Shown: one piece after another, positions 1-64,000 of the stretch | Layout: every line of letters starts with the position of its first letter | How positions within the stretch are numbered: position 1 is the first letter of the stretch | NCBI GenBank assembly: GCA_965140585.1 | Contig: OZ223264.1 | Span: 608,001 to 672,000, forward strand | DNA from: Spirochaetia bacterium | GTDB taxonomy: Bacteria > Spirochaetota > Spirochaetia > UBA9216 | Length of the DNA: 64,000 nt | Direction: 5' to 3' | Position numbers and translations under genes: made by a program | The notes under the pieces: generated by a model | Databases searched by the model: none | Seen by the model: the letters and a program-made list of their open reading frames with translations, nothing else | What the model was told of the DNA's origin: nothing

Positions 1-25
1 CACAGTTGCGTGTTTTTTACAAGTT

Positions 26-981
26 TCAGGCATCTCCGGCGGCTGTCAGTTTTTCAACATCTTCCGTGTCAAGTTGAAGCTCAACCGATGAAAATATTGT
101 ATTAAGCTGTGATTCACTTGTTGCACTTACGATGGGTGCTGTAACCAGCGGATTTGCCATTAGCCATGCAAGTGAGACCGCTGCCGGCGTGCTGCTGTGC
201 TTTGCAGATACCTCATCAAGAGCTTTAAGTATCGTTTTTCCCCTGTCGTTAAAATGCTGCTTTATGCCTCCGCCTCTAACACTGGCTTCGAAGTCTTCCT
301 CCTTTCGATACTTTCCTGTAAGAAATCCTGCCTCCAGGGACCAGTATGTAAAAACACTCAAATTGTACTTTGTTATCAGAGGGGCATATTCATTCTCAAA
401 CTTGTCTCTGATGATAAGATTGTAATGAGGCTGCAGTGCAACGTAGGAGGGTAGGCTGTTCTTGTCAGCAGTGTTCATAGATTCAGTAAACCTGGCCGGA
501 GAAATATTTGATGCAGCTATGTAGCGGACCTTTCCTGCCTTTATAATCTCATCGTATGCGGACAGGGTTTCCTCTACCGGGGTTTTCTCATCATCAAAGT
601 GGGTATAATAGAGGTCAATATAGTCGGTCTGCAGCCTTTTTAGACTGTCATCGATGCTTTTGAGAATATGTTCTCTGCTTGTATCTACCGGATGATGGGA
701 GGATGCTCCCCGGTCTTTGTAGCCAGAATAATATCTTTCCGGTTTTTTCTTGAGTTAAACCAATTGCCTAAAATGGTTTCAGATTCTCCTCCATTGCTGC
801 CGCTGACCCAGTGTGAGTAAATATCTGCAGTGTCAATGAAATTGAATCCGCCTTCAGTGAATTTATCGAGTATGTCAAACGACTTTTTCTCGTCAAGCGT
901 CCATCCGAATACATTTCCTCCAAAATTTATTGGTGAAACCTTCAAATCTGTATTATTAATTGTTAGTCTTTTATTGTTCAT
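26..981 (-). pseudogene. Aldo/keto reductase, frameshifted
   Basis: N-terminal ORF 685-981 has FGGNVFGW and DTADIY. After the C4 run at 708-711 another frame reads HHPVDTSREHILKSIDDSLKRLQTDYIDLYYTH and joins ORF 26-478. Adding one G restores a full AKR. Confidence 0.85.
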
Positions 982-1097
982 ATAAACTCCTGTCTATATA
1001 AGATAATAAAAAGTTGTCGGAATTCCCAATTATAAAAAAAATCGATTATTTCTGGCATTAGCGATCCCGGTTTCTTATAATTATCAAAAGGCAGTGT

Positions 1098-4000
1098 ATG
1101 ATTTCTAATAGTTGTGTATTCAGGAAATCCTCATTTCGAATTCAGATTCTGATGGCTTCTATTGTTTTTATGTTTTCCATTCAGTGTTTGTTTGCGGAAA
1201 CATCAGGTAGTCAAAATTCCTTTATACAACAGCTTACATATGAAGAAAGAGCCTGGCTTTCAACTCATCAGGAAATTTCAGTCGGTATTATGGACGCCTG
1301 GCCGCCGATGAACTATGTTGATAATGACGGTATTAGCAGGGGGATTGGTGTTGACTACCTTGAAGCTTTAAGCCTCCGTCTGGGTTGTAAAATAAACATA
1401 GTTCCTGCACCTTTTTCTGAGAATCTTGAAGCAGTCAGAAATAAAACTCTTGATGCTCTGATGGATGTCACACCGAAACCTGAGCGTGAGGAGTATCTTA
1501 TTTTCTCAAGAAAGTACCTTGTGATTCCGCATGTAATAGTGGCTGCTTATAACGGACCCTATTTTGCTGTCGAAAAGGATTTGTCTGGGCACAGTCTTGC
1601 ACTTGAGAAAGGTTTTTACAATGTCACCTACTTCAGCGAGAAGTATCCAGACCTCAAAATAATCGAATACCCTGATACTGCTCAGGCTCTGGATGCAGTT
1701 TCAAGAGGTGAAGCTGAAGCATATGTAGGAAACAGGGCTGTAGCCTCCTGGATAATGGAGGAGGAGCTAATCTCAAATCTGCAGATACAGGGCCGGGCCG
1801 AAAAACAGGGTTCAGTACTTACCATCGGAGCCCGAAAAGACTGGCCTGAATTGGTATCTATCATCAATAAAGCCTTTGCAGACTTGTCGGTGGAGGAAGT
1901 TCACCGCATACACAGCAAGTGGACAGGGTATTTCAATGATACTTCCAAAATTACGATGGTCTCCCTGACTCAGGATGAGCAGTACTGGCTGTATGAGCAT
2001 CCTGTAATAAAAATAGGAATTGGAGAAAGCTGGGTTCCGTTTGTGTTTGTACGTAAAGATGGAAGTCTGGAAGGTTATGATGTAGATATTGTGAACAGAA
2101 TAAATGAACTCACTGGCGCTAATATTAAGCTTGAAGCCGGCCCGTGGGTTGATATTGTTGAAAAGGCAGAGGTCCGTAGTATCGACGGACTGGCTGAGTC
2201 TGCCATCGTCCCGAGCAGAGTTGACAAATTTAATTTCACAAATCCATATAACATTGTACAGTATGCTGCTGTTTCAATTCCTGAAAAAGCAGCCTCTATA
2301 AATTCTTCGGAAGATTTAAACGGTAAACGTATTGCTCATCTGAAAGGTAATGCCTGGATAGGCAGGATTCTTGAATCGATCGAAAACGTGGATGTTGTTG
2401 AGGCTGATTCTGAAAGTCAGGCCTTTCAGTTTGTAGTTGAAGAAAAAGCTGATTTTGCATTGATTACCCTTCATCAGATAGGTCAGCTTCGTGAAATATA
2501 TCATCAGATTCTCACTGTCGCCCATGTTTTTACAGATGAAGAATTTATTTTGAAACCGGTTTACTCCATACGGAAAGACTATCCGGAACTGGTTACAATA
2601 ATGAATAAGGCTCTGGCTGCTATCAGTGAAAGTGAACGCAGAGAAATATTTAATCGCTGGGTACCGGCTGTTGCAGTATCGGACTCTGCTGAGCCGGGCT
2701 TTTCACGGTTTGATATCTCTCTTTTTCTCCTTAAGAGTATTGGCCTGGTTTTTCTATTCATGGGAGTGGTTATAACTGCTGCCTGGCTTGTTAAAGGGCG
2801 TCCCCGCTATCTGTCCATCAGGCATTCGCTTTTTCTTATATCATTTGTTTTTGCTTCATTAATAGCGTCGTCTGCAGTATTTGTCGTGCTTCTTGCACAG
2901 ACCCACGAACATGAAGATGATATTACATCCAGAAACCTTGAGTCTGTCTATCTTGCCTTTGAGCTGAAACAGTCCTCTGATGATTTAACCCGCTTTGTCA
3001 GGACTTATACGGTTACAGGCGATGAACGATACGAAGAATATTTTAAACAAACCGCTGCAATCAGGAATGGAGAAGTTGCCCATCCTTCGGATTTTACTCC
3101 TTTCTACTGGGATTACGTATCAGCAGGAAAAGTCCTGCCGGATGAGAATGGTGAAACCTACAGTATAGAAGAAAAGATGAATGCTCTCGGAATGACAGAG
3201 CAGGAAATGGCTAAGCTCTCCGAGTCCAAGCAGGAATCTGATGATTTGATGAGTCTGGAGAATATTGCTTTTAATGCTGTCAAAGGACTTTACAAAGATG
3301 AGCACGGTAAGTTTACCCTGGAAGGGGATCCGGATATGGAGCTGGCAAGAAATATTGTTCACGGCAGTGAGTACCATCTGGAAAAAGCAAAGATAATGGA
3401 ACCGATAGAAGAGTTTTTTATTCTGCTTCAGAGCCGTATGGATTATGAAGAAACTCAGATTCACCGTCGTAATCAGGCTGTTATTATCGGGATAACTCTT
3501 CTTGTTGCAATTACAATACTGTTTTCCGTATATGTTTTCTTTCTTATGAGGCGACGTATCATCATGCCGCTGTCGGTTTTTGAACGTGGTGCTGATGCAA
3601 TCAGAAACGGTGAATTCTCACATAAAATCCAGATAAAAGAAAATGATGAAATCGGTGAACTGGCTTCTGTCTTTAATTCGATGGTAGAAAGCATAGAAGA
3701 GAAAACCTCAAGACTGTATGCAACAATTGAATCAACTACTGATGGAATACTTGTCGTTGATCTCAATCAGAAAATTACTTCCTATAATACACGGTTTCTG
3801 GAAATATGGGGTGTGGATAAGGCTTTCGCTGAAGCCGGTAGTGATGAAGTTCTACTGGCGGAATGTATTTCAATGCTTGAAAACCCTGATGCCTTTTGTG
3901 AAGATGTAATGACTTTGTATGCAAATCCTGATAGAGAAGATTTTGCCTCGCTAACAATGCAGGATGGTAGAATAGTTGAGCGCTATTCAAGACCGCAGAA

Positions 4001-6323
4001 ATCAGGCGAGCAGATAATCGGGCGGGTCTGGAGTTTCCGGGATGTAACTGAAAGACGTCAGGCTGAACAGGCTCTGAACGAAGCAAAGGATGCCGCGGAA
4101 GTCGCTACAAGGGCAAAAAGTGATTTTCTGGCCAATATGAGTCATGAAATCCGAACACCGATGAATGCAATCATCGGTATGAGCCATCTTGCGCTTAAAA
4201 CAGAGCTGAGTCCCCGGCAGCGCGACTACATTACAAAGATAGACAAGTCCTCAAGGGCTCTGCTGAATATTATCAATGACATCCTTGATTTTTCAAAGAT
4301 TGAAGCGGGAAAACTCGATATTGAATCGATTAAGTTTTCTCTGGATGATGTTCTGTGCAATCTCTCAAACATGGTTTCAGTCAGTATCAGGCGCAAAGGT
4401 ATTGAACTGATCTTTGATGTCCCACCCGAGTTTCCGCGCGGGCTGGTCGGAGATCCTCTTAGACTTGGGCAGATCCTGCTCAATCTCTGCAGCAATGCTG
4501 TTAAATTCACTCAGGAAGGTCAGATTAAAGTTTCAGCCATTGTAGAAAACGAAAGCGACTCAGAAATCCTGGCACGCTTTTCAGTGCATGATTCAGGTGT
4601 CGGCCTGAGTACAGAGCAGCAAGAAAAACTGTTCCAGTCTTTTCATCAGGCAGACAGTTCGACTACAAGAAAATACGGTGGTACCGGCCTGGGGCTGGCA
4701 ATATGCAAGAATCTGGCGGAGCTGATGGGCGGAGAAATTGGTGTAAGTTCTGCTCCGGGGCTGGGAAGTTCATTCTGGTTTACGGCAAAATTCGGACTAC
4801 ACCATGATGCGATGAAAAAAAATCCAAATTATACAGATCTGGCTGAAAGTCTGAAAGGTAAACGTGTTCTGATTGTCGATGATAACGAAGAGGCTCTTAA
4901 ATCCATGCAGGAGATGACTGAAAGTTTCGGCTTTGATGTGCTTACTGCCGGTTCGGGGAGTGAAGCACTTGATATTCTTGAGACAGCCGCGGAAGGAAAT
5001 GAGATTCCGCTCGTACTGATGGATATGAAAATGCCTGAAATGGACGGGATTGAGGCAATAAAACGGATTAAATCTAATCCTGAACTGAAGGATCGGACCT
5101 CTGTGATTCTTGTTACTGCTTATGGAAGGGAAGAACTGATGTATCAGGCAGAACTTGAAAATATTGAGGCTTTTCTAGTTAAACCGATTAATCAGTCTCT
5201 TCTGTTTGAAACTATTCTTGAGGCTCTGGGCCATGATATAGGCTGCCGTCCGATTCTCGGAAATAGCGAAGTTTCTGTTCCTGCTAACTTTGACTCAATC
5301 AGAGGTGCTAAGCTTCTTCTGGTAGAGGACAATGAGTTCAATCAGCAGTTTGCAACAGAGCTGCTTTCTGATGAAGGCTTTTTTATTGAACTGGCGGAAA
5401 ACGGAGTTGGAGCAGTCAATGCCGTAAAAGCTGAGGGCTCTGATTATGATGCTGTACTGATGGATTTACAAATGCCTGTAATGGACGGATACACAGCAAC
5501 AGCGGAAATCCGCAAAGACAGCCGGTTTGATGATCTTCCTGTTATTGCTATGACTGCTGATGCTATGGAAGGGGTAAGTGAAAAAGTTTTCAGTATAGGC
5601 ATGAATGACTATGTTACCAAACCGATCGAACCTGAAATACTGTTTAAAACTTTAATTAAGTGGATAAAGCCCGGCAAGCGAAAACTTCCGGAATCCTACA
5701 GCGGCGATACAGATTTTTCAGCTCATCAAAACCTTCAGCTTCCTGAGCTTATAGGTATTGATATTAAAGCCGGACTTGCAAGAGTTGAAGGCCGGCTTGA
5801 GAAGTACATGAAGCTTCTTCATACTTTTATTCATAATCAGGGAAATGCGGTACAAAGGCTGGGAGATGCTATAGATTCAAACGAAAAAGAGATTGCAGTT
5901 AGAACAGCCCATACTCTGAAAGGTGTTTCCGGGACTATTGGAGCATTTGAACTGCAGGTGAAAGCAGAGCTTCTTGAGACTCTATTGAAATCTGATAATT
6001 TCCCTGAAGCCAAAAAAGTTCTGTCTGAAGTCAGCCGAATGCTTGCCGATACCATTACCCTTACTTCTGACTGGCTCAGACTTAATGAGCCTGCCGAAGC
6101 GAAAAAAGGACCAGATGTAGAAGAGCTGAATCTGCAGGTTAGGCAGCTTGTGAAGTATCTGCAGGATGATGATTCCAAGGCTGAAGATCTGATTGATGAG
6201 CTGCTGAGCTCTTCGGGAACGGCTTCTTATCGGGATAAGCTTTTACTCATAAAAAATGACATTATTGATATTGAATATGAAAATGCGCTTGATAAAATCA
6301 GGCGGCTGGAAATCGGAGAGTAG
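1098..6323 (+). CDS. Hybrid sensor histidine kinase (2 substrate-binding domains, TMs, HAMP, PAS, HisKA, HATPase, 2 REC, Hpt)
   Basis: H-box FLANMSHEIRTPMNAIIG, G2 box GGTGLGLAI, receiver motifs LMDMKMPEMDG and LMDLQMPVMDG, Hpt AHTLKG. Confidence 0.95.
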   Translation: MISNSCVFRKSSFRIQILMASIVFMFSIQCLFAETSGSQNSFIQQLTYEERAWLSTHQEISVGIMDAWPPMNYVDNDGISRGIGVDYLEALSLRLGCKINIVPAPFSENLEAVRNKTLDALMDVTPKPEREEYLIFSRKYLVIPHVIVAAYNGPYFAVEKDLSGHSLALEKGFYNVTYFSEKYPDLKIIEYPDTAQALDAVSRGEAEAYVGNRAVASWIMEEELISNLQIQGRAEKQGSVLTIGARKDWPELVSIINKAFADLSVEEVHRIHSKWTGYFNDTSKITMVSLTQDEQYWLYEHPVIKIGIGESWVPFVFVRKDGSLEGYDVDIVNRINELTGANIKLEAGPWVDIVEKAEVRSIDGLAESAIVPSRVDKFNFTNPYNIVQYAAVSIPEKAASINSSEDLNGKRIAHLKGNAWIGRILESIENVDVVEADSESQAFQFVVEEKADFALITLHQIGQLREIYHQILTVAHVFTDEEFILKPVYSIRKDYPELVTIMNKALAAISESERREIFNRWVPAVAVSDSAEPGFSRFDISLFLLKSIGLVFLFMGVVITAAWLVKGRPRYLSIRHSLFLISFVFASLIASSAVFVVLLAQTHEHEDDITSRNLESVYLAFELKQSSDDLTRFVRTYTVTGDERYEEYFKQTAAIRNGEVAHPSDFTPFYWDYVSAGKVLPDENGETYSIEEKMNALGMTEQEMAKLSESKQESDDLMSLENIAFNAVKGLYKDEHGKFTLEGDPDMELARNIVHGSEYHLEKAKIMEPIEEFFILLQSRMDYEETQIHRRNQAVIIGITLLVAITILFSVYVFFLMRRRIIMPLSVFERGADAIRNGEFSHKIQIKENDEIGELASVFNSMVESIEEKTSRLYATIESTTDGILVVDLNQKITSYNTRFLEIWGVDKAFAEAGSDEVLLAECISMLENPDAFCEDVMTLYANPDREDFASLTMQDGRIVERYSRPQKSGEQIIGRVWSFRDVTERRQAEQALNEAKDAAEVATRAKSDFLANMSHEIRTPMNAIIGMSHLALKTELSPRQRDYITKIDKSSRALLNIINDILDFSKIEAGKLDIESIKFSLDDVLCNLSNMVSVSIRRKGIELIFDVPPEFPRGLVGDPLRLGQILLNLCSNAVKFTQEGQIKVSAIVENESDSEILARFSVHDSGVGLSTEQQEKLFQSFHQADSSTTRKYGGTGLGLAICKNLAELMGGEIGVSSAPGLGSSFWFTAKFGLHHDAMKKNPNYTDLAESLKGKRVLIVDDNEEALKSMQEMTESFGFDVLTAGSGSEALDILETAAEGNEIPLVLMDMKMPEMDGIEAIKRIKSNPELKDRTSVILVTAYGREELMYQAELENIEAFLVKPINQSLLFETILEALGHDIGCRPILGNSEVSVPANFDSIRGAKLLLVEDNEFNQQFATELLSDEGFFIELAENGVGAVNAVKAEGSDYDAVLMDLQMPVMDGYTATAEIRKDSRFDDLPVIAMTADAMEGVSEKVFSIGMNDYVTKPIEPEILFKTLIKWIKPGKRKLPESYSGDTDFSAHQNLQLPELIGIDIKAGLARVEGRLEKYMKLLHTFIHNQGNAVQRLGDAIDSNEKEIAVRTAHTLKGVSGTIGAFELQVKAELLETLLKSDNFPEAKKVLSEVSRMLADTITLTSDWLRLNEPAEAKKGPDVEELNLQVRQLVKYLQDDDSKAEDLIDELLSSSGTASYRDKLLLIKNDIIDIEYENALDKIRRLEIGE

Positions 6324-6324
6324 G

Positions 6325-7407
6325 ATGGCAGGAATTCTGATTATAGATGATTCAGCTGAAAATCGTGAAGTTATTAAGGGGCTGCTTGAAACGGAGCATA
6401 CGATTTACCTTGCAAAAAACGGTGAGCAGGGTATTCAGCTGGCCAGAAAAAGACTTCCGGATCTAATTCTGCTTGATGTTATGATGCCGGTAATGGACGG
6501 TTATGTAGCATGCAGCCTGCTGAAGGCTGATGAAACAACAGTGGATATTCCTGTAATATTTCTCACTTCAATGGATGATGTAGAAGATGAAACCAGAGGT
6601 CTGGCTTTAGGGGCTGTTGATTATATAACCAAGCCGGTCAGACCGCCAATTCTTAAAGAACGTGTAAAGAATCATCTGGAATTAAAAGAATCCAAAGACC
6701 TTCTGAAAAGGCAGAATGAGATTCTGGAAGAAAAGGTTATTGAAAGAACCAGGCAGCTGGAAGAGCTTCATGATGTAACAATGATGGCCATGGGAGCCCT
6801 CGCTGAAACGCGTGATCCGGAAACCGGAAACCATATCCGGCGAACACAGCTTTACATCAAATGTCTTGCAGAAAAGCTAAAAATTCAGCCAAGGTTTAAG
6901 GATTATCTGCAGCCTGAAATAATAACATCGCTGTTTAAATCCGCGCCGCTTCATGATATCGGAAAGGTCGGAGTACCTGATCATATACTTCTCAAACCGG
7001 GAAAGCTGACGGAGGAAGAGTTTGAGATAATGAAGCTTCACACTGCATATGGCCGTGATGCAATTTCAGCAGCCGAGAAGACGATGACCGGTACTGACAA
7101 CTTTCTTTCTTTTGCCAAGGAGATCGCCTTCTCGCATCATGAAAAATGGGACGGTTCGGGGTATCCTGAAGGCCTTAAAGGTGATGACATTCCGGTTTCG
7201 GCAAGATTGATGGCGGTGGCTGATGTTTATGATGCCCTAATCAGCCGCAGGGTTTACAAACCGCCTTTCCCTCATGAAAAAGCTGTTTCAATTATAGAAG
7301 GCGACAGCGGAACTCATTTTGATCCTGATATAGTAACGGCTTTCCTGGGAATAGATATTCAGTTTAAGGAAATTTCACGTGAATATCATGATCTCCACGA
7401 AGATTAG
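6325..7407 (+). CDS. REC + HD-GYP cyclic di-GMP phosphodiesterase response regulator
   Basis: LLDVMMPVMDG receiver; RDPETGNH, LHDIGK, HHEKWDGSGYP. ATG at 6325 lies immediately after the kinase stop. Confidence 0.93.
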   Translation: MAGILIIDDSAENREVIKGLLETEHTIYLAKNGEQGIQLARKRLPDLILLDVMMPVMDGYVACSLLKADETTVDIPVIFLTSMDDVEDETRGLALGAVDYITKPVRPPILKERVKNHLELKESKDLLKRQNEILEEKVIERTRQLEELHDVTMMAMGALAETRDPETGNHIRRTQLYIKCLAEKLKIQPRFKDYLQPEIITSLFKSAPLHDIGKVGVPDHILLKPGKLTEEEFEIMKLHTAYGRDAISAAEKTMTGTDNFLSFAKEIAFSHHEKWDGSGYPEGLKGDDIPVSARLMAVADVYDALISRRVYKPPFPHEKAVSIIEGDSGTHFDPDIVTAFLGIDIQFKEISREYHDLHED

Positions 7408-7412
7408 GAATG

Positions 7413-7431
7413 AGCCCCGGATACCGGGGCT
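7413..7431. terminator. Hairpin between convergent genes
   Basis: AGCCCCGG-ATA-CCGGGGCT perfect stem; no long U tract. Confidence 0.55.
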
Positions 7432-7438
7432 AAGCTAT

Positions 7439-8902
7439 TCAGACTGAAGCGCAGCAGCTGTTTATAGATTCTCCCTGCTCCGCATAGGCTTTCACCTTTG
7501 CCGCCGCGGCTTTTGATGTGTTGACTATTGATGAACCGCCGACGCAACCGCCCTGACAGGCCATTACCTCAATCAGGTTACCTTCGCTGCATGCCCCCTC
7601 CCTGGCGAAGGATTTTAGCAGGGCAATCGTTTTGCGGTCCAGACCGTCTACGCAGAAAGGCCTTACCTCTGCATCATGACCGGCTGCCGTTTTCACTGCT
7701 GCAGAAACTCCTCCGCTTACAGCAAACTTTCTGGCTTTTTTTGATGATTCTGTCTGGAATAAGTAGTCTTCGCATTCGCTCAGTTCAATTCCCCTGGCTA
7801 CCAGCATTGCACCGATTTCCTCGGCACTCATGACGAAATCAACATCATCATCGTAAATTGCTTCCTTTCGTTTGGCCATGCAGGGGCCTATAAATACGGT
7901 AATGCAGTTCGCATACCGTTCTTTGGCAATCTCGGCAATAAAGTGCATGGGAGTAGGAGTCTCCGAAATATAATTCTTAAGCTCATGTACATGTTTGGCT
8001 ACCAGTTCCCTGTATGCGGCACAGCAGGATGTGGTCATAAAGGGGCTTCCTTCATTCATTTTATGAGCAAATTCCTCTGCTTCATGCCTGGTTGTTATAT
8101 CAGCGCCTTCAGCCGCTTCCAGTACATGATCGAAGCCCATCGAAACAAGAGCAGTCGCCAGTTTTCGTATGGATTCGGGGAACTGGCCTTCCATTGATGG
8201 CGCAAGCATCGCAACAACAGGTCTGTCGCTTCGTATTGCCTTAAGTACATCGATGATCTGGCTTCTTTCATTGACGGCGCCGAAGGGGCAGCCCGAAACA
8301 CAGGCGCCGCAGCTTATGCAGCGTTCATGATCGACCTCAACAACACCAAGCTCATTTTTTCTTATTGCTTTCACCGGACAGACCTCTTCGCATGGTACCC
8401 TGAGTTTTGCTATTGCACTGTATGAACATGCACCTATACATTTAGTGCAGTTTTTACAAAGTTTCGGATCAATTGCAGCTTTACCGTTAACAATGCTTAT
8501 TGCATTGAATCTACAGGATGACACACATGATTGGGCTACACAGCCCTGACACATATCGGTTACGTGAATCTGTACTGGAACACAGCCCTTACAGGCGGTA
8601 TCTATAGCCGTTAGTACCTGATCTGAGGGCCTTGTTCTCTCTAGTGCTTCATAGGCGTAATCAAAGAGCGGTTTTTCATGGTTGTCTTCACTTACGGAAA
8701 AACCAAGTCCGGCAATTACACGCTCCCTTATTGCAGCTCTTTCCTTATGAATACAGCATCTGTACTGTGCATCACTGTGTTTAGGCCTCATCCGGTATGG
8801 AATTTTATAGGCTGATGAGGGGAAATCCACCGAGTCAAAAGCCTTTATAATATTTACCAGTACCTGTTTGTTCAGATTGCTTGTAAGTTTTACATTACTC
8901 AT
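7439..8902 (-). CDS. Monomeric [FeFe]-hydrogenase with 4Fe-4S ferredoxin domains (group B-like)
   Basis: H-cluster motifs TSCCAAY, GPCMAKRKE, EVMACQGGCVGG; several CxxCxxCxxxC motifs. Confidence 0.9.
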   Translation of the reverse strand: MSNVKLTSNLNKQVLVNIIKAFDSVDFPSSAYKIPYRMRPKHSDAQYRCCIHKERAAIRERVIAGLGFSVSEDNHEKPLFDYAYEALERTRPSDQVLTAIDTACKGCVPVQIHVTDMCQGCVAQSCVSSCRFNAISIVNGKAAIDPKLCKNCTKCIGACSYSAIAKLRVPCEEVCPVKAIRKNELGVVEVDHERCISCGACVSGCPFGAVNERSQIIDVLKAIRSDRPVVAMLAPSMEGQFPESIRKLATALVSMGFDHVLEAAEGADITTRHEAEEFAHKMNEGSPFMTTSCCAAYRELVAKHVHELKNYISETPTPMHFIAEIAKERYANCITVFIGPCMAKRKEAIYDDDVDFVMSAEEIGAMLVARGIELSECEDYLFQTESSKKARKFAVSGGVSAAVKTAAGHDAEVRPFCVDGLDRKTIALLKSFAREGACSEGNLIEVMACQGGCVGGSSIVNTSKAAAAKVKAYAEQGESINSCCASV

Positions 8903-8947
8903 TAAATGTTCCCCCCTGAGGTTATTTGATATTAATACAGTAAAATT

Positions 8948-8987
8948 ATATCGATAAAAATATACATAATAGATTGGTTTTTGTCAA
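8948..8987 (-). promoter_or_regulatory. Sigma70-type promoter of the hydrogenase plus conserved downstream element
   Basis: Minus strand reads TTGACA-N17-TATATT-TTTATCGATAT. Confidence 0.7.
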
Positions 8988-9105
8988 TATCAGGACTATG
9001 GACGAAATTACCTACAAACCGATACTTAATTTGACAAGCGATATAAATAGATTATCCTTAAAAAGGAGCTGTAATTTAACCCTTTATTCTAAGCGAGAGA
9101 GTAGC

Positions 9106-9815
9106 ATGATTAATACAAAAAACAATAAAATACTGCTGGTAGAAGATGAAGTCATACTGGCCATGTCAAACAAAATGCAGCTCGAGGACTATGGTTACAG
9201 CGTTGTTACGGCCAATACCGACAGGCAGGCTGTTGATTTCATTTCCGGTGATGAGAGTATTAATCTTGTATTGATGGATATTGATTTGGGTTCAGGAATA
9301 GACGGTACATAAGCTGCAGAAATCATTCTAAGTGAGCATAAAGTGCCCATTGTTTTTCTATCAAGTCATATGGAACCTGAGATTGTAGAAAAAACCGAAA
9401 AAATAACCTCAAATGGATATGTAGTTAAAAGCTCGAGTATTACAGTGCTTGATGCATCTATTAAAATGGCCTTCAAGCTTTTTGATGCGAATCTTAAAAT
9501 TGAGGAAAATGTGAAATCGGAGCAGCCTGCCGGAGTTCCAAGACTATCTGAGCTTGATATAATTAATGAACTGCAGACAAGCGAAAAGCAGTACTGCTTA
9601 TTATTTGAGTCAACGATTGAAGGTATCTGTCTTCATGAGCTTGTTTACAGTGATGAAGGGAAGGCTGTTGACTACCGTCTCCTGGATGTGAATCCGAAAT
9701 TTGAAGAAATTCTGAAATTGAGAAAGGCAGATGTTGAAGGAAGGCTTGCCACTGAAGTATATAAAACTGAAGAGGCTCCGTATCTGGAAGCTTATACAAG
9801 GGTTGCTGAAACTTC
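9106..9815 (+). pseudogene. REC-PAS signalling protein, nonsense-disrupted and 3' truncated
   Basis: ILLVEDE...LMDIDLGSGIDGT, then in-frame TAA at 9310-9312, then AAEIILSEHKVPIVFLSSH. The PAS region ends near YTRVAET, where it runs into the antisense of another gene. Confidence 0.8.
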
Positions 9816-10163
9816 CTGTGCTCCAAGCGCGGTTTCTTCTATTATATCAAATCCAATTCGCCTCAGACCGGCTGCAAGCCGGGCAAAACTGCAGCTGAAG
9901 CTGGCTTTCCAGCTGGGAGCAAGGGATACACAGACTCTTTTCTCTGAATTGATGAGGCTCTCTACTATTGTTATATCATTTCTTACTTTTTTTGCGTTCT
10001 GGGGGCAGACTGAAATACATTCTCCGCAGGCAATACATTTTTCAGCTATTACCGATGCATGACTGTCGGATATTTTTATAGCTTTCACCGGGCAGCCTCT
10101 GACGCATTTATAGCAGTCCATGCATTCACTCTTGATAGTGAATGCAGGATAAGTACCGTTCAT
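9792..10163 (-). pseudogene. N-terminal fragment of a second [FeFe]-hydrogenase-like protein (group C/sensory-type start)
   Basis: AGGAG RBS; CMDCYKCVRGCPVKAI, CIACGECISVCP, VSLAPS, ETALGA. It stops before any H-cluster motif. Confidence 0.8.
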
Positions 10164-10198
10164 TGCCTCTCCTAATTCAGATGAAAATAAGTAATAAA

Positions 10199-10238
10199 AT
10201 ATCGATAAAAATATATATTGTTGATGACGTTCTGTCAA
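10199..10238 (-). promoter_or_regulatory. Sigma70-type promoter of the truncated hydrogenase plus conserved downstream element
   Basis: Minus strand reads TTGACA-N17-TATATT-TTTATCGATAT, the same layout as 8948-8987. Confidence 0.7.
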
Positions 10239-10310
10239 CTGGTTCTGCAGGGTGATTAAAGTTGACTTAAGCACTAAGCTATAGCATATCATAAACTACA
10301 GGAGATAATA

Positions 10311-10910
10311 ATGTTTAAAAGTATTGCAAGTATTTCAAGCCTTTTACTTTTAACCGTGATTGTTTCAGTCAGCCCGCATATTGCGGATAGTATAATTGCA
10401 TATTATGACGGAGACGTTTTCATAAGCAGGAGTACCGAGGAGATTTTTGCCGACTTCGGTTTAGTGATTGAAAATGGTGATCAGATAGAAACCGGGATTG
10501 CCTCCACTGCTGTTATAGAAACGGCGAGCGGGTCCCGCCATAAATTAAAAGAAAATACAGTAATTATATTTGATGACCGGCCTGCTGAAACAAGAATCTC
10601 ACTTGTAGAGGGAGCCCTTTTTTCAAAAATCAACAGGCTTGCCGGGAGAGCATATTCTGTAAAAACACCGTCTGCAGTAGCCGGAGTAAGAGGAACAGAA
10701 TTCTTCATGGCCTAGGGTCGTACTGTCGAAGAATCTCCTGATATCTGGCTCTGTGTAAATGAAGGCACAGTTGAAGTTCAAATACCTGAAACAGGGGGAT
10801 TCTGTTCTTGTTGAGGAAGGAAAGAGGATAAGCATCTTTGGCGGCACGCGTTTTTCTGAGCCTGAATATTACTCCTGGACTGAAGACCTTAACTGGAATA
10901 CTGATCCTTC
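10311..10910 (+). pseudogene. FecR-domain exported protein, disrupted
   Basis: Signal peptide, GDQIETG, TPSAVAGVRGTEF. In-frame TAG at 10713 is followed by GRTVEESPDIWLCVNEGTVEV, then an extra G in a G5 run near 10794 shifts the frame to DSVLVEEG. Confidence 0.75.
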
Positions 10911-11142
10911 AGTAAGCTATGGAGTATATTTCCCGCTTAATTTTGGTGATACTCTTGTATAAGAACATGGTCCATACCTGAATATTATGTATCATCTCAG
11001 CGACCTGATTAAGATTGAACTTTCCGGAGAATATTCAACCATATTCTGGAGTACCAGTGAAGACAGCCTGGAGGCCGGTGATCTGTACATCATAGATACT
11101 CATCGATACCGGCTGTCGCTTGGCCTTGTTTTTAAAATATAA
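10911..11142 (+). pseudogene. C-terminal remnant of a probable outer-membrane beta-barrel protein
   Basis: The frame continues past TAA at 10960 as EHGPYLNIMYHLSDLIKIELSGEY...YRLSLGLVFKI*, an alternating beta-strand pattern. Confidence 0.45.
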
Positions 11143-11201
11143 GATTTCTGTAATCTGTGATAGAGTGGGGTAGACTAAGAGTATGGGCTTGGAGGCACAG
11201 A

Positions 11202-12488
11202 TTGAGAATCCGAAGAAAATTACAGAAAGCAGCAGTATTACTAATTATTTTGATATGCTCGGCTGCACCGGCTTTTTCCTACCCATTCTCAACATACAAT
11301 CACAGTGAAAACCCGGTGTTTCTTTCCGTAGACTACGGCGGAATGGAAAGAGAGTATTTTGAATCCGGATTTTCAAATAGCCTGACGGCAGGCAGCAGTT
11401 ATTTCAATTTCCCCGGTATTTTTTTGAACGGAAGCCTGTTAGATCTTGATCAGATGTCTGTAGATCTGGAAGGGGATCCACTCAAGGTTTTTATGCTTGG
11501 TTCCTCCGAATTCCATTCAACTATTTCGATTCTTGATATAAGCCTCGGAGGATATTTAAATATTGATGCCGCTGTAAGTCCTGAGCTTCCTTATGGAATT
11601 GTGGATGTTTTTGCCAACGGAATTGATTTTGAAAGTGATGAAACCGAGCTGGTTTCCTATACCGGAGAGGCCTCGGTTTATGGAAGGGCTTTTGTGAAAT
11701 CGGGTATATATTTCGGCTACCAGGCTGAGAACTGGGTTGCAGGCGTAAAAACAGGTCCGTATGTTCCTGTTTTATATACCGATCCCGATTCAAGCTATAT
11801 GTACAGTCTTAGTGCTGATGCAGAGGCGGCTCTTGAGGCTGTCTTAAACGGAAATTTTTCCGCCTATTCTCCCTACGACTACAATAACCTTCCTGATTTT
11901 ACCGGTGATACTGTAATTTCGCTGTTTAAAGATATTGCAGGCTATAATCTGGATCTTGGGTTTACATGGCTAAAGGATGATAAGCCGCTTTGGGGGGTGG
12001 GACTCACCGGAATCACCCTTTTTCCAGCAACTCTTAACTATTCCACAAGTATCACAGTTGATGCCTCGGCTGCGGTTAATGCACTTGCCTCTTTCAGCGA
12101 CAGTGATATGTTTTCTTCCGATTCCGCCGACCCCGAATTCACTTCTTCAGACAGTGCTGCATATGCGGTATATCTGCCGCTCAGGTTTGGCGGGTTTTAC
12201 CGGTTTGATGTTTTTGGTGCAGCCGATATCATTACCTCGGCAGGTTTATGCTATGACAGCGGAGAGCTGCTGCCTGACTTTAATGTTGGAGCTATATTTC
12301 CGGCATTCCCTCTGGTATACGGAAACATCGGCTATCAGGATGCACTGTGGAGGGGGAATTTCGGTTTGAAACTTGATCTCAGGGTGATTGAGTTTGGCTT
12401 TGATCTTGGAACTGTCAGCCCGAAGTTCAGTACATTTTTTAATGCACCTGGAGTCTATTTGTCGATGTATTCATCAATTGGTTTTTAG
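11202..12488 (+). CDS. Exported protein, probable outer-membrane beta-barrel
   Basis: GGAGG RBS before TTG at 11202; signal peptide (APAFS); Gly/aromatic-rich strands such as GYNLDLGF; C-terminal Phe. Confidence 0.65.
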   Translation: MRIRRKLQKAAVLLIILICSAAPAFSYPFSTYNHSENPVFLSVDYGGMEREYFESGFSNSLTAGSSYFNFPGIFLNGSLLDLDQMSVDLEGDPLKVFMLGSSEFHSTISILDISLGGYLNIDAAVSPELPYGIVDVFANGIDFESDETELVSYTGEASVYGRAFVKSGIYFGYQAENWVAGVKTGPYVPVLYTDPDSSYMYSLSADAEAALEAVLNGNFSAYSPYDYNNLPDFTGDTVISLFKDIAGYNLDLGFTWLKDDKPLWGVGLTGITLFPATLNYSTSITVDASAAVNALASFSDSDMFSSDSADPEFTSSDSAAYAVYLPLRFGGFYRFDVFGAADIITSAGLCYDSGELLPDFNVGAIFPAFPLVYGNIGYQDALWRGNFGLKLDLRVIEFGFDLGTVSPKFSTFFNAPGVYLSMYSSIGF

Positions 12489-12520
12489 ATAAAAAAGGCA
12501 CAGGATTACCTGAAATTACA

Positions 12521-13582
12521 TCAAACAGGAGTTATATAACCGGTTGTAAGCGGGTCGAGCTGAGTCTCACTTACATTATCAATAAACTCCTCGACTATCT
12601 GCTCAATCGAATCCTGCTTTCCGTCCAGATGAGCAATATGGAATACTGCGTCGCCCTCATTTACCAGAGGAAGAGTCTGCTGTCCGATTACAATGCCGTC
12701 CTTCTCAGCCTTTATCTCCACTTCAAAATGGCCCAGCGGCGCATTAATAAAAGCAAGGGTCTGCCCTTTCCTGACTTTGTCGCCCAGAGAAACAATGGTT
12801 CGCATGATTCCGTCATGGCTTGCCCGCAGCCATGTGGTTGATTTTGCAATGTAGGAGGCCGGCGGTTTTCTGGCTGAGCGTGAAAGCATTTTAAGACTGT
12901 ACATCACTCTTTTTATTCCTGTAATTCCGGCATGGATTGCGATCGGGTCGAATTTCAGTGCTTCTCCGCCCTCGTAGGTTATCACCGTAATTCCGGCTTT
13001 TTCAGCTTCTCCCCGAAGGGAGCCGTGCCTTGGTTCTGAATCAAGAATTACCGGTGTGGCGAATATCTGTGCCAGTTCAAGCGCTTTTTTGTTGGATAGG
13101 TTTACTCTTATATGGGGGAGATTTGTCCGGTAGATTGCTCCGGTATGCAGATCTATTATGTAATCGCATTTCAGGGCCAGGTCATTAAAGAACGTGGCGG
13201 CTGTACGTGATGCCAGAGAGCCGGTATCGCTTCCGGGGAAGCAGTGATTTAAGTCTCTTCGATCAGGCAGGTAGCGTGATTTCTGTGTGAATCCCAGAAC
13301 ATTCACGATAGGAACGCAAATTAATGTTCCATGCAGTTTTTCCGGTGAGATCATATTTATCATCTGCCGAACGATCTCAACTCCGTTGAGCTCATCTCCA
13401 TGAATGGCAGCGTTAATCATCAGAACGGGACCCTTCTTTTTCCCATGTATTATTTCTACAGGAATTGAGAGCGGGGTACTGGTGTACAGTCTTGCCGCTT
13501 CAAGATCTATGACTTTCCGGGTTCCGGGCAGAACTTCCTCCTGCAAAAAATGATATGAGTCAGCCCTGTTATCCTTTGCCAC
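12521..13582 (-). CDS. Succinylglutamate desuccinylase/aspartoacylase family (M14) protein
   Basis: [21 protein letters not shown] motifs; follows rimK. Confidence 0.9.
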
Positions 13583-14474
13583 GGGTCTTTGTTCCTTTTA
13601 TTGCTGCATTTTTTTCAATGAAATTAATAATCATGCCTGCTATATCCTCTCCGGAAGCCTTCTCTATTCCTTCAAGCCCGGGAGATGAATTGACTTCCAT
13701 TACAAGCGGCCCCCTGTGTGAACGGAGGATATCCACACCTGCAACGTTGAGACCCATTATTTTAGCTGCCTCCACTGCGGTTTTCCTCTCCTGAGGGGTT
13801 ATCTTAATCAAAGAAGCGGAACCCCCGCGGTGAAGATTGGAACGAAACTCGCCTTCGGCTCCCTGGCGTTTCATTGCTGCTATTACTTTGTCGCCTATTA
13901 CAAAGCATCGGATATCAGCTCCTCCGGCCTCTTTGATATACTCCTGGACCATGATATTAGCCTTGAGGCCCATGAAGGCTTCAATAACACTTTCTGCGGC
14001 CTTTCTGGTTTCGGCAAGAACTACTCCTATGCCCTGCGTCCCCTCCAGCAGCTTGATCACTACCGGAGCTCCTCCTACCATGTGCAGCAGGTCCTTGATG
14101 TCATCAGGTTTGCTGGCAAATCCGGTGATGGGCATTCCTATTCCCTTTCTGGACAGCAGCTGCATAGAGCGAAGTTTGTCCCTTGAACGGCTGATGGCTA
14201 CAGATTCATTTACAGGAAAAACTCTCATCATCTCAAACTGGCGCAGAACCGCGGTTCCGTAGAATGTTACCGACGCACCGATTCTTGGAATAATTGCATT
14301 ATAGCCGGACAGCTCCTCACCCTTAAAATGGATCTCCGGTTTGTCCGAGTTTATATTCATATAGCAGCGTAGTACATCAATTACTTTGACATCATGTCCG
14401 CGTTCCTCTGCGGCTGACACCAGTCGTTTTGTTGAATACAGTTCTGAATTTCTTGATAGAATTCCTATTTTCAT
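13569..14474 (-). CDS. rimK: RimK ATP-grasp alpha-L-glutamate ligase
   Basis: [39 protein letters not shown]. Confidence 0.95.
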
Positions 14475-14923
14475 CTATCAGCCTCCGCTTTGGGAGATGT
14501 CAGAAAAGAAAGGCCCGGATCGACGAGCACTCGTTGGTGCATTGCAGTCCGCCCAAGCAGCATTCTGAATCTCATGTTTTCTCTGTTAGTGATGGTGATT
14601 TCGATTGGCCAGCTTTTATCCGCCAGTTTTAATTCTGTACAGATCACATCCCTGATTTCTTCGTGCCCGCCGGAATCCCTGACGCTGCGGGTGTCGAGGA
14701 TCGGAGCTTCACATTCAATAACCTGTTCCTGATCATGCTGAACCGGATGAATCCAGAATCGCAGCCAGGGGGTATCTTCCTTTGTAAAATGTTCAGTCCT
14801 GAAGGCATGCAGGCATGATGTTCTTGCACCTGTATCGATTTTTGCCTTGATATCTGTTATTCCGAGGGCGGGGAGGCTGACGAACTCGCGCCATCCCACT
14901 GTCAATTTATCTTCACTCTTCAA
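14471..14923 (-). CDS. RimK-associated protease (RimB-like, retropepsin fold)
   Basis: [23 protein letters not shown]; overlaps the rimK start. Confidence 0.9.
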
Positions 14924-15026
14924 TCCCTCTTTTCTCCATATGCCGGCTCAGGGCATAAAAATATCAGGATGGCAAATAATAGGGAAAGTTGTTAACAGTG
15001 TCAATCAAGCTGTAACTGTTGGATAT

Positions 15027-15866
15027 TTATTTTACACTAAAAAAATCAAGGATTGATTCCGGTACTTTGAAGTCGCCTCTGCCGATGCCCAGTTTGATTT
15101 CAGGTCTGTTTTCTCCGTGAAAATCAGTCCCTCCCGATTTTATAAAATCAAACTCTTCTATATATCCTGCACAGCGACGCATATCTTCTTCAGTGTACGA
15201 TGGATAATGATATTCAATTCCGTCCAGACCAAAATCCTTCAGTTCTTTCAGTCGTCGCCGGGCTTCAGCATCTGTATATCCCTTCAGGCCGATTGGCAGG
15301 TGATAATGTGCCATCACAGCCTTTCCTCCCGCAGAATGTATTGCCGAAAACGCATCCTGCGGTGAAATAAGTTCACCTTCTATATAAGGGATCTTGTCAA
15401 GATAATTAATCCAGGCAAAATATATCCTCTGTGCATGGCCTCTGGATACTATACATTTTGCAATTGCGTGGCGATCCATAAACCCGCCTGAGATAAAAGG
15501 TTCAGCATCACTGCGGTTTATTTCAAGTCCCATTCTGTGCAGGTCATCAAAAACATGCTCAAGCCTCTCTTCTCTGAGAGTCCTGAACCGGATATAAGTA
15601 TTCATGAATTCATCGTTTTCGGGATCAATTCCAAGACCAAGAATATGAATCAGCCGGTTCTCGCCGTATGAAACACTGAACTCTATACCCTTTATAAGGG
15701 TTAGTCCTGTTCTGTCGGCTTCCTCCTGAGCTTCATTGAGTCCGCCAATGTTATCATGATCGGTCAGGGCCAGAGCTGAAAGTCCGGTCTGTTTTGCAAG
15801 ATTAACAAGTTCTTTCGGACTTGCTGTTCCGTCTGAAATAGTTGAGTGAGCATGCAGGTCTATCAT
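15027..15866 (-). CDS. PHP-domain phosphoesterase
   Basis: DLHAHSTISDG, ALTDHD, GGTDFHG; ATG at 15866 preferred. Confidence 0.9.
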   Translation of the reverse strand: MIDLHAHSTISDGTASPKELVNLAKQTGLSALALTDHDNIGGLNEAQEEADRTGLTLIKGIEFSVSYGENRLIHILGLGIDPENDEFMNTYIRFRTLREERLEHVFDDLHRMGLEINRSDAEPFISGGFMDRHAIAKCIVSRGHAQRIYFAWINYLDKIPYIEGELISPQDAFSAIHSAGGKAVMAHYHLPIGLKGYTDAEARRRLKELKDFGLDGIEYHYPSYTEEDMRRCAGYIEEFDFIKSGGTDFHGENRPEIKLGIGRGDFKVPESILDFFSVK

Positions 15867-15993
15867 CGGTACTAAACTGCCATATGTTTCAATAGATATC
15901 AACAGGGATATATTGTTTTAATGCATTTCTTAATTATGTTTGGTCTGAATTATCTTGATTAATTTTGTTCAAAATGCGTTTTTAAAGTAAACA

Positions 15994-16671
15994 ATGAAAA
16001 GATTTCTTGTCCTGGCTTCGGCCATATATCTAATTTTTATTCTCGGCTCCTGTACCACTACAACAACTTACGGCATAATGCCGAATACTGTAGCCAGATA
16101 TTTAAATCGAAACGGTTATGACTTTGGAAAATATTATGTGAGTTCTCTGAGTCATATGCGAAGTTTTAATTATCATGAACGCGGGTATATGGTATATGAG
16201 GATCTTGAAAAAGTGTGGAAAGCTTATACTGAAACAGAACCAAGGATTGCTTTTGACGGGCGAATAATCGATTTTGGACTTCTTTATGATCCGGAAGCAT
16301 CGACTGTTTATACCAGCGAGGATGTAAGCCCTTTTTTCGCAAAAGGGCAAATATATATCTTAAATCTAAAAGTTCTCGGGTTTTATAATTTTCCAATTGC
16401 CTTCCAGGTTTCAAAAATAGATTCAAGATCAAAAATGTTCGAATTTATATACATGCAGAAGAATATTGTAAACGGAGTTCAGAGGGTGTATTTTTATTCT
16501 TTCTTTGATGAGTATGGGCATCCGGTTACAAAGATCAGACACATTTCGTTTTTTAAAAGCAGCAGCGGTTTTCTGGATAAAATTCTTTACCCGCAGTTTC
16601 ATCAGCAGACTATAGATGATTTCCATAAAAGTATTTTTAGAGTGAATCATTTAATCTGGTCTGCTGAATAG
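15994..16671 (+). CDS. Hypothetical lipoprotein
   Basis: 225-aa ORF with lipobox LGSC; paralogous to the remnant at 22407-22946. Confidence 0.75.
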   Translation: MKRFLVLASAIYLIFILGSCTTTTTYGIMPNTVARYLNRNGYDFGKYYVSSLSHMRSFNYHERGYMVYEDLEKVWKAYTETEPRIAFDGRIIDFGLLYDPEASTVYTSEDVSPFFAKGQIYILNLKVLGFYNFPIAFQVSKIDSRSKMFEFIYMQKNIVNGVQRVYFYSFFDEYGHPVTKIRHISFFKSSSGFLDKILYPQFHQQTIDDFHKSIFRVNHLIWSAE

Positions 16672-16827
16672 CTGTGTTTACAATAATGGGTTCAATATCG
16701 CCTCTTGTCCCAATGGATAATAAAACGAATTCCATATTAAAAGTATATTATAAATTTGTCATATAAAAAAATATTTGGTATATATACAGTATACTGACCG
16801 AATTTATTCTGATAAGCTTCATTCCAT

Positions 16828-17601
16828 ATGAAAGATGCAGAAGACCGATATATAATTCCGAATTTATGGAGAGCCCTGGATTTGCTGGAATTCCTGGCAA
16901 ATGAACCTGAAGGAAAGACTATCTCTGAGATTGTTGATGCTATGAAAATTCCTACCAATTCAGTCTTCCGGATATGCAAAACCCTGTCGGCCAGAGGATA
17001 TATAGCACAGAAATACAAACGGTATGAAGTGAGCAGTCTGCTGTTTTCTCTTGGTGCAAAGGCCATAGCAGAAGACGGACTGCTTGAGAAAATAATTCCT
17101 GAAATGCGTGAACTTAGAAATGAAACAAAAGAAACCGTCATTCTGGGTACACTTTCCGATGGAATGGGAGTGGTTCTTGAACAGATTCCCGGACTCTATC
17201 CGATGAAGGTAATTGTAGAAATTGGACACCGATTCGGTCTGCATAATACCGCACCGGGGAAGGCCTTCCTGGCTTTTCTTCCTGAAAACGAAAAGACTGA
17301 GCTGCTGAAAGATTATAAATACACTAAATATACCTCAACAACAATCACGTCAGAGAAGGCTCTGCTTGAAGAACTGGAGAGTATCAGCAGGACGTGGATA
17401 TCATATGATATGGAAGAATCTGATGAAGGAGTCAGGTGTATAGGATGTCCTGTTCTAAACAGTTACGGCTACCCTGTTGCTGTATTATGGGTGACCGGTC
17501 CATCTTCACGTCTGAATGATGAAAATCTTGATAAAACTGCAGAACGACTGAAGCAGTCGGCTTTCAGTGTTTCAAGGTCTTTCGGATATTTTGATAAGTA
17601 A
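16828..17601 (+). CDS. IclR-family transcriptional regulator
   Basis: N-terminal HTH; HNTAPGKAFLA; DMEESDEGVRCIGCPV. Confidence 0.92.
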   Translation: MKDAEDRYIIPNLWRALDLLEFLANEPEGKTISEIVDAMKIPTNSVFRICKTLSARGYIAQKYKRYEVSSLLFSLGAKAIAEDGLLEKIIPEMRELRNETKETVILGTLSDGMGVVLEQIPGLYPMKVIVEIGHRFGLHNTAPGKAFLAFLPENEKTELLKDYKYTKYTSTTITSEKALLEELESISRTWISYDMEESDEGVRCIGCPVLNSYGYPVAVLWVTGPSSRLNDENLDKTAERLKQSAFSVSRSFGYFDK

Positions 17602-17649
17602 AATTCACAGAAAATAAAATCTTAAAAATTTTCAATATCAAAACATTTT

Positions 17650-17695
17650 TATCATATAAAATTTTATTTGACAAATAAGTTTTCATATGTAAAAA
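17650..17695 (+). promoter_or_regulatory. Promoter of the ADH-AOR operon with putative operator copies
   Basis: TTGACA at 17668 is flanked by TATCATATAAAA (17650) and TTTCATATGTAA (17681). Confidence 0.5.
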
Positions 17696-17713
17696 TCACT
17701 CGAGGAAAAGAAA

Positions 17714-18880
17714 ATGGTAAAAGATTTTATGTATTATGATCCCGTCAAACTCGTCTTCGGAGAGGGTGCTCTAAATAAAACCGGAGAGTATGCATCGCAA
17801 TGGGGGAAAAAAGCTCTGATTGTTACAACCGGTAGATTTTTTGAAGAGATCGGCCTTGTTTCAAGATTAAAGAATGTTCTGACCGAAAGCGGTATGGATT
17901 CAGTCTATTTTCCGGATGTCAGTCCAAACCCTCTGAATACGGAAATTGATGCGGGAGCTGCGCTTGCAAAGAAAGAAGGCTGCGAGATGTTTATCGGGCT
18001 CGGCGGCGGATCTGCTATCGATGCAGCAAAGGGCATGGCTGTTGCCTGCGGGCACGCTTCTCCTATCTGGGATTTCTGTGTAGGTGAAGAGGTGAAAGAG
18101 ATAACTGAGAAGACGATGCCTATTATTGCGATAACCACAACATCGGGAACCGGCAGTGAAGCCACACAGTGGGCTGTTATAACCAATTCCGAAACCAAGC
18201 AGAAACCGGGAATAGGCTGTGATTATACTTTTGCAAAGATTGCAATAGTAGACCCTGAATTAATGGTTTCAATGCCGCCTAAAATTACTGCATCAACCGG
18301 ATTTGATACTCTTGCACATGCAATAGAAGCCTATACAAGCACAAGCGCAACTCCGCTGACGGATATGATGTGTGAAACTGCAATCAGACATGTCGGAAAG
18401 TATTTGAGACGTGCAGTTAAAGACGGCAATGACCGTGAAGCAAGAAATGGAATGGCCTATGCAAATACTCTTGCAGGCATCGGTATTGCCAACGGTGTGG
18501 TCACTGTCTGTCACGGCCTGGCTCATTCTGTCGGAGGCGTCTGTAGTACTACACACGGAGAAACTCTTGCCTGTATGACACCCCAGACTATGCGCTTTTC
18601 AATGAGAGCTAATCCGGACAAGTTCAAAAATATCGGTATGTTTCTCAGAGATGAAAAAATGAATGAGGGGCAGGATCTTCTTGAGGACAGCGTCGTGGAA
18701 GTTGAAATGCTGATTCATGATTTGGGTCTGGATACGGGACTTGCTGCACTTGGTGTTCAAGATAAGCATATCGAACAGATTGCTGACGGGGTAATTGCCT
18801 ATATGGGTGATTCGATAGAGATAGACCCGATGGACCTGTCGAAAGAAGATTTAATTAATATCCTGCAGGAGTCTATGTAG
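17714..18880 (+). CDS. Iron-containing alcohol dehydrogenase
   Basis: GLGGGSAIDAAK, TTSGTGSE, DTLAHAIE, HGLAH. Confidence 0.93.
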   Translation: MVKDFMYYDPVKLVFGEGALNKTGEYASQWGKKALIVTTGRFFEEIGLVSRLKNVLTESGMDSVYFPDVSPNPLNTEIDAGAALAKKEGCEMFIGLGGGSAIDAAKGMAVACGHASPIWDFCVGEEVKEITEKTMPIIAITTTSGTGSEATQWAVITNSETKQKPGIGCDYTFAKIAIVDPELMVSMPPKITASTGFDTLAHAIEAYTSTSATPLTDMMCETAIRHVGKYLRRAVKDGNDREARNGMAYANTLAGIGIANGVVTVCHGLAHSVGGVCSTTHGETLACMTPQTMRFSMRANPDKFKNIGMFLRDEKMNEGQDLLEDSVVEVEMLIHDLGLDTGLAALGVQDKHIEQIADGVIAYMGDSIEIDPMDLSKEDLINILQESM

Positions 18881-18907
18881 CCTGTATCTGATGGGGAACA
18901 AAGAATA

Positions 18908-20746
18908 ATGAAAGGATATATGGGAAAAATTCTTCGTGTCAATTTAACTGATCGGGAAATCAGTCAGGAGATACTCGAAGAAGATGCCGCCTGGCTTTTC
19001 ATAGGCGGATGCGGTCTTGGAACTAAAATTCTGATTGAAGAAACCGGGCCGGAAACGGATCCCTTAGGGCCTGAAAATGTACTTATTTTTGCAACAGGAC
19101 CTCTGAATGGTTCTGCCCTATTTAATTCAGACAGGTTCGATCTTGTCAGTAAATCTCCGCTGACCGGCATATATGCGGAATCAAGTGCTGGAGGATACTG
19201 GGGCAACAAATTTAAACGAACCGGATATGATGCCCTGGTTGTGAAGGGTGCTTCCGATAAACCCGTTTACATCAATATTACAGATGAAAAGGTTGAAATC
19301 AAAGATGCCTCAGGTCTTTGGGGAAAGGATACCTTTGATACTACAGATATGCTGAAAAAGCTCGAAGGAGAATCCGCAAGAGCTGCAGTCATCGGTGAGG
19401 CCGGTGAAAAGCAGGTTCTTATCTCTTGTATAATTACAGACGGACTTCATGGCAGAGCTCTGGGCAGATGCGGACTTGGGGCGGTTATGGGTTCCAAAAT
19501 GCTGAAAGCTGTTGTCGTTAACGGAAACAAGCAGATCGAAATGGATAGTCCGGAACAGATCAGAAATATATCAAAGAAAATGAGCGGAATTATAAAAAAC
19601 GACATGAAGGCTATGAAGGATGCCGGAACGGCAAACGGACTTCAGGCCTCGGAGGAACTTGGGAATCTCCCCATAAAGAACTGGTATCAGGGCAGCTGGC
19701 CGGAGGGAGCCGCAAAGACTACCGGCTATGCACTTTCGGAGACTCTTCTTTCAGGTACGTATAACTGCGGAAGCTGTATGATCAAATGCGGCAGAAAAGT
19801 GATTGCTGCTGGCGGCCGTCATGACGGGAAAGAGGTCGCAGGTCCTGAGTATGAAACAATGGGTCTGCTTGGTGCGAATTTGCTCAATGATGATATCCCT
19901 ACAATTCTAAAAGCTAATGAACTATGCAACAGCTATGGGCTTGATACAATTTCAGCAGGAGGCGTTCTCGGCTTCGCGATGGAAGCCTGGGAAAGAGGCT
20001 TGATAAATGAAAACGATACCGGCGGAATTAAACTGGAATGGGGAAGCCGTGAAGCTATTATTTCCATGCTTGAGCAGATAGGTGAAAATAAATTATTCGG
20101 TGCAGTTCTTGGACAGGGAGTAAAACGGGCATCAGAATCACTCGGGGGAATTGCTTCTGAGTTTGCTGCTGAAGTAAAAGGTCTTGAACCTCCCGCACAT
20201 GACGGCCGGGCAAAATATACAGCAGCAATCGGTATGGCCACCTCTGCACGAGGGGCATGTCATTTATCCGGGTTTGCACATGATTTTGAAGAAGGCGCGG
20301 TTCTTAAGGACCTGGGCTCTCCACCGCTGACTGATCGTTTTACCACTGAAGGAAAGGCCGATAACGTTGTCCGTATGCAGAACCTTATGGGGATGCTGGA
20401 CTCTGCAGTTGCCTGTAAATTCGCCCTGTTCGGAGGATTGACTGTTGATTCGCTAATTGATGCTATAAATGCAGTTACCGGCTGGGATATGGGCCGTGAT
20501 GAATTTTTCAAAACCGGAGAACGAATCTTCAATCTTAAAAGGCTTTATAATATCAGGATGGGAATAAGCAGAAAGGATGACAGACTTCCGGTCAGGATGA
20601 TGAACCATCGGCGAGGCGGCGGTACCGATATGCTTCCTCCCCTGAATATAATGCTTAATGAATATTATCGGCTCAGGGGCTGGGATGAGCTTGGGCTTCC
20701 CTCAATTGAAAAAACAGAAGAACTTGGTTTGTCGGAATACATATAA
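18908..20746 (+). CDS. aor: Aldehyde:ferredoxin oxidoreductase (tungstopterin AOR family)
   Basis: KSPLTG, GLGAVMGSK, CGSCMIKC, GPEYET, GLDTIS, RGACH. Confidence 0.93.
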   Translation: MKGYMGKILRVNLTDREISQEILEEDAAWLFIGGCGLGTKILIEETGPETDPLGPENVLIFATGPLNGSALFNSDRFDLVSKSPLTGIYAESSAGGYWGNKFKRTGYDALVVKGASDKPVYINITDEKVEIKDASGLWGKDTFDTTDMLKKLEGESARAAVIGEAGEKQVLISCIITDGLHGRALGRCGLGAVMGSKMLKAVVVNGNKQIEMDSPEQIRNISKKMSGIIKNDMKAMKDAGTANGLQASEELGNLPIKNWYQGSWPEGAAKTTGYALSETLLSGTYNCGSCMIKCGRKVIAAGGRHDGKEVAGPEYETMGLLGANLLNDDIPTILKANELCNSYGLDTISAGGVLGFAMEAWERGLINENDTGGIKLEWGSREAIISMLEQIGENKLFGAVLGQGVKRASESLGGIASEFAAEVKGLEPPAHDGRAKYTAAIGMATSARGACHLSGFAHDFEEGAVLKDLGSPPLTDRFTTEGKADNVVRMQNLMGMLDSAVACKFALFGGLTVDSLIDAINAVTGWDMGRDEFFKTGERIFNLKRLYNIRMGISRKDDRLPVRMMNHRRGGGTDMLPPLNIMLNEYYRLRGWDELGLPSIEKTEELGLSEYI

Positions 20747-20747
20747 T

Positions 20748-21017
20748 ATGCCCTTTGTGTATGTCTCAGGATATCTTGAAAAATATATTAATATTCAGGG
20801 AAAAATTAATATAAAGGGTGATACTGTTCAGCGGGCAATCGAAAATATTTCACAGCTTTATCCGGAGCTTGAACTAAAGCTTTTTCGGAACGGAACCATC
20901 AGCAGGCAGATAATTATCCTTGTCGACGGAACAGATATCCGAAAGCTTGATAATGAAAAAACCGAAATCGGAAAAGATACCATTATCAGGCTTATGCCGT
21001 CACTGGTAGGCGGTTGA
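20748..21017 (+). CDS. moaD: MoaD/ThiS-family sulfur carrier
   Basis: 89-aa ubiquitin-like protein ending in GG, directly after AOR. Confidence 0.85.
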   Translation: MPFVYVSGYLEKYINIQGKINIKGDTVQRAIENISQLYPELELKLFRNGTISRQIIILVDGTDIRKLDNEKTEIGKDTIIRLMPSLVGG

Positions 21018-21047
21018 AATTAATTTAACAGGTTAGGCAATTTAATT

Positions 21048-21830
21048 ATGCAGAAAAATAAGGGAAATATTAAATACGATTTCAGTGGTAAATATATTGT
21101 TGTTACCGGGGCAACAAAGGGGATCGGCAGAGATATCCTTACATCATTTGCTTCTGCCGGAGCTGTAGTCGGTGCAGTCGGACGTAATGAAAGGGAACTT
21201 GAAGAAGTTGCTGATGAGATTGTGCAGGCAGGTGGTGAGTGTGTGACCTGCAGAGCTGATCTTTGTTTAGCGGAAGATTGTCTGAATATGGCCGATTTTT
21301 TTATAAAGAAATTTCCTCGCATAGATATTCTTGTAAATAATGCAGGAATAAGTTTTCCGGAACGTATAGAAAACATTGATATTGAACACTGGGACACTAC
21401 CCTGAATGTTAATCTGCGTGCTCCGATGATTCTTACACGGGAATTCAGCCGGGGGATGATCGAGCGAAAAGCTGGAGTAATAATTAACGTCTCAAGTAAT
21501 GCATGCATAGCCGGAATTAATGAACATTCGGCATACTGTGCCAGCAAGTTTGGACTAAACGGTTTGACAAAGGTTATGGCAGTTGAGCTTGGGCCGTATA
21601 ATATACGGGTGAATGCAATAGCCCCCACTGTAGTGCTGACTCCTATGGGGACACAGGTTTGGGGTGATGCAGCGAAGGCTGCTCCAGTTAAGGCGAAAAT
21701 ACCGCTCGGACGTTTTGTATATCCGAAAGAAGTTTCTTCTATTGTTATGTTTCTGGCGTCTGATGAAGCTTCAATGATTCATGGTGAAACAGTACTAATT
21801 GACGGCGGTGCGAATGCAAAATTATATTAA
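21048..21830 (+). CDS. SDR oxidoreductase (polyol/sugar dehydrogenase-like)
   Basis: TGATKGIG, NNAG, YCASK, NAIAPTVVLTPMG. Confidence 0.9.
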   Translation: MQKNKGNIKYDFSGKYIVVTGATKGIGRDILTSFASAGAVVGAVGRNERELEEVADEIVQAGGECVTCRADLCLAEDCLNMADFFIKKFPRIDILVNNAGISFPERIENIDIEHWDTTLNVNLRAPMILTREFSRGMIERKAGVIINVSSNACIAGINEHSAYCASKFGLNGLTKVMAVELGPYNIRVNAIAPTVVLTPMGTQVWGDAAKAAPVKAKIPLGRFVYPKEVSSIVMFLASDEASMIHGETVLIDGGANAKLY

Positions 21831-21880
21831 TCTCTGAGATTAAACTTTTTTACTTTTGAAATGTAACAGTCCGTCTTTCG

Positions 21881-22321
21881 CTATTTAAAAAATCCATCCA
21901 GCCACCAGAAAAGACCGTCCCATAAATCTGATAGATGAAAATTCGGGAATATATTTATTCCTAACGCCGACTTCAGAAAATACAGAAGCAGCAGGCCCAG
22001 CAGGATAAAGGGTGAAACAATAAATATGATAAATACCGCATCACTGAAGCGGGCTGCAGCCTGACGTCTGTCCTGTTCGGCATTCAGAGTTTTCTGACGT
22101 GTGTCCCGTCCGAAGTGAAATACGAAATAATACTTTTTGAAGAACAGTGGAATTACCCCGCGCAGATCAATTGTATGTTTTCGGCCCTTGCTGCCCGAGT
22201 GAATTGCCTCCAGAACTGCTATGGTCTGTTCTTTACTCAGACTTTTTCGAACCTCAGGATCAAGGCGTTTCCATATATGGTTTGTAAAAGGATCGGACTG
22301 TAACTGCGCGATTGTACTCAT
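21881..22321 (-). CDS. Conserved-looking hypothetical membrane protein
   Basis: GGAG RBS before MSTIAQ; HTIDLRG...YFVFHFGRD, one TM segment, KSALGINIFPNFH. Confidence 0.7.
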   Translation of the reverse strand: MSTIAQLQSDPFTNHIWKRLDPEVRKSLSKEQTIAVLEAIHSGSKGRKHTIDLRGVIPLFFKKYYFVFHFGRDTRQKTLNAEQDRRQAAARFSDAVFIIFIVSPFILLGLLLLYFLKSALGINIFPNFHLSDLWDGLFWWLDGFFK

Positions 22322-22406
22322 TAATTTCTCCAAAATATTCTATAGGGACAAAGAATATTAGGAAAAGTTGGAGCTGCTGTCAATTGTTTAAAACATGGGA
22401 TATGGA

Positions 22407-22946
22407 TCAGATTCTATTCCATCTAAACTGGTTAATCCTGAATATATTTTCTTGAAAGTCATCGATTGTTTTCCTTTGAAAGGGAGGGTAGAGCAGTTTA
22501 TCTCGCAGCTCATCATCACTTTTAAAATTGAAACATGTTTAACTGCCGTTACAGCCCTGTTATGGCTGTTTGTATCGGTATTGAAAAATATCTGCTGGAA
22601 CCCATTGGATTTATTATGCTTGAGGTATATGAACTGTATCATTTTCTTTTGTGAATCAATTTGAGTAACTTTAAATGCCGCCGCTATAGACTGTTGTCAG
22701 CCAGGTATTAAGGTAGCTCATCCATACCCTGTCGATTGATTCATAAACATTATGAGTCTGCTCGATTATCTTGTAATCAGACCGGCTGCAGTCGCTTAGT
22801 TTATAATTTTGAAAATCTGTTCCATTGGTATCAATATATTCAGAAACCTGTTCCGGGATAACAGTTTTAGAATCTTTAACAGTAGCGCACGAAGAGAAAA
22901 ATACTGAAAGAGTAATAAGGCAGACGATTAACTTAGCGGGGGGCAT
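22407..22946 (-). pseudogene. Degraded paralog of the lipoprotein at 15994-16671
   Basis: Lipobox FSSC. Three frames give VWMSY, then AFKVTQIDSQKKMIQFIY...HVS, then FKSDDELRDKLLYPPFQRKTIDDFQENIF, each matching the intact copy. Confidence 0.8.
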
Positions 22947-23042
22947 AAAAAAATAGCTCCTGACGCAGGATTATGATTTTTGTTTATAAAATTCTTGGTT
23001 GAGAATACTGTAAACTTTAAAGCGGTAAATCAGTTTGATAAG

Positions 23043-23062
23043 TCTCCCGGTTTTCCGGGAGA
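23043..23062 (-). terminator. Hairpin downstream of ALDH
   Basis: TCTCCCGG-TTTT-CCGGGAGA. Confidence 0.55.
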
Positions 23063-23105
23063 TTAGAAGCGGAATAGTTATTCAATTATTATTACGCTGT
23101 CTTAT

Positions 23106-24563
23106 TTAGATATACTTAACATAATTGACTCTAAAATTGGTAAAGAAATCACGGTTTGTTTTTCCCTTTGAAAAGGGTCCGAGCCCGGAATTTTTTACAC
23201 CGCCAAACGGCATGGTTCCGTCCGTTACCGTTCCATGGTTTGTATGTGTCATGCCTGTTTCCATTTCTCTCTGGAACTTATCAATATGCGAGAGAGAATC
23301 TGAGAATAAAGATGCTGAAAGTCCGTATTCGGTATCATTGGCAATCTTCATGGCCTCGTCAAATGAGTTTACACGTATAGTGACAAGTACAGGACCGAAT
23401 ATTTCTTCTCTGGCAGCAGCCATGTCTGGGCTTACATTGCTGAGAAGGGTCGGTTCGATGTAGAAGCCCCTGTCAAAGATTCCGCCTTTAAGCTGACGAC
23501 CTCCGGCTTTTATTTCCGCTCCTGCATCAACTGCACCGCTGATATAATCCATTATCTTTTCTCCGGCACTTCTGCTGATTATGGGTCCAAGGCTTACATC
23601 CGGATCAAGACCATTTCCAAGTTTATAATTTTTCATTTTTTCTGCAATAAGAGCTTCTAGTCTGTCGGCATCTTTCTCCATTACAATTACCCGGCTTATG
23701 GATGTACACCTCTGACCTGAGAGAGCGAAGGCCGAACTTGTTATCTGGGCGGCTGCGTTTTCCAGGTTTAAGCAGTCTGCTACTATGGCCGGATTCTTTC
23801 CTCCCATTTCAAGCTGTATCTTTGTGAAGTTAGCAGCAGCCTGGGTGTTAATGCCTCTTCCTACAGCCGTCGAACCGGTGAATGATATTCCCTTTACCCG
23901 CGGATCTGAAGCAATTGCATCACCGACAACCTTCCCGCTGCCGAGTACCAGGTTGAAAACCCCTGAGGGCAGTCCGGCTTTTTCAAACAGTTCGGCAATG
24001 ATGACACCTGATAGCGGTGTTGCACTTGCGGGTTTTAGAACAACTGTGTTGCCTGTAACAAGAGCCGGGATTACTTTTCTCAGAGGTGTAAGGAAGGGGA
24101 AGTTCCATGGTGTTATTGTAGCTACCACTCCAAGGGGAACCCTAACTGCTACGCTTGATACACCTGGTCTGCTGCTCGGCATTGTAATCCCTTCCAGTCT
24201 CTGGCCTTCACCTATAAAATAACCTACTTCCTCAATACCCCTGTCCGGTTCTGCAAGCGCCTCTTTCAGAATCTTACCTGCTTCACGGCACACGGCTTCG
24301 CCGATTCGGTCTCTGTCTTCAGCCATAACTTCAAGAAACCTTGACATGTAAACAGAACGTGCTGCCGGTGATAGGTTCTTCCATTCTGAGAAAGCCTTCT
24401 CTGCACTTCCTATTGCAGCTTTCACATCCTCAACATCGGACAGGGGGTACAGGCCCAGACTTTCCTGATTATCCGCCGGATTGAAATTTTCGTAAAAATC
24501 CCCGGTGCCGGGTTCTTTCCATTCTCCATTTATATAATTCAGATATTTTCTCTTCTCAGCCAT
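23106..24563 (-). CDS. NAD(P)-dependent aldehyde dehydrogenase
   Basis: PWNFP, FTGST, LEMGGKN, catalytic GQRCT, EEIFGP; GGAGG before ATG at 24563. Confidence 0.93.
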   Translation of the reverse strand: MAEKRKYLNYINGEWKEPGTGDFYENFNPADNQESLGLYPLSDVEDVKAAIGSAEKAFSEWKNLSPAARSVYMSRFLEVMAEDRDRIGEAVCREAGKILKEALAEPDRGIEEVGYFIGEGQRLEGITMPSSRPGVSSVAVRVPLGVVATITPWNFPFLTPLRKVIPALVTGNTVVLKPASATPLSGVIIAELFEKAGLPSGVFNLVLGSGKVVGDAIASDPRVKGISFTGSTAVGRGINTQAAANFTKIQLEMGGKNPAIVADCLNLENAAAQITSSAFALSGQRCTSISRVIVMEKDADRLEALIAEKMKNYKLGNGLDPDVSLGPIISRSAGEKIMDYISGAVDAGAEIKAGGRQLKGGIFDRGFYIEPTLLSNVSPDMAAAREEIFGPVLVTIRVNSFDEAMKIANDTEYGLSASLFSDSLSHIDKFQREMETGMTHTNHGTVTDGTMPFGGVKNSGLGPFSKGKTNRDFFTNFRVNYVKYI

Positions 24564-24647
24564 TGAATCCTCCATTCTGATAATTTCATTATTGATGATA
24601 GGATAATAAAATTAAATATAGTTGTAAAATATTAAATATTTATATTA

Positions 24648-24666
24648 TTATAGAAAATAACTATAA
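24648..24666. promoter_or_regulatory. Putative LysR binding box
   Basis: TTATAG-AAAATAA-CTATAA dyad in the divergent ALDH/LysR spacer. Confidence 0.6.
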
Positions 24667-24677
24667 GGAGCCTATCT

Positions 24678-25556
24678 TTGGAAATTCGTCAGCTGGAATA
24701 TTTCCGGGAAGTCTGCAGGCATGAAAATATTACAAGGGCCTGTGAGGTTCTGCATGTTTCGCAGCCCTCAGTCACAGTCAGTATCAAGCGGCTTGAATCG
24801 GAGCTTGGTGTCGAACTTTTTCATCGTATTAATAAACGGCTTTTTCTGACAGAAGAGGGGCGGCAGATGCTTATTCAGGCTGAGCGGATCCTTTCTCTGA
24901 TTGAAGATACAAAAAATATGATGCTTGATTTTCAGGATGAACCTCAAGGGTGTCTGCGTATCGGCATTACCCCCATGATGAGTGTTCTGTTTACTTCAAA
25001 TCTTGCCAAATTTCAGCGTAATTATCCACGTGTTGAGATAGAAGTTATTGAAGAAGGCTCCCTTTCAGTTTCGGCCCTAATCGAAAAGGGTGAGCTGGAT
25101 CTGGGAGTAATAATCAGTAAAAACCTGTCCTCATGTCTTGCTCATCAGCCCATCTGCCGGGGAAGCATTGTTGCCTGCCTTCCGAAAACTCACAGGTTTG
25201 CAGACAAAAAGGAAGTATCTCTAAACGATTTGAAAAACGATCCCTTTATCCTTTTTCATGAGGATACCTACACCCGACAGCTGATTATGAGTGAATGCAC
25301 AAAGCTGAACTTCACCCCTAAGGTTGTATTCTCTTCAAGCCAGATTGATACTGTTAAGGGTCTTGTTAAAGAAAGTATGGGGGTCAGCTTCTTCTTCAAT
25401 GATCTGGCCGAGAGGCTTGATTCAGTAGCCATAATTCCCCTTGCCGAGCAGCTGGAACTTGAAGCCGGTGCAGTGTGGAATAAAGAGAAGTACCTTTCAA
25501 GCGCTGCAAAAAAGCTGATTGAACTATTGTCTCCCGAAAGGAGTACCACTGCTTGA
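24678..25556 (+). CDS. LysR-family transcriptional regulator
   Basis: LHVSQPSVTVSIKRLESELGVELFHR HTH; AAGGAG RBS with TTG start. Confidence 0.93.
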   Translation: MEIRQLEYFREVCRHENITRACEVLHVSQPSVTVSIKRLESELGVELFHRINKRLFLTEEGRQMLIQAERILSLIEDTKNMMLDFQDEPQGCLRIGITPMMSVLFTSNLAKFQRNYPRVEIEVIEEGSLSVSALIEKGELDLGVIISKNLSSCLAHQPICRGSIVACLPKTHRFADKKEVSLNDLKNDPFILFHEDTYTRQLIMSECTKLNFTPKVVFSSSQIDTVKGLVKESMGVSFFFNDLAERLDSVAIIPLAEQLELEAGAVWNKEKYLSSAAKKLIELLSPERSTTA

Positions 25557-25680
25557 CTGAGTGCTGATTGGAAGAGATGTAGAAATATTTCATGGCAGCA
25601 TCGTGAATATTTATGGAGAAAATCGATGATAAAATTATTTCTTTATGCTTTTCTTTTTAATTTCGGTTATTATGAATACA

Positions 25681-27132
25681 ATGCACCTGAAAACCGGCAA
25701 AATCACAATGATAGTACTTACAGTACTAATCTCCTGCGCTTTTTTAGTATCGAGTCTCGTTTCATTTCAGACTGCAAGGAACAGTCTGCGCAGTGAGATT
25801 CGGAATTCCTCACTGCCGCTGTTAAGTGAGAATATATACTCGGAGCTCCATAAAGCATTGGCAGAGCCTATAAATGTATCATCCTCAATGGCAGAGGATT
25901 CCTTTTTAATCAACTGGGTGACTGCAGGAGAGGAAGAGCCCGATAAAATCAATCTTTATCTCAATAAACTCAAACAAAGGTACGGATTTTTTTCCACCTT
26001 CTTTATTTCAGAAGTCTCCCGGAATTATTATTATTACAACGGTGTCCTTAAGCAAATTTCGCCGCTGGATAAGCATGATGTATGGTATTACGATTTTAAG
26101 GAAAGCGGAAAAGATATGGACCTGGATGTTGACACCAATGAGGCCGACAACGGCAGTCTTACCGTTTTTATAAATTACCGGCTTAAGGGTTTTGACGGAA
26201 GATTTCTCGGCGTTGTAGGGGTAGGGATAAAACTTGAAAAGGTTGCAGAGTTTTTAAACCAGAAACAGACCAAATATAACAGAGATATCTACCTGGTAGA
26301 TGAAAACGGATATATTCAGGTACATTCAGATCTGAGTCTTATTGAAAAATCAAATATTTATACAAGAGAAGGAATCGCTCTGGTTGCAGAGGAGCTGATG
26401 GGTATGACTGACTCGCCTATCGACAGTATATATAATGAAAGCGGACAGACAGTACTTGTAAGTTCCCGCTACATCCCCGAAATGGGATGGCATGTAATTG
26501 TGGAGCAGAACGAGAGCTCATCATATTTTCAGGCCAGAAAAAGTCTTTATGTAAATCTTCTGATAACAGCACTCATCGCAGTGGTTCTGTTCACGGCCAG
26601 CTATATGATATTGAAAAGCTTTCAGTCGCAGATGGAGAATATAGCGGGGACAGATTCGCTGACAAGCATAGCGAACAGGCGGGAGCTTTCCAGACAGTTT
26701 GAACAGCTTAAGTACCGGACGGTCAGATATGGAACGAAGATGAGTCTGATACTGATCGATCTTGATAATTTCAAGATGATAAACGACGGATACGGTCACC
26801 TTGCAGGTGATAATATACTTAAGGAACTTTCATCCATGATAGCAAAGTCTCTCAGGCCTGTGGACACTGTTGCCAGATGGGGCGGTGATGAATTTGTAAT
26901 CCTGATAGAAGCCTCGTCCGATGAAGCTATGGGGCTTGGAGAACGGCTGAGATATTCATATTGTGAGACCATAGGGCAGATGATGAATGGACGGGTAGGC
27001 GAAATCCTTTCCATGAGCATGGGTGTGACAGAATACAGAGAGAATGAAGATTTCGACACCTTGATTAAAAGAGCTGATGAAGCACTTTATAAATCAAAGC
27101 TTAACGGAAAAGACAGGATAAGCTGTATTTAA
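25681..27132 (+). CDS. Cache-sensor diguanylate cyclase
   Basis: Two TMs around a periplasmic domain; DLDNFK; RPVD I-site; RWGGDEF. Start uncertain (25645, 25672 or 25681). Confidence 0.92.
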   Translation: MHLKTGKITMIVLTVLISCAFLVSSLVSFQTARNSLRSEIRNSSLPLLSENIYSELHKALAEPINVSSSMAEDSFLINWVTAGEEEPDKINLYLNKLKQRYGFFSTFFISEVSRNYYYYNGVLKQISPLDKHDVWYYDFKESGKDMDLDVDTNEADNGSLTVFINYRLKGFDGRFLGVVGVGIKLEKVAEFLNQKQTKYNRDIYLVDENGYIQVHSDLSLIEKSNIYTREGIALVAEELMGMTDSPIDSIYNESGQTVLVSSRYIPEMGWHVIVEQNESSSYFQARKSLYVNLLITALIAVVLFTASYMILKSFQSQMENIAGTDSLTSIANRRELSRQFEQLKYRTVRYGTKMSLILIDLDNFKMINDGYGHLAGDNILKELSSMIAKSLRPVDTVARWGGDEFVILIEASSDEAMGLGERLRYSYCETIGQMMNGRVGEILSMSMGVTEYRENEDFDTLIKRADEALYKSKLNGKDRISCI

Positions 27133-27266
27133 ACATCAATTCATTTTAAAAATTAGCATATCCCCTCAACCGGGTATAATTACCTAGATAATTCAAGTAT
27201 ATTTCCTCATTTTAATTTCTTCTTCAGAGAACTAAAGTCAGGTTATCAGTTCTGAAGGAGAGTTGA

Positions 27267-27875
27267 ATGAACAGATTTTTTTCAATTTTAGTTTTTGCTG
27301 CAGTCTGTACAGTTGCAGGCGCACAGGATGATGTAGCAGAATTGCCATCTGCAGAACCTGTGAAATCTATCTTTTCTATAGATACAGGATTTTCTAGCGA
27401 CTGATCAAAGGGATATGGTGTATTTATAAAATCTTCCTCGTATATCGGTGAAGGACCTTTTTATTACGGATTTGGTTCCATATTTGGTGAGTTTATTTCA
27501 AAAAAAGAGAACTTCTTCGAAACCGGATTCTTTTTCGGATACTATCATTTAATAGGGGATACCAGTCTTGATTTGGACCTTTGTCTTGATGTCATAGTGA
27601 CAGCCGGACGTATAGAGCAGGCAACAAACCTTTATCGGGCAGAGGCTCCGGCTATACATCCCGGTATCTCAATTGGTTTTCCGTTGATGTCCAATTTTGA
27701 TACCGCATTAACCTTTGCGCCTGTAATCAGGCCCTATGATGCGGCAACCGGCAATTGGGTTTTTTCAAGGTCTTATATGAATGTCAGCCTGGCTTTAAGA
27801 TTTAAATCGTATATGGACGCTGTAAAACTCCCCTGGAATAAAACTTCAATCATAAAAAAAGGAGCATCAAAATGA
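27267..27875 (+). pseudogene. Exported (probable outer-membrane) protein with internal stop
   Basis: AAGGAG RBS; ATG at 27267 with signal peptide MNRFFSILVFAAVCTVAGA. A single in-frame TGA at 27402-27404, then the same frame continues into ORF 27573-27875. Confidence 0.75.
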
Positions 27876-29656
27876 AGACACCCATTACAATATTAATTTT
27901 AATAAGCCTGATAATTTCAGGATGCGCAGGATTAAAAACAGAAGCGAAGAATGACTCGGAATATGCATCCGCTGACAGCAGGTCTTCTCTTATAAACAAA
28001 ATAAAATCAGAAATGAAATTAAAGAAAATGACAGGGCTTTCAATAGCCGTTGCCGACTCGGAAGGAATCCTATGGTCTGAAGGTTTCGGTTTTTCCGATA
28101 AGAAAGCCGGTAAATCTTTCAATGATTATACAATTTCAAATGTTGGTTCAGTGTCCAAACTGATAACAGCCGCTGCAGTTATGAAGCTTGCGGAAACAGG
28201 TAAGATAGATCTTGATGCACCGGTTTCAGACTATCTTGAAGATTTTGCACCACGCGGAGGCCTTCCCGATAATCCTGTTACTGTCAGAATGCTTCTGAAC
28301 CATCAGTCCGGACTTGAGTCCGATGCGTTTCAGGATTTTTTCCTGGGATACAGCAGACCGGATGATTTTACCCACAGCTACCGAAAAGCTGTTGATGCAG
28401 TAAACCGGAGCGGGGTTGTGAGAGATCCATATACAATTTTTTCATACTGCAATCTCGGCTATTCCCTTCTTGGATGCATAATTGAAAGAACCGTGGGGCT
28501 TGAATTTCAGGAAGCCGTAAAAGAGCTCGTATTTGAACCTGCCGGGATGACCAGCTCAAGCTTCATTATCGATGAAATGCCGGAGGATAGGATTTCTCTC
28601 GGATATGTAAACGGCATGTCCGTGACTGTTCCCTATATCAGGGACATGCCGGCCGGCAGCCTTAATTTAAACGCTAATGATATGGGCCGTTTTCTTCAGA
28701 GGATCCTTGCCTCTTACAAAAATAATGATGGCAACCTTAAGCAGCAGACAGTTTATGAAATGTTTACTCCTTCAAACACAGAAGTCCAGAATGATCTTGA
28801 CTTTAGAATCGGGCTGACCTGGTGGATCGTAAACCTGAAAAGCCTTCCGGGAGAGTATCTTCTGGGGCACGGCGGCGACCTTCCCCCTTTTCATGCTTTA
28901 GTAACTGTTCTTCCGGATAGGGATCTTGCTGTTTTTGTGATGGTCAATTCTGTAAACGGAGTAGGCTCTTTCAGTCTTACTGATATCACCACAGAGGCGG
29001 TACGTACTTTTGCAGCAGAAAAAAATCAGGCTCTGAGCAGCAAAGCTTTTGAACCAAGCCCTGTTGTCGAAACTCCGGATGATATTAAAAATAATCTCCC
29101 TGGATTCTATGCCTCGGCTTCAGGCTTATCAGAAATAAAGCTGACTGGCCGCAAATTGAAAATCTACGCTTTCAATAACTGGTTTGACCTCGTCTCTCAC
29201 GCTGACGGAAGTTTGAGCCTCAGCATGAAAATCCTTGGAGTTTTTCCTGTCAAGCTGCCGGTCTTCGACGAGATGTCGATTACAACCGAGCCAATCGGGC
29301 TAAACGAATCAATCAACCTGAGATTTCAGGGGGTTTTTATTAGCCCCTGTATTAAAATAGAGCCGGTTCCGATTGATGAAACATGGATGGAACGATGCGG
29401 CACCTATAAGGCTGTAAAAGAAGAAATAATGCCCAATTATACCGGTTTTAAAATAGAGTACGATAAAAATAGCGGCTTTTTATGTCTGTCGCTTAAAAGT
29501 TCGGACGGATGGTCACGTTTTCCGCTTCAGACTATAGATTCATCACGTGCTGTGCTTATGGGCACAGGCCGGGGGCTTGGTGGAAATGTTAGTGCAGTCA
29601 CAGAACAGGGTAAAGAAATATTGGAATTTCTAAACTTCAAACTTACTAAAGAATAA
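27872..29656 (+). CDS. Serine hydrolase (beta-lactamase/PBP family) lipoprotein
   Basis: Lipobox ISGC; SVSK (SxxK), YCN, HGG. Confidence 0.88.
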   Translation: MKTPITILILISLIISGCAGLKTEAKNDSEYASADSRSSLINKIKSEMKLKKMTGLSIAVADSEGILWSEGFGFSDKKAGKSFNDYTISNVGSVSKLITAAAVMKLAETGKIDLDAPVSDYLEDFAPRGGLPDNPVTVRMLLNHQSGLESDAFQDFFLGYSRPDDFTHSYRKAVDAVNRSGVVRDPYTIFSYCNLGYSLLGCIIERTVGLEFQEAVKELVFEPAGMTSSSFIIDEMPEDRISLGYVNGMSVTVPYIRDMPAGSLNLNANDMGRFLQRILASYKNNDGNLKQQTVYEMFTPSNTEVQNDLDFRIGLTWWIVNLKSLPGEYLLGHGGDLPPFHALVTVLPDRDLAVFVMVNSVNGVGSFSLTDITTEAVRTFAAEKNQALSSKAFEPSPVVETPDDIKNNLPGFYASASGLSEIKLTGRKLKIYAFNNWFDLVSHADGSLSLSMKILGVFPVKLPVFDEMSITTEPIGLNESINLRFQGVFISPCIKIEPVPIDETWMERCGTYKAVKEEIMPNYTGFKIEYDKNSGFLCLSLKSSDGWSRFPLQTIDSSRAVLMGTGRGLGGNVSAVTEQGKEILEFLNFKLTKE

Positions 29657-29667
29657 TCATTTTCAGT

Positions 29668-29706
29668 ATCACTGAGGCAGCCGTTCGCCGCGGCTGTCTC
29701 AGTGGT
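29668..29706 (+). terminator. Long stem-loop after the serine hydrolase
   Basis: ATCACTGAGGCAGCCG / CGGCTGTCTCAGTGGT 16-bp stem with G-U pairs. Confidence 0.65.
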
Positions 29707-29731
29707 ATTTACTCCCAGCCGTATATTTTAA

Positions 29732-30493
29732 TTGACAGCTGAATCTTCCGCTCCTATTATTAAAATAGACCTGATTCTTATATATCGTGCTATCAACCTT
29801 ACAGGAAAACTGGCGCTTCAGGATTATCTGCTTACACTTGCATCAGTTCCTTTTTCGTTCATTATGTTCACAGCTTTTCCTATGGCTGTTCACAGGATTC
29901 TGGAAGTCCGGTATGAAAAATTGAGAAACCGAATCCTGATTATTTTAAACCTGCTGCTTAATTCAATCCAATATTTTCCGGTAGGAAGTACCTACAATAT
30001 TGAGACCGGAACATTGAACCTGGGCCCTCTGTTTGCATTAACAGGCATCGGTCAGCTAACAGTTATTATCTACAGCGTTCTTCTGCTGGCCGGCTTTCTT
30101 ACATTGATTTTTATCCCAGGTTTTTTTCATGACATCACTTATTCCATGGGCAGGCAGTATTTTGATATTTCCCCTGCCGAACTCATTTTCTTTCCGCTAT
30201 ATTATTTTATTCTTTCTTTGATAGTGATCATTTACTCCGGGCGGTACTTCATTGCGATTACTCAGCTTGAAAATTCAACTCAGCTTTCTGAAGAATTGCT
30301 GATTGAGCTGGGCAGAAAACATGGTCTGACTGAAAGGGAAAAAGAGGTTATTCCGCTTATCGTCGAAGGGATGAGCAATAAACAGATTGCGGTGAATCTC
30401 TTCATTTCGACAAAGACTGTGGATAACCACATTTACAATATCTATAAAAAGCTGGAAATCAATTCGCGTTTTGAGCTGTTGTACTTGTGCTAG
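29732..30493 (+). pseudogene. Membrane-anchored LuxR-type HTH regulator, probably 5' truncated
   Basis: C-terminal GLTEREKEV...SNKQIA...TVDNHIYNIYKKL and several TMs; no RBS or ATG start visible. Confidence 0.55.
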
Positions 30494-30598
30494 CATTGAT
30501 GCTGTCCTGCGGATAATTTTTAAATAAATCAGGGGTACGGAAATGATAAAAGCGGTTGATATGCGTGATTTGATAAAACAGATAATTGCTTAAGTGCT

Positions 30599-31549
30599 TT
30601 ATTTCAGGCTGTTTATATCTCCAACCACTTCAACTCCGCAAGAACCGGCTCGATCTTTCAGGAGACAATTATTCTTGTAATCTGAAAGTTCAATGCTGAT
30701 TTCAGTATCCGTTGTTTCACAAATTCCCCTCTGCATTGCTCCGTTTACCGGAGCTTTTAATAAACCGCCTTGTCCGGGTAATGAAAAGACAACATTAAGT
30801 TGATATTTATTATTTTTTATTAAAATTGATACTTCATCATTATTCTCATCGTCTATTTCATAACCACTATTATTGTATGTTGTAAATCTATAATATTTCT
30901 CTTTAAAATAAAGGAAGCAGAGAAATCCGTTAAATTCTCTGCCCAGCCATGGAACTTTTGCAATAGACAACATAAAACTTCCGGAGTGTTCACTTAAGCT
31001 GTTACTCTGTATCCAGATCCAGGATGACGGCATGGATCTTCCCCAGTCTTTCTCTATATAACCTCTTCCGTTCTGGATGATCTTTTTTTTACCGTCCCTG
31101 ATAATTTCGCCGTTCACCGAATGATCTGCAGATACAATACCGTGATAACATTCCATGAACGGAACAAATGAATACGGGCCCATAATTCCCGGAGCCCATG
31201 TCCCTGAAATGTAGGGTGTGAATCTCCCGAAATTAAGCGAGCATGATATTTTCAAATCTGAACTTGAAATGTTAAGGAAAAGGCTCTTTGATGAAAATTC
31301 ATTTTCTCCTATCCTGATGTGAAAAGAATTGCGCTCTGCATGAAAGTCTTTCAATGGAAAACGCTGATAAAATGTTTTATGAGTCTTACCTTCAATGATC
31401 TGTATAAATGCGTGAGGATCCCGGCCTATTGAAATTCCGGGTATTACAATTAAAACTCCATTTTCATATATGGTTTTAAAGTACCATCCTTCAAAGTATT
31501 TCTTTTTTTTTAACGAACCCTGGAAGATTTCAGGATGAAGCAGTCTCAT
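30599..31549 (-). CDS. Tocopherol-cyclase-family protein
   Basis: YFEGWYFK, IMGPYSFVPFMECYHG, GYIEKDWGRS, WIWIQSN. Confidence 0.85.
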   Translation of the reverse strand: MRLLHPEIFQGSLKKKKYFEGWYFKTIYENGVLIVIPGISIGRDPHAFIQIIEGKTHKTFYQRFPLKDFHAERNSFHIRIGENEFSSKSLFLNISSSDLKISCSLNFGRFTPYISGTWAPGIMGPYSFVPFMECYHGIVSADHSVNGEIIRDGKKKIIQNGRGYIEKDWGRSMPSSWIWIQSNSLSEHSGSFMLSIAKVPWLGREFNGFLCFLYFKEKYYRFTTYNNSGYEIDDENNDEVSILIKNNKYQLNVVFSLPGQGGLLKAPVNGAMQRGICETTDTEISIELSDYKNNCLLKDRAGSCGVEVVGDINSLK

Positions 31550-31572
31550 ATAAAAATTGCCGATATTCTTAT

Positions 31573-32343
31573 TCAGCTTTTTATCAGTCTGATTATCAGC
31601 ACAGCAGTAATGACTACAATTGCAGTAATGGCGGAAATAACCACTTCTGTAGCATCACCGACAGCACTTCTTTTTATAACAATTCCAAGCAGTGCCCATA
31701 TTACTACAAGGCTGTATCCTATATCTCTTCTTGTTACAATTATGAGACAGGTTATAATAACTGCAGCAGCAATAACTATTACCGTCCATGCTTCTTCAGA
31801 CAGGAAATACCCTTTTAAGTTCAAATTGACTAGAAAAGCAGTAATGTTGGCTATCGTTGCGACCGTTATCCAGCCCAGATATATGCTGAACGGGAGTCTT
31901 GTGAGAATATATACAATTTTACTTTGTGGAACAGTGTTACTTAGTTTGAGGTATATAATTATCAGGCTTGCAAGAATTAAAGCCATAAAGAGTAGTGAGA
32001 GGCTAAGTCTTTTCCAGTGCCAGGCGAATATCCATCCAATATTAGCTATTCCGGAAACCAGAAACCAAATATTTATTTCTGACAAAAATGATGCGTCAAT
32101 AGAAGCTTTAAACACCGCTATTATGCTGTATACCGAGAAGCAGGCAAGAAATAAATATATAACTCCCCACACAGAAAATGTAATTCCTGCGGGAACAAAG
32201 AGGTTGGGGTACAGATCCGAAAGTTCTCCTGTTCCGATTCCGTTTAAAGGTAAAATGTTTGCAAGTGCGTTAACGGTAACTATCGCGACAAATACTGCCA
32301 GATTGATAAATGCAAAAATATAAAGCTGAAACGGTTTTTCCAT
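31573..32343 (-). CDS. Tryptophan-rich sensory (TspO-like) membrane protein
   Basis: PAGITFSVWGVIY, NIGWIFAWH, SIYLGWITVAT. Confidence 0.75.
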   Translation of the reverse strand: MEKPFQLYIFAFINLAVFVAIVTVNALANILPLNGIGTGELSDLYPNLFVPAGITFSVWGVIYLFLACFSVYSIIAVFKASIDASFLSEINIWFLVSGIANIGWIFAWHWKRLSLSLLFMALILASLIIIYLKLSNTVPQSKIVYILTRLPFSIYLGWITVATIANITAFLVNLNLKGYFLSEEAWTVIVIAAAVIITCLIIVTRRDIGYSLVVIWALLGIVIKRSAVGDATEVVISAITAIVVITAVLIIRLIKS

Positions 32344-32485
32344 TATTTTCCTCCGGTCCAGTTCAATTATAATATTAAAGAGTCTGGTAATGCAATAAAT
32401 TCAATCGGGACTGTTCTTTAACTTTATATTTAATTATATTACGATTTTACTGAAATGAACCTATCGCTTAGGAGATAATATTTTC

Positions 32486-33859
32486 ATGGCACATATTGGA
32501 ATTGGTCTTGATTTTGGAACCTCAAACACAACTGCGGCTGTTTATGACGGCAACAGTATTGAATATATAAGGCTGGATGACTATCTGAATGAAGGAGTCA
32601 TTATGCCCACCGCTCTGTATCTTGATCGCGAGATACAGCCTACGGTAGGCGGCGGTGCAATACTCAAATATCTGGAAGAGAATACCAGCCGTAAGATAAC
32701 ACTTACTGATAAGGAAATAGGCTGCATAACGGTTCATATGGGTGAGATGGACAGGGATCATACCATTGAAAGAGACAGGTCCTATACACAGGTTGTGACC
32801 GGAAAGATAGACGCAGAACTTCCGGGGCGTTTATTCAAGTCTATGAAGAGCTATCTGGGTGATACAGGAGATCCGCGTTTCGATGTATTTGGTAAAAAAT
32901 TCCGGCTTGAAGCTATTTTGACCATCATATTAAGGCATGTAGCTGAACGGCTTGCTGAGCACAGTCCCGGACAGGATTTTTCACTGCGTATCGGCCGGCC
33001 GGTTATCTACTGCGGGACGGCCGCTCATTCCGAAGAAATAGCTCTGGAAAGAATGAGTCTGTCCAGTTCAAGAGCCGGGCTGCAAAACTTCTCATTCATG
33101 CTGGAACCTGAAGCTGCGGCGTTAAGCTACCTGAACAGTCACCCAGGACCGGAGCATGAGAATATTCTGGTTGTCGACTTCGGCGGCGGTACGCTTGACC
33201 TGTGCATTCTTGAGAAAGGCAGCGGGGGCTTGGATTTTCTTGGCGCGGCGGGTATCCCACGGGCAGGTGATAACATTGACAGGATGATTTTCAGAAAAAA
33301 AATTGCTCCGCTGCTTGGTGACGGCCTGACCATCAGTCATGATTTTCACTATCCTGAGTTTGAAGAATTTCTGCTCAACTGGCAAAGCACATATCTGCTT
33401 AACCAGGCTTCTTATATCGAGAAAGTGAACATGCTTATCAGGGAAGGCGGAACTACAGGTGAAAAGGGCCGCAGGCTAAAGATGCTGATACGCTGCAATG
33501 GTTCATTTCAGTTGATGGAAAGGATCGAACAGGCAAAAATTGAGCTGTCTGAAAAAGAGCGAACTTCAATAGCAATGGAAGAAATAGATCTTGATGTGGA
33601 ATTTACCAGAGCTGAACTTGAAGGAATAATTATTCCGGTATTTCAGGATATAGAGCAGGTTCTCAATGAGGTTCTGCAGAATGCAGAGCTTGGTAAAGAG
33701 CAAATTAGCCGCATAGTCTGTACAGGCGGTACTTCACGAATCCCTGCTGTCAGAAGACATCTATCAGAAATAATCGGTAAGGAACCAGAGGAGTGGAATC
33801 CCTTTCGCGGCATTGCTGCGGGCCTGGCTGTGGCGGCATTTGAAGGATTAAAGGTCTAA
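32486..33859 (+). CDS. Hsp70-family protein (YegD-like)
   Basis: GLDFGTSNT, EPEAAA, VDFGGGTLD, TGGTSRIP; lacks the DnaK substrate-binding domain. Confidence 0.88.
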   Translation: MAHIGIGLDFGTSNTTAAVYDGNSIEYIRLDDYLNEGVIMPTALYLDREIQPTVGGGAILKYLEENTSRKITLTDKEIGCITVHMGEMDRDHTIERDRSYTQVVTGKIDAELPGRLFKSMKSYLGDTGDPRFDVFGKKFRLEAILTIILRHVAERLAEHSPGQDFSLRIGRPVIYCGTAAHSEEIALERMSLSSSRAGLQNFSFMLEPEAAALSYLNSHPGPEHENILVVDFGGGTLDLCILEKGSGGLDFLGAAGIPRAGDNIDRMIFRKKIAPLLGDGLTISHDFHYPEFEEFLLNWQSTYLLNQASYIEKVNMLIREGGTTGEKGRRLKMLIRCNGSFQLMERIEQAKIELSEKERTSIAMEEIDLDVEFTRAELEGIIIPVFQDIEQVLNEVLQNAELGKEQISRIVCTGGTSRIPAVRRHLSEIIGKEPEEWNPFRGIAAGLAVAAFEGLKV

Positions 33860-34875
33860 TCGACAGAATTATATGGGGCGGAAGCGATCGCTCTTTTTCT
33901 GTACTGCCTTGGAGATGAGCCGTATTGGTTCTTAAAGGCTATGCTGAAATCTCCGGGATTCCGGAATCCCGAGGCAAGGGCGGCTTCCGCAATTGTTCCC
34001 TTTTCCGAAATAATCAGTTCTCCCGCTTTTTTTAAACGTAATTCCGTCAGGACCTGATGCATTGTCTTTCCGTAGGCCTGTCTGAATCCGGTTTTAAGTT
34101 TATAATCGTTTAAGCCCACATGATGTGAAAGTTCCAGCAGATTAGGGGGACATTCCAGGTTCTCCGCTAAAATGCGTCGGGCTTCCCTTATTCGGTCTAT
34201 GTCCCGTGAACAAAGAATTGTGCCGCGGGACTGCATTCCTCCACTCAAAAATGAGATCAGGCCGGAAGCATAGGCAAGACAGTATTCTTCCATAATCTCC
34301 GGAGGTGCATTGTTAGAAGAATTTAACAGTATCTCATTTAGTATAGCATTTAGCGCTGTAGGTATTATACAACTGCAGCTTTTCACTCCACGGAAATTGC
34401 CGTCCTTGAATGATAGTACGTTAGATGGAAGGCAGGAGCCTGTCTGGCTGCAGCAGGAGTCAAATATTTCCGGAGTAAGATGAATTTCCATTAAATGAAA
34501 ATCCTGTGTGCCTGATAGCGTTGTATTCACATCAAGCTCTCCCTCTATGAAAGATAATGTGCACTGTTTAGGATAAGCCATGAGATCCTGCTTCTGCCCC
34601 TTGATATCATGCTTAAAGACTCCTTCCAGACATATTCCAACTTCTATCATAGCGGTCTCCCTGGTACGGCTCCGGAAGCCGAAAGAGTCCTTTATATCCC
34701 CGCTGACACGGGAAAAGGATATTCCAGGGCCCACTCCTGAGTATTTAAATATTCCCTCTATTCCCGGAGCTTTCATCGTCCAGTCCGTCGGCATACTGTC
34801 ATCAATGGGAAAAGATTCCATAAATAGTCCAAGCTGTTCTGCTAACTCCTCTTTTCTGCTGAATTGAAGATGCAT
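33856..34875 (-). CDS. AraC-family regulator (PchR/YbtA-like)
   Basis: LKTGFRQAYG, GFRNPGDFSIAFKNQYGSSP; divergent from the ABC operon. Confidence 0.9.
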   Translation of the reverse strand: MHLQFSRKEELAEQLGLFMESFPIDDSMPTDWTMKAPGIEGIFKYSGVGPGISFSRVSGDIKDSFGFRSRTRETAMIEVGICLEGVFKHDIKGQKQDLMAYPKQCTLSFIEGELDVNTTLSGTQDFHLMEIHLTPEIFDSCCSQTGSCLPSNVLSFKDGNFRGVKSCSCIIPTALNAILNEILLNSSNNAPPEIMEEYCLAYASGLISFLSGGMQSRGTILCSRDIDRIREARRILAENLECPPNLLELSHHVGLNDYKLKTGFRQAYGKTMHQVLTELRLKKAGELIISEKGTIAEAALASGFRNPGDFSIAFKNQYGSSPRQYRKRAIASAPYNSVD

Positions 34876-35001
34876 TGTTTTCTCTCCTTTCTTTTATTAA
34901 TCCTGATTTCGGTAGATTTATAGGGCTAACATGTTTACTCTATCATAAATTATGCAAGACTAACAATATTAGGCAATAAAATAAAAACGGGAGGCATAAA
35001 A

Positions 35002-36801
35002 ATGCCGAATAAAAAAGAAGACCCTCTTTTAAAGAGGTTTGTTCCCTACATGGGAAGGAAAAAGACGCTGCTGCCGCTATCGCTGTTCCTGTCCGGAACT
35101 TCAGCGGCTCTGAATATTCTGCCCTATGTTTTTATATGGATTATCGTGAGAGAAGTTTTGTCATCTCCTGGCGGAATCAACCCCGGTGAGATTGGTCCCT
35201 ATGCCTGGCTTGCCCTTGGCAGCGCCCTTGGCGGAGTGATCTTTTATTTTTGCGGATTGATGAGTTCACATATAGCCGCCTTTCGGGTGGAAGTGGGACT
35301 GCAGAAAGTGGCTATGGGAAGGATTCGGAACATGCCTCTGGGCTTTTTCGATAAATATCCAAGCGGTAAAATCCGCAAGATCGTTAATGACGGAGCCAGG
35401 ACTACTCATACATTTTTAGCTCATCAGCTGCCTGATATGGCAGGAAGCGTTGTCACTCCTGTCATACTGCTGATTCTGACCTTTACGGTGGACTGGAAAA
35501 TGGGACTCTGCTCCCTGATTCCGATTGTTTTAGGGTTCTCTACAATGCGTTTTATGATGACCGAAAAGGGGCGGGCGTTTCAGAAGCAGTATATGGATGC
35601 CCTGGAAGAAATGAGCTCCCAGTCGGTAGATTACATCCGGGGGATCCCCGTGGTTAAGACCTTTGGACAGACCATTTTCTCTTTTAAACGTTTCCATGAC
35701 AGCATTATGGGGTACAAGAATATGGTTCTGGCCTATACTCTGATGTGGCGGACTCCGATGTCCTTCTATACGGTTATTATGGAATCGGCAGCCTTCTTCC
35801 TTGTTCCTCTATCCATTCTGATGATTGGGCAGGGCGGGGAGCTGCCGGTGATAATTGCGAATTTTCTTTTTTACCTGCTAATCGCTCCAACCTTTTCCCA
35901 GGTCCTCATGCGATCCATGTATTTTCGTCAGAATGCTCTGATTGCTTCACATGCCATCAACCGTATAGATGATCTGATGAATTATCCTGCTATGTACTAT
36001 CCTGATAAAGATTGCCGCAGCGGTGAGGCCAGTCTGGAATTCCGGAATGTCAGCTTTACCTATGAAGGGAACGAGTCACCGGCAGTTGAGGGAATCAGCT
36101 TTAAAGTCAACCGTGGTGAAACTGTGGCCCTGGTCGGACCTTCGGGAGGGGGGAAAACTACCATAGCCCGGCTTGCCGCCCGTTTTTGGGATGCCGATGC
36201 AGGCGATATCCTGATAGGCGGTGAAAGCATTAAAGAATATCCGAAAAAACAGTTGATGGACCGTATCTCATTCGTTTTTCAGAACACCCGGCTTTTCAAG
36301 GGCACCCTCAGGGAGAATATCGTTTTCGGTAAGAATGACGTGACAGAAGCGGATATCGAACGGGCCGTTGAGCTTTCACAGTCCAGGGAGATAATCGACT
36401 ACCAGAAAGAGGGGCTGGACACTGTTATCGGCTCCAGGGGGACCTATCTTTCAGGCGGAGAGCAGCAGCGTATAGCCCTGGCCAGGGCTATCGTAAAAGA
36501 TGCGCCTATCATCCTCCTTGACGAGGCTACGGCCTTTGCCGATCCGGAAAATGAGCATCTGATACATAAGGGGATGAAAGAGCTGAGCCGGGGAAAAACA
36601 ACCTTGATGATCGCCCACAGACTAACCACAGTAAGGGATGCTGATCTCATCCTTGTTATTGAAAAAGGTCAGATAGTTCAGCAGGGAACCCACGAGCAAT
36701 TGCTGGACCGGGACGGGCTCTATAGAGCGCTGTGGAATGAGTATCAGAAGTCCATAGCCTGGAAAATAGCCGCAAGGGAAGCGGTAGGAATGGGAGAATA
36801 G
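35002..36801 (+). CDS. ABC transporter TMD+NBD (YbtP/IrtA-like half 1)
   Basis: GPSGGGKT, LSGGEQQR, LLDEAT, AHQLPD. Confidence 0.9.
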   Translation: MPNKKEDPLLKRFVPYMGRKKTLLPLSLFLSGTSAALNILPYVFIWIIVREVLSSPGGINPGEIGPYAWLALGSALGGVIFYFCGLMSSHIAAFRVEVGLQKVAMGRIRNMPLGFFDKYPSGKIRKIVNDGARTTHTFLAHQLPDMAGSVVTPVILLILTFTVDWKMGLCSLIPIVLGFSTMRFMMTEKGRAFQKQYMDALEEMSSQSVDYIRGIPVVKTFGQTIFSFKRFHDSIMGYKNMVLAYTLMWRTPMSFYTVIMESAAFFLVPLSILMIGQGGELPVIIANFLFYLLIAPTFSQVLMRSMYFRQNALIASHAINRIDDLMNYPAMYYPDKDCRSGEASLEFRNVSFTYEGNESPAVEGISFKVNRGETVALVGPSGGGKTTIARLAARFWDADAGDILIGGESIKEYPKKQLMDRISFVFQNTRLFKGTLRENIVFGKNDVTEADIERAVELSQSREIIDYQKEGLDTVIGSRGTYLSGGEQQRIALARAIVKDAPIILLDEATAFADPENEHLIHKGMKELSRGKTTLMIAHRLTTVRDADLILVIEKGQIVQQGTHEQLLDRDGLYRALWNEYQKSIAWKIAAREAVGMGE

Positions 36802-36802
36802 G

Positions 36803-38527
36803 ATGATTAAATATTTTCAAAACAAATACGCTATGTCCGAAGAGGGGGCAAGGGATTTCGGTAAATCCATTTTCTGGACGACCCTGCTTTTTATAAGCTT
36901 CATGTTTCCCCCTGTTCTCGGCTTCAAATTTCTGGATGAATACCTGGTATCAGGGAATGCTACGGGGCGGTTTCAGCCCTATCTCATTCTTACCGGGCTT
37001 TTCTTCATCATTATGTTCATATTTGCCTATATCCAGTACGATTCCACATATACGCGAATTTACGGAGAAAGTGCCAGACAGCGGCTCAACCTGGCGGAGA
37101 CTCTGAGGAAACTGCCCCTGGCTTTTTTTGGTAAAAAGGACATTTCCGATCTCAGCTCTACCATCATGGAAGATGCCACTTCGATTGAGCAGATCTTCTC
37201 ACACACAATACCTCAGCTCTATGCATCGATCATCAACATCTGTCTGTTTGCAGTTATGTTGTTCATCTATAACTGGAAGATGTCTGTAGCCCTATTGTGG
37301 GTAGCCCCCGTAGCAGCTTTGGTTTTTTTCTTATCCAGAAAATTCCAGGGAAGAACCCAGAAAAAGCTCTATGATCAGAATCGCGATATCACCGAAAGCG
37401 TCCAGGAAGAGCTGGACCTTATCCATGAGATAAAATCCTATAACCGGGAAGAGGCTTTTACCAAAAGGCTGAACGAAAACCTGGACAGTTACGAACATAC
37501 CCTTCTCAGCCAGGAGCTGTTTATTGGTGCAACCATCAACCTCTCCTATATGATTTTAAAACTGGGGCTTCCGTCTGTTATTTTCGCCGGAGCTTATATG
37601 CTTTACAGCGGCGCGGCCGACTTTACAGTATTTACATATCTGGCCTTTCTAGTGGTTGCGTCCCGTATTTATGCTCCCATGATGCAGTGCTTTGATAATT
37701 TCGCGGCATTGATAATGCTTAAAGTGCGTATCAACCGTATGAAGGAGATGGATGCTATGCCCCGCCAGACCGGAACAGCTGATTTTCATCCGCAGAGCTA
37801 CGATATCAGTTTCAATAATGTGGATTTTTCATACCTTGGTGATGTTCAGACGCTGAAAAACGTGAGCTTTACCGCAAAACAGGGGGAGGTTACAGCGTTG
37901 GTCGGTCCTTCCGGAGGCGGAAAGAGTACTGTTGCCAAACTGTCCGCCCGCTTCTGGGATGTGAACAGGGGAGTCATAACTTTGGGGGGAGAGGATATTT
38001 CCCTTATAGATCCGGAAACTCTGCTTCAGAATTTCTCCATTGTATTCCAGGACGTAACCCTCTTCAATTCATCGGTAATGGATAATATCAGGCTGGGACG
38101 AAAAGATGCCACTGATGAAGAGGTTCTGGAAGCCGCCTGTATGGCCCAGTGCGATGAGTTTGCATCCAAGCTGCCGGATGGGTACGAAACTACCATTGGA
38201 GAAAACGGGGAAAGGCTGTCAGGAGGGGAGCGGCAGCGGATATCTATTGCCCGGGCTATTTTAAAGAACGCTCCTATCATCCTTCTGGATGAGGCCACTG
38301 CGTCTCTGGATGCTGAAAACGAGAGCAAAATCCAGCAGGCCTTAAGCGAACTGACCCGCGGTAAAACTGTACTGATTATTGCCCACCGTATGCGTACCGT
38401 CTCAGGTGCGGACAAGATTGTGGTTCTCAAAGACGGATCTGTATACGAAGCCGGCTCACCCGGTGAACTGATTGAAAAGGACGGTCTTTTCGCTTCCATG
38501 CTTAAGGCGCAATACCAGACTGCTTAA
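36803..38527 (+). CDS. ABC transporter TMD+NBD (YbtQ/IrtB-like half 2)
   Basis: GPSGGGKS, LSGGERQR, LLDEAT. Confidence 0.9.
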   Translation: MIKYFQNKYAMSEEGARDFGKSIFWTTLLFISFMFPPVLGFKFLDEYLVSGNATGRFQPYLILTGLFFIIMFIFAYIQYDSTYTRIYGESARQRLNLAETLRKLPLAFFGKKDISDLSSTIMEDATSIEQIFSHTIPQLYASIINICLFAVMLFIYNWKMSVALLWVAPVAALVFFLSRKFQGRTQKKLYDQNRDITESVQEELDLIHEIKSYNREEAFTKRLNENLDSYEHTLLSQELFIGATINLSYMILKLGLPSVIFAGAYMLYSGAADFTVFTYLAFLVVASRIYAPMMQCFDNFAALIMLKVRINRMKEMDAMPRQTGTADFHPQSYDISFNNVDFSYLGDVQTLKNVSFTAKQGEVTALVGPSGGGKSTVAKLSARFWDVNRGVITLGGEDISLIDPETLLQNFSIVFQDVTLFNSSVMDNIRLGRKDATDEEVLEAACMAQCDEFASKLPDGYETTIGENGERLSGGERQRISIARAILKNAPIILLDEATASLDAENESKIQQALSELTRGKTVLIIAHRMRTVSGADKIVVLKDGSVYEAGSPGELIEKDGLFASMLKAQYQTA

Positions 38528-38546
38528 AATTATGAGGAGTGATTCG

Positions 38547-39119
38547 ATGAATAATAAACTGAATGTGAAGGATCTTATCAATGTAGGGCTCTTCACTGCA
38601 ATCTATTTTGTTGCGTTTTTTGTAACCGGCATGCTGGGCTACATCCCTGTACTAATGCTGGCTCTCCCATTTCTTACGCCGGTAGTAGGAGGCATACCAT
38701 TTATGCTCTATCTTACCAGGGTAAAAAAATTCGGCATGATTACACTTACAGGCGTTATTGTTTCCCTGCTGATGCTTGCCACAGGTCACGGATGGCCGAT
38801 CCTGGTGACGGGTTTAAGTTTTCCGTTTCTGGCTGATCTCTTATTCAAGTCCGGCAGCTGGAAAAGGACTCTGCTGAGTTACTGTGTATTTTCACTTTGG
38901 ATTTTCGGAGCCATGCTTCCGATGTGGATTATGAGAGACAGCTACTTTGCCATGGTACGTGAGGGCTATGGAGACGAATACACCGATGCGCTTATGAATA
39001 TCATGTCCGGCGGAGTTCTTGCGGTACTGCCGGTCCTGGCAATCGCCGGCGCAATTGTAGGTGCTTTTATCGGACGGGGTGCGCTTAAGAAGCACTTCAA
39101 ACGCGCCGGGGTCGTCTGA
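38547..39119 (+). CDS. MptD-family putative ECF S component
   Basis: GAGGAG RBS; KDLINVGLFTAIYF at the start and LKKHFKRAG at the end. Confidence 0.85.
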   Translation: MNNKLNVKDLINVGLFTAIYFVAFFVTGMLGYIPVLMLALPFLTPVVGGIPFMLYLTRVKKFGMITLTGVIVSLLMLATGHGWPILVTGLSFPFLADLLFKSGSWKRTLLSYCVFSLWIFGAMLPMWIMRDSYFAMVREGYGDEYTDALMNIMSGGVLAVLPVLAIAGAIVGAFIGRGALKKHFKRAGVV

Positions 39120-39850
39120 TGCTAAGTGCGACTTCCGACAGGAGCTGTCGGAAAATCCGCTTGACTCTGGATCCGCGGACCAAGCTGTTCATGGTAATGA
39201 TTATTAGCATCTTTATGATGAGCGGATCCATAAGCGGATATTCAGTCTATCCCCGATTTGTTTTGGCAGCTGTTCCCTTCCTGCTGCTGCTCTCTGAAGG
39301 GAGGAGTAAAGAGGCTCTTCTTTATGCCTTTTTTCTTGTACTGGCATCCTGGTCCGAGTCGTGTTTAGTGGTTAGTACCAGCGGGTGGCTGAGCATCCTT
39401 ATCGTCATGCTTTCAGGTGTGGTAACCAGGTTTATCCCATGCGTCATAATGGGATACTACCTGGTTCTTACCACAACAGTCAGCCAGTTCCTGGCGGCAA
39501 TGGAGAGGCTTCACATGACCGGACTTATTACCATACCAATGGCTGTTATGTTCCGTTTTTTTCCAACCATTGGAGAAGAATCACGCTGCATAAACGATGC
39601 TATGCGCATGCGGGGACTTGGGATGAGGAGCCCCGGGCATAATCCTGTTTCCATGCTGGAACATCGCTTTGTGCCTCTCATGGCTTCTGTTGTAAAAACC
39701 GGAGAAGAGCTTACTGTATCTGCTTTGACCCGCGGACTTGGAGGCCCTGATAAAAGGACAAACATCTGTGAAATCGGCTTCGGTTTATGGGATCTGGTAT
39801 TTGCCATAACCGTATTGTCTGCTGCTGTTTGTTATGTGCTGCTGTCGTGA
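39119..39850 (+). CDS. ECF transporter T component
   Basis: LDPRTKL, RFFPT, AMRMRG, ALTRG. Confidence 0.88.
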   Translation: MLSATSDRSCRKIRLTLDPRTKLFMVMIISIFMMSGSISGYSVYPRFVLAAVPFLLLLSEGRSKEALLYAFFLVLASWSESCLVVSTSGWLSILIVMLSGVVTRFIPCVIMGYYLVLTTTVSQFLAAMERLHMTGLITIPMAVMFRFFPTIGEESRCINDAMRMRGLGMRSPGHNPVSMLEHRFVPLMASVVKTGEELTVSALTRGLGGPDKRTNICEIGFGLWDLVFAITVLSAAVCYVLLS

Positions 39851-39869
39851 ACTGTAAGGAAGGATACAC

Positions 39870-41360
39870 GTGATTGAGATAAAAAATCTATCCTACTCTT
39901 ATTCCGGGGGGGGGAAGGGGAAAAGCCTTCGAGAGATAAGTCTTTCTATATTCAAGGGGGAGGTACTACTGCTCTGTGGCGAATCGGGATGTGGAAAAAC
40001 TACGCTTACCCGCTTGCTTAACGGACTCATCCCCCATTTCTATGAGGGGGAGTTGGAAGGCTCCGTCACTATCGAAGGGGTTGATATAGGATCTCTTCCT
40101 CTGCATGAAACGGGAAGGAAGGCAGGTTCAGTTTTTCAAAATCCGCGGTCACAGTTTTTCAATGTAGACACTACGGGTGAAATAGTCTTCGGCTGTGAAA
40201 ACCGGGGCATGGATAAGGAGGAAATCCGGAAGCGGCTATACGAGACTGTTAATGATTTTCGGATACATGCCCTGATGGACCGGAACATATTCCGGCTCTC
40301 CGGAGGTGAAAAGCAGAAAATCGCCTGTGCTTCCGTTTCTGCGGTAGGCCCGGATGTGCTGATTCTGGATGAACCCTCTTCAAGCCTGGATATGGAAGGA
40401 ATTGAGAATCTTCGCAGCATGATTGAGGTCTGGAAGGCCAAAGGAAAGACTATAGTCATCGCTGAGCATCGTCTTTTTTATTTGCGGGAATTGATAGACC
40501 GGGTAGTTTTTATGAAAGCAGGACGGATAGAAGCGCAGTTTGATGCTGAGAAGTTCAGCATGATGACAAGAGTTGATTTGAATGCGCTGGGATTGCGTCC
40601 CCTATATCTGGAAGATCTGGAGCTTAATACTAAAGCCCATGCACCACTGGAGGAGAGGGGGTTGCGACTGTCACAGTTCTCCTTTTCCTACCGGCAGACG
40701 GGGAGGATTCTCGATCTGGAGGACCTTACACTCCCCCGCGGCTGTGCCACAGCAATTATTGGAGGCAACGGATCAGGCAAGACAACTTTTGCACGCTGCC
40801 TCTGCGGTCTAAGCAGGAGATTCGGTGGACAGATGGAAATGGAAGGCAAAGTTTGCAGGGGGCGAGGGCTGCTGAGTAAATGCTATATGGTCATGCAGGA
40901 TGTAAATCATCAGCTTTTTTCAGAGACTGTGATGGATGAAGTGCTGCTAAGCATGGACAAAGATGACGGGGCAAAGGCGGAAGAGATCTTAGACTCTCTG
41001 GACCTTCTGGCTCTGAAAGAAGCTCATCCCCTCTCCCTGTCGGGCGGTCAGAAGCAGCGTGTGGCAATTGCCGGGGCTGTAGCTTCGGGAAAGGAGATCC
41101 TTATCTTTGATGAACCCACCAGCGGCCTGGATCTTAGGCATATGCGGGAAGTGGCGGAAATAATAAACCGTTTAATTCAGACTGGGCGAACTGTCCTTAT
41201 CATCTCCCACGATCTGGAATTCATTATGGAAAGCTGCTCCCATGTTTTGCACATTAACGACGGCAAGATGGAAGACTATTATCTATTGGATGAAGCGGGT
41301 GCGGAAAAATTAAAAGAAACATTTTTAGAGTCTCAGGGCTTACTTCAGCGGGGGAGGTAG
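39870..41360 (+). CDS. ECF transporter duplicated ATPase
   Basis: Two Walker A motifs (GESGCGKT, GGNGSGKT) and two LSGG signatures. Confidence 0.9.
   Translation: MIEIKNLSYSYSGGGKGKSLREISLSIFKGEVLLLCGESGCGKTTLTRLLNGLIPHFYEGELEGSVTIEGVDIGSLPLHETGRKAGSVFQNPRSQFFNVDTTGEIVFGCENRGMDKEEIRKRLYETVNDFRIHALMDRNIFRLSGGEKQKIACASVSAVGPDVLILDEPSSSLDMEGIENLRSMIEVWKAKGKTIVIAEHRLFYLRELIDRVVFMKAGRIEAQFDAEKFSMMTRVDLNALGLRPLYLEDLELNTKAHAPLEERGLRLSQFSFSYRQTGRILDLEDLTLPRGCATAIIGGNGSGKTTFARCLCGLSRRFGGQMEMEGKVCRGRGLLSKCYMVMQDVNHQLFSETVMDEVLLSMDKDDGAKAEEILDSLDLLALKEAHPLSLSGGQKQRVAIAGAVASGKEILIFDEPTSGLDLRHMREVAEIINRLIQTGRTVLIISHDLEFIMESCSHVLHINDGKMEDYYLLDEAGAEKLKETFLESQGLLQRGR
39906..39914 (+). repeat. G9 homopolymer in the 5' end of the ECF ATPase
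   Basis: TCC GGG GGG GGG AAG, in frame. Confidence 0.8.
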
Positions 41361-41367
41361 TTTTATT

Positions 41368-42180
41368 ATGGCGGGTAATTTAGGGAATATACAGGAAACA
41401 CTTTTTATTCCCCTGTGGGCAAGGGCGTATACTGCAAAAAAATATCCCCGACTTCTGGATGATAGGGAGTCAGTCCGAATTGTTGATGAAAGCGGTTATG
41501 ATTTTAGTCGGATTGAGACTTCTGAAGAGTATTACACACTTGCTGCAGCGGTTAGAGCGGCTAATTTCGACAGAGAGATCAAAGCCTATCTGGCAGAGTT
41601 TCCTGAGGCCACTATCGTAAGTATCGGTTGCGGTCTTGATACAACATTCTTCCGAGTGGATAACGGGAAGCTCACCTGGTATGATTTGGATTTGCCGGAG
41701 ATTATTAGACTTCGACGAAAATATGTGCGGACGAATGAGAGGACTAGGACTATCGCCCAGTCCTGTTTTGATTACTCCTGGACCGGGCAGGTTGATTATA
41801 ATCGTGAGAAAGGAGTGCTTTTCATAGTGGGAGGGGTATTCTATTATTTTAAAGAGGATCAGGTTTGCGATTTTCTCTCCACTGTGGCCGGAAGGTTTCC
41901 CGGCGGGCGGATGTATTTTGATTCCACATCAAAAGCGGGGTTGAAAATATCAAATCGCTACGTCAGAAAAACCGGAAATACTGGTGCCGAGATGTACTTC
42001 AGTTTAAACGGTACGAAGAGATATTTTGCTCCCTTTCTGTCTAAAATAAAAGTGATTGCCGATTACCCATTTTACAGAAATATCTCACTTGTAAAGAGTT
42101 GGAAATGGAAGACTAAACTGAGCATGAAGTTTTCCGATTTTTTCAGAATGGTTAAGGTGACTGGTCTGGAGTTTTGTTAA
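41368..42180 (+). CDS. Class I SAM-dependent methyltransferase (LCM/TcmP-like)
   Basis: ETLFIPLWAR, IGCGLDT, WYDLDLP. Confidence 0.88.
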   Translation: MAGNLGNIQETLFIPLWARAYTAKKYPRLLDDRESVRIVDESGYDFSRIETSEEYYTLAAAVRAANFDREIKAYLAEFPEATIVSIGCGLDTTFFRVDNGKLTWYDLDLPEIIRLRRKYVRTNERTRTIAQSCFDYSWTGQVDYNREKGVLFIVGGVFYYFKEDQVCDFLSTVAGRFPGGRMYFDSTSKAGLKISNRYVRKTGNTGAEMYFSLNGTKRYFAPFLSKIKVIADYPFYRNISLVKSWKWKTKLSMKFSDFFRMVKVTGLEFC

Positions 42181-42322
42181 TAATCAAACATTCCTGTATA
42201 TAAAATACACTGAGCTTTTGTAAATTTTTACAATGCTGCTTTTACTTTCTCTTGAAAGAAAAATAAATAATAATTACAATTTTTACATTATTAAAGAATA
42301 TATTTTGTAAAAGGATAACAAA

Positions 42323-43894
42323 ATGTTTGAATATAAGTTATGCTCCAGATCGATCTTACTTATACTTGCTTTATCATTTCTTGTGTTTTCATGCACCGAT
42401 ACTATTGACCCGTCATTGAAAGATACTGATCCACTGCAATGCGAAGCTCCGGACTTCTCGATAGAGGCAGGAAGCTACAGTACCGATCAGACCCTGAGCC
42501 TTAACTCAGACACAGACGGTGCTTCAATTTACTATACAACAGACGGTTCAACGCCTTCTTCCTCTTCAACCTTATATACCGGTGCTATCACCCTTAATGC
42601 ATCAGGAACTACTGAAATCTCTGCTATCGCTGTTAAAGAAGATTACACAGACAGCGATATCTCAACCGGGAGCTACACTTTAAACTATGAAGTAATGCCC
42701 CTAGATGAAGACACAACCTTTGCAAATACAGTTAAGTTAAGCTGGGGAGCGGAACAGTCCGCAGCAGACGGCTACCAGATTCAGTATTCTATTTCGGAAA
42801 CAGGTCTTGAGAATAATAACTACATAGAGCTTACATCAAGTACAAACTCATGTGAGCTAAGCGGATTGATTGACAGTCAAACTTTTTACTGGCGTTTCCG
42901 TTCAGTAAAAAGCAGCTCAAGCAGTGAATATGGTGAATGGAGCGATGTACGTACCTTTACAGTAACAGCAATAAGCAGCTCTGCGGCAAATGATGTGAAG
43001 TATCCCTTTGAGCTGGTTTATATTGCAAGCGACAGCGACTATTGGAGTTATTCTTTTAAGCAATTCAGGAATATAGATATGGACGGCGCTGATGATTTTA
43101 CTCCTATTGGAAACTATAATAGCAGCAGTTCAAGGTTCAGAGGCAGTTATGACGGCGGCGGGTATACTATATCCAACCTGTCAATTTATTCTACTGAAGA
43201 TTATCAGGGAATGTTCGGCTGTACTTATTCTGGTGCAACGCTGACTGATATCCATTTGGAAGATGTTAATATTTCCGGAGGAACTTATGTCGGAGGATTA
43301 GTAGGGCGTCTTTATGGAACAGTAAAATACTGTTCTGTTGAAGGAAAAATAACTGCAACTGGTGAATACACCGGGGGGCTGGCCGGTTATACAGAGTACA
43401 GCTCTATATCCGAATGCTATTCAAAATGTACTGTTGAAGGAAATAATTATGTTGGGGGATTTGAAGGTTATTCCCGTTCGGTAAGCCATGACGCATGTTA
43501 TTCTATAGGGACAATAAAAACAACAAATACTAATGGAATAATTGGAGGTTTTGCAGGCATTTGCACAAGACGTGCTTCAAATTACGTAAACGCAACCTAT
43601 ACAGATTGTTTCTCCGCTTCGACGCTTACCGATATTGATACAGCATATGGGTTTGGATATCATAGTCATTCAACAGTTTCTGACTGCTTCTATGATTCCA
43701 CACTATTCACCGGTTCAGAATCAAAAGCAGCCCCGCAATACAGTCTCTACATGAAAATTGAAAGTATATTCATAGACGCAGGCTGGGATTTTGCTGATGA
43801 AGACACTAACGGCACAGAATATATCTGGGACAGAGCAGATACAATCAACGGGGGATACCCCTATCTTGTAAACAATCCGCCGGCCCTGGAATAG
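42323..43894 (+). CDS. Surface lipoprotein with Fn3-associated domain and GLUG-like repeats
   Basis: Lipobox VFSC; IYYTTDGSTP; FTPIG, YDGGGYTISNL, VGGLVG, TGGLAG, NGGYP. Confidence 0.8.
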   Translation: MFEYKLCSRSILLILALSFLVFSCTDTIDPSLKDTDPLQCEAPDFSIEAGSYSTDQTLSLNSDTDGASIYYTTDGSTPSSSSTLYTGAITLNASGTTEISAIAVKEDYTDSDISTGSYTLNYEVMPLDEDTTFANTVKLSWGAEQSAADGYQIQYSISETGLENNNYIELTSSTNSCELSGLIDSQTFYWRFRSVKSSSSSEYGEWSDVRTFTVTAISSSAANDVKYPFELVYIASDSDYWSYSFKQFRNIDMDGADDFTPIGNYNSSSSRFRGSYDGGGYTISNLSIYSTEDYQGMFGCTYSGATLTDIHLEDVNISGGTYVGGLVGRLYGTVKYCSVEGKITATGEYTGGLAGYTEYSSISECYSKCTVEGNNYVGGFEGYSRSVSHDACYSIGTIKTTNTNGIIGGFAGICTRRASNYVNATYTDCFSASTLTDIDTAYGFGYHSHSTVSDCFYDSTLFTGSESKAAPQYSLYMKIESIFIDAGWDFADEDTNGTEYIWDRADTINGGYPYLVNNPPALE

Positions 43895-43930
43895 CTTCAG
43901 TATTCAGGCTTTCATAGTGTTTTTCCGTCT

Positions 43931-46459
43931 TCAAAGCCGTTTAAAATCCTGATTACCGAATGAGTATTCGGCTGTAGCTGTATTTATCCAGATATGATCG
44001 ATTTCCTGCTCCTCAATTTTTCCTTGAAGCCGGATAGTCGGTCGTTTTAGCATGATCCATCCGGCAGTCTCTGAACTTCCCGGTGGGGGAGGGCTGAACA
44101 GTTCAATATTTTGAGCTCTGATTGTAAACTCCTCTGATTGATACAGCATCTTTCGGCTGCCTAAATCACATTTAAGAGACTCTATTCGACCATCATGGTA
44201 TACAGTCCATTCATCAAAACGCACTGAAATATTAGGCATTCCCTTTATCACTGCGGAGACAACGCCTGAAAAGACTGCTTTCTCGCTGTCAAAACTCAGT
44301 AGCTGTGCATCTATTTTTACGCCATCAACATATAATGATGCAGCAACACTATTGCCGTAGCCAAAACGGTTATTACTGAACTCTCTGACATTATTCAGTT
44401 CTATTCCGCCGGTAATTCTTGGATTATTAAAGTTAACTTTAACTGAATCGAATTTCAGAGCAGATTCTTTAATGGCTATGCCGCTGAGCACTATTCCACT
44501 GTTTCCGAATTTAGTTTTATTGGAAGAGCTGACAAAAGCGTCTTTAAACTCCGGGATTGTTCCATTCTGAAGCATCGGCAGTCTTTTAACATATATTTTA
44601 ACACCTCCGAATGCGTGGGACACCAGATAGCCGTCCATAGTAAACTCTCCATTCTCAGAGATTTCTGCAGAGCGCAGCTCAGCATGGTTAAAAAGAAGCG
44701 GATATTCCGGTATGTTTTTAATCTGTGCAGGTTCAAAAAGTCTTCAGTCATAATTGATAATCAGACTGGGTGTTTCGCCGGGGAAGTACTGCTTTTCAGG
44801 AATCATCAGCGGAAATGCAATATTTTCAGGCTTATATATCCAGCTCGCTCCGTACCAGTGAATCCTTCCGTTGCTCAGATTGAATTTATCGGCTTCAAAG
44901 CGCCATCCTTCCACGCTGAACCGGACTGGCTCAGCTGGAGTTTTTATATCAGTATATAGTGCCCCCTGATCAAATACCGCTTTCTCAATATAAACTCCCT
45001 TATCGTCACTCTCCATTTGATATCGCCCGTCAAAAAGCAAATACCCGCTGTAAAACAGCCCTTCTCTGTTTATAGTCCATTTATCGGCGTTCAGCTCTAA
45101 TCCCGAGGGGCTGTAGAATTTGACAGGTCTATAAATTTCATTCACCTCCTGTGATGAAGGATGGATATCTCCATTAGAATCAATAATCAGATTAGAGCCG
45201 GAGAGTGCAATTTCTTCATAACCTGCCGGCTGTATAATAGAGTATTCCTTGAAATTAAAAAGAACTTCATCATCTTTTCGAATTAGGGCAGGATTATGTG
45301 GTTTTAGATACACTGTATCTGCAAACATAGCTGAATCACGGTGAATATTTTCATATGACTGATTGATAAGCGCATCAGATCTATCAAGAGATAAATCACC
45401 TTCAGCGGAAATAGATATTCTGTCGGCAAAAACAGGGACAGTAGCGCCCCTCCTGTTTCGGCTGTTGATTCTTACATCCGTTTTTCCCTGCAGTACTAAT
45501 CCGTCAGCGGTAAGACCAGCCGAACTGAAACTGAAATCCCAGCCCTTATAATTGTAAGATGCTTTCAGGCTGCTCTTCCCGGATTCTGTACCTGAAAATC
45601 CTAAGATGATTCCCGGAATTATGATAAATTCATCCTCGTTAGATACTTCAAAACCAGCAGGTATTTTTACAACTGCTTTATCGGCAGAAATCTTTTCACC
45701 TTCCGCAGGGCAGCCTTCAAGAATAAAATGAATCTCAAAATCGGTTCCTTCCCCAGCTATCAGTGAAAGTCTGTCTGATGTATACGCTGATTCCGGTAAT
45801 ATCAGTGCACTTCGCTCTATAATATCCAATGTGCCTGCATTCAAAACTATTACATCCATTGCAGCATCAAGGCCGAAAAAGCTCACACCATTATCGCGCA
45901 GCACGAGCCTTGAACCCTTGAGAAGCATTGATTGAAAGTTAAATATATGGCTGTTGAGCCTAATTTGTCCGTTGTAGAGTTTAAGACCTTCATCAGGATA
46001 CTGCCATGTCTGTGAATTAAGTTCAGTCTGGAATATTCCTGCGGAAACCCCGGCAACGACTACGGAACATCTAAGTACCGGAAAATCATCTGAATTGAAT
46101 GATATCAGTTCGTCAGCAGTAATTTTCAGCATTCCGCTGTTTTTCAGATAGCCGCCTGCGGAGGTTTCGCTGAGTTTTGTGATACTGCCCGAGCCTATAA
46201 CTATCTCATAATCAGCTATCCGTATAAAAGTATCACGGGAGGGAATTATCGAATCAAATACCCTGAGGATTCGTCTGCCTTTATCGTCAAGCTGAATCTG
46301 TGCATCTCTGATAAGGACCACTATTCCGGAATCTTCCCCGCCAAGCCGCATACTGAGCCCTGACAGTAAGTCGCCTGTTTCGGCTTCCTGGATCATCATT
46401 AAATTTGAATCAGAGAAACTCAGGCTGAATAATAACAGCTGAAACTGTTTCGTGTCCAA
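43931..46459 (-). pseudogene. Large beta-rich hypothetical protein with internal stop
   Basis: ORFs 44744-46459 and 43931-44638 share a frame and are separated only by TGA at 44744-44746. No convincing start or RBS. Confidence 0.6.
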
Positions 46460-46525
46460 GCTTTTATTTACCGGGTATTTCTATTAATGAATGAGATTAT
46501 CAATAACTTTCCTGGACTGATTTGC

Positions 46526-46562
46526 AAAAAAAAGACTGAACAACAGATTAGTCATTCAGTCT
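46526..46562 (-). terminator. Intrinsic terminator after the tRNA
   Basis: AGACTGAA...TTCAGTCT stem followed by a T run on the minus strand. Confidence 0.65.
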
Positions 46563-46571
46563 ACCATCGTA

Positions 46572-46645
46572 TGGGCCCACTAGGGCTTGAACCTAGGACC
46601 CCCTGATTATGAGTCAGGTGCTCTAACCAACTGAGCTATAGGCCC
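46572..46645 (-). tRNA. tRNA with CAT anticodon, most likely tRNA-Ile2 (lysidine type)
   Basis: GGGCCTATAGCTCAGTTGGTTAGAGC-A-CCTGA-CTCATAA-TCAGG...GGTTCAAGCC...GGGCCCA. G1-C72 is paired, so it is not an initiator. CCA is not encoded. Confidence 0.92.
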
Positions 46646-46773
46646 GACGGACTTATATAGAACAATATTATGAGCCTTTTGTCAATAAGAACCAGTTAGG
46701 AAATCGTTATTGATAAATACTGAATATAGTAATAAACTAATACATAATAAAAACTAACTGTAAGGATTTTCAA

Positions 46774-47412
46774 TTGCTTAAAGATGATCGAATCTTCATT
46801 GCTTCTTTTAAGATTTTTGATAAATATGGATATAAACGTACTAATGTTCAGGACATTGCCGATGAGGCCGGTGTAAGTAAAAAGACCATTTATAATCATT
46901 TTACAAACAAAGATGATCTTTTTAATAAAACTATAGAGTGGTATGCAAAGTTTGTTGTTGAAACGTATACAACCTTCATAGATGATGAAAATATAAGTAC
47001 TATTGATAAGCTAAAACGCTTTATGCTTGATTCATCCAACTTTATGAAAAACCGGAACAGCAATATCCATCGTGATATGCTTCACGAAAATCCTCACCTG
47101 AAAGCTGTCCCGAATGTGTATATTCAGAAAAATCTCGCCCGAATGCTGGGGCAGTTGATCGATAGTATGAAGGAAGAGGGTACATTTCGGACTGATTATA
47201 AGACCGAAGCTGTTGTATACCTCATGTTCTCTGCTGTTAACGGACTGAGCAGTTGGAGCAGTCCTGATATGCTGCCGCTGAGTGTAACTGAACTGTACTC
47301 AACCGCAGCAAGGATCTTCTTCTCCAATCTGCTTACTGAGAAAGGCTTAAGAGCTCTCGATTTAACTAGTCTGCAGGAAGGGCTATTTAAAGAAAATGGA
47401 ATACTTTTTTGA
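46774..47412 (+). CDS. TetR/AcrR-family regulator
   Basis: GYKRTNVQDIADEAGVSKKTIYNHFTNKDDL. Confidence 0.9.
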   Translation: MLKDDRIFIASFKIFDKYGYKRTNVQDIADEAGVSKKTIYNHFTNKDDLFNKTIEWYAKFVVETYTTFIDDENISTIDKLKRFMLDSSNFMKNRNSNIHRDMLHENPHLKAVPNVYIQKNLARMLGQLIDSMKEEGTFRTDYKTEAVVYLMFSAVNGLSSWSSPDMLPLSVTELYSTAARIFFSNLLTEKGLRALDLTSLQEGLFKENGILF

Positions 47413-47445
47413 ATGAATACTTCCAGAAGAGTATAATTCCAATAT

Positions 47446-47478
47446 CCTGAGCCGCCATTAAAAATGACGACTCAGGAT
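47446..47478. terminator. Hairpin between convergent genes
   Basis: TCCTGAGCCGCCATT / AATGACGACTCAGGA imperfect stem; pairs better (G-U) in the minus-strand transcript. Confidence 0.6.
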
Positions 47479-47485
47479 TCAGTAT

Positions 47486-48061
47486 TTAAAAAGTAACAGT
47501 GTAGAAAAGTGATGCACCAAACTTTGCAGAATCAAAAACCGATGTTATTATATTTCCAAATATTGCACCAATTAGATCTCCGAGAATAGATCCTGAATCT
47601 ACTGTCTGGATCGGACTGCTTGTTGGTATGAAGCCCAGTGATATATCGGCGCCCAGTTTTCCCGGTCCAATCGGAAAGATCGGAATAGCAAGACCTGTTG
47701 CCGCCCATGGCATGACCGGGCTTTCCGCATAGTAATCGATATATCCGTTTTCCACCTTTGATTCATCCGGATCAACGACTTTAAACATTCCCCCGATATC
47801 AAAATACAGCCATCCTAGCTCAAGACTGGCAAAAGGCCCGATATAGATGTCTGAAAATGTAGTTCCGAAGTATGCTCCGACACCGGCTCCGACAGCCGGA
47901 AATCCCAAATCGTACATCAGTTTGGGGTGAGCAGTAACATAGGTTGAAAAAAGAGAGAAAGATGCTCCAATTTCGGCATCTACCCGCAGCCCCTTTTCGC
48001 TCTCTCCAAAACTGAACGCTGCGAAAGAAAGACATAACAGTATAAAAATTAATCTTTTCAT
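47486..48061 (-). CDS. Small exported protein, probable beta-barrel
   Basis: GGAGG RBS; signal peptide; C-terminal FGASLFYTVTF. Confidence 0.7.
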   Translation of the reverse strand: MKRLIFILLCLSFAAFSFGESEKGLRVDAEIGASFSLFSTYVTAHPKLMYDLGFPAVGAGVGAYFGTTFSDIYIGPFASLELGWLYFDIGGMFKVVDPDESKVENGYIDYYAESPVMPWAATGLAIPIFPIGPGKLGADISLGFIPTSSPIQTVDSGSILGDLIGAIFGNIITSVFDSAKFGASLFYTVTF

Positions 48062-48155
48062 GATATCTCCTCCATGAATAGTATAAATGTATCACCCCGA
48101 TGTGATTTTATCTGATATATTGGTTCTATACCCATTTTTACAACAGGACGGTATT

Positions 48156-49634
48156 ATGGCAAAAAAGATAATTATAATAGGCGCCGGGCTCTCCGGTCTT
48201 GCTATTGCTGCCAAAATGGCTTCAGAGGGTTTTGATGTTGAAGTGTTCGAAAGGCACAGCAGCCCGGGAGGTGTCGCCAGGATTACCGAGGACAAGGGAT
48301 TTAAATTCGATATGGGGCCTACCTGGTACCTGATGCCGGAAGTTTTTGAAAAGTTCTTCAAATCGTTTGGCCGTGATATTAAAGACTACATGGAGATAGT
48401 TGAGCTTGAACCTTCCTATAAGATCTACTTTGAGGAGCAGGGAGAAGCTGTCCTTCATCGTGATATAGAAGAAAATAAAAAGCTGTTTGACTCATTCGAG
48501 AAGAACGGAGGCAAAAAGCTTGTTAAATATCTGAAAGACTCGAAATTCAAGTACAACGCGGCTTTGAAGGAATTCCTTTACAGGGATTACCGGAGTCTTC
48601 TTGATTTTATGCACTGGCCTCTTGTAAGGGACGGGCTTCGTCTGGATCTGCTTAAAAAACTCGATAATTATGCTTCTAAAACCTTCAAGGATCACCGGTC
48701 GAAAAAGGTTGTGGAGTTCAATACCGTATTTCTTGGAAGCAGTCCCTTTAAAACCCCGGCGCTGTATTCACTTATGGCACATGTTGACCTAACAATAGGC
48801 GTATATTATCCGATGGGAGGTATCCATGAACTTCCGAAAGCTCTTCAGCGGCTGGGGACCGAACTTGGTGTAAAGTATCATTTTAATTCAAATGTTGATG
48901 AGATTATGATTCAGAACCGGAAAGCACGCGGAATACGTACAGGCGACCGGCTTGTTGAGGGAGATATAGTCCTCTCTTCTGTTGACTACCATCATGCCGA
49001 AACCAAATTGCTTTCTCCGGAATACCGGAATTATTCCAGTCTATACTGGAAGACGAGGGTTATGGCTCCTTCAACCATGCTCATCTATCTTGGAATCAAT
49101 AAAAAGCTGCCTCAGATTATCCATCATACCTTTTATCTTGCCGATGACTGGGCTGAGCATTTTGATGATATTTTTTCAAAGAAAAAGTGGCCGGATAATC
49201 CCTGTTATTATCTTGGCTGCCCATCCAAGACCGATCCCTCAGTTGCTCCGGAAGGTATGGAAAATCTCTTTGTCCTAGTTCCAGTAGCTCCCGATCTTGA
49301 GGATCATGACAATATCCGTGAAGAGTTTTCCGAAAAAATTATCAGGCATATCGAAAAAACAATCGGTGAGGAATTCCGTGATAATATAGTAACGAAATAC
49401 ATTATCACTCACCGTGACTTTAAGCAGAATAATAATTTTTTCAAGGGCACAGCACTTGGTCTTGCCCATACCCTTATGCAGACTGCTATCCTCAGGCCAA
49501 GCCATGTGAACAAAAAAGTAAAAAACCTGTTCTATTCAGGACATTACACCCAGCCCGGAATAGGTATGCCCATGGCGATGATAGGGGCAGATTTGGTCGC
49601 AGAGTTGATAAAAAAGAAAAGCCGAAAGCTGTAG
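48156..49634 (+). CDS. crtI: Phytoene desaturase
   Basis: IIGAGLSGL, FDMGPTWYLMP, GTALGLAHTL, PGIGMPM; ATG at 48156. Confidence 0.88.
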   Translation: MAKKIIIIGAGLSGLAIAAKMASEGFDVEVFERHSSPGGVARITEDKGFKFDMGPTWYLMPEVFEKFFKSFGRDIKDYMEIVELEPSYKIYFEEQGEAVLHRDIEENKKLFDSFEKNGGKKLVKYLKDSKFKYNAALKEFLYRDYRSLLDFMHWPLVRDGLRLDLLKKLDNYASKTFKDHRSKKVVEFNTVFLGSSPFKTPALYSLMAHVDLTIGVYYPMGGIHELPKALQRLGTELGVKYHFNSNVDEIMIQNRKARGIRTGDRLVEGDIVLSSVDYHHAETKLLSPEYRNYSSLYWKTRVMAPSTMLIYLGINKKLPQIIHHTFYLADDWAEHFDDIFSKKKWPDNPCYYLGCPSKTDPSVAPEGMENLFVLVPVAPDLEDHDNIREEFSEKIIRHIEKTIGEEFRDNIVTKYIITHRDFKQNNNFFKGTALGLAHTLMQTAILRPSHVNKKVKNLFYSGHYTQPGIGMPMAMIGADLVAELIKKKSRKL

Positions 49635-49639
49635 AAGCC

Positions 49640-50305
49640 TTATTGCAGCAGATCCTTTGCAAAGTCTGCCGCGCTGTCAGGTACCGGCCGTTTGGCCCAG
49701 TTGTAATCAGATGAATTATATTCCCGGATGCTGTTTGATTCATGGGTGTTTATTACATATTCCAAATCCATAAGGCCTATACGCAGCGCCTCCGTTTTAT
49801 AAGGCTTGATTGGACCAATACCGGGAAGGCCCTGGCCGAGTCTGTAGTATGATATTCCCCTTAGAAAGCGAATGAACCAGTCCGGATGGCTGTCCGGAAT
49901 CGAGGTCATGAATGCTTCGGTGTTTTTAAGATTCTCTACGCCGAAGATTGTCCTTTTTTTTGCAAGAAAGGCTTCTGTTATCCCCTTATATATTCTGAAA
50001 AGGTTATCATCATCTCCATCTGATTCGGCTAATGCGAGATTTTCAACAGCTTCATCTAGGGTATTCATGCTGTCTGACAGCAGTATCTTGTTTGTATAAA
50101 GGATTCCGAGTCTGAAATAATCATCCGCTGCAGTTTCTTCTATCAACCCATCCAGATAGTCCAGATCGCCGCCAAGCAATGTTGTCATTGAAATTGTGTA
50201 GTATGTAGTTAGTGGTTCAGCTGTCCCGGATAATGCGGACAAGGATGCGGCGGAGGCCGAAAAATAGATAAAAATAAACAGAACCAATAATTTTTTTGTA
50301 CTCAT
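49640..50305 (-). CDS. Hypothetical exported helical (TPR-like) protein
   Basis: GAGGA RBS before MSTKKLLV signal peptide; alpha-helical pattern. Confidence 0.65.
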   Translation of the reverse strand: MSTKKLLVLFIFIYFSASAASLSALSGTAEPLTTYYTISMTTLLGGDLDYLDGLIEETAADDYFRLGILYTNKILLSDSMNTLDEAVENLALAESDGDDDNLFRIYKGITEAFLAKKRTIFGVENLKNTEAFMTSIPDSHPDWFIRFLRGISYYRLGQGLPGIGPIKPYKTEALRIGLMDLEYVINTHESNSIREYNSSDYNWAKRPVPDSAADFAKDLLQ

Positions 50306-50345
50306 ATACCTGTTCCTCTGTCTATAATATAACAAGGAAATAACC

Positions 50346-51452
50346 GTGGACAATAAACTTTTTTTTCTTTTCAGTCTGTCATCACTCATATACTGGCTCT
50401 TCGGCTGGTTTCTCCTTCCAAAACTTCGCTTTCTCACTGGTACGGATGATGAAAAGCTCAAGAACGCCGGCCTCAGTATAATCATTCCTGCACGAAACGA
50501 AGAAAAAAGGCTGCCCATCCTACTACAGTCACTCAAAGCTGAGGGAGCTTTTGAAAAGTATGAAGTAATAGTTGCGGATGACAACTCCTCGGACGGAACA
50601 TCAGATCTGGCTAAATCTTTTGGCTGTAAAGTTCTTAAGGTTACCGGTAAACCTGATGAGGCGCAGGGGAAATCCTGGGCCTGCGCGGTAGCTTCTGATG
50701 CAGCCGGTGGTGACTATTTTCTGTTCCTGGATGCGGATGTGAAGTTTTCTGCGGGAGGCCTTTCCAGGCTGATATCTGAATACCGGGAAGGCATGCTTTC
50801 AGTACAGCCGTGCCATGTTTTTTTCAGATTTTATGAAAGCTTCTCACTGTTCTTCAACCTTATGGCTATGGCCGGGGTTAACAGTTTCTGCTTTCATTCA
50901 AAACCGGCAGAGGTAAAGGGCGCTTTCGGTCCCTGTATGCTCACCTCCCGTAGAGATTACGATGAAATCGGCGGACACCGAGCAGTGGTGTCTGAACTTG
51001 TAGATGATCTGGCCCTTGCCGGACAGTATTCAGGGGCAGGGAAAAAAGTTCAAAATACAGCTGGAGGAGATTTTCTGACTTTCAGGATGTACCCGGAAGG
51101 ATTTAAATCACTCTCCGAAGGATGGATGAAGAACATGGCTGCAGCTTCCGGAAAAAGCTCAGGGCTTGCCGGGCTGTATTTCGGACTTTGGTGTGCAGGG
51201 GTTGCCTGCTGTATAATATCAGCTGCAGTCTCCGGAGGTTGTTTAAATCTTCTTCTTATGGTTCTTTGTATTCATTTCATGTATTCACTGCAGCTATATT
51301 TCACTGTCAGGAGAATCGGAAGCTGGAATTTCGGGCATTGCTGGATATTTCCGGTATATCTGATTTACTTTCTTTACATTATGATCCGCTCTCAGATCCG
51401 CACTAGGATATTCAGATTTTCATACTGGAAGGGCCGGCGAATTAATCTATAA
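50346..51452 (+). CDS. Family 2 glycosyltransferase (carotenoid glycosyltransferase, CrtQ/CruC-like)
   Basis: IIPARNEE, DDNSSDGT, GKSWAC, FLDAD, DDLALA, FRMY, WKGR. Confidence 0.85.
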   Translation: MDNKLFFLFSLSSLIYWLFGWFLLPKLRFLTGTDDEKLKNAGLSIIIPARNEEKRLPILLQSLKAEGAFEKYEVIVADDNSSDGTSDLAKSFGCKVLKVTGKPDEAQGKSWACAVASDAAGGDYFLFLDADVKFSAGGLSRLISEYREGMLSVQPCHVFFRFYESFSLFFNLMAMAGVNSFCFHSKPAEVKGAFGPCMLTSRRDYDEIGGHRAVVSELVDDLALAGQYSGAGKKVQNTAGGDFLTFRMYPEGFKSLSEGWMKNMAAASGKSSGLAGLYFGLWCAGVACCIISAAVSGGCLNLLLMVLCIHFMYSLQLYFTVRRIGSWNFGHCWIFPVYLIYFLYIMIRSQIRTRIFRFSYWKGRRINL

Positions 51453-51493
51453 ATCGGTTTATATATGACTGCTTTTATGTAATAATACTGCAT

Positions 51494-52315
51494 ATGAAAA
51501 AAGATGATCTGCATTACAGGATATTTAAAAAAGGAAGCAAAACCTACTTTACAAGCAGTCTGTTCTTCCCTCCGGACAAGCGAGATGATGTATTTATCCT
51601 CTATGGCTTTGTGCGCACGGCCGATGACTATGTAGATGAAATTCCCCAGGACAGCGATGGTTTTTATAAGTTCTGTTCCGATTACAGATCGGTACTGGCC
51701 GGAAACGGTGAATGCGGTAATCCGATTATAGACCGCTTTGTTGAACTTTCCAGAAGAAAAAATTTCGACCCTGCATGGACCGAGGCTTTTCTTCATTCCA
51801 TGGAGCTTGATCTGAGAAAAAAAGTGTATCAGACGCTGGATGATACACTGGAGTATATCTATGGTTCGGCGGAAGTTATCGGTCTGTACATGTCTAGGCT
51901 AATGGAGCTTCCTGAAGAAGCCTTTCATTCTGCAAGAATGCTTGGGCGGGCAATGCAGTACATAAATTTTATCAGGGATATTGCCGAAGATAACGAACTT
52001 GGCCGCAGATACCTGCCTGTTGAAGGCAGCGGATTGGAGTCTCTTTCAGAGGAGTACTGCAGAACACATAGTGACAGCTTTATTGACTTTCACAGAAAGC
52101 AGATTAGATTATATACACAATGGCATAATGAAGCGGTTAATGGTTATTCCTACATCCCGAAGAAAATGCGGGTTCCGATAAAAACGGCGGATGACATGTA
52201 TATGTGGACGGCCTCTCAAATTGAAAAGGATCCATTTATCGTTTTCCGCAGGAAGGTAAAGCCTGAAAAAGGTAGAATAATACGGCAGGTTATTAAAAAC
52301 TTTTTTACAGCATGA
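51494..52315 (+). CDS. crtB: Phytoene synthase
   Basis: GSKTY, RTADDYVD, YIYGSAEVIG, NFIRDIAED. Confidence 0.92.
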   Translation: MKKDDLHYRIFKKGSKTYFTSSLFFPPDKRDDVFILYGFVRTADDYVDEIPQDSDGFYKFCSDYRSVLAGNGECGNPIIDRFVELSRRKNFDPAWTEAFLHSMELDLRKKVYQTLDDTLEYIYGSAEVIGLYMSRLMELPEEAFHSARMLGRAMQYINFIRDIAEDNELGRRYLPVEGSGLESLSEEYCRTHSDSFIDFHRKQIRLYTQWHNEAVNGYSYIPKKMRVPIKTADDMYMWTASQIEKDPFIVFRRKVKPEKGRIIRQVIKNFFTA

Positions 52316-52971
52316 TTATGAAAAACAGACTTTTCAAAAAAACTGAATTGTTGTTCATTCTTATATGCGCTGATTTTTACCTGATGGGTATCATCTTTCA
52401 CAGCATTGATTTTACAGCAGGTTTAATGAAGCCTGTAACTCCCTTTGTTCTTTTAATATTCGGAGCATACCTTCTGTATGCAATAAGACAGTCCATCAGC
52501 AGAAAGACTCTTATTATTATCCTGATACTGTATCTTTTCACCTTTACTCTTGAGGCATTGGGAGTTGCTACAGGCATGGTCTTTGGAGAGTATTATTACG
52601 GAGATACCCTTGGGATGAAAGTTTTTGAAGTGCCTCTTGTTATAGGCTTTAACTGGGTGCTGATTATCTACGGACTTTATAGTGCCGCTGCTAAAATTTT
52701 TTCGGGTAACGGATGGCTTAATATCTTTATTGTCTCTGCAGGAGCGGTCGTTTTTGATTATGTAATGGAGCCTGCGGCCATAGGTTTGAAGTACTGGACC
52801 TGGACGGATGGTGTTATTCCGCTTCAGAATTATATAGCCTGGTTTATAATTGCATTTATATGCGCAGCTGTTTTCAAACTGGCAGGAACAAAGACTGCAG
52901 GCTATCTCCCTGCAGTTTATGTGGCAATACAATCGGTTTTTTTTATACTTCTTCGAATTATTGTTTTATGA
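52312..52971 (+). CDS. cruF: Carotenoid 1,2-hydratase (CruF/DUF422)
   Basis: EALGVATG, FGEYYYG, VPLVIGFNW, DYVMEP, PLQNYIAW. Confidence 0.85.
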   Translation: MIMKNRLFKKTELLFILICADFYLMGIIFHSIDFTAGLMKPVTPFVLLIFGAYLLYAIRQSISRKTLIIILILYLFTFTLEALGVATGMVFGEYYYGDTLGMKVFEVPLVIGFNWVLIIYGLYSAAAKIFSGNGWLNIFIVSAGAVVFDYVMEPAAIGLKYWTWTDGVIPLQNYIAWFIIAFICAAVFKLAGTKTAGYLPAVYVAIQSVFFILLRIIVL

Positions 52972-52981
52972 GGAATACAGC

Positions 52982-54049
52982 GTGAATGATTTTTTTCCTG
53001 AACACCGAGCAGAAATGATAAAGTGCCTCACCGATTATCTTAGAAATTTTCCCGGCGATACCGCTATTTGTTTTGAACATGATGATGTTCTTCAAACTCT
53101 ACTTGACTTCACCCTCAATGGAAAGATGATTCGCGGACGGCTGGTCAAGCTTGGATTTCGGCTGTTTGAAAAGCAGGATTCCTGCAACACGGTAATTGCC
53201 GGTTCTGCATTGGAACTGCTTCAGTCCGCGCTTTTGATCCATGATGATATCATGGATAACGACACTATGCGCCGGGGGCATTCCTCGATATACAGCAGAT
53301 ATGCAAAGATAATTGCCGGGGTATCAGCAGGAAAGGCGGTTGATTTTGAAGAAACCGGGAAATCTCTTGCTGTATGTGCAGGTGATATTGCCTTCTTTGC
53401 GGGAATGGATCTTCTCTCATCACTGTCTGTTTCTGCTGATATTTTAAAACAGTTAAGCTCGCTATTTTCGAGGGAGATGATCTACGTTGGCCTGGGCCAG
53501 ATGCAGGATGTAGCATCCGGCATAATACCGGGAATAATGAGCAGGGAGCAAATTTTAAATCTTTACCGTGTTAAAACCGGACGCTACACTTTTTCGCTTC
53601 CTCTTATGACTGGAGCAATCCTTGCCGGAGCAGATGAAAAGGCTGTTAAGCAGCTTTCTGAAATAGGTGAAATTCTTGGGATCATCTTTCAAATCAGGGA
53701 TGATGAACTTGGGCTTTTATCAAGCTCCGATGTTATCGGCAAGCCGGTAGGCAGTGATATAAGGCAGGGAAAGATTACCCTTTTCGTATCACTTTTCCTT
53801 GAGGCTGCCTCAGATGAAGACAAGGATTCTTTTTACCGTATTTTTGGCGGGGAAACCTTATCTTCCGGTGAAATTGACGAGGTCATCAGTCTTTTTAGAA
53901 AGTACAGTGTTATCGAGACCGTCAGGGAAGCTGCAGAAACGCATTCTGAAGAAACCGAGATGCTGATTCGTTCAATAGAAAATACTGATCCTGAAATGAT
54001 AGCGATACTCTCAGAAATTAATTCAGTCAATCTGCAGAGGGCAAAGTAA
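52982..54049 (+). CDS. crtE: Polyprenyl (geranylgeranyl) diphosphate synthase
   Basis: GKMIR, HDDIMD...RRG, GQMQD, KTGRY, FQIRDD; GAGGA RBS before GTG at 52982. Confidence 0.85.
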   Translation: MNDFFPEHRAEMIKCLTDYLRNFPGDTAICFEHDDVLQTLLDFTLNGKMIRGRLVKLGFRLFEKQDSCNTVIAGSALELLQSALLIHDDIMDNDTMRRGHSSIYSRYAKIIAGVSAGKAVDFEETGKSLAVCAGDIAFFAGMDLLSSLSVSADILKQLSSLFSREMIYVGLGQMQDVASGIIPGIMSREQILNLYRVKTGRYTFSLPLMTGAILAGADEKAVKQLSEIGEILGIIFQIRDDELGLLSSSDVIGKPVGSDIRQGKITLFVSLFLEAASDEDKDSFYRIFGGETLSSGEIDEVISLFRKYSVIETVREAAETHSEETEMLIRSIENTDPEMIAILSEINSVNLQRAK

Positions 54050-55524
54050 TGAAAAACTGCTCAATCATTGGCGGCGGAATAGGGGGGCTTACCTCCGCTA
54101 TCTATCTTGCAAAGTCCGGCTATGCGGTTGATCTCTTTGAGCAGGAAGACCTCTGCGGGGGAAAGGCTCTTGATCACAGGGGCGGCGGTTTCCGCTTTGA
54201 CGGAGGGCCTACACTGCTTACCATGCCCTTTGTCCTTGATCTTATTGCTGATGAGACCGGAATTCCGGTTGAACAGCGTCCAGAAATAAAACCGCTTGAG
54301 GAAACCTGCAGGTATTTCTATCCGGATAAGAGTGTTTTTCATGCATATACCGACAGGCATATGCTTTACGAAGAGATCTCAAGGAATATGACCGATTCTC
54401 CCCAGCAAATGGCTGAATATCTTTCTTATGTTAAACGAATCTATGATCTTTGTTCAGAGCTTTTTGTTTTCTCAAGTTTTCACGAGTTCGACGTTCTGAT
54501 GAGCAACCGTGATCTTATGAAGATGAATCAGCTGATTGAGATTGATCCGTTCAGAACCATGCATACAGCCAATAGATCCTTTTTCAAGGATAAGCGCCTT
54601 GTACAGTATGCCGACAGGTATGCCACTTACAGTGGAAGCAACCCATACCGTGTCCCCGGAACTCTTAACATCATCCATCATGTGGAGCAGCTCGGCGCAT
54701 CAGTTCCGTCGGAGGGGATTGCCGCCCTCCCGCAATTTCTTCAAAGGGCAGCGGTGAATGCCGGGGTAAGAATATATACCGGAATCGGTGTAAAGAAGAT
54801 TAATCTTGAACGCTCATCGGTTAAGTCATTGACCACTGACGCGGGTGAGGTCCCATGCCGAAGAATTATAAGCAATGTCGATGTCTCAATGACATATAAA
54901 AAACTGATGCCCGGTCATTATAATGCAGATCTTTTTAAATATGACATCACCCAGTCCTCGCTGTCGGCAATGGTTTTCTACTGGGGCATGAAGATCTGTC
55001 AGGACAAGCTTGCAGTGCATAATATTCTGTTTTCTGCCGATTACCGCAGGGAGTTCAGAAAACTCTTCGGAAGCAAAAGGTTTCCAGACGATCCAACGGT
55101 TTATATTTACATTTCTTCAGGGTATAAGGCTTCGGATGCTCCGGAGGGGCACGAAAACTGGTATGTTATGATAAATGCTCCCCGAATAGCCGGTCAATAC
55201 TGGGCGAAAGAGATTGAGCGCGCCCGTACTGCGGTTAAAAGACGAATTCTTGAAGAACTTGATATTGATGTTGATGAGCATCTTGTATATGAAGATGTCT
55301 TTACCCCTGAACAGATTGAAAAAAGAACCGGCAGTTATCAGGGCAGCCTTTACGGAATATCTTCAAATAACATGTTTGCAGCCTTTTTCCGCCAGGGAAA
55401 CCGCTCAAAGCGCTTCGGCGGACTGTACTTTTGCGGAGGCAGTGCTCATCCGGGAGCGGGAATGCCTCTTTCAATGCTTTCGGGGCGTACGGCTGCAGGG
55501 ATACTGAAGAGGCGGGATGGCTGA
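54049..55524 (+). CDS. Second CrtI-family desaturase, CrtD-like (hydroxycarotenoid 3,4-desaturase)
   Basis: IIGGGIGGL, FDGGPTLLTMP, RYATYSGS, GSLYGISSN, GGSAHPGAGMP. Confidence 0.8.
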   Translation: MKNCSIIGGGIGGLTSAIYLAKSGYAVDLFEQEDLCGGKALDHRGGGFRFDGGPTLLTMPFVLDLIADETGIPVEQRPEIKPLEETCRYFYPDKSVFHAYTDRHMLYEEISRNMTDSPQQMAEYLSYVKRIYDLCSELFVFSSFHEFDVLMSNRDLMKMNQLIEIDPFRTMHTANRSFFKDKRLVQYADRYATYSGSNPYRVPGTLNIIHHVEQLGASVPSEGIAALPQFLQRAAVNAGVRIYTGIGVKKINLERSSVKSLTTDAGEVPCRRIISNVDVSMTYKKLMPGHYNADLFKYDITQSSLSAMVFYWGMKICQDKLAVHNILFSADYRREFRKLFGSKRFPDDPTVYIYISSGYKASDAPEGHENWYVMINAPRIAGQYWAKEIERARTAVKRRILEELDIDVDEHLVYEDVFTPEQIEKRTGSYQGSLYGISSNNMFAAFFRQGNRSKRFGGLYFCGGSAHPGAGMPLSMLSGRTAAGILKRRDG

Positions 55525-56219
55525 TGATTAAAACCATGCATACACAGTGGGCAAGGGCTGTGTTCACTCCGGTTATAGAAGGGCTGCTCAGGACCAGTTT
55601 CAGCTCTTTTTATTCAACGGCCAGTGTGCCCGAAATTGATCCTGCTTCAGGGCTCCTTATACTGCCTAACCATTTCAGCTGGTGGGACGGCTTTTTCATG
55701 TACCATCTTCTCTTTCCCATGAGCAACAGGAAGGTGCATCTGATGATGCTTGAAAGGCAGCTGCGTCGATACTGGTATTTCAGGCATATCGGCGCGTTCT
55801 CTATAAACCCGGGGGCTGCGGCCTCTGTTATTGAATCTCTGGAATATACAGCCGGGATTTTGAATGATTCTTCAAGGCTTGCGATTATTTATCCTCAGGG
55901 AGAAATCCAGTCGCAGTTCAGCCGCAGTATAAAGCTTTATCCCGGTTTCGCATCTGCACTGAAAAAAACAGAAAAGCCTGTAACTGTTCTTCCTGTTTTT
56001 TTTGCCGTGGACTGGTTTGAGCATAAAAAACCGGAGATTTGGTTCAGATACGGTACTCCGTTCAGTAAGGAAGAGGTTCTGGGTGATTTATCCGGATTTT
56101 TCAGAACCTTTAATCGGGGATTCACTGAGCTGAAAAACAGCATCATCTCACGTGATTTTATGACCGATTGCTTTAGAGAAAGAGACCGAAAGCTTTGGTC
56201 TATTAATGCTCAGAATTAA
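55524..56219 (+). CDS. PlsC-like acyltransferase (carotenoid glycoside acyltransferase, CruD-like)
   Basis: NHFSWWD (HxxxxD) and IYPQGE; ATG overlaps the upstream TGA. Confidence 0.82.
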
Positions 56220-56238
56220 GGATGGTAGAAATTTACTG

Positions 56239-57978
56239 ATGAATCATGAAGTTATAACAGCAGATGTTCTAATCATCGGAGCAGGTCTGGCCGGCTGCAG
56301 CGCCGCAGCTGAGTGTGCTGCAGCAGGACTGCAGACAATTGTTTTAAGCAAGCTTCATCCTCTTAGAAGTCATTCAGGTGCTGCCCAGGGCGGGATAAAT
56401 GCTGCTCTGTATGAAGAGTCAACAGCCGGGCATCAGGCTGATACCGTAAGAGGCAGTGATTATCTTGCGGATCAGGATGCCGTTGAAATACTGTGCAATG
56501 AAGCTCTAACTGAAGTAAGGCGTCTTGAGGCCTGCGGGGCAGTTTTTTCCAGAACCCCTGAAGGGCGGATCTCTCAGCGTCCATTCGGTGGTCAGGGAAA
56601 GAGCCGAACCTGCTATGCCAAGGACAGAACCGGCCTTGTCTGCCTGCAGACTGTCTATGAGCAGGCTTTAAAAGCCAGAGTCGGCTTTTATGATGAGTGG
56701 TACGTAACAGATCTTGTTTATGATAAGGCCGAAAAGAAGGCTTACGGCGTGGTAGCTTACAATCTTAGAACTACAAAGCCTGTAGTTTTTCTCGCCGGGG
56801 CTGTCCTTTTTGCCACCGGCGGCTACGGTAGGGCATTCAGACGCAATTCGAATGCCCATGCAAATACGGGAGATGCACTTTCAATCTTTTTGAGAAACGG
56901 GCTTCCCCTTGAGGATATGGAATTTGTTCAGTTTCATCCTACCGGACTTTCCGATTCAGGAATTCTTATCTCGGAGGCTGCCCGCGGCGAGGGCGGGTAT
57001 CTTTTAAACAGCCAGGGTGAAAGATTCATGAAATTATATGCACCCGGAAGACTGGAACTTGCGCCGCGGGACGTAGTCAGCCGGGCTGTAGAAACTGAAA
57101 TAATTGAAGGTCGGGGGACAGGCCCTGGGAAGGATTCAATCCATCTTGATTTGAGTCATCTTGGTGCTGCAGAAGTTCAAAGGCTTCTGCCTGAACTCAG
57201 AGACCTTGCCCTCTGTTTTCAGAATGAAGATCTCGGAACCGTTCCAGTTCGAATAGCTCCTACAGCCCATTACAGCATGGGCGGAATTCCCGTTGATACA
57301 GACTGCAGGGTTTTCTCCGGAGTTACTCAAAAGACTGCAGGGCTGTATGCCGCAGGAGAATGCGCCTGTGTCAGCGTTCACGGCGCCAACAGGCTCGGAG
57401 GGAATTCACTGCTTGAGGCTGTTGTTTACGGTAGGCGTGCCGGCCGAACTATTTCCGCTGATTTTAAAAATCTGAAGATTTCGTCACTTATCGGAGAACA
57501 AAGCAAGGCTCTTGCCTCATCGATTCTTGAAAAAACATATTCAGAACTTTCCGCCTTTGAGAATGCCTCCGGCACCCGAAGCTTGGCAGAAGTCCGAAGA
57601 AGGCTTCAGTCCGCAATGACTGATAATGCCGGAATATTCAGAACAGAAGACGGGCTAAGAACTCAGAAAGGCATTATTTCGCAGCTTAAAAAGGACTATG
57701 CCGATATAAGGCTTACTGACCGCTCTTCCTGTTTCAATACAGAACTGGAAGAACTTCTTGAGCTTGGTCATATGCTCGATTACTCGGCAGCAATAGTTGC
57801 CGGAGCGCTTGAACGAAAGGAAAGCAGGGGCGCCCATTGCAGGACTGATTACGCTGAACGTGATGATGAGAACTGGCTGAAGCATACCTTTACTTCATTT
57901 ACTACCGGTGATGATATTTCTATCGATTACAAGCCGGTGAGTATAAGGAGTATTATTCCACAGAAGAGGGATTATTAG
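56239..57978 (+). CDS. sdhA: Succinate dehydrogenase/fumarate reductase flavoprotein
   Basis: [10 protein letters not shown] (covalent FAD His), [35 protein letters not shown]. Confidence 0.93.
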
Positions 57979-57985
57979 ACTTATT

Positions 57986-58945
57986 ATGGATGAAGATAGA
58001 GAAGTAAATTTTAAAATATACAGATTTAACCCTGATTCAGGAGTTCTTCCCCGGTTTGACAGCTATATCCTCGAATGCGGGGAGAGTGAGCAGGTTCTTG
58101 ATATTCTTATCCGAATCAAGGAAGACCATGATCCGGGCTTATCTTTCCGGCGTTCGTGTCGCCACGGTATCTGCGGTTCCTGCGCAGTCAGGGTTAATGG
58201 AAAGCCGGTTCTTGCATGCAAAACTCCAGTATCCGGGCTTGTCGCCGATTTTGGAACCGAACTCAGCGTTACTCCTCTGATTTATGATCGGGTTCTTAAG
58301 GATCTTATTATTGACAGAGATGATTACTGGCAGAAGATGCAGGAGGTTAAGCCCTATACCGTGACAATCGATAAATTTCAGCCGGAATCTGATGAACTGC
58401 TTATCAAGCCTGAACTGAATGACGGAATTGCTGATGCAGATTACTGTATCCAGTGCTCTTCATGTTATTATGTATGTCCCGTACTGAAAATATCGCCGTC
58501 CTTTCTTGGGCCTGCAGCCTTTGTTAAGGCTGCAAGATTCACTGCGGATGTTCGTGATTATTCATCAGACAGGCTTGCAATTGTTAATCAAAACAAAACC
58601 GGTGTCTGGGACTGTGTTAAATGCCTGAAATGTACAGAAAGCTGTCCGAAGGGGATAGATCCTTTCAGGCTGATTACAAGGCTAAGGCAGGGGGGGATAT
58701 CAGCAGGAGCGGTGAAAGACCCTGTTCATACAAGACATGTTACCGGTTTCCGGACTGCAATACGTCATGTCGGTACTATAAATGAACTTCTTCTTGCATT
58801 TTTTACTCTGCGTTTCGGCCTTATTAGAATGATTCCGCGCGGAATACTAATGGTCTTGAAGCGAAAACTTCATCTTAACCCTCTTTCTCCGAAAAGCCGC
58901 AATATTGATGAGGTTCGGAAATATTTTAAGGATAAAAGAAAATGA
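57986..58945 (+). CDS. sdhB: Succinate dehydrogenase/fumarate reductase Fe-S subunit
   Basis: SCRHGICGSC (2Fe-2S), CIQCSSCYYVCP, CVKCLKCTESCP. Confidence 0.92.
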   Translation: MDEDREVNFKIYRFNPDSGVLPRFDSYILECGESEQVLDILIRIKEDHDPGLSFRRSCRHGICGSCAVRVNGKPVLACKTPVSGLVADFGTELSVTPLIYDRVLKDLIIDRDDYWQKMQEVKPYTVTIDKFQPESDELLIKPELNDGIADADYCIQCSSCYYVCPVLKISPSFLGPAAFVKAARFTADVRDYSSDRLAIVNQNKTGVWDCVKCLKCTESCPKGIDPFRLITRLRQGGISAGAVKDPVHTRHVTGFRTAIRHVGTINELLLAFFTLRFGLIRMIPRGILMVLKRKLHLNPLSPKSRNIDEVRKYFKDKRK

Positions 58946-59910
58946 CATTTGCTTTATATACAGGCTGTACGCCCAAGGTTGCCGAGCCTGAGCTTCTTAA
59001 ATCAGCATACGCGCTGGCAGAGCATCTGGGCTGGGACTTTATAGAGAAAAGGGAATTTACCTGCTGCGGCGGATCTCATCTTCAGGATGCGGATGATGAT
59101 GAAACAATGTTTATTAACCTGCGCAACCTTGCTTATGCTGAACAGGACGGCCTTGATGTTGTAACATTGTGCAACACCTGCCAGTTTGTTATATCTGATT
59201 TCAGACAGAGGGCTCTATCATCCCCTGAGAAAATGGATGAAATTAATAAAAGCCTTGGCAGGCACAACCTCAGTTTCAGTGGAAAAAGCAGGGTTATACA
59301 CTTTCTCTATGCACTGATCGAGACCCTCGGTTATGAGGGGATTGCCTCAAGGGTTGTTAAGCCGCTGACCGGGTTAAAAGTCGCATCTTTTTACGGATGC
59401 CACAATATCAGGCCTTCCGGACTTCAGACTGATGTCAACCTTGGTGAGAATTCATGGAAACCGCGTTCTCTGGACAGGCTTGTCGAAGCACTTGGCGGCG
59501 AGCCTGTATATTTCCCGGAGGCTGACAGCTGCTGCGGTTTTCATACTTCACTTTACTCAGGACGCATCTCGGGTAAATTAAGCGGTCTTATCCTTAAACA
59601 GGCCTTTGAAATGGGGGCCGATGTGATGATTACTCCCTGTCCGCTCTGTCATACCAATCTTGACGCAGCGCAGTATGAAGCCAGAAGGGAAGTAGGGCTT
59701 GGTTTTGGCTTCCCGCTGCCGATTCCCCGTTTTATCAGGAGTTCCGAGTTTACACCCGGGTTTATTAAAGAAGATTTTGATCTTCCTATTCTTCATTTTG
59801 AACAGCTTATTGGTTTGAGCTGGGGGCTTGACCGACGGCAGCTCGGTATGAACCATAATATTATTTCCTGGAGGAAAAACAGGCGTCTCAGGAATCTTGT
59901 AAATGGGTAA
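58942..59910 (+). CDS. CCG-domain (HdrB/SdhE-like) subunit
   Basis: YTGC, CCGG, CNTC, FYGCH, CCG, PCPLC. Confidence 0.9.
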   Translation: MTFALYTGCTPKVAEPELLKSAYALAEHLGWDFIEKREFTCCGGSHLQDADDDETMFINLRNLAYAEQDGLDVVTLCNTCQFVISDFRQRALSSPEKMDEINKSLGRHNLSFSGKSRVIHFLYALIETLGYEGIASRVVKPLTGLKVASFYGCHNIRPSGLQTDVNLGENSWKPRSLDRLVEALGGEPVYFPEADSCCGFHTSLYSGRISGKLSGLILKQAFEMGADVMITPCPLCHTNLDAAQYEARREVGLGFGFPLPIPRFIRSSEFTPGFIKEDFDLPILHFEQLIGLSWGLDRRQLGMNHNIISWRKNRRLRNLVNG

Positions 59911-59918
59911 TTCAGTAA

Positions 59919-60878
59919 ATGGATGGCGTTGTTTTTAAAAGGATAAAAATAAATCCGGGCAGGATGATAAAAAGTATACCCGGCTTGTTGGAAAAACTCC
60001 CGACAGCCTATTCCGCTCTTAGGCCGAAAACCCTTGCTGTAGGCTTTTCACCTGTTATGGCATCTCTTTCTCTTAGCCGTTTTATAAACGGAAAACTGAA
60101 TATATCTTTAGCGATAGTCACTGTACTATGTGTTATATTTCTCCAGGCCGCTGCTAATCTAATGAATGATTATATGGATTATCTTAAAGGCAGCGATACA
60201 AAGGCCCGGCTCGGCCCCCTTCGATATACACAGTCCGGGCTATTATCTGTTGAAGAAATACAGCTTCTTATTATTGCTACAGCATTAATTTCTGGTCTTT
60301 CCGGCTTATACCTTGTTTTAAACGGCGGAGGTCTGCCTATAATTTTTGCTGGACTATTTTCAGTTTTCGGAACGCTTGCCTATTCAGCCTTTCGGCGGCC
60401 CTTCGGGTTTACCGGAGGCGGAGAACTTGCCGCTCTTATTTATTACGGGCCGCTTGCATCTACAGGAACTGCCTACCTTCAGTCCGGAGTGACAGACCCT
60501 TTATTTCTTATTCCGGGCTTTTCTTTCGGGATATATTCACTGGCTCTACTTACTGTAAATAATTATCGCGACAGTATTGAGGATGAGTCAACGGGTAAAA
60601 TTACCCTCGCGGTTCTGTTCGGAAGAAGACTCTCTGTAGTAATGTATTTTTCTGTAGTATTTGCTCCGATTATCAGTCTTCTCTTGTTCGCTGCGATCCC
60701 TGGACTTTCAGGATGGTTTCTGCTACCCCTGTTAACCCTGATTCCCGGAATCTTTTCCTTCAGGGGCTTTACCCGATCCGGAATCAGTCGGGACCTGAAC
60801 CGCTATCTTGGTATTACCGGATTATTATCATTTCTGCATGCAGTGCTTTACACTGCTGCAGTTTTTCTTTCGCTGTAG
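59919..60878 (+). CDS. menA: 1,4-dihydroxy-2-naphthoate prenyltransferase (UbiA family)
   Basis: RPKTL, NLMNDYMDYLKGSD, NNYRD...DESTGKITLAV. Confidence 0.88.
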   Translation: MDGVVFKRIKINPGRMIKSIPGLLEKLPTAYSALRPKTLAVGFSPVMASLSLSRFINGKLNISLAIVTVLCVIFLQAAANLMNDYMDYLKGSDTKARLGPLRYTQSGLLSVEEIQLLIIATALISGLSGLYLVLNGGGLPIIFAGLFSVFGTLAYSAFRRPFGFTGGGELAALIYYGPLASTGTAYLQSGVTDPLFLIPGFSFGIYSLALLTVNNYRDSIEDESTGKITLAVLFGRRLSVVMYFSVVFAPIISLLLFAAIPGLSGWFLLPLLTLIPGIFSFRGFTRSGISRDLNRYLGITGLLSFLHAVLYTAAVFLSL

Positions 60879-60886
60879 CTGGAAAT

Positions 60887-61657
60887 TTAAAGAGCTGAAA
60901 GCAGGAAGGCGCCTGTCCCGGCAATGCTTACAGAAAGCAGGTTTACCATGTCATTGGTCATCCACTGGAAACCGGCGACCCTGACGTTTTTATATGAGTG
61001 TTCGGTTATGTATCCCTGTTCACTGTCGATGTATTTAGCCTGAAGGGATGCTCCAAGCAGGCTGTCCGACAGTGAGCCCATGTTACCTCCGATAAATACG
61101 AAAAGAGCCTGAAGTATTCCGATTTGAGGGGCCGACAGAGCTATCAGAGCGCTGAATAATGCTCCAGCTGCAGAAGCGGAGGTTCCCAGCAGCGTAATTC
61201 CTCCGGAGACTCCGGCATCAACATGTCTGAAAGTAAGAAGAGAAATCGGTTTCTTTTTCGATAGAACGCCAATCTCACTTGCCCATGTATCGGCTGTTGC
61301 TGCTGCCAGACTTGCATATGATGCAGTAAGCCAGAAACTTTTTCCTGAAATATAGTGTATAATTACAAAGACTGCTGCAGGAAGACCGTTGGCTGCTACC
61401 TGGAGCCAGTCCCGTGTACCGCTTTTATGTATTATTCTTTCAATGTCAGGACGGTAACGTCTTTCAAGCCGCCCAATAATGGTGCTGCTCATAAAGAAAA
61501 AGACCAGTACCAGCCAAAGTACAATCCCGCCAAAAAAATAGAGTGAAAGCCCTATTGCCAAACCTAATAACGCCCCTGTACCGGTTACTGATTTCTTGAT
61601 CCACGCGCCTGCTGCCAGCAGCAGGTTCAATACTATTCCCGTAATTAAAAAAATCAT
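60887..61657 (-). CDS. DUF92/TMEM19 membrane protein (VTE6 phytyl-phosphate kinase family)
   Basis: RDWLQVAANG, AAATADTWASEIG, GVSGGITLLG, DSLLGA, NDMVN. Confidence 0.88.
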   Translation of the reverse strand: MIFLITGIVLNLLLAAGAWIKKSVTGTGALLGLAIGLSLYFFGGIVLWLVLVFFFMSSTIIGRLERRYRPDIERIIHKSGTRDWLQVAANGLPAAVFVIIHYISGKSFWLTASYASLAAATADTWASEIGVLSKKKPISLLTFRHVDAGVSGGITLLGTSASAAGALFSALIALSAPQIGILQALFVFIGGNMGSLSDSLLGASLQAKYIDSEQGYITEHSYKNVRVAGFQWMTNDMVNLLSVSIAGTGAFLLSAL

Positions 61658-61659
61658 TT

Positions 61660-62313
61660 TTAAAATACCAGTTTATCCATTAATATGGTTACCACAACCG
61701 GAACAGTTATATTATCCAGGCCGAATGGAGTGACAAGTTCTATGACCGCGGCAGCCAGGCTGATACCTATTGCTGCGAACCATACAGGCTCATATCCTGC
61801 CGCTGACATGTAAATAATTACAACAGCATATGAAAAAATAAACATTGAAAAGCTGCCTGATAAAGATTTTTCATTTTTGAAAATTTTAATAGGCCCTCTA
61901 TGCCATTTTTCACCAATGATACTTGCCATTCCATCACCCCATCCCAAAACAAGAACTCCGCAGCCGGCTGCTGTCATGTTGAAATCCAAAAGGTATACAG
62001 CAAGGAGCAGAAGGACAAGCGAGATTGGGAAATATACAGTGCCGTAGTTGTTTCCATCTGCTGAATTCATTCCGGGAACCAGATCAAATCGGGCAATAAA
62101 GAAATTAATGATGATAAAGCTTACAGGCCCAATAAGTGCCCAGCCAAGGCTGTCAATCATCAGTGATGCAATTATCCACCAGAAGGAGACTCCTATGTGA
62201 ATGACTTTTCGAGCAAGGCTGTCTGATATTAACTTTTTGCCTGATAAAAGTTTTGCGATAAATATTATCAGAAAAATAGATAAATAAGAAATTATCACTC
62301 CAAGCAGGTTCAT
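61660..62313 (-). CDS. CTP-dependent polyprenol kinase (phytol/dolichol kinase, VTE5-like)
   Basis: RKVIHI, GTVYFPIS, GWGDGMASIIG, KSLSGS, DNITVP. Confidence 0.85.
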   Translation of the reverse strand: MNLLGVIISYLSIFLIIFIAKLLSGKKLISDSLARKVIHIGVSFWWIIASLMIDSLGWALIGPVSFIIINFFIARFDLVPGMNSADGNNYGTVYFPISLVLLLLAVYLLDFNMTAAGCGVLVLGWGDGMASIIGEKWHRGPIKIFKNEKSLSGSFSMFIFSYAVVIIYMSAAGYEPVWFAAIGISLAAAVIELVTPFGLDNITVPVVVTILMDKLVF

Positions 62314-62375
62314 TTATAACTCCACATTTATTCTTTAATCATTATATATAGTAAATCTTATAAAATCTATCAAAT

Positions 62376-62411
62376 AAAAAAGGCTGGCTGAGAAATTTCC
62401 TCAGCCGGCCT
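62376..62411 (-). terminator. Intrinsic terminator
   Basis: AGGCTGGCTGAG / CTCAGCCGGCCT stem with a T run following on the minus strand. Confidence 0.8.
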
Positions 62412-62438
62412 GTAAAGTTATGATATGGCAAGGTAGTG

Positions 62439-64000
62439 CTACTCTCCAATCGCCAGGGCTTCTATTCTATCACGGTTCCTGTCCGCTGATTTTTTCTCCA
62501 GTTCCCTTGCCGATATTATCAGCATCTGCAGACGGTTCTCGATGTTTGCAAGTGCTGTATCGGGATCATAATCAAGCGCGATGATCTGAATATGAGGAAA
62601 CTTCTTCTTTACAGTCTTAATCATTCCGCGGCCGGTAATGTGGTTCGGCATACATCCGAAGGGCTGAACGTATACAAAGGAGTTGACGCCCTTCTTTGCA
62701 AGCTCTATTACCTCTCCGGGCATCATCCAGCTTTCTCCTCCACGGTATGTCATATCCATCATATCGGAAGTGTTTTCGGCAAGATTCTTCACATCACCAT
62801 ATCCGTCATAAAACTTGAACTTCCGGTAGTATTCATCAACCTTATAGTGAACCGAACCGTACACATAGTCAGTGAGCCCATTGAGGCAGTAATCCATGAA
62901 TGGATTCGAGGTGTGACCGCGTCTGCCTTTCTCTTTCTTGATAACAACACTCTGCCTGAAAAAGTCATGCATGGCGGGGAAGACTGTTTCCATTCCATTG
63001 GCTTCAAGGTAGCGTTCTACATTTGCATTTGATTCAGGGTGGAAGTTCATCAGGATTTCTCCGATAATTCCGACTCTCGGCTTTCTGATAGTCCGGTCGC
63101 ATTCGACATTGTTGAACGCCTCAATAGCCTGTTCAAAGTACTTCAAAGCCTTTTTGCGGTTGCCGCAGATATTTTCGTAGATGAAATCTGTATACAACTC
63201 AAAAAGTTCATCGGATTCACCGGCATTAACCTCGTATGGTCTTATCTTCCGGCGTATCTCCTCAAGAACATCGGTGATAGTTATCGACCAGAGCATATTC
63301 ATCTGGAACTTAAGCGTAAGCTTGAAGCCCGGATGCATATCCTTTGTATCCTTACCTGTAGTCAGTATGGGCACATCGGCATAACCCGCTTCATCAAGAG
63401 CCTTTCTTGCAAGTCCGGCATAATGACCGGCCCGGCAGGCTTCACAGTTCTTCGCAAGGCCAATGGCTACATCTGTTGACTTATAGTTTCCATCCCTGAT
63501 TGTTTTTAACAGTTCGCCTACGTTGATCTGGGCCGGGTAGCAGATATCGTTGTGGACGTATTTCTTCCCAAGCGCAATGGCTTCCCTGTCGGCAAGCATC
63601 GCCGGAACAGCTTTGTAGCCTTCAGCCTCAAGAACCTTGGCTGAATACTTAGCAAAGGCCGGAGACAGGGTCGGGATCAGTACGGTCCTTCGCTTGTCTT
63701 CTTTTTCAAATTTCACCTCAAAGGGTTTGCTGTATTCTTTAAGCTCTACAGGATTGTCTTTTTTAAGCCGCCTGCTTGCTTTTACCGTTTCAATAAATGA
63801 CTTGATTCTGATATTAAGCGGTCCCTGATTTTCGCCCTCATCGAGTTTCAGAACCAGCATCTGCTTGCCTGCTCTCTCATTCAGGATTCGGGCCATCTCG
63901 TCCGAAATAATAGCGTCATGTCCGCATCCGAATGAAACAATCTGAACAAGTTCAAGGTTCGGATGCTCGGCGACAAAGCTTGCAGCAGAGTACATTCTGC
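62439..64000 (-). CDS. C-terminal part of a 2-hydroxyacyl-CoA dehydratase activase-related protein (runs off the window)
   Basis: SFGCGHD, VHNDICYP, CRAGHY, GEIL, QPFGCMPNHITGRG, DYDP. Confidence 0.85.
   Translation of the reverse strand, partial: RMYSAASFVAEHPNLELVQIVSFGCGHDAIISDEMARILNERAGKQMLVLKLDEGENQGPLNIRIKSFIETVKASRRLKKDNPVELKEYSKPFEVKFEKEDKRRTVLIPTLSPAFAKYSAKVLEAEGYKAVPAMLADREAIALGKKYVHNDICYPAQINVGELLKTIRDGNYKSTDVAIGLAKNCEACRAGHYAGLARKALDEAGYADVPILTTGKDTKDMHPGFKLTLKFQMNMLWSITITDVLEEIRRKIRPYEVNAGESDELFELYTDFIYENICGNRKKALKYFEQAIEAFNNVECDRTIRKPRVGIIGEILMNFHPESNANVERYLEANGMETVFPAMHDFFRQSVVIKKEKGRRGHTSNPFMDYCLNGLTDYVYGSVHYKVDEYYRKFKFYDGYGDVKNLAENTSDMMDMTYRGGESWMMPGEVIELAKKGVNSFVYVQPFGCMPNHITGRGMIKTVKKKFPHIQIIALDYDPDTALANIENRLQMLIISARELEKKSADRNRDRIEALAIGE

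Follow-up and report, generated by a model that had tools for sequence, protein, structure and literature searches.

The phytol salvage systems of plants and cyanobacteria comprise phytol kinase (VTE5), farnesol kinase (FOLK) and phytyl-phosphate kinase (VTE6; DUF92/COG1836), the last of which is described as having originally been predicted from bacterial gene context (PMC9782597). As in those systems, the locus studied here combines a DUF92 protein with a small polytopic, kinase-like protein similar in type to CdsA and dolichol kinase. However, the host is a non-phototrophic fermenter without a chlorophyll synthase gene, no PF01148 match was obtained for the kinase-like protein, and the neighbors are carotenoid and quinone genes instead of tocopherol genes. 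Type-E succinate:quinone oxidoreductases (SQORs; SdhABE(F)), including the 8-methylmenaquinol:fumarate reductase (MFR) of Campylobacterota, share with the locus SdhA, SdhB, and an SdhE with two CCG domains. The MFR anchor model was the best NCBIfam match of the SdhE protein (NF042965, 193 bits, below the cut-off of 500). Nevertheless, all MFR equivalog models scored far below their cut-offs for the proteins of the window (the whole 64,000-nucleotide stretch analyzed), and the SdhA match began at MFR model position 43, leaving the N-terminal export region of the model unmatched. Compared with other type-E SQORs, the siting of the genes inside a carotenoid operon, with menA after them, is unusual. 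In Lactiplantibacillus and Listeria, the FLEET locus (Ndh2, DmkA, DmkB, FmnB/ApbE, and PplA), as described in PMC9888254 and PMC10746273, likewise places a MenA/DmkA-type prenyltransferase in a fermenter lacking ring-synthesis genes, and FLEET-like genes (Ndh2-like, long-chain synthase, ApbE, and PplA-like) were present in the host genome (G000) or its relatives. In contrast to FLEET, electrons here would pass via SdhABE to fumarate inside the cell and not to extracellular iron, and the genes in G000 are spread over three loci. Finally, FAD-dependent CrtI-family enzymes need an external acceptor, as in the plant PDS-plastoquinone-PTOX system and for CRTI with O2 or quinones, and quinones are reported to suffice under N2 (PMC3382138; PMC4492965). 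In the present locus, by comparison, the re-oxidizing enzyme would be a fumarate reductase in the desaturases' own operon. Our literature search found no description of a fumarate reductase sharing an operon with carotenoid desaturases.

The locus forms the far end of an accessory carotenoid island and comprises two add-on modules (Table 1). A genome of the same genus (G001) is collinear on both flanks and lacks window positions 48150-49641, which hold the crtI segment, and 50320-62452, a 12.1-kb block carrying the remaining island genes. The kinase, MenA, SdhE, and phytoene synthase family (PSY) proteins had no match in G001, and PSY and SdhE were absent from all 10 other genomes searched in the host's family (f1). 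The host is a fermentative spirochaete for which the island is optional. Within the island, sdhABE-menA closes a carotenoid operon of ten closely spaced genes, which runs from the GT2 glycosyltransferase gene to menA. The 3' end of the acyltransferase gene overlaps the start of sdhA by 14 nt, a 7-nt gap separates sdhA from sdhB, sdhE shares its first 4 nt with sdhB, and 8 nt lie between sdhE and menA; sdhABE-menA is translationally coupled to the preceding carotenoid genes. The initial annotation had described menA as the last gene of an sdhA-sdhB-CCG operon. The gene order was correct, but the carotenoid genes upstream in the same operon had been missed, and with them the placement of all the genes discussed in a carotenoid island. 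Its description of the kinase-like gene and the DUF92 gene as a two-gene unit converging on menA was confirmed from the ORF coordinates, with 2 nt between the stop of the first and the start of the second (61658-61659) and 8 nt between the stop codons of menA and the DUF92 gene (60879-60886). The hairpin beyond this unit ends the 518-aa gene upstream and sets that gene apart from the kinase-DUF92 unit.

Table 1. Features of the carotenoid island and its add-on modules, with positions in the window.
Feature	Position	Strand	Basis of the call
crtI (phytoene desaturase family; bifunctional CrtID-like)	48087..49634	+	NF058655 634 bits (cut-off 640); TIGR02734 460 bits (cut-off 238)
GT2 glycosyltransferase, probably carotenoid glycosyltransferase	50346..51452	+	PF00535 E 2.4e-22; CruG and HpnB matches weak
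Phytoene/dehydrosqualene synthase family gene (PSY)	51494..52315	+	PF00494 E 1.6e-45; sole copy in genome
CruF-type carotenoid 1,2-hydratase	52312..52971	+	PF04240 E 2.6e-28; TIGR03460 69 bits, below cut-off
Short-chain-type polyprenyl diphosphate synthase (GGPPS-like)	52850..54049	+	PF00348 E 1.5e-49
crtD-like carotenoid 3,4-desaturase (CrtI family, FAD-dependent)	54049..55524	+	NF042421 399 bits (cut-off 500); TIGR02734 286 bits (cut-off 238)
Acyltransferase, probably carotenoid-glycoside acyltransferase	55431..56219	+	PF01553 E 1.6e-10
sdhA/frdA flavoprotein subunit	56206..57978	+	TIGR01812 716 bits (cut-off 567)
sdhB iron-sulfur subunit	57986..58945	+	TIGR00384 219 bits (cut-off 88); PF13085 and PF13183
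sdhE, CCG-domain subunit (type-E SQOR or quinol:fumarate reductase)	58942..59910	+	PF02754, two stretches, E 1.2e-24
menA, 1,4-dihydroxy-2-naphthoate polyprenyltransferase family	59919..60878	+	TIGR00751 144 bits (cut-off 102); NF004751 190 bits (cut-off 264)
DUF92 membrane protein (VTE6 family; putative prenyl-phosphate kinase)	60887..61657	-	PF01940 206 bits (cut-off 27.5)
217-aa membrane protein; putative CTP-dependent prenol kinase (VTE5/dolichol-kinase-like)	61660..62313	-	Homologue names, fold, DUF92 fusion
Terminator-like hairpin	62386..62406	-	9 pairs and T-run; strongest such site in 47400-62600

Each of the island genes, sdhA among them, was present as a single copy in the genome. 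The real start of the GT2 gene is possibly downstream of 50346. The top NCBIfam matches of the GGPPS-like synthase were IdsA and GGPP synthases, every one below its cut-off. SdhA retained canonical flavin and substrate motifs, and its top PDB match was 6lum_A (530 bits). The closest database relatives of MenA shared 36-40% identity with it. UbiA-family lycopene elongases occur with CruF and CrtD in the C45/C50 bacterioruberin-type pathway. A CruF-type hydratase, CrtD, and a UbiA-family gene share one cluster here, and the MenA-like protein could be a carotenoid prenyl-elongase of this kind that leads to C45/C50 bacterioruberin-like pigments. We consider this highly improbable: the strong NCBIfam matches of MenA were all 1,4-dihydroxy-2-naphthoate (DHNA) prenyltransferases, its orthologue in another spirochaete (G024) cleared the cut-offs of both TIGR00751 and NF004751, the former of which the window protein clears as well, and menA directly followed sdhE, never cruF or crtD, in the compared loci.

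We examined the same gene types in 201 genomes of the class. SdhABE of this type was found in 5 of them and PSY in 79, indicating that the module is not generally required for pigment synthesis. The four nearest SdhE orthologues (43-53% identity) all lay beside carotenoid desaturase genes. Two genomes (G024 and G104) carried GT2-PSY-CrtD-AcylT-SdhA-B-E-MenA-CrtI on a single strand, in which the AcylT-to-SdhA junction of the window recurs. The arrangement in G185 was CrtI-SdhA-B-E-MenA, with a 4-nt overlap of CrtI and SdhA, and that in G199 was Ndh2-like, long-chain prenyl synthase, CrtI, and SdhA-B-E; in both genomes PSY was on a different contig, and the desaturase alone accompanied the quinone/fumarate genes. 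A CrtI-family gene therefore adjoined the SdhABE block in 4/4 other spirochaete genomes having this type, and in four families the linkage persisted across at least two kinds of junction, AcylT-SdhA and CrtI-SdhA. Among 80 sdhABE loci from metagenomes, at a comparable level of identity, neither Crt genes (0/80) nor MenA (0/80) were found. In a quickly built tree whose branches were long, a branch with an SH-aLRT of 100 separated the four spirochaete SdhA proteins of full length from 57 metagenome SdhA proteins. The five spirochaete cases may derive from one ancestral arrangement instead of five independent events.

The quinone supply was investigated in the whole host genome (98.5% complete), where MenB, MenD, MqnA/D, and MqnC were not found above cut-offs. 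The absence of naphthoquinone ring genes reported by the initial annotation for the window thus extends to the genome. Of its two suggested sources of DHNA, own synthesis conflicts with the missing ring genes; scavenging is plausible because of that same absence, which makes scavenged DHNA the probable head group. Lactiplantibacillus plantarum, which is reported to need added DHNA, provides a precedent (PMC9888254; PMC10746273). Only two UbiA-family genes were found in the genome, neither of them a chlorophyll synthase, which agrees with a non-phototrophic host, and cytochrome bd was not found. The genome-wide search identified a HepT-like, long-chain-type prenyl synthase gene together with an Ndh2-like gene (at C4), and this makes salvage unnecessary for the quinone tail.

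Our best reading of the locus, with a probability of about 45%, is a quinone/fumarate sink for electrons from NADH and the carotenoid desaturases, accompanied by a kinase pair that recycles prenols. SdhABE would be a type-E, CCG-anchored quinol:fumarate or succinate:quinone oxidoreductase, probably working toward fumarate reduction. MenA would make (demethyl)menaquinone from the scavenged head group, with a tail probably supplied by the long-chain-type synthase. Nqr or the Ndh2-like enzyme would reduce the quinone pool and fumarate would re-oxidize it, and the pool would probably also take up electrons from the FAD-dependent CrtI and CrtD under anoxia. Such a role would explain why the block stays beside a CrtI-family gene in every spirochaete carrier. 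Purified CRTI is reported to be inactive under N2, with quinones including menaquinone able to replace O2 as the acceptor, and the authors of that report suggest that the enzyme is connected with the respiratory chain (PMC3382138). Two published observations count against the desaturase sink: naphthoquinones were worse CRTI acceptors than benzoquinones in the same report (PMC3382138), and Salinispira pacifica makes carotenoids anaerobically, with no respiratory lipoquinones reported in its description (PMC4511686). On the basis of gene context and CRTI biochemistry, we propose the electron link from CrtI and CrtD to the reductase. The island suggests that pigment synthesis under anoxia is coupled to a small electron sink made up of quinone and fumarate.

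The fumarate-linked quinone respiration put forward in the initial annotation is plausible, and it could also be the entire function of sdhABE-menA. In that case, the genes would support only fumarate respiration or redox balancing, from NADH through Nqr or Ndh2 and menaquinone to fumarate, and would have been co-inherited with the carotenoid genes without a link to the desaturases. NqrF exceeded its cut-off in G000 and in each of the 5 further genomes examined, including the island-less G001; together with the Ndh2-like gene in G000, this means that plain NADH:fumarate respiration could account for the module. The pair of Ndh2-like and long-chain synthase genes, directly upstream of CrtI-sdhABE in G199, the canonical active-site motifs of SdhA, and the occurrence of this SdhABE type without carotenoid genes in the 80 metagenome loci are also consistent with respiration alone. 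However, this account is possible but rather unlikely, given that the CrtI-family linkage is retained through at least two junction types and all four families, that the operons of G185 and G199 hold the desaturase but not the remaining carotenoid pathway, and that overlaps of 14 nt and 4 nt imply that the genes on either side of these junctions are translated together.

The second module begins with the 217-aa protein, for which no Pfam or NCBIfam model matched, even at E <= 10 in Pfam. Names given at source to its 462 homologues include "phytol kinase" and "diacylglycerol/polyprenol kinase family protein." The sole characterized relatives of this protein and its DUF92 partner are the phytol kinase and phytyl-phosphate kinase of plants and cyanobacteria, as described in PMC9782597. 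The AlphaFold model (pLDDT, 91.8) had CdsA (CDP-DAG synthase; 4q2e) as its top match by both methods, with weak scores (Foldseek E 0.09 and TM 0.42; VIA Z 9.2 and rmsd 7.1) in the noise range for helical bundles. By its modeled fold, the protein would belong, if anywhere, to the CdsA/dolichol-kinase/phytol-kinase superfamily. The label "VTE5-like" is the least secure part of the initial annotation: the homologue names and the DUF92 pairing agree with it, but the fold match is weak and no curated family model is matched. In 70 of 80 kinase-bearing loci from several phyla, DUF92 came immediately after the kinase-like gene, and in 19 of the 80 the two shared one open frame. DUF92 formed the C-terminal half of both fused proteins scanned against Pfam. 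These fusions imply two consecutive phosphorylations, and as judged from sequence the kinase and DUF92 are a real two-step module. The pair would convert a prenol to prenyl-phosphate and then to prenyl-diphosphate in the manner of VTE5 and VTE6.

The initial annotation had proposed a salvage route in which the pair activates phytol or other scavenged prenols by phosphorylation and MenA uses the products to build a vitamin K1-like or short-chain quinone for the adjacent reductase. The convergence of the genes at 8 nt within one accessory island and the missing ring genes, which already bring scavenging into the picture, are compatible with this route, and plant VTE5 and VTE6 are reported to feed phytyl-diphosphate-dependent pathways including that of vitamin K1 (PMC9782597). 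In one Spirochaetaceae lineage, the pair lay beside Ndh2-like, long-chain prenyl synthase, ApbE, and PplA-like genes and once near a MenA-like gene, with 9-12 loci adjoining the first three. The more sensitive phmmer search of the 80 kinase loci found one MenA-like ORF, 1.3 kb from the kinase (L077). By tblastn, however, MenA, SdhB, and SdhE were each found in 0 of these 80 loci, and an SdhA-like flavoprotein in 1. The four other spirochaete sdhABE(-menA) loci contained neither kinase nor DUF92, and the G024 and G104 genomes lacked a kinase orthologue (E <= 1e-20). The neighborhood of kinase, DUF92, menA, and CCG-type sdh was therefore largely absent from other genomes. Given also the host's own long-chain-type synthase beside the Ndh2-like gene, the missing chlorophyll synthase gene, and a cross-phylum partner of the pair that is PSY and not MenA, this proposal is unlikely. 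Nothing in the data points to phytol or a K1-like quinone, and a phytol-to-vitamin-K1 route is not supported.

The superfamily suggested for the kinase-like protein would also fit an action on long polyprenols (undecaprenol or dolichol-like carriers) for envelope glycosylation instead of C15-C20 prenols. Many kinase-DUF92 pairs had only housekeeping neighbors, and PSY was absent from 10 of the 33 kinase-positive genomes of the class. This function is nevertheless quite improbable, because such carriers work as monophosphates, which makes a fused second kinase hard to explain, and because the cross-phylum neighbors of the pair were PSY, CrtI (8/80), polyprenyl synthase (6/80), and DXS (5/80). 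PSY was the top cross-phylum neighbor (10/80), and in 7 loci, from Petrotoga, Acholeplasmataceae, Erysipelotrichaceae, Clostridium, and one Bacillota MAG, it was directly upstream on the same strand. Returning to prenol recycling, farnesol or geranylgeraniol is more likely than phytol as the substrate, and the pair would most likely re-activate one of these for the prenyl-diphosphate users of the island, with phytoene synthase as the main consumer and MenA as a possible second. Within the class, PSY was present in 23/33 kinase-positive and 56/168 kinase-negative genomes, and the kinase and PSY genes were no more than 10 kb apart in 10 of those 23, over 8 families. A role of the pair specific to carotenoids is opposed by the 10 kinase-positive genomes of the class that lack PSY, by the lack of PSY in 23 genomes of the first 50 kinase loci, by the Spirochaetaceae lineage in which quinone-type genes adjoin the pair instead, and by the weak family and fold matches of the kinase-like protein. 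In two loci (L100 and L103), the pair and a carotenoid operon were immediate convergent neighbors, and neither sdh nor menA lay between them.

ORF mapping and family scans confirmed the gene set described in the initial annotation (see the table), and the spacings that it gave, 8 nt between menA and the convergent DUF92 gene and 2 nt between the DUF92 gene and the kinase-like gene, were exact in the ORF map. The carotenoid genes upstream of sdhA were absent from that account. The end of the acyltransferase gene (AcylT) overlaps the start of sdhA by 14 nt, and ten genes from the GT2 glycosyltransferase gene to menA lie on the same strand with overlaps or gaps of no more than 41 nt, thereby indicating that sdhABE-menA is the tail of a carotenoid operon. 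A promoter and terminator scan showed nothing decisive within the GT2-menA operon.

Genes of the carotenoid, fumarate reductase and prenol kinase region of the window, with family scores
Gene or product	Position	Strand	Family, score (cut-off)
CrtI	48087-49634		
GT2 glycosyltransferase, phytoene/dehydrosqualene synthase family gene (PSY), CruF, GGPPS-like prenyl synthase, CrtD, acyltransferase	50346-56219		
sdhA	56206-57978		TIGR01812, 716 bits (567)
sdhB	57986-58945		TIGR00384, 219 bits (88)
sdhE	58942-59910		PF02754, two CCG domains
menA	59919-60878		TIGR00751, 144 bits (102)
DUF92	60887-61657	opposite to sdh/menA	PF01940, 206 bits (27.5)
217-aa membrane protein (kinase-like)	61660-62313	opposite to sdh/menA	

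In the same-genus genome G001 (99% complete), the counterparts of window positions 44001-48150, 49641-50320 and 62452-64000 are present, and those of 48150-49641 (crtI) and 50320-62452 (GT2 to the kinase-like gene) are lacking; searches of it for the kinase, MenA, SdhE and PSY gave no match. The 10 further members of the family that were searched had neither PSY nor SdhE, which favors the reading that the island was acquired rather than lost in the congener. All of the island genes are single copy in the source genome. Between the missing segments lies a gene (49640-50320, minus strand, approximately 221 aa) that is intact in G001 and showed no Pfam match, with weak TPR-like leads only. A tRNA-Met gene (46572-46645) lies in the part common to G001, approximately 1.5 kb to the left of the first missing segment, and no integrase was seen.

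The profile scans identified the reductase as a type-E SdhABE, because SdhA and SdhB scored above their subfamily cut-offs and a separate subunit carries the two CCG domains. The scores were below the equivalog cut-offs for 8-methylmenaquinol:fumarate reductase (NF042982, 488/1100 bits; NF042952, 138/600 bits; NF042965, 193/500 bits). An alignment to 6lum_A showed that the canonical motifs, which we take to be those for flavin and substrate, are kept in the window SdhA. The MenA protein scored above the equivalog cut-off of TIGR00751, under that of NF004751 (190 bits; cut-off, 264), and at no more than 29 bits with non-MenA UbiA models. Its orthologue in another spirochaete genome, G024, scored 193 bits with TIGR00751 and 265.5 bits with NF004751.

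SdhE was matched at E ≤ 1e-20 in 19 of the 201 genomes of the class, and the four closest orthologues (43 to 53% identity to the window SdhE) all sit with carotenoid desaturases, at two types of junction, AcylT-SdhA and CrtI-SdhA. The gene order is GT2-PSY-CrtD-AcylT-SdhA-B-E-MenA-CrtI in G024 and G104, and CrtI-SdhA-B-E-MenA, with a 4-nt overlap of CrtI and SdhA, in G185. In G199, an Ndh2-like gene, a 102-aa ORF, a HepT-like synthase gene, CrtI and SdhA-B-E are followed by a convergent ApbE gene. PSY is on another contig in G185 and G199, where the desaturase alone accompanies the quinone and fumarate genes. Among 80 metagenome sdhABE loci (41 to 45% SdhE identity), none carried Crt, MenA, kinase or DUF92 genes. 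The window enzyme is therefore an ordinary type-E SdhABE whose oddity is its genomic position, and the linkage of sdhABE to carotenoid genes is specific to the spirochaete group. In an SdhA tree from a quick search, which has long branches, four full-length spirochaete sequences were placed on one side and 57 metagenome sequences on the other (SH-aLRT, 100); G104, with its split sdhA, was omitted. The G104 sdhA (locus L177, 9588-11422) aligns as two pieces and may be frameshifted or misassembled. A phylum-wide sample of 401 genomes yielded only one further genome with SdhE at E ≤ 1e-50 (G270; 38% identity), whose sdh locus showed no Crt or MenA gene within its short 3.7 kb. A search of full-text, open-access papers and bioRxiv found no description of a type-E fumarate reductase and MenA inside carotenoid operons.

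The absence of naphthoquinone ring genes, initially claimed for the window, extends to the whole source genome (98.5% complete), in which MenB, MenD, MqnA/D, MqnC and UbiE/MenG were not found above cut-offs; cytochrome bd was also not found. Among five relatives, MenB was above cut-off in none and PF02621 in one, marginally (26.5 bits; cut-off, 26). Supply of DHNA by the men or the futalosine pathway, a feature of the pathway rather than of an enzyme, was thus not seen in the source genome, and the missing ring pathway points to scavenged DHNA or a different ring. L. plantarum offers a precedent for such scavenging: it has DmkA and DmkB and was given DHNA as a menaquinone precursor according to one report (PMC9888254), and another describes it as unable to make its own quinones (PMC10746273). 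The source genome has only two UbiA-family genes, menA and an MqnP-like gene. The latter is located on contig 9 (about 121300-128900; 7230-14880 of locus L011) with genes for ApbE and an MqnL-type UbiD (TIGR03701, 649 bits, above cut-off), and UbiX lies 3 kb further on. Among G001, G024, G104, G185 and G199, the MqnL type was above cut-off only in G001.

An NqrF gene above cut-off on contig 1 (703934-705019), 32 kb past the window end, implies an Nqr-type complex in the source genome; NqrF was also found in those five genomes, both with and without the island. On contig 4 (391185-394343), an Ndh2-like flavoprotein gene is directly followed by a gene for a HepT-like long-chain prenyl synthase, and in G199 these two genes lie ahead of CrtI-sdhABE. 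With these genes, a quinone-dependent NADH:fumarate chain is plausible on gene content. The HepT-like synthase also means that de novo tail supply exists, which weakens the initial proposal that quinone tails come from salvaged prenols.

CrtI-type desaturases are usually regarded as oxygen-using enzymes. Several anaerobic or merely aerotolerant bacteria nevertheless form carotenoids without oxygen. In one study, purified CRTI was inactive under nitrogen, quinones including menaquinone substituted for oxygen as its acceptor, and the authors considered a coupling to the respiratory chain (PMC3382138). We propose, with a probability of roughly 0.35 to 0.45, that the desaturases of the window use a quinone and fumarate as their electron sink. 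The operon-encoded MenA would form a menaquinone-type quinone from scavenged DHNA, CrtI and CrtD would pass electrons to this quinone in strict anoxia, and the type-E fumarate reductase would reoxidize it, as a fermenter without an oxidase requires. The VTE5/VTE6-type prenol kinase pair would top up the prenyl diphosphates used by the pigments and the quinone. The layout of the GT2-menA operon fits this logic, and the proposed sink would do in anaerobic bacteria what the PDS-plastoquinone-PTOX chain does in plants. The broader claim, that some fermentative spirochaetes hold a private quinone and a type-E fumarate reductase as a sink in carotenoid operons, with DHNA scavenged and prenol kinases topping up, is tentative and stands at the lower end of this range. 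Two observations count against a desaturase sink: of the 79 genomes of the class with PSY, no more than 5 carry the SdhABE module, and Salinispira is pigmented anaerobically and is described as being without lipoquinones (PMC4511686). A further point against it is that plain respiration from Nqr or Ndh2 to fumarate accounts for sdhABE-menA on its own; as the sole explanation, we consider it somewhat less probable than the sink. Because one quinone pool can serve both, plain respiration and a desaturase sink are compatible. If the desaturases do use this sink, an operon that combines their genes with those for quinone prenylation and fumarate reduction would offer a direct, testable answer on the anaerobic electron acceptor, along with a small set of genes with which engineered hosts could make carotenoids anaerobically. 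The missing ring pathway would be another case of dependence on DHNA from the community.

The kinase-DUF92 pair showed a different set of associations. When the kinase alignment was scanned over one genome per species, 80 loci were obtained, the majority from Spirochaetota and others from Clostridia, Tissierellales, Erysipelotrichales, Acholeplasmataceae, Izemoplasmatales, Petrotoga and Candidatus Uabimicrobium. The pair is widespread in anaerobes. In 70 loci, the kinase-like gene is immediately followed by a co-oriented DUF92 gene, and in 19, isolates and complete genomes included, the two form one open frame of 476 to 641 aa. In two fused proteins scanned with Pfam, the C-terminal half is DUF92 and the N-terminal half is Pfam silent. 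These results establish the kinase-DUF92 pair as a real module. The window DUF92 protein covers positions 2 to 250 of the 251 in PF01940 and scored 108 bits with TIGR00297, under the cut-off of 205.85. The sole characterized relatives of the pair are VTE5 or FOLK and VTE6. A 2022 review states that, among bacteria, enzymes of prenol salvage have been characterized only from cyanobacteria, that genes of the VTE5/FOLK/VTE6 type are known from plants and cyanobacteria only, and that VTE6 was first proposed from the context of COG1836 in bacteria (PMC9782597). The pair described here is a further member of a kind already predicted comparatively.

The kinase-like protein itself showed no Pfam or NCBIfam match, even with Pfam searched to E ≤ 10. 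It has 462 homologues at E ≤ 0.001, with source names that include "phytol kinase" and "diacylglycerol/polyprenol kinase family protein." An AlphaFold model with 30 homologues as input reached a pLDDT of 91.8, and its best fold match by both Foldseek and VIA-align was the CDP-DAG synthase CdsA. The top four Foldseek matches were CdsA structures 4q2e and 4q2g (probability up to 0.98, but E of 0.09 and TM of 0.42), and VIA-align ranked 4q2e_A first (Z, 9.2; 159 residues aligned; rmsd, 7.1), with CarS 5guf at a Z of 6.8; such scores count for little with a helical membrane protein, and unrelated helical bundles reach the same range. A paralogue in a relative, matched at E of 8.7e-10, reaches PF01148 at E of 9.7e-4, below cut-off. 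Its neighbours in the ESM Atlas go by "polyprenol kinase" and "phytol kinase," and PF01148 is present on 18% of the members of the "phytol kinase" cluster. The alignment profile found nothing among PDB sequences (one match, E of 7.9). The protein is a likely, though putative, member of the VTE5/dolichol kinase group.

The linkage of the pair to menA and a CCG-type sdh, on which the initial annotation was built, largely failed to recur. With the window proteins as tblastn queries, MenA, SdhB and SdhE were each found in none of the 80 kinase loci and a distant SdhA-like flavoprotein in one; phmmer with four UbiA-family queries found a single MenA-like ORF, located in L077 at a distance of 1.3 kb from the kinase gene. 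Across phyla, the recurrent neighbours are isoprenoid genes, namely PSY (10/80), CrtI (8/80), polyprenyl synthase (6/80) and DXS, which catalyzes the first step of the MEP pathway (5/80). PSY is immediately upstream on the same strand in seven loci (L055, L064, L068, L096, L098, L105 and L118), and such operons point to a concrete substrate class for the pair. Two loci, L100 (from a Sediminispirochaeta MAG) and L103, resemble the window in that the pair and a carotenoid operon converge, but there the two are direct neighbours, with no sdhABE-menA between them. The class sample (n = 201) contained the kinase in 33 genomes (E ≤ 1e-20) and PSY in 79; PSY was present in 23/33 kinase-positive versus 56/168 kinase-negative genomes and lay within 10 kb of the kinase in 10 of the 23, from eight families, counts that overstate independence because the genomes are related.

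PSY is missing from 10 of the 33 kinase-positive genomes and from 23 of the genomes behind the first 50 kinase loci, which the PSY search covered, and this argues against a purely carotenoid role of the pair. In one Spirochaetaceae lineage (9 to 12 loci), the pair lies beside Ndh2-like, HepT-like long-chain synthase, ApbE and PplA-like genes, a set that resembles a flavin-based electron transfer (FLEET) locus. The simplest common denominator is a general module for prenol reactivation, placed beside whichever consumer of prenyl diphosphates matters in each organism. PGI, GroEL, SecDF, DUF2207, NYN, ABC transporter, ThyX and M23 genes were rejected as partners, since their proximity reflects synteny within single lineages and carries no functional signal.

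A PF00348 synthase was absent from 7 of the 50 kinase-bearing genomes (those behind L055, L080, L081, L089, L090, L096 and L098), three of which have PSY directly upstream of the pair. Either these MAGs are incomplete, or chain elongation relies on an unrecognized enzyme, or the organisms truly depend on salvaged prenols. Obligate salvage is not claimed, because IspH was found in six of the seven and MAG completeness was not given. In L090, L110, L111, L122 and L123, which bear the labels Clostridia, Clostridiaceae or Clostridium, DUF92 is missing beside the kinase-like gene, and DXS comes directly after it instead.
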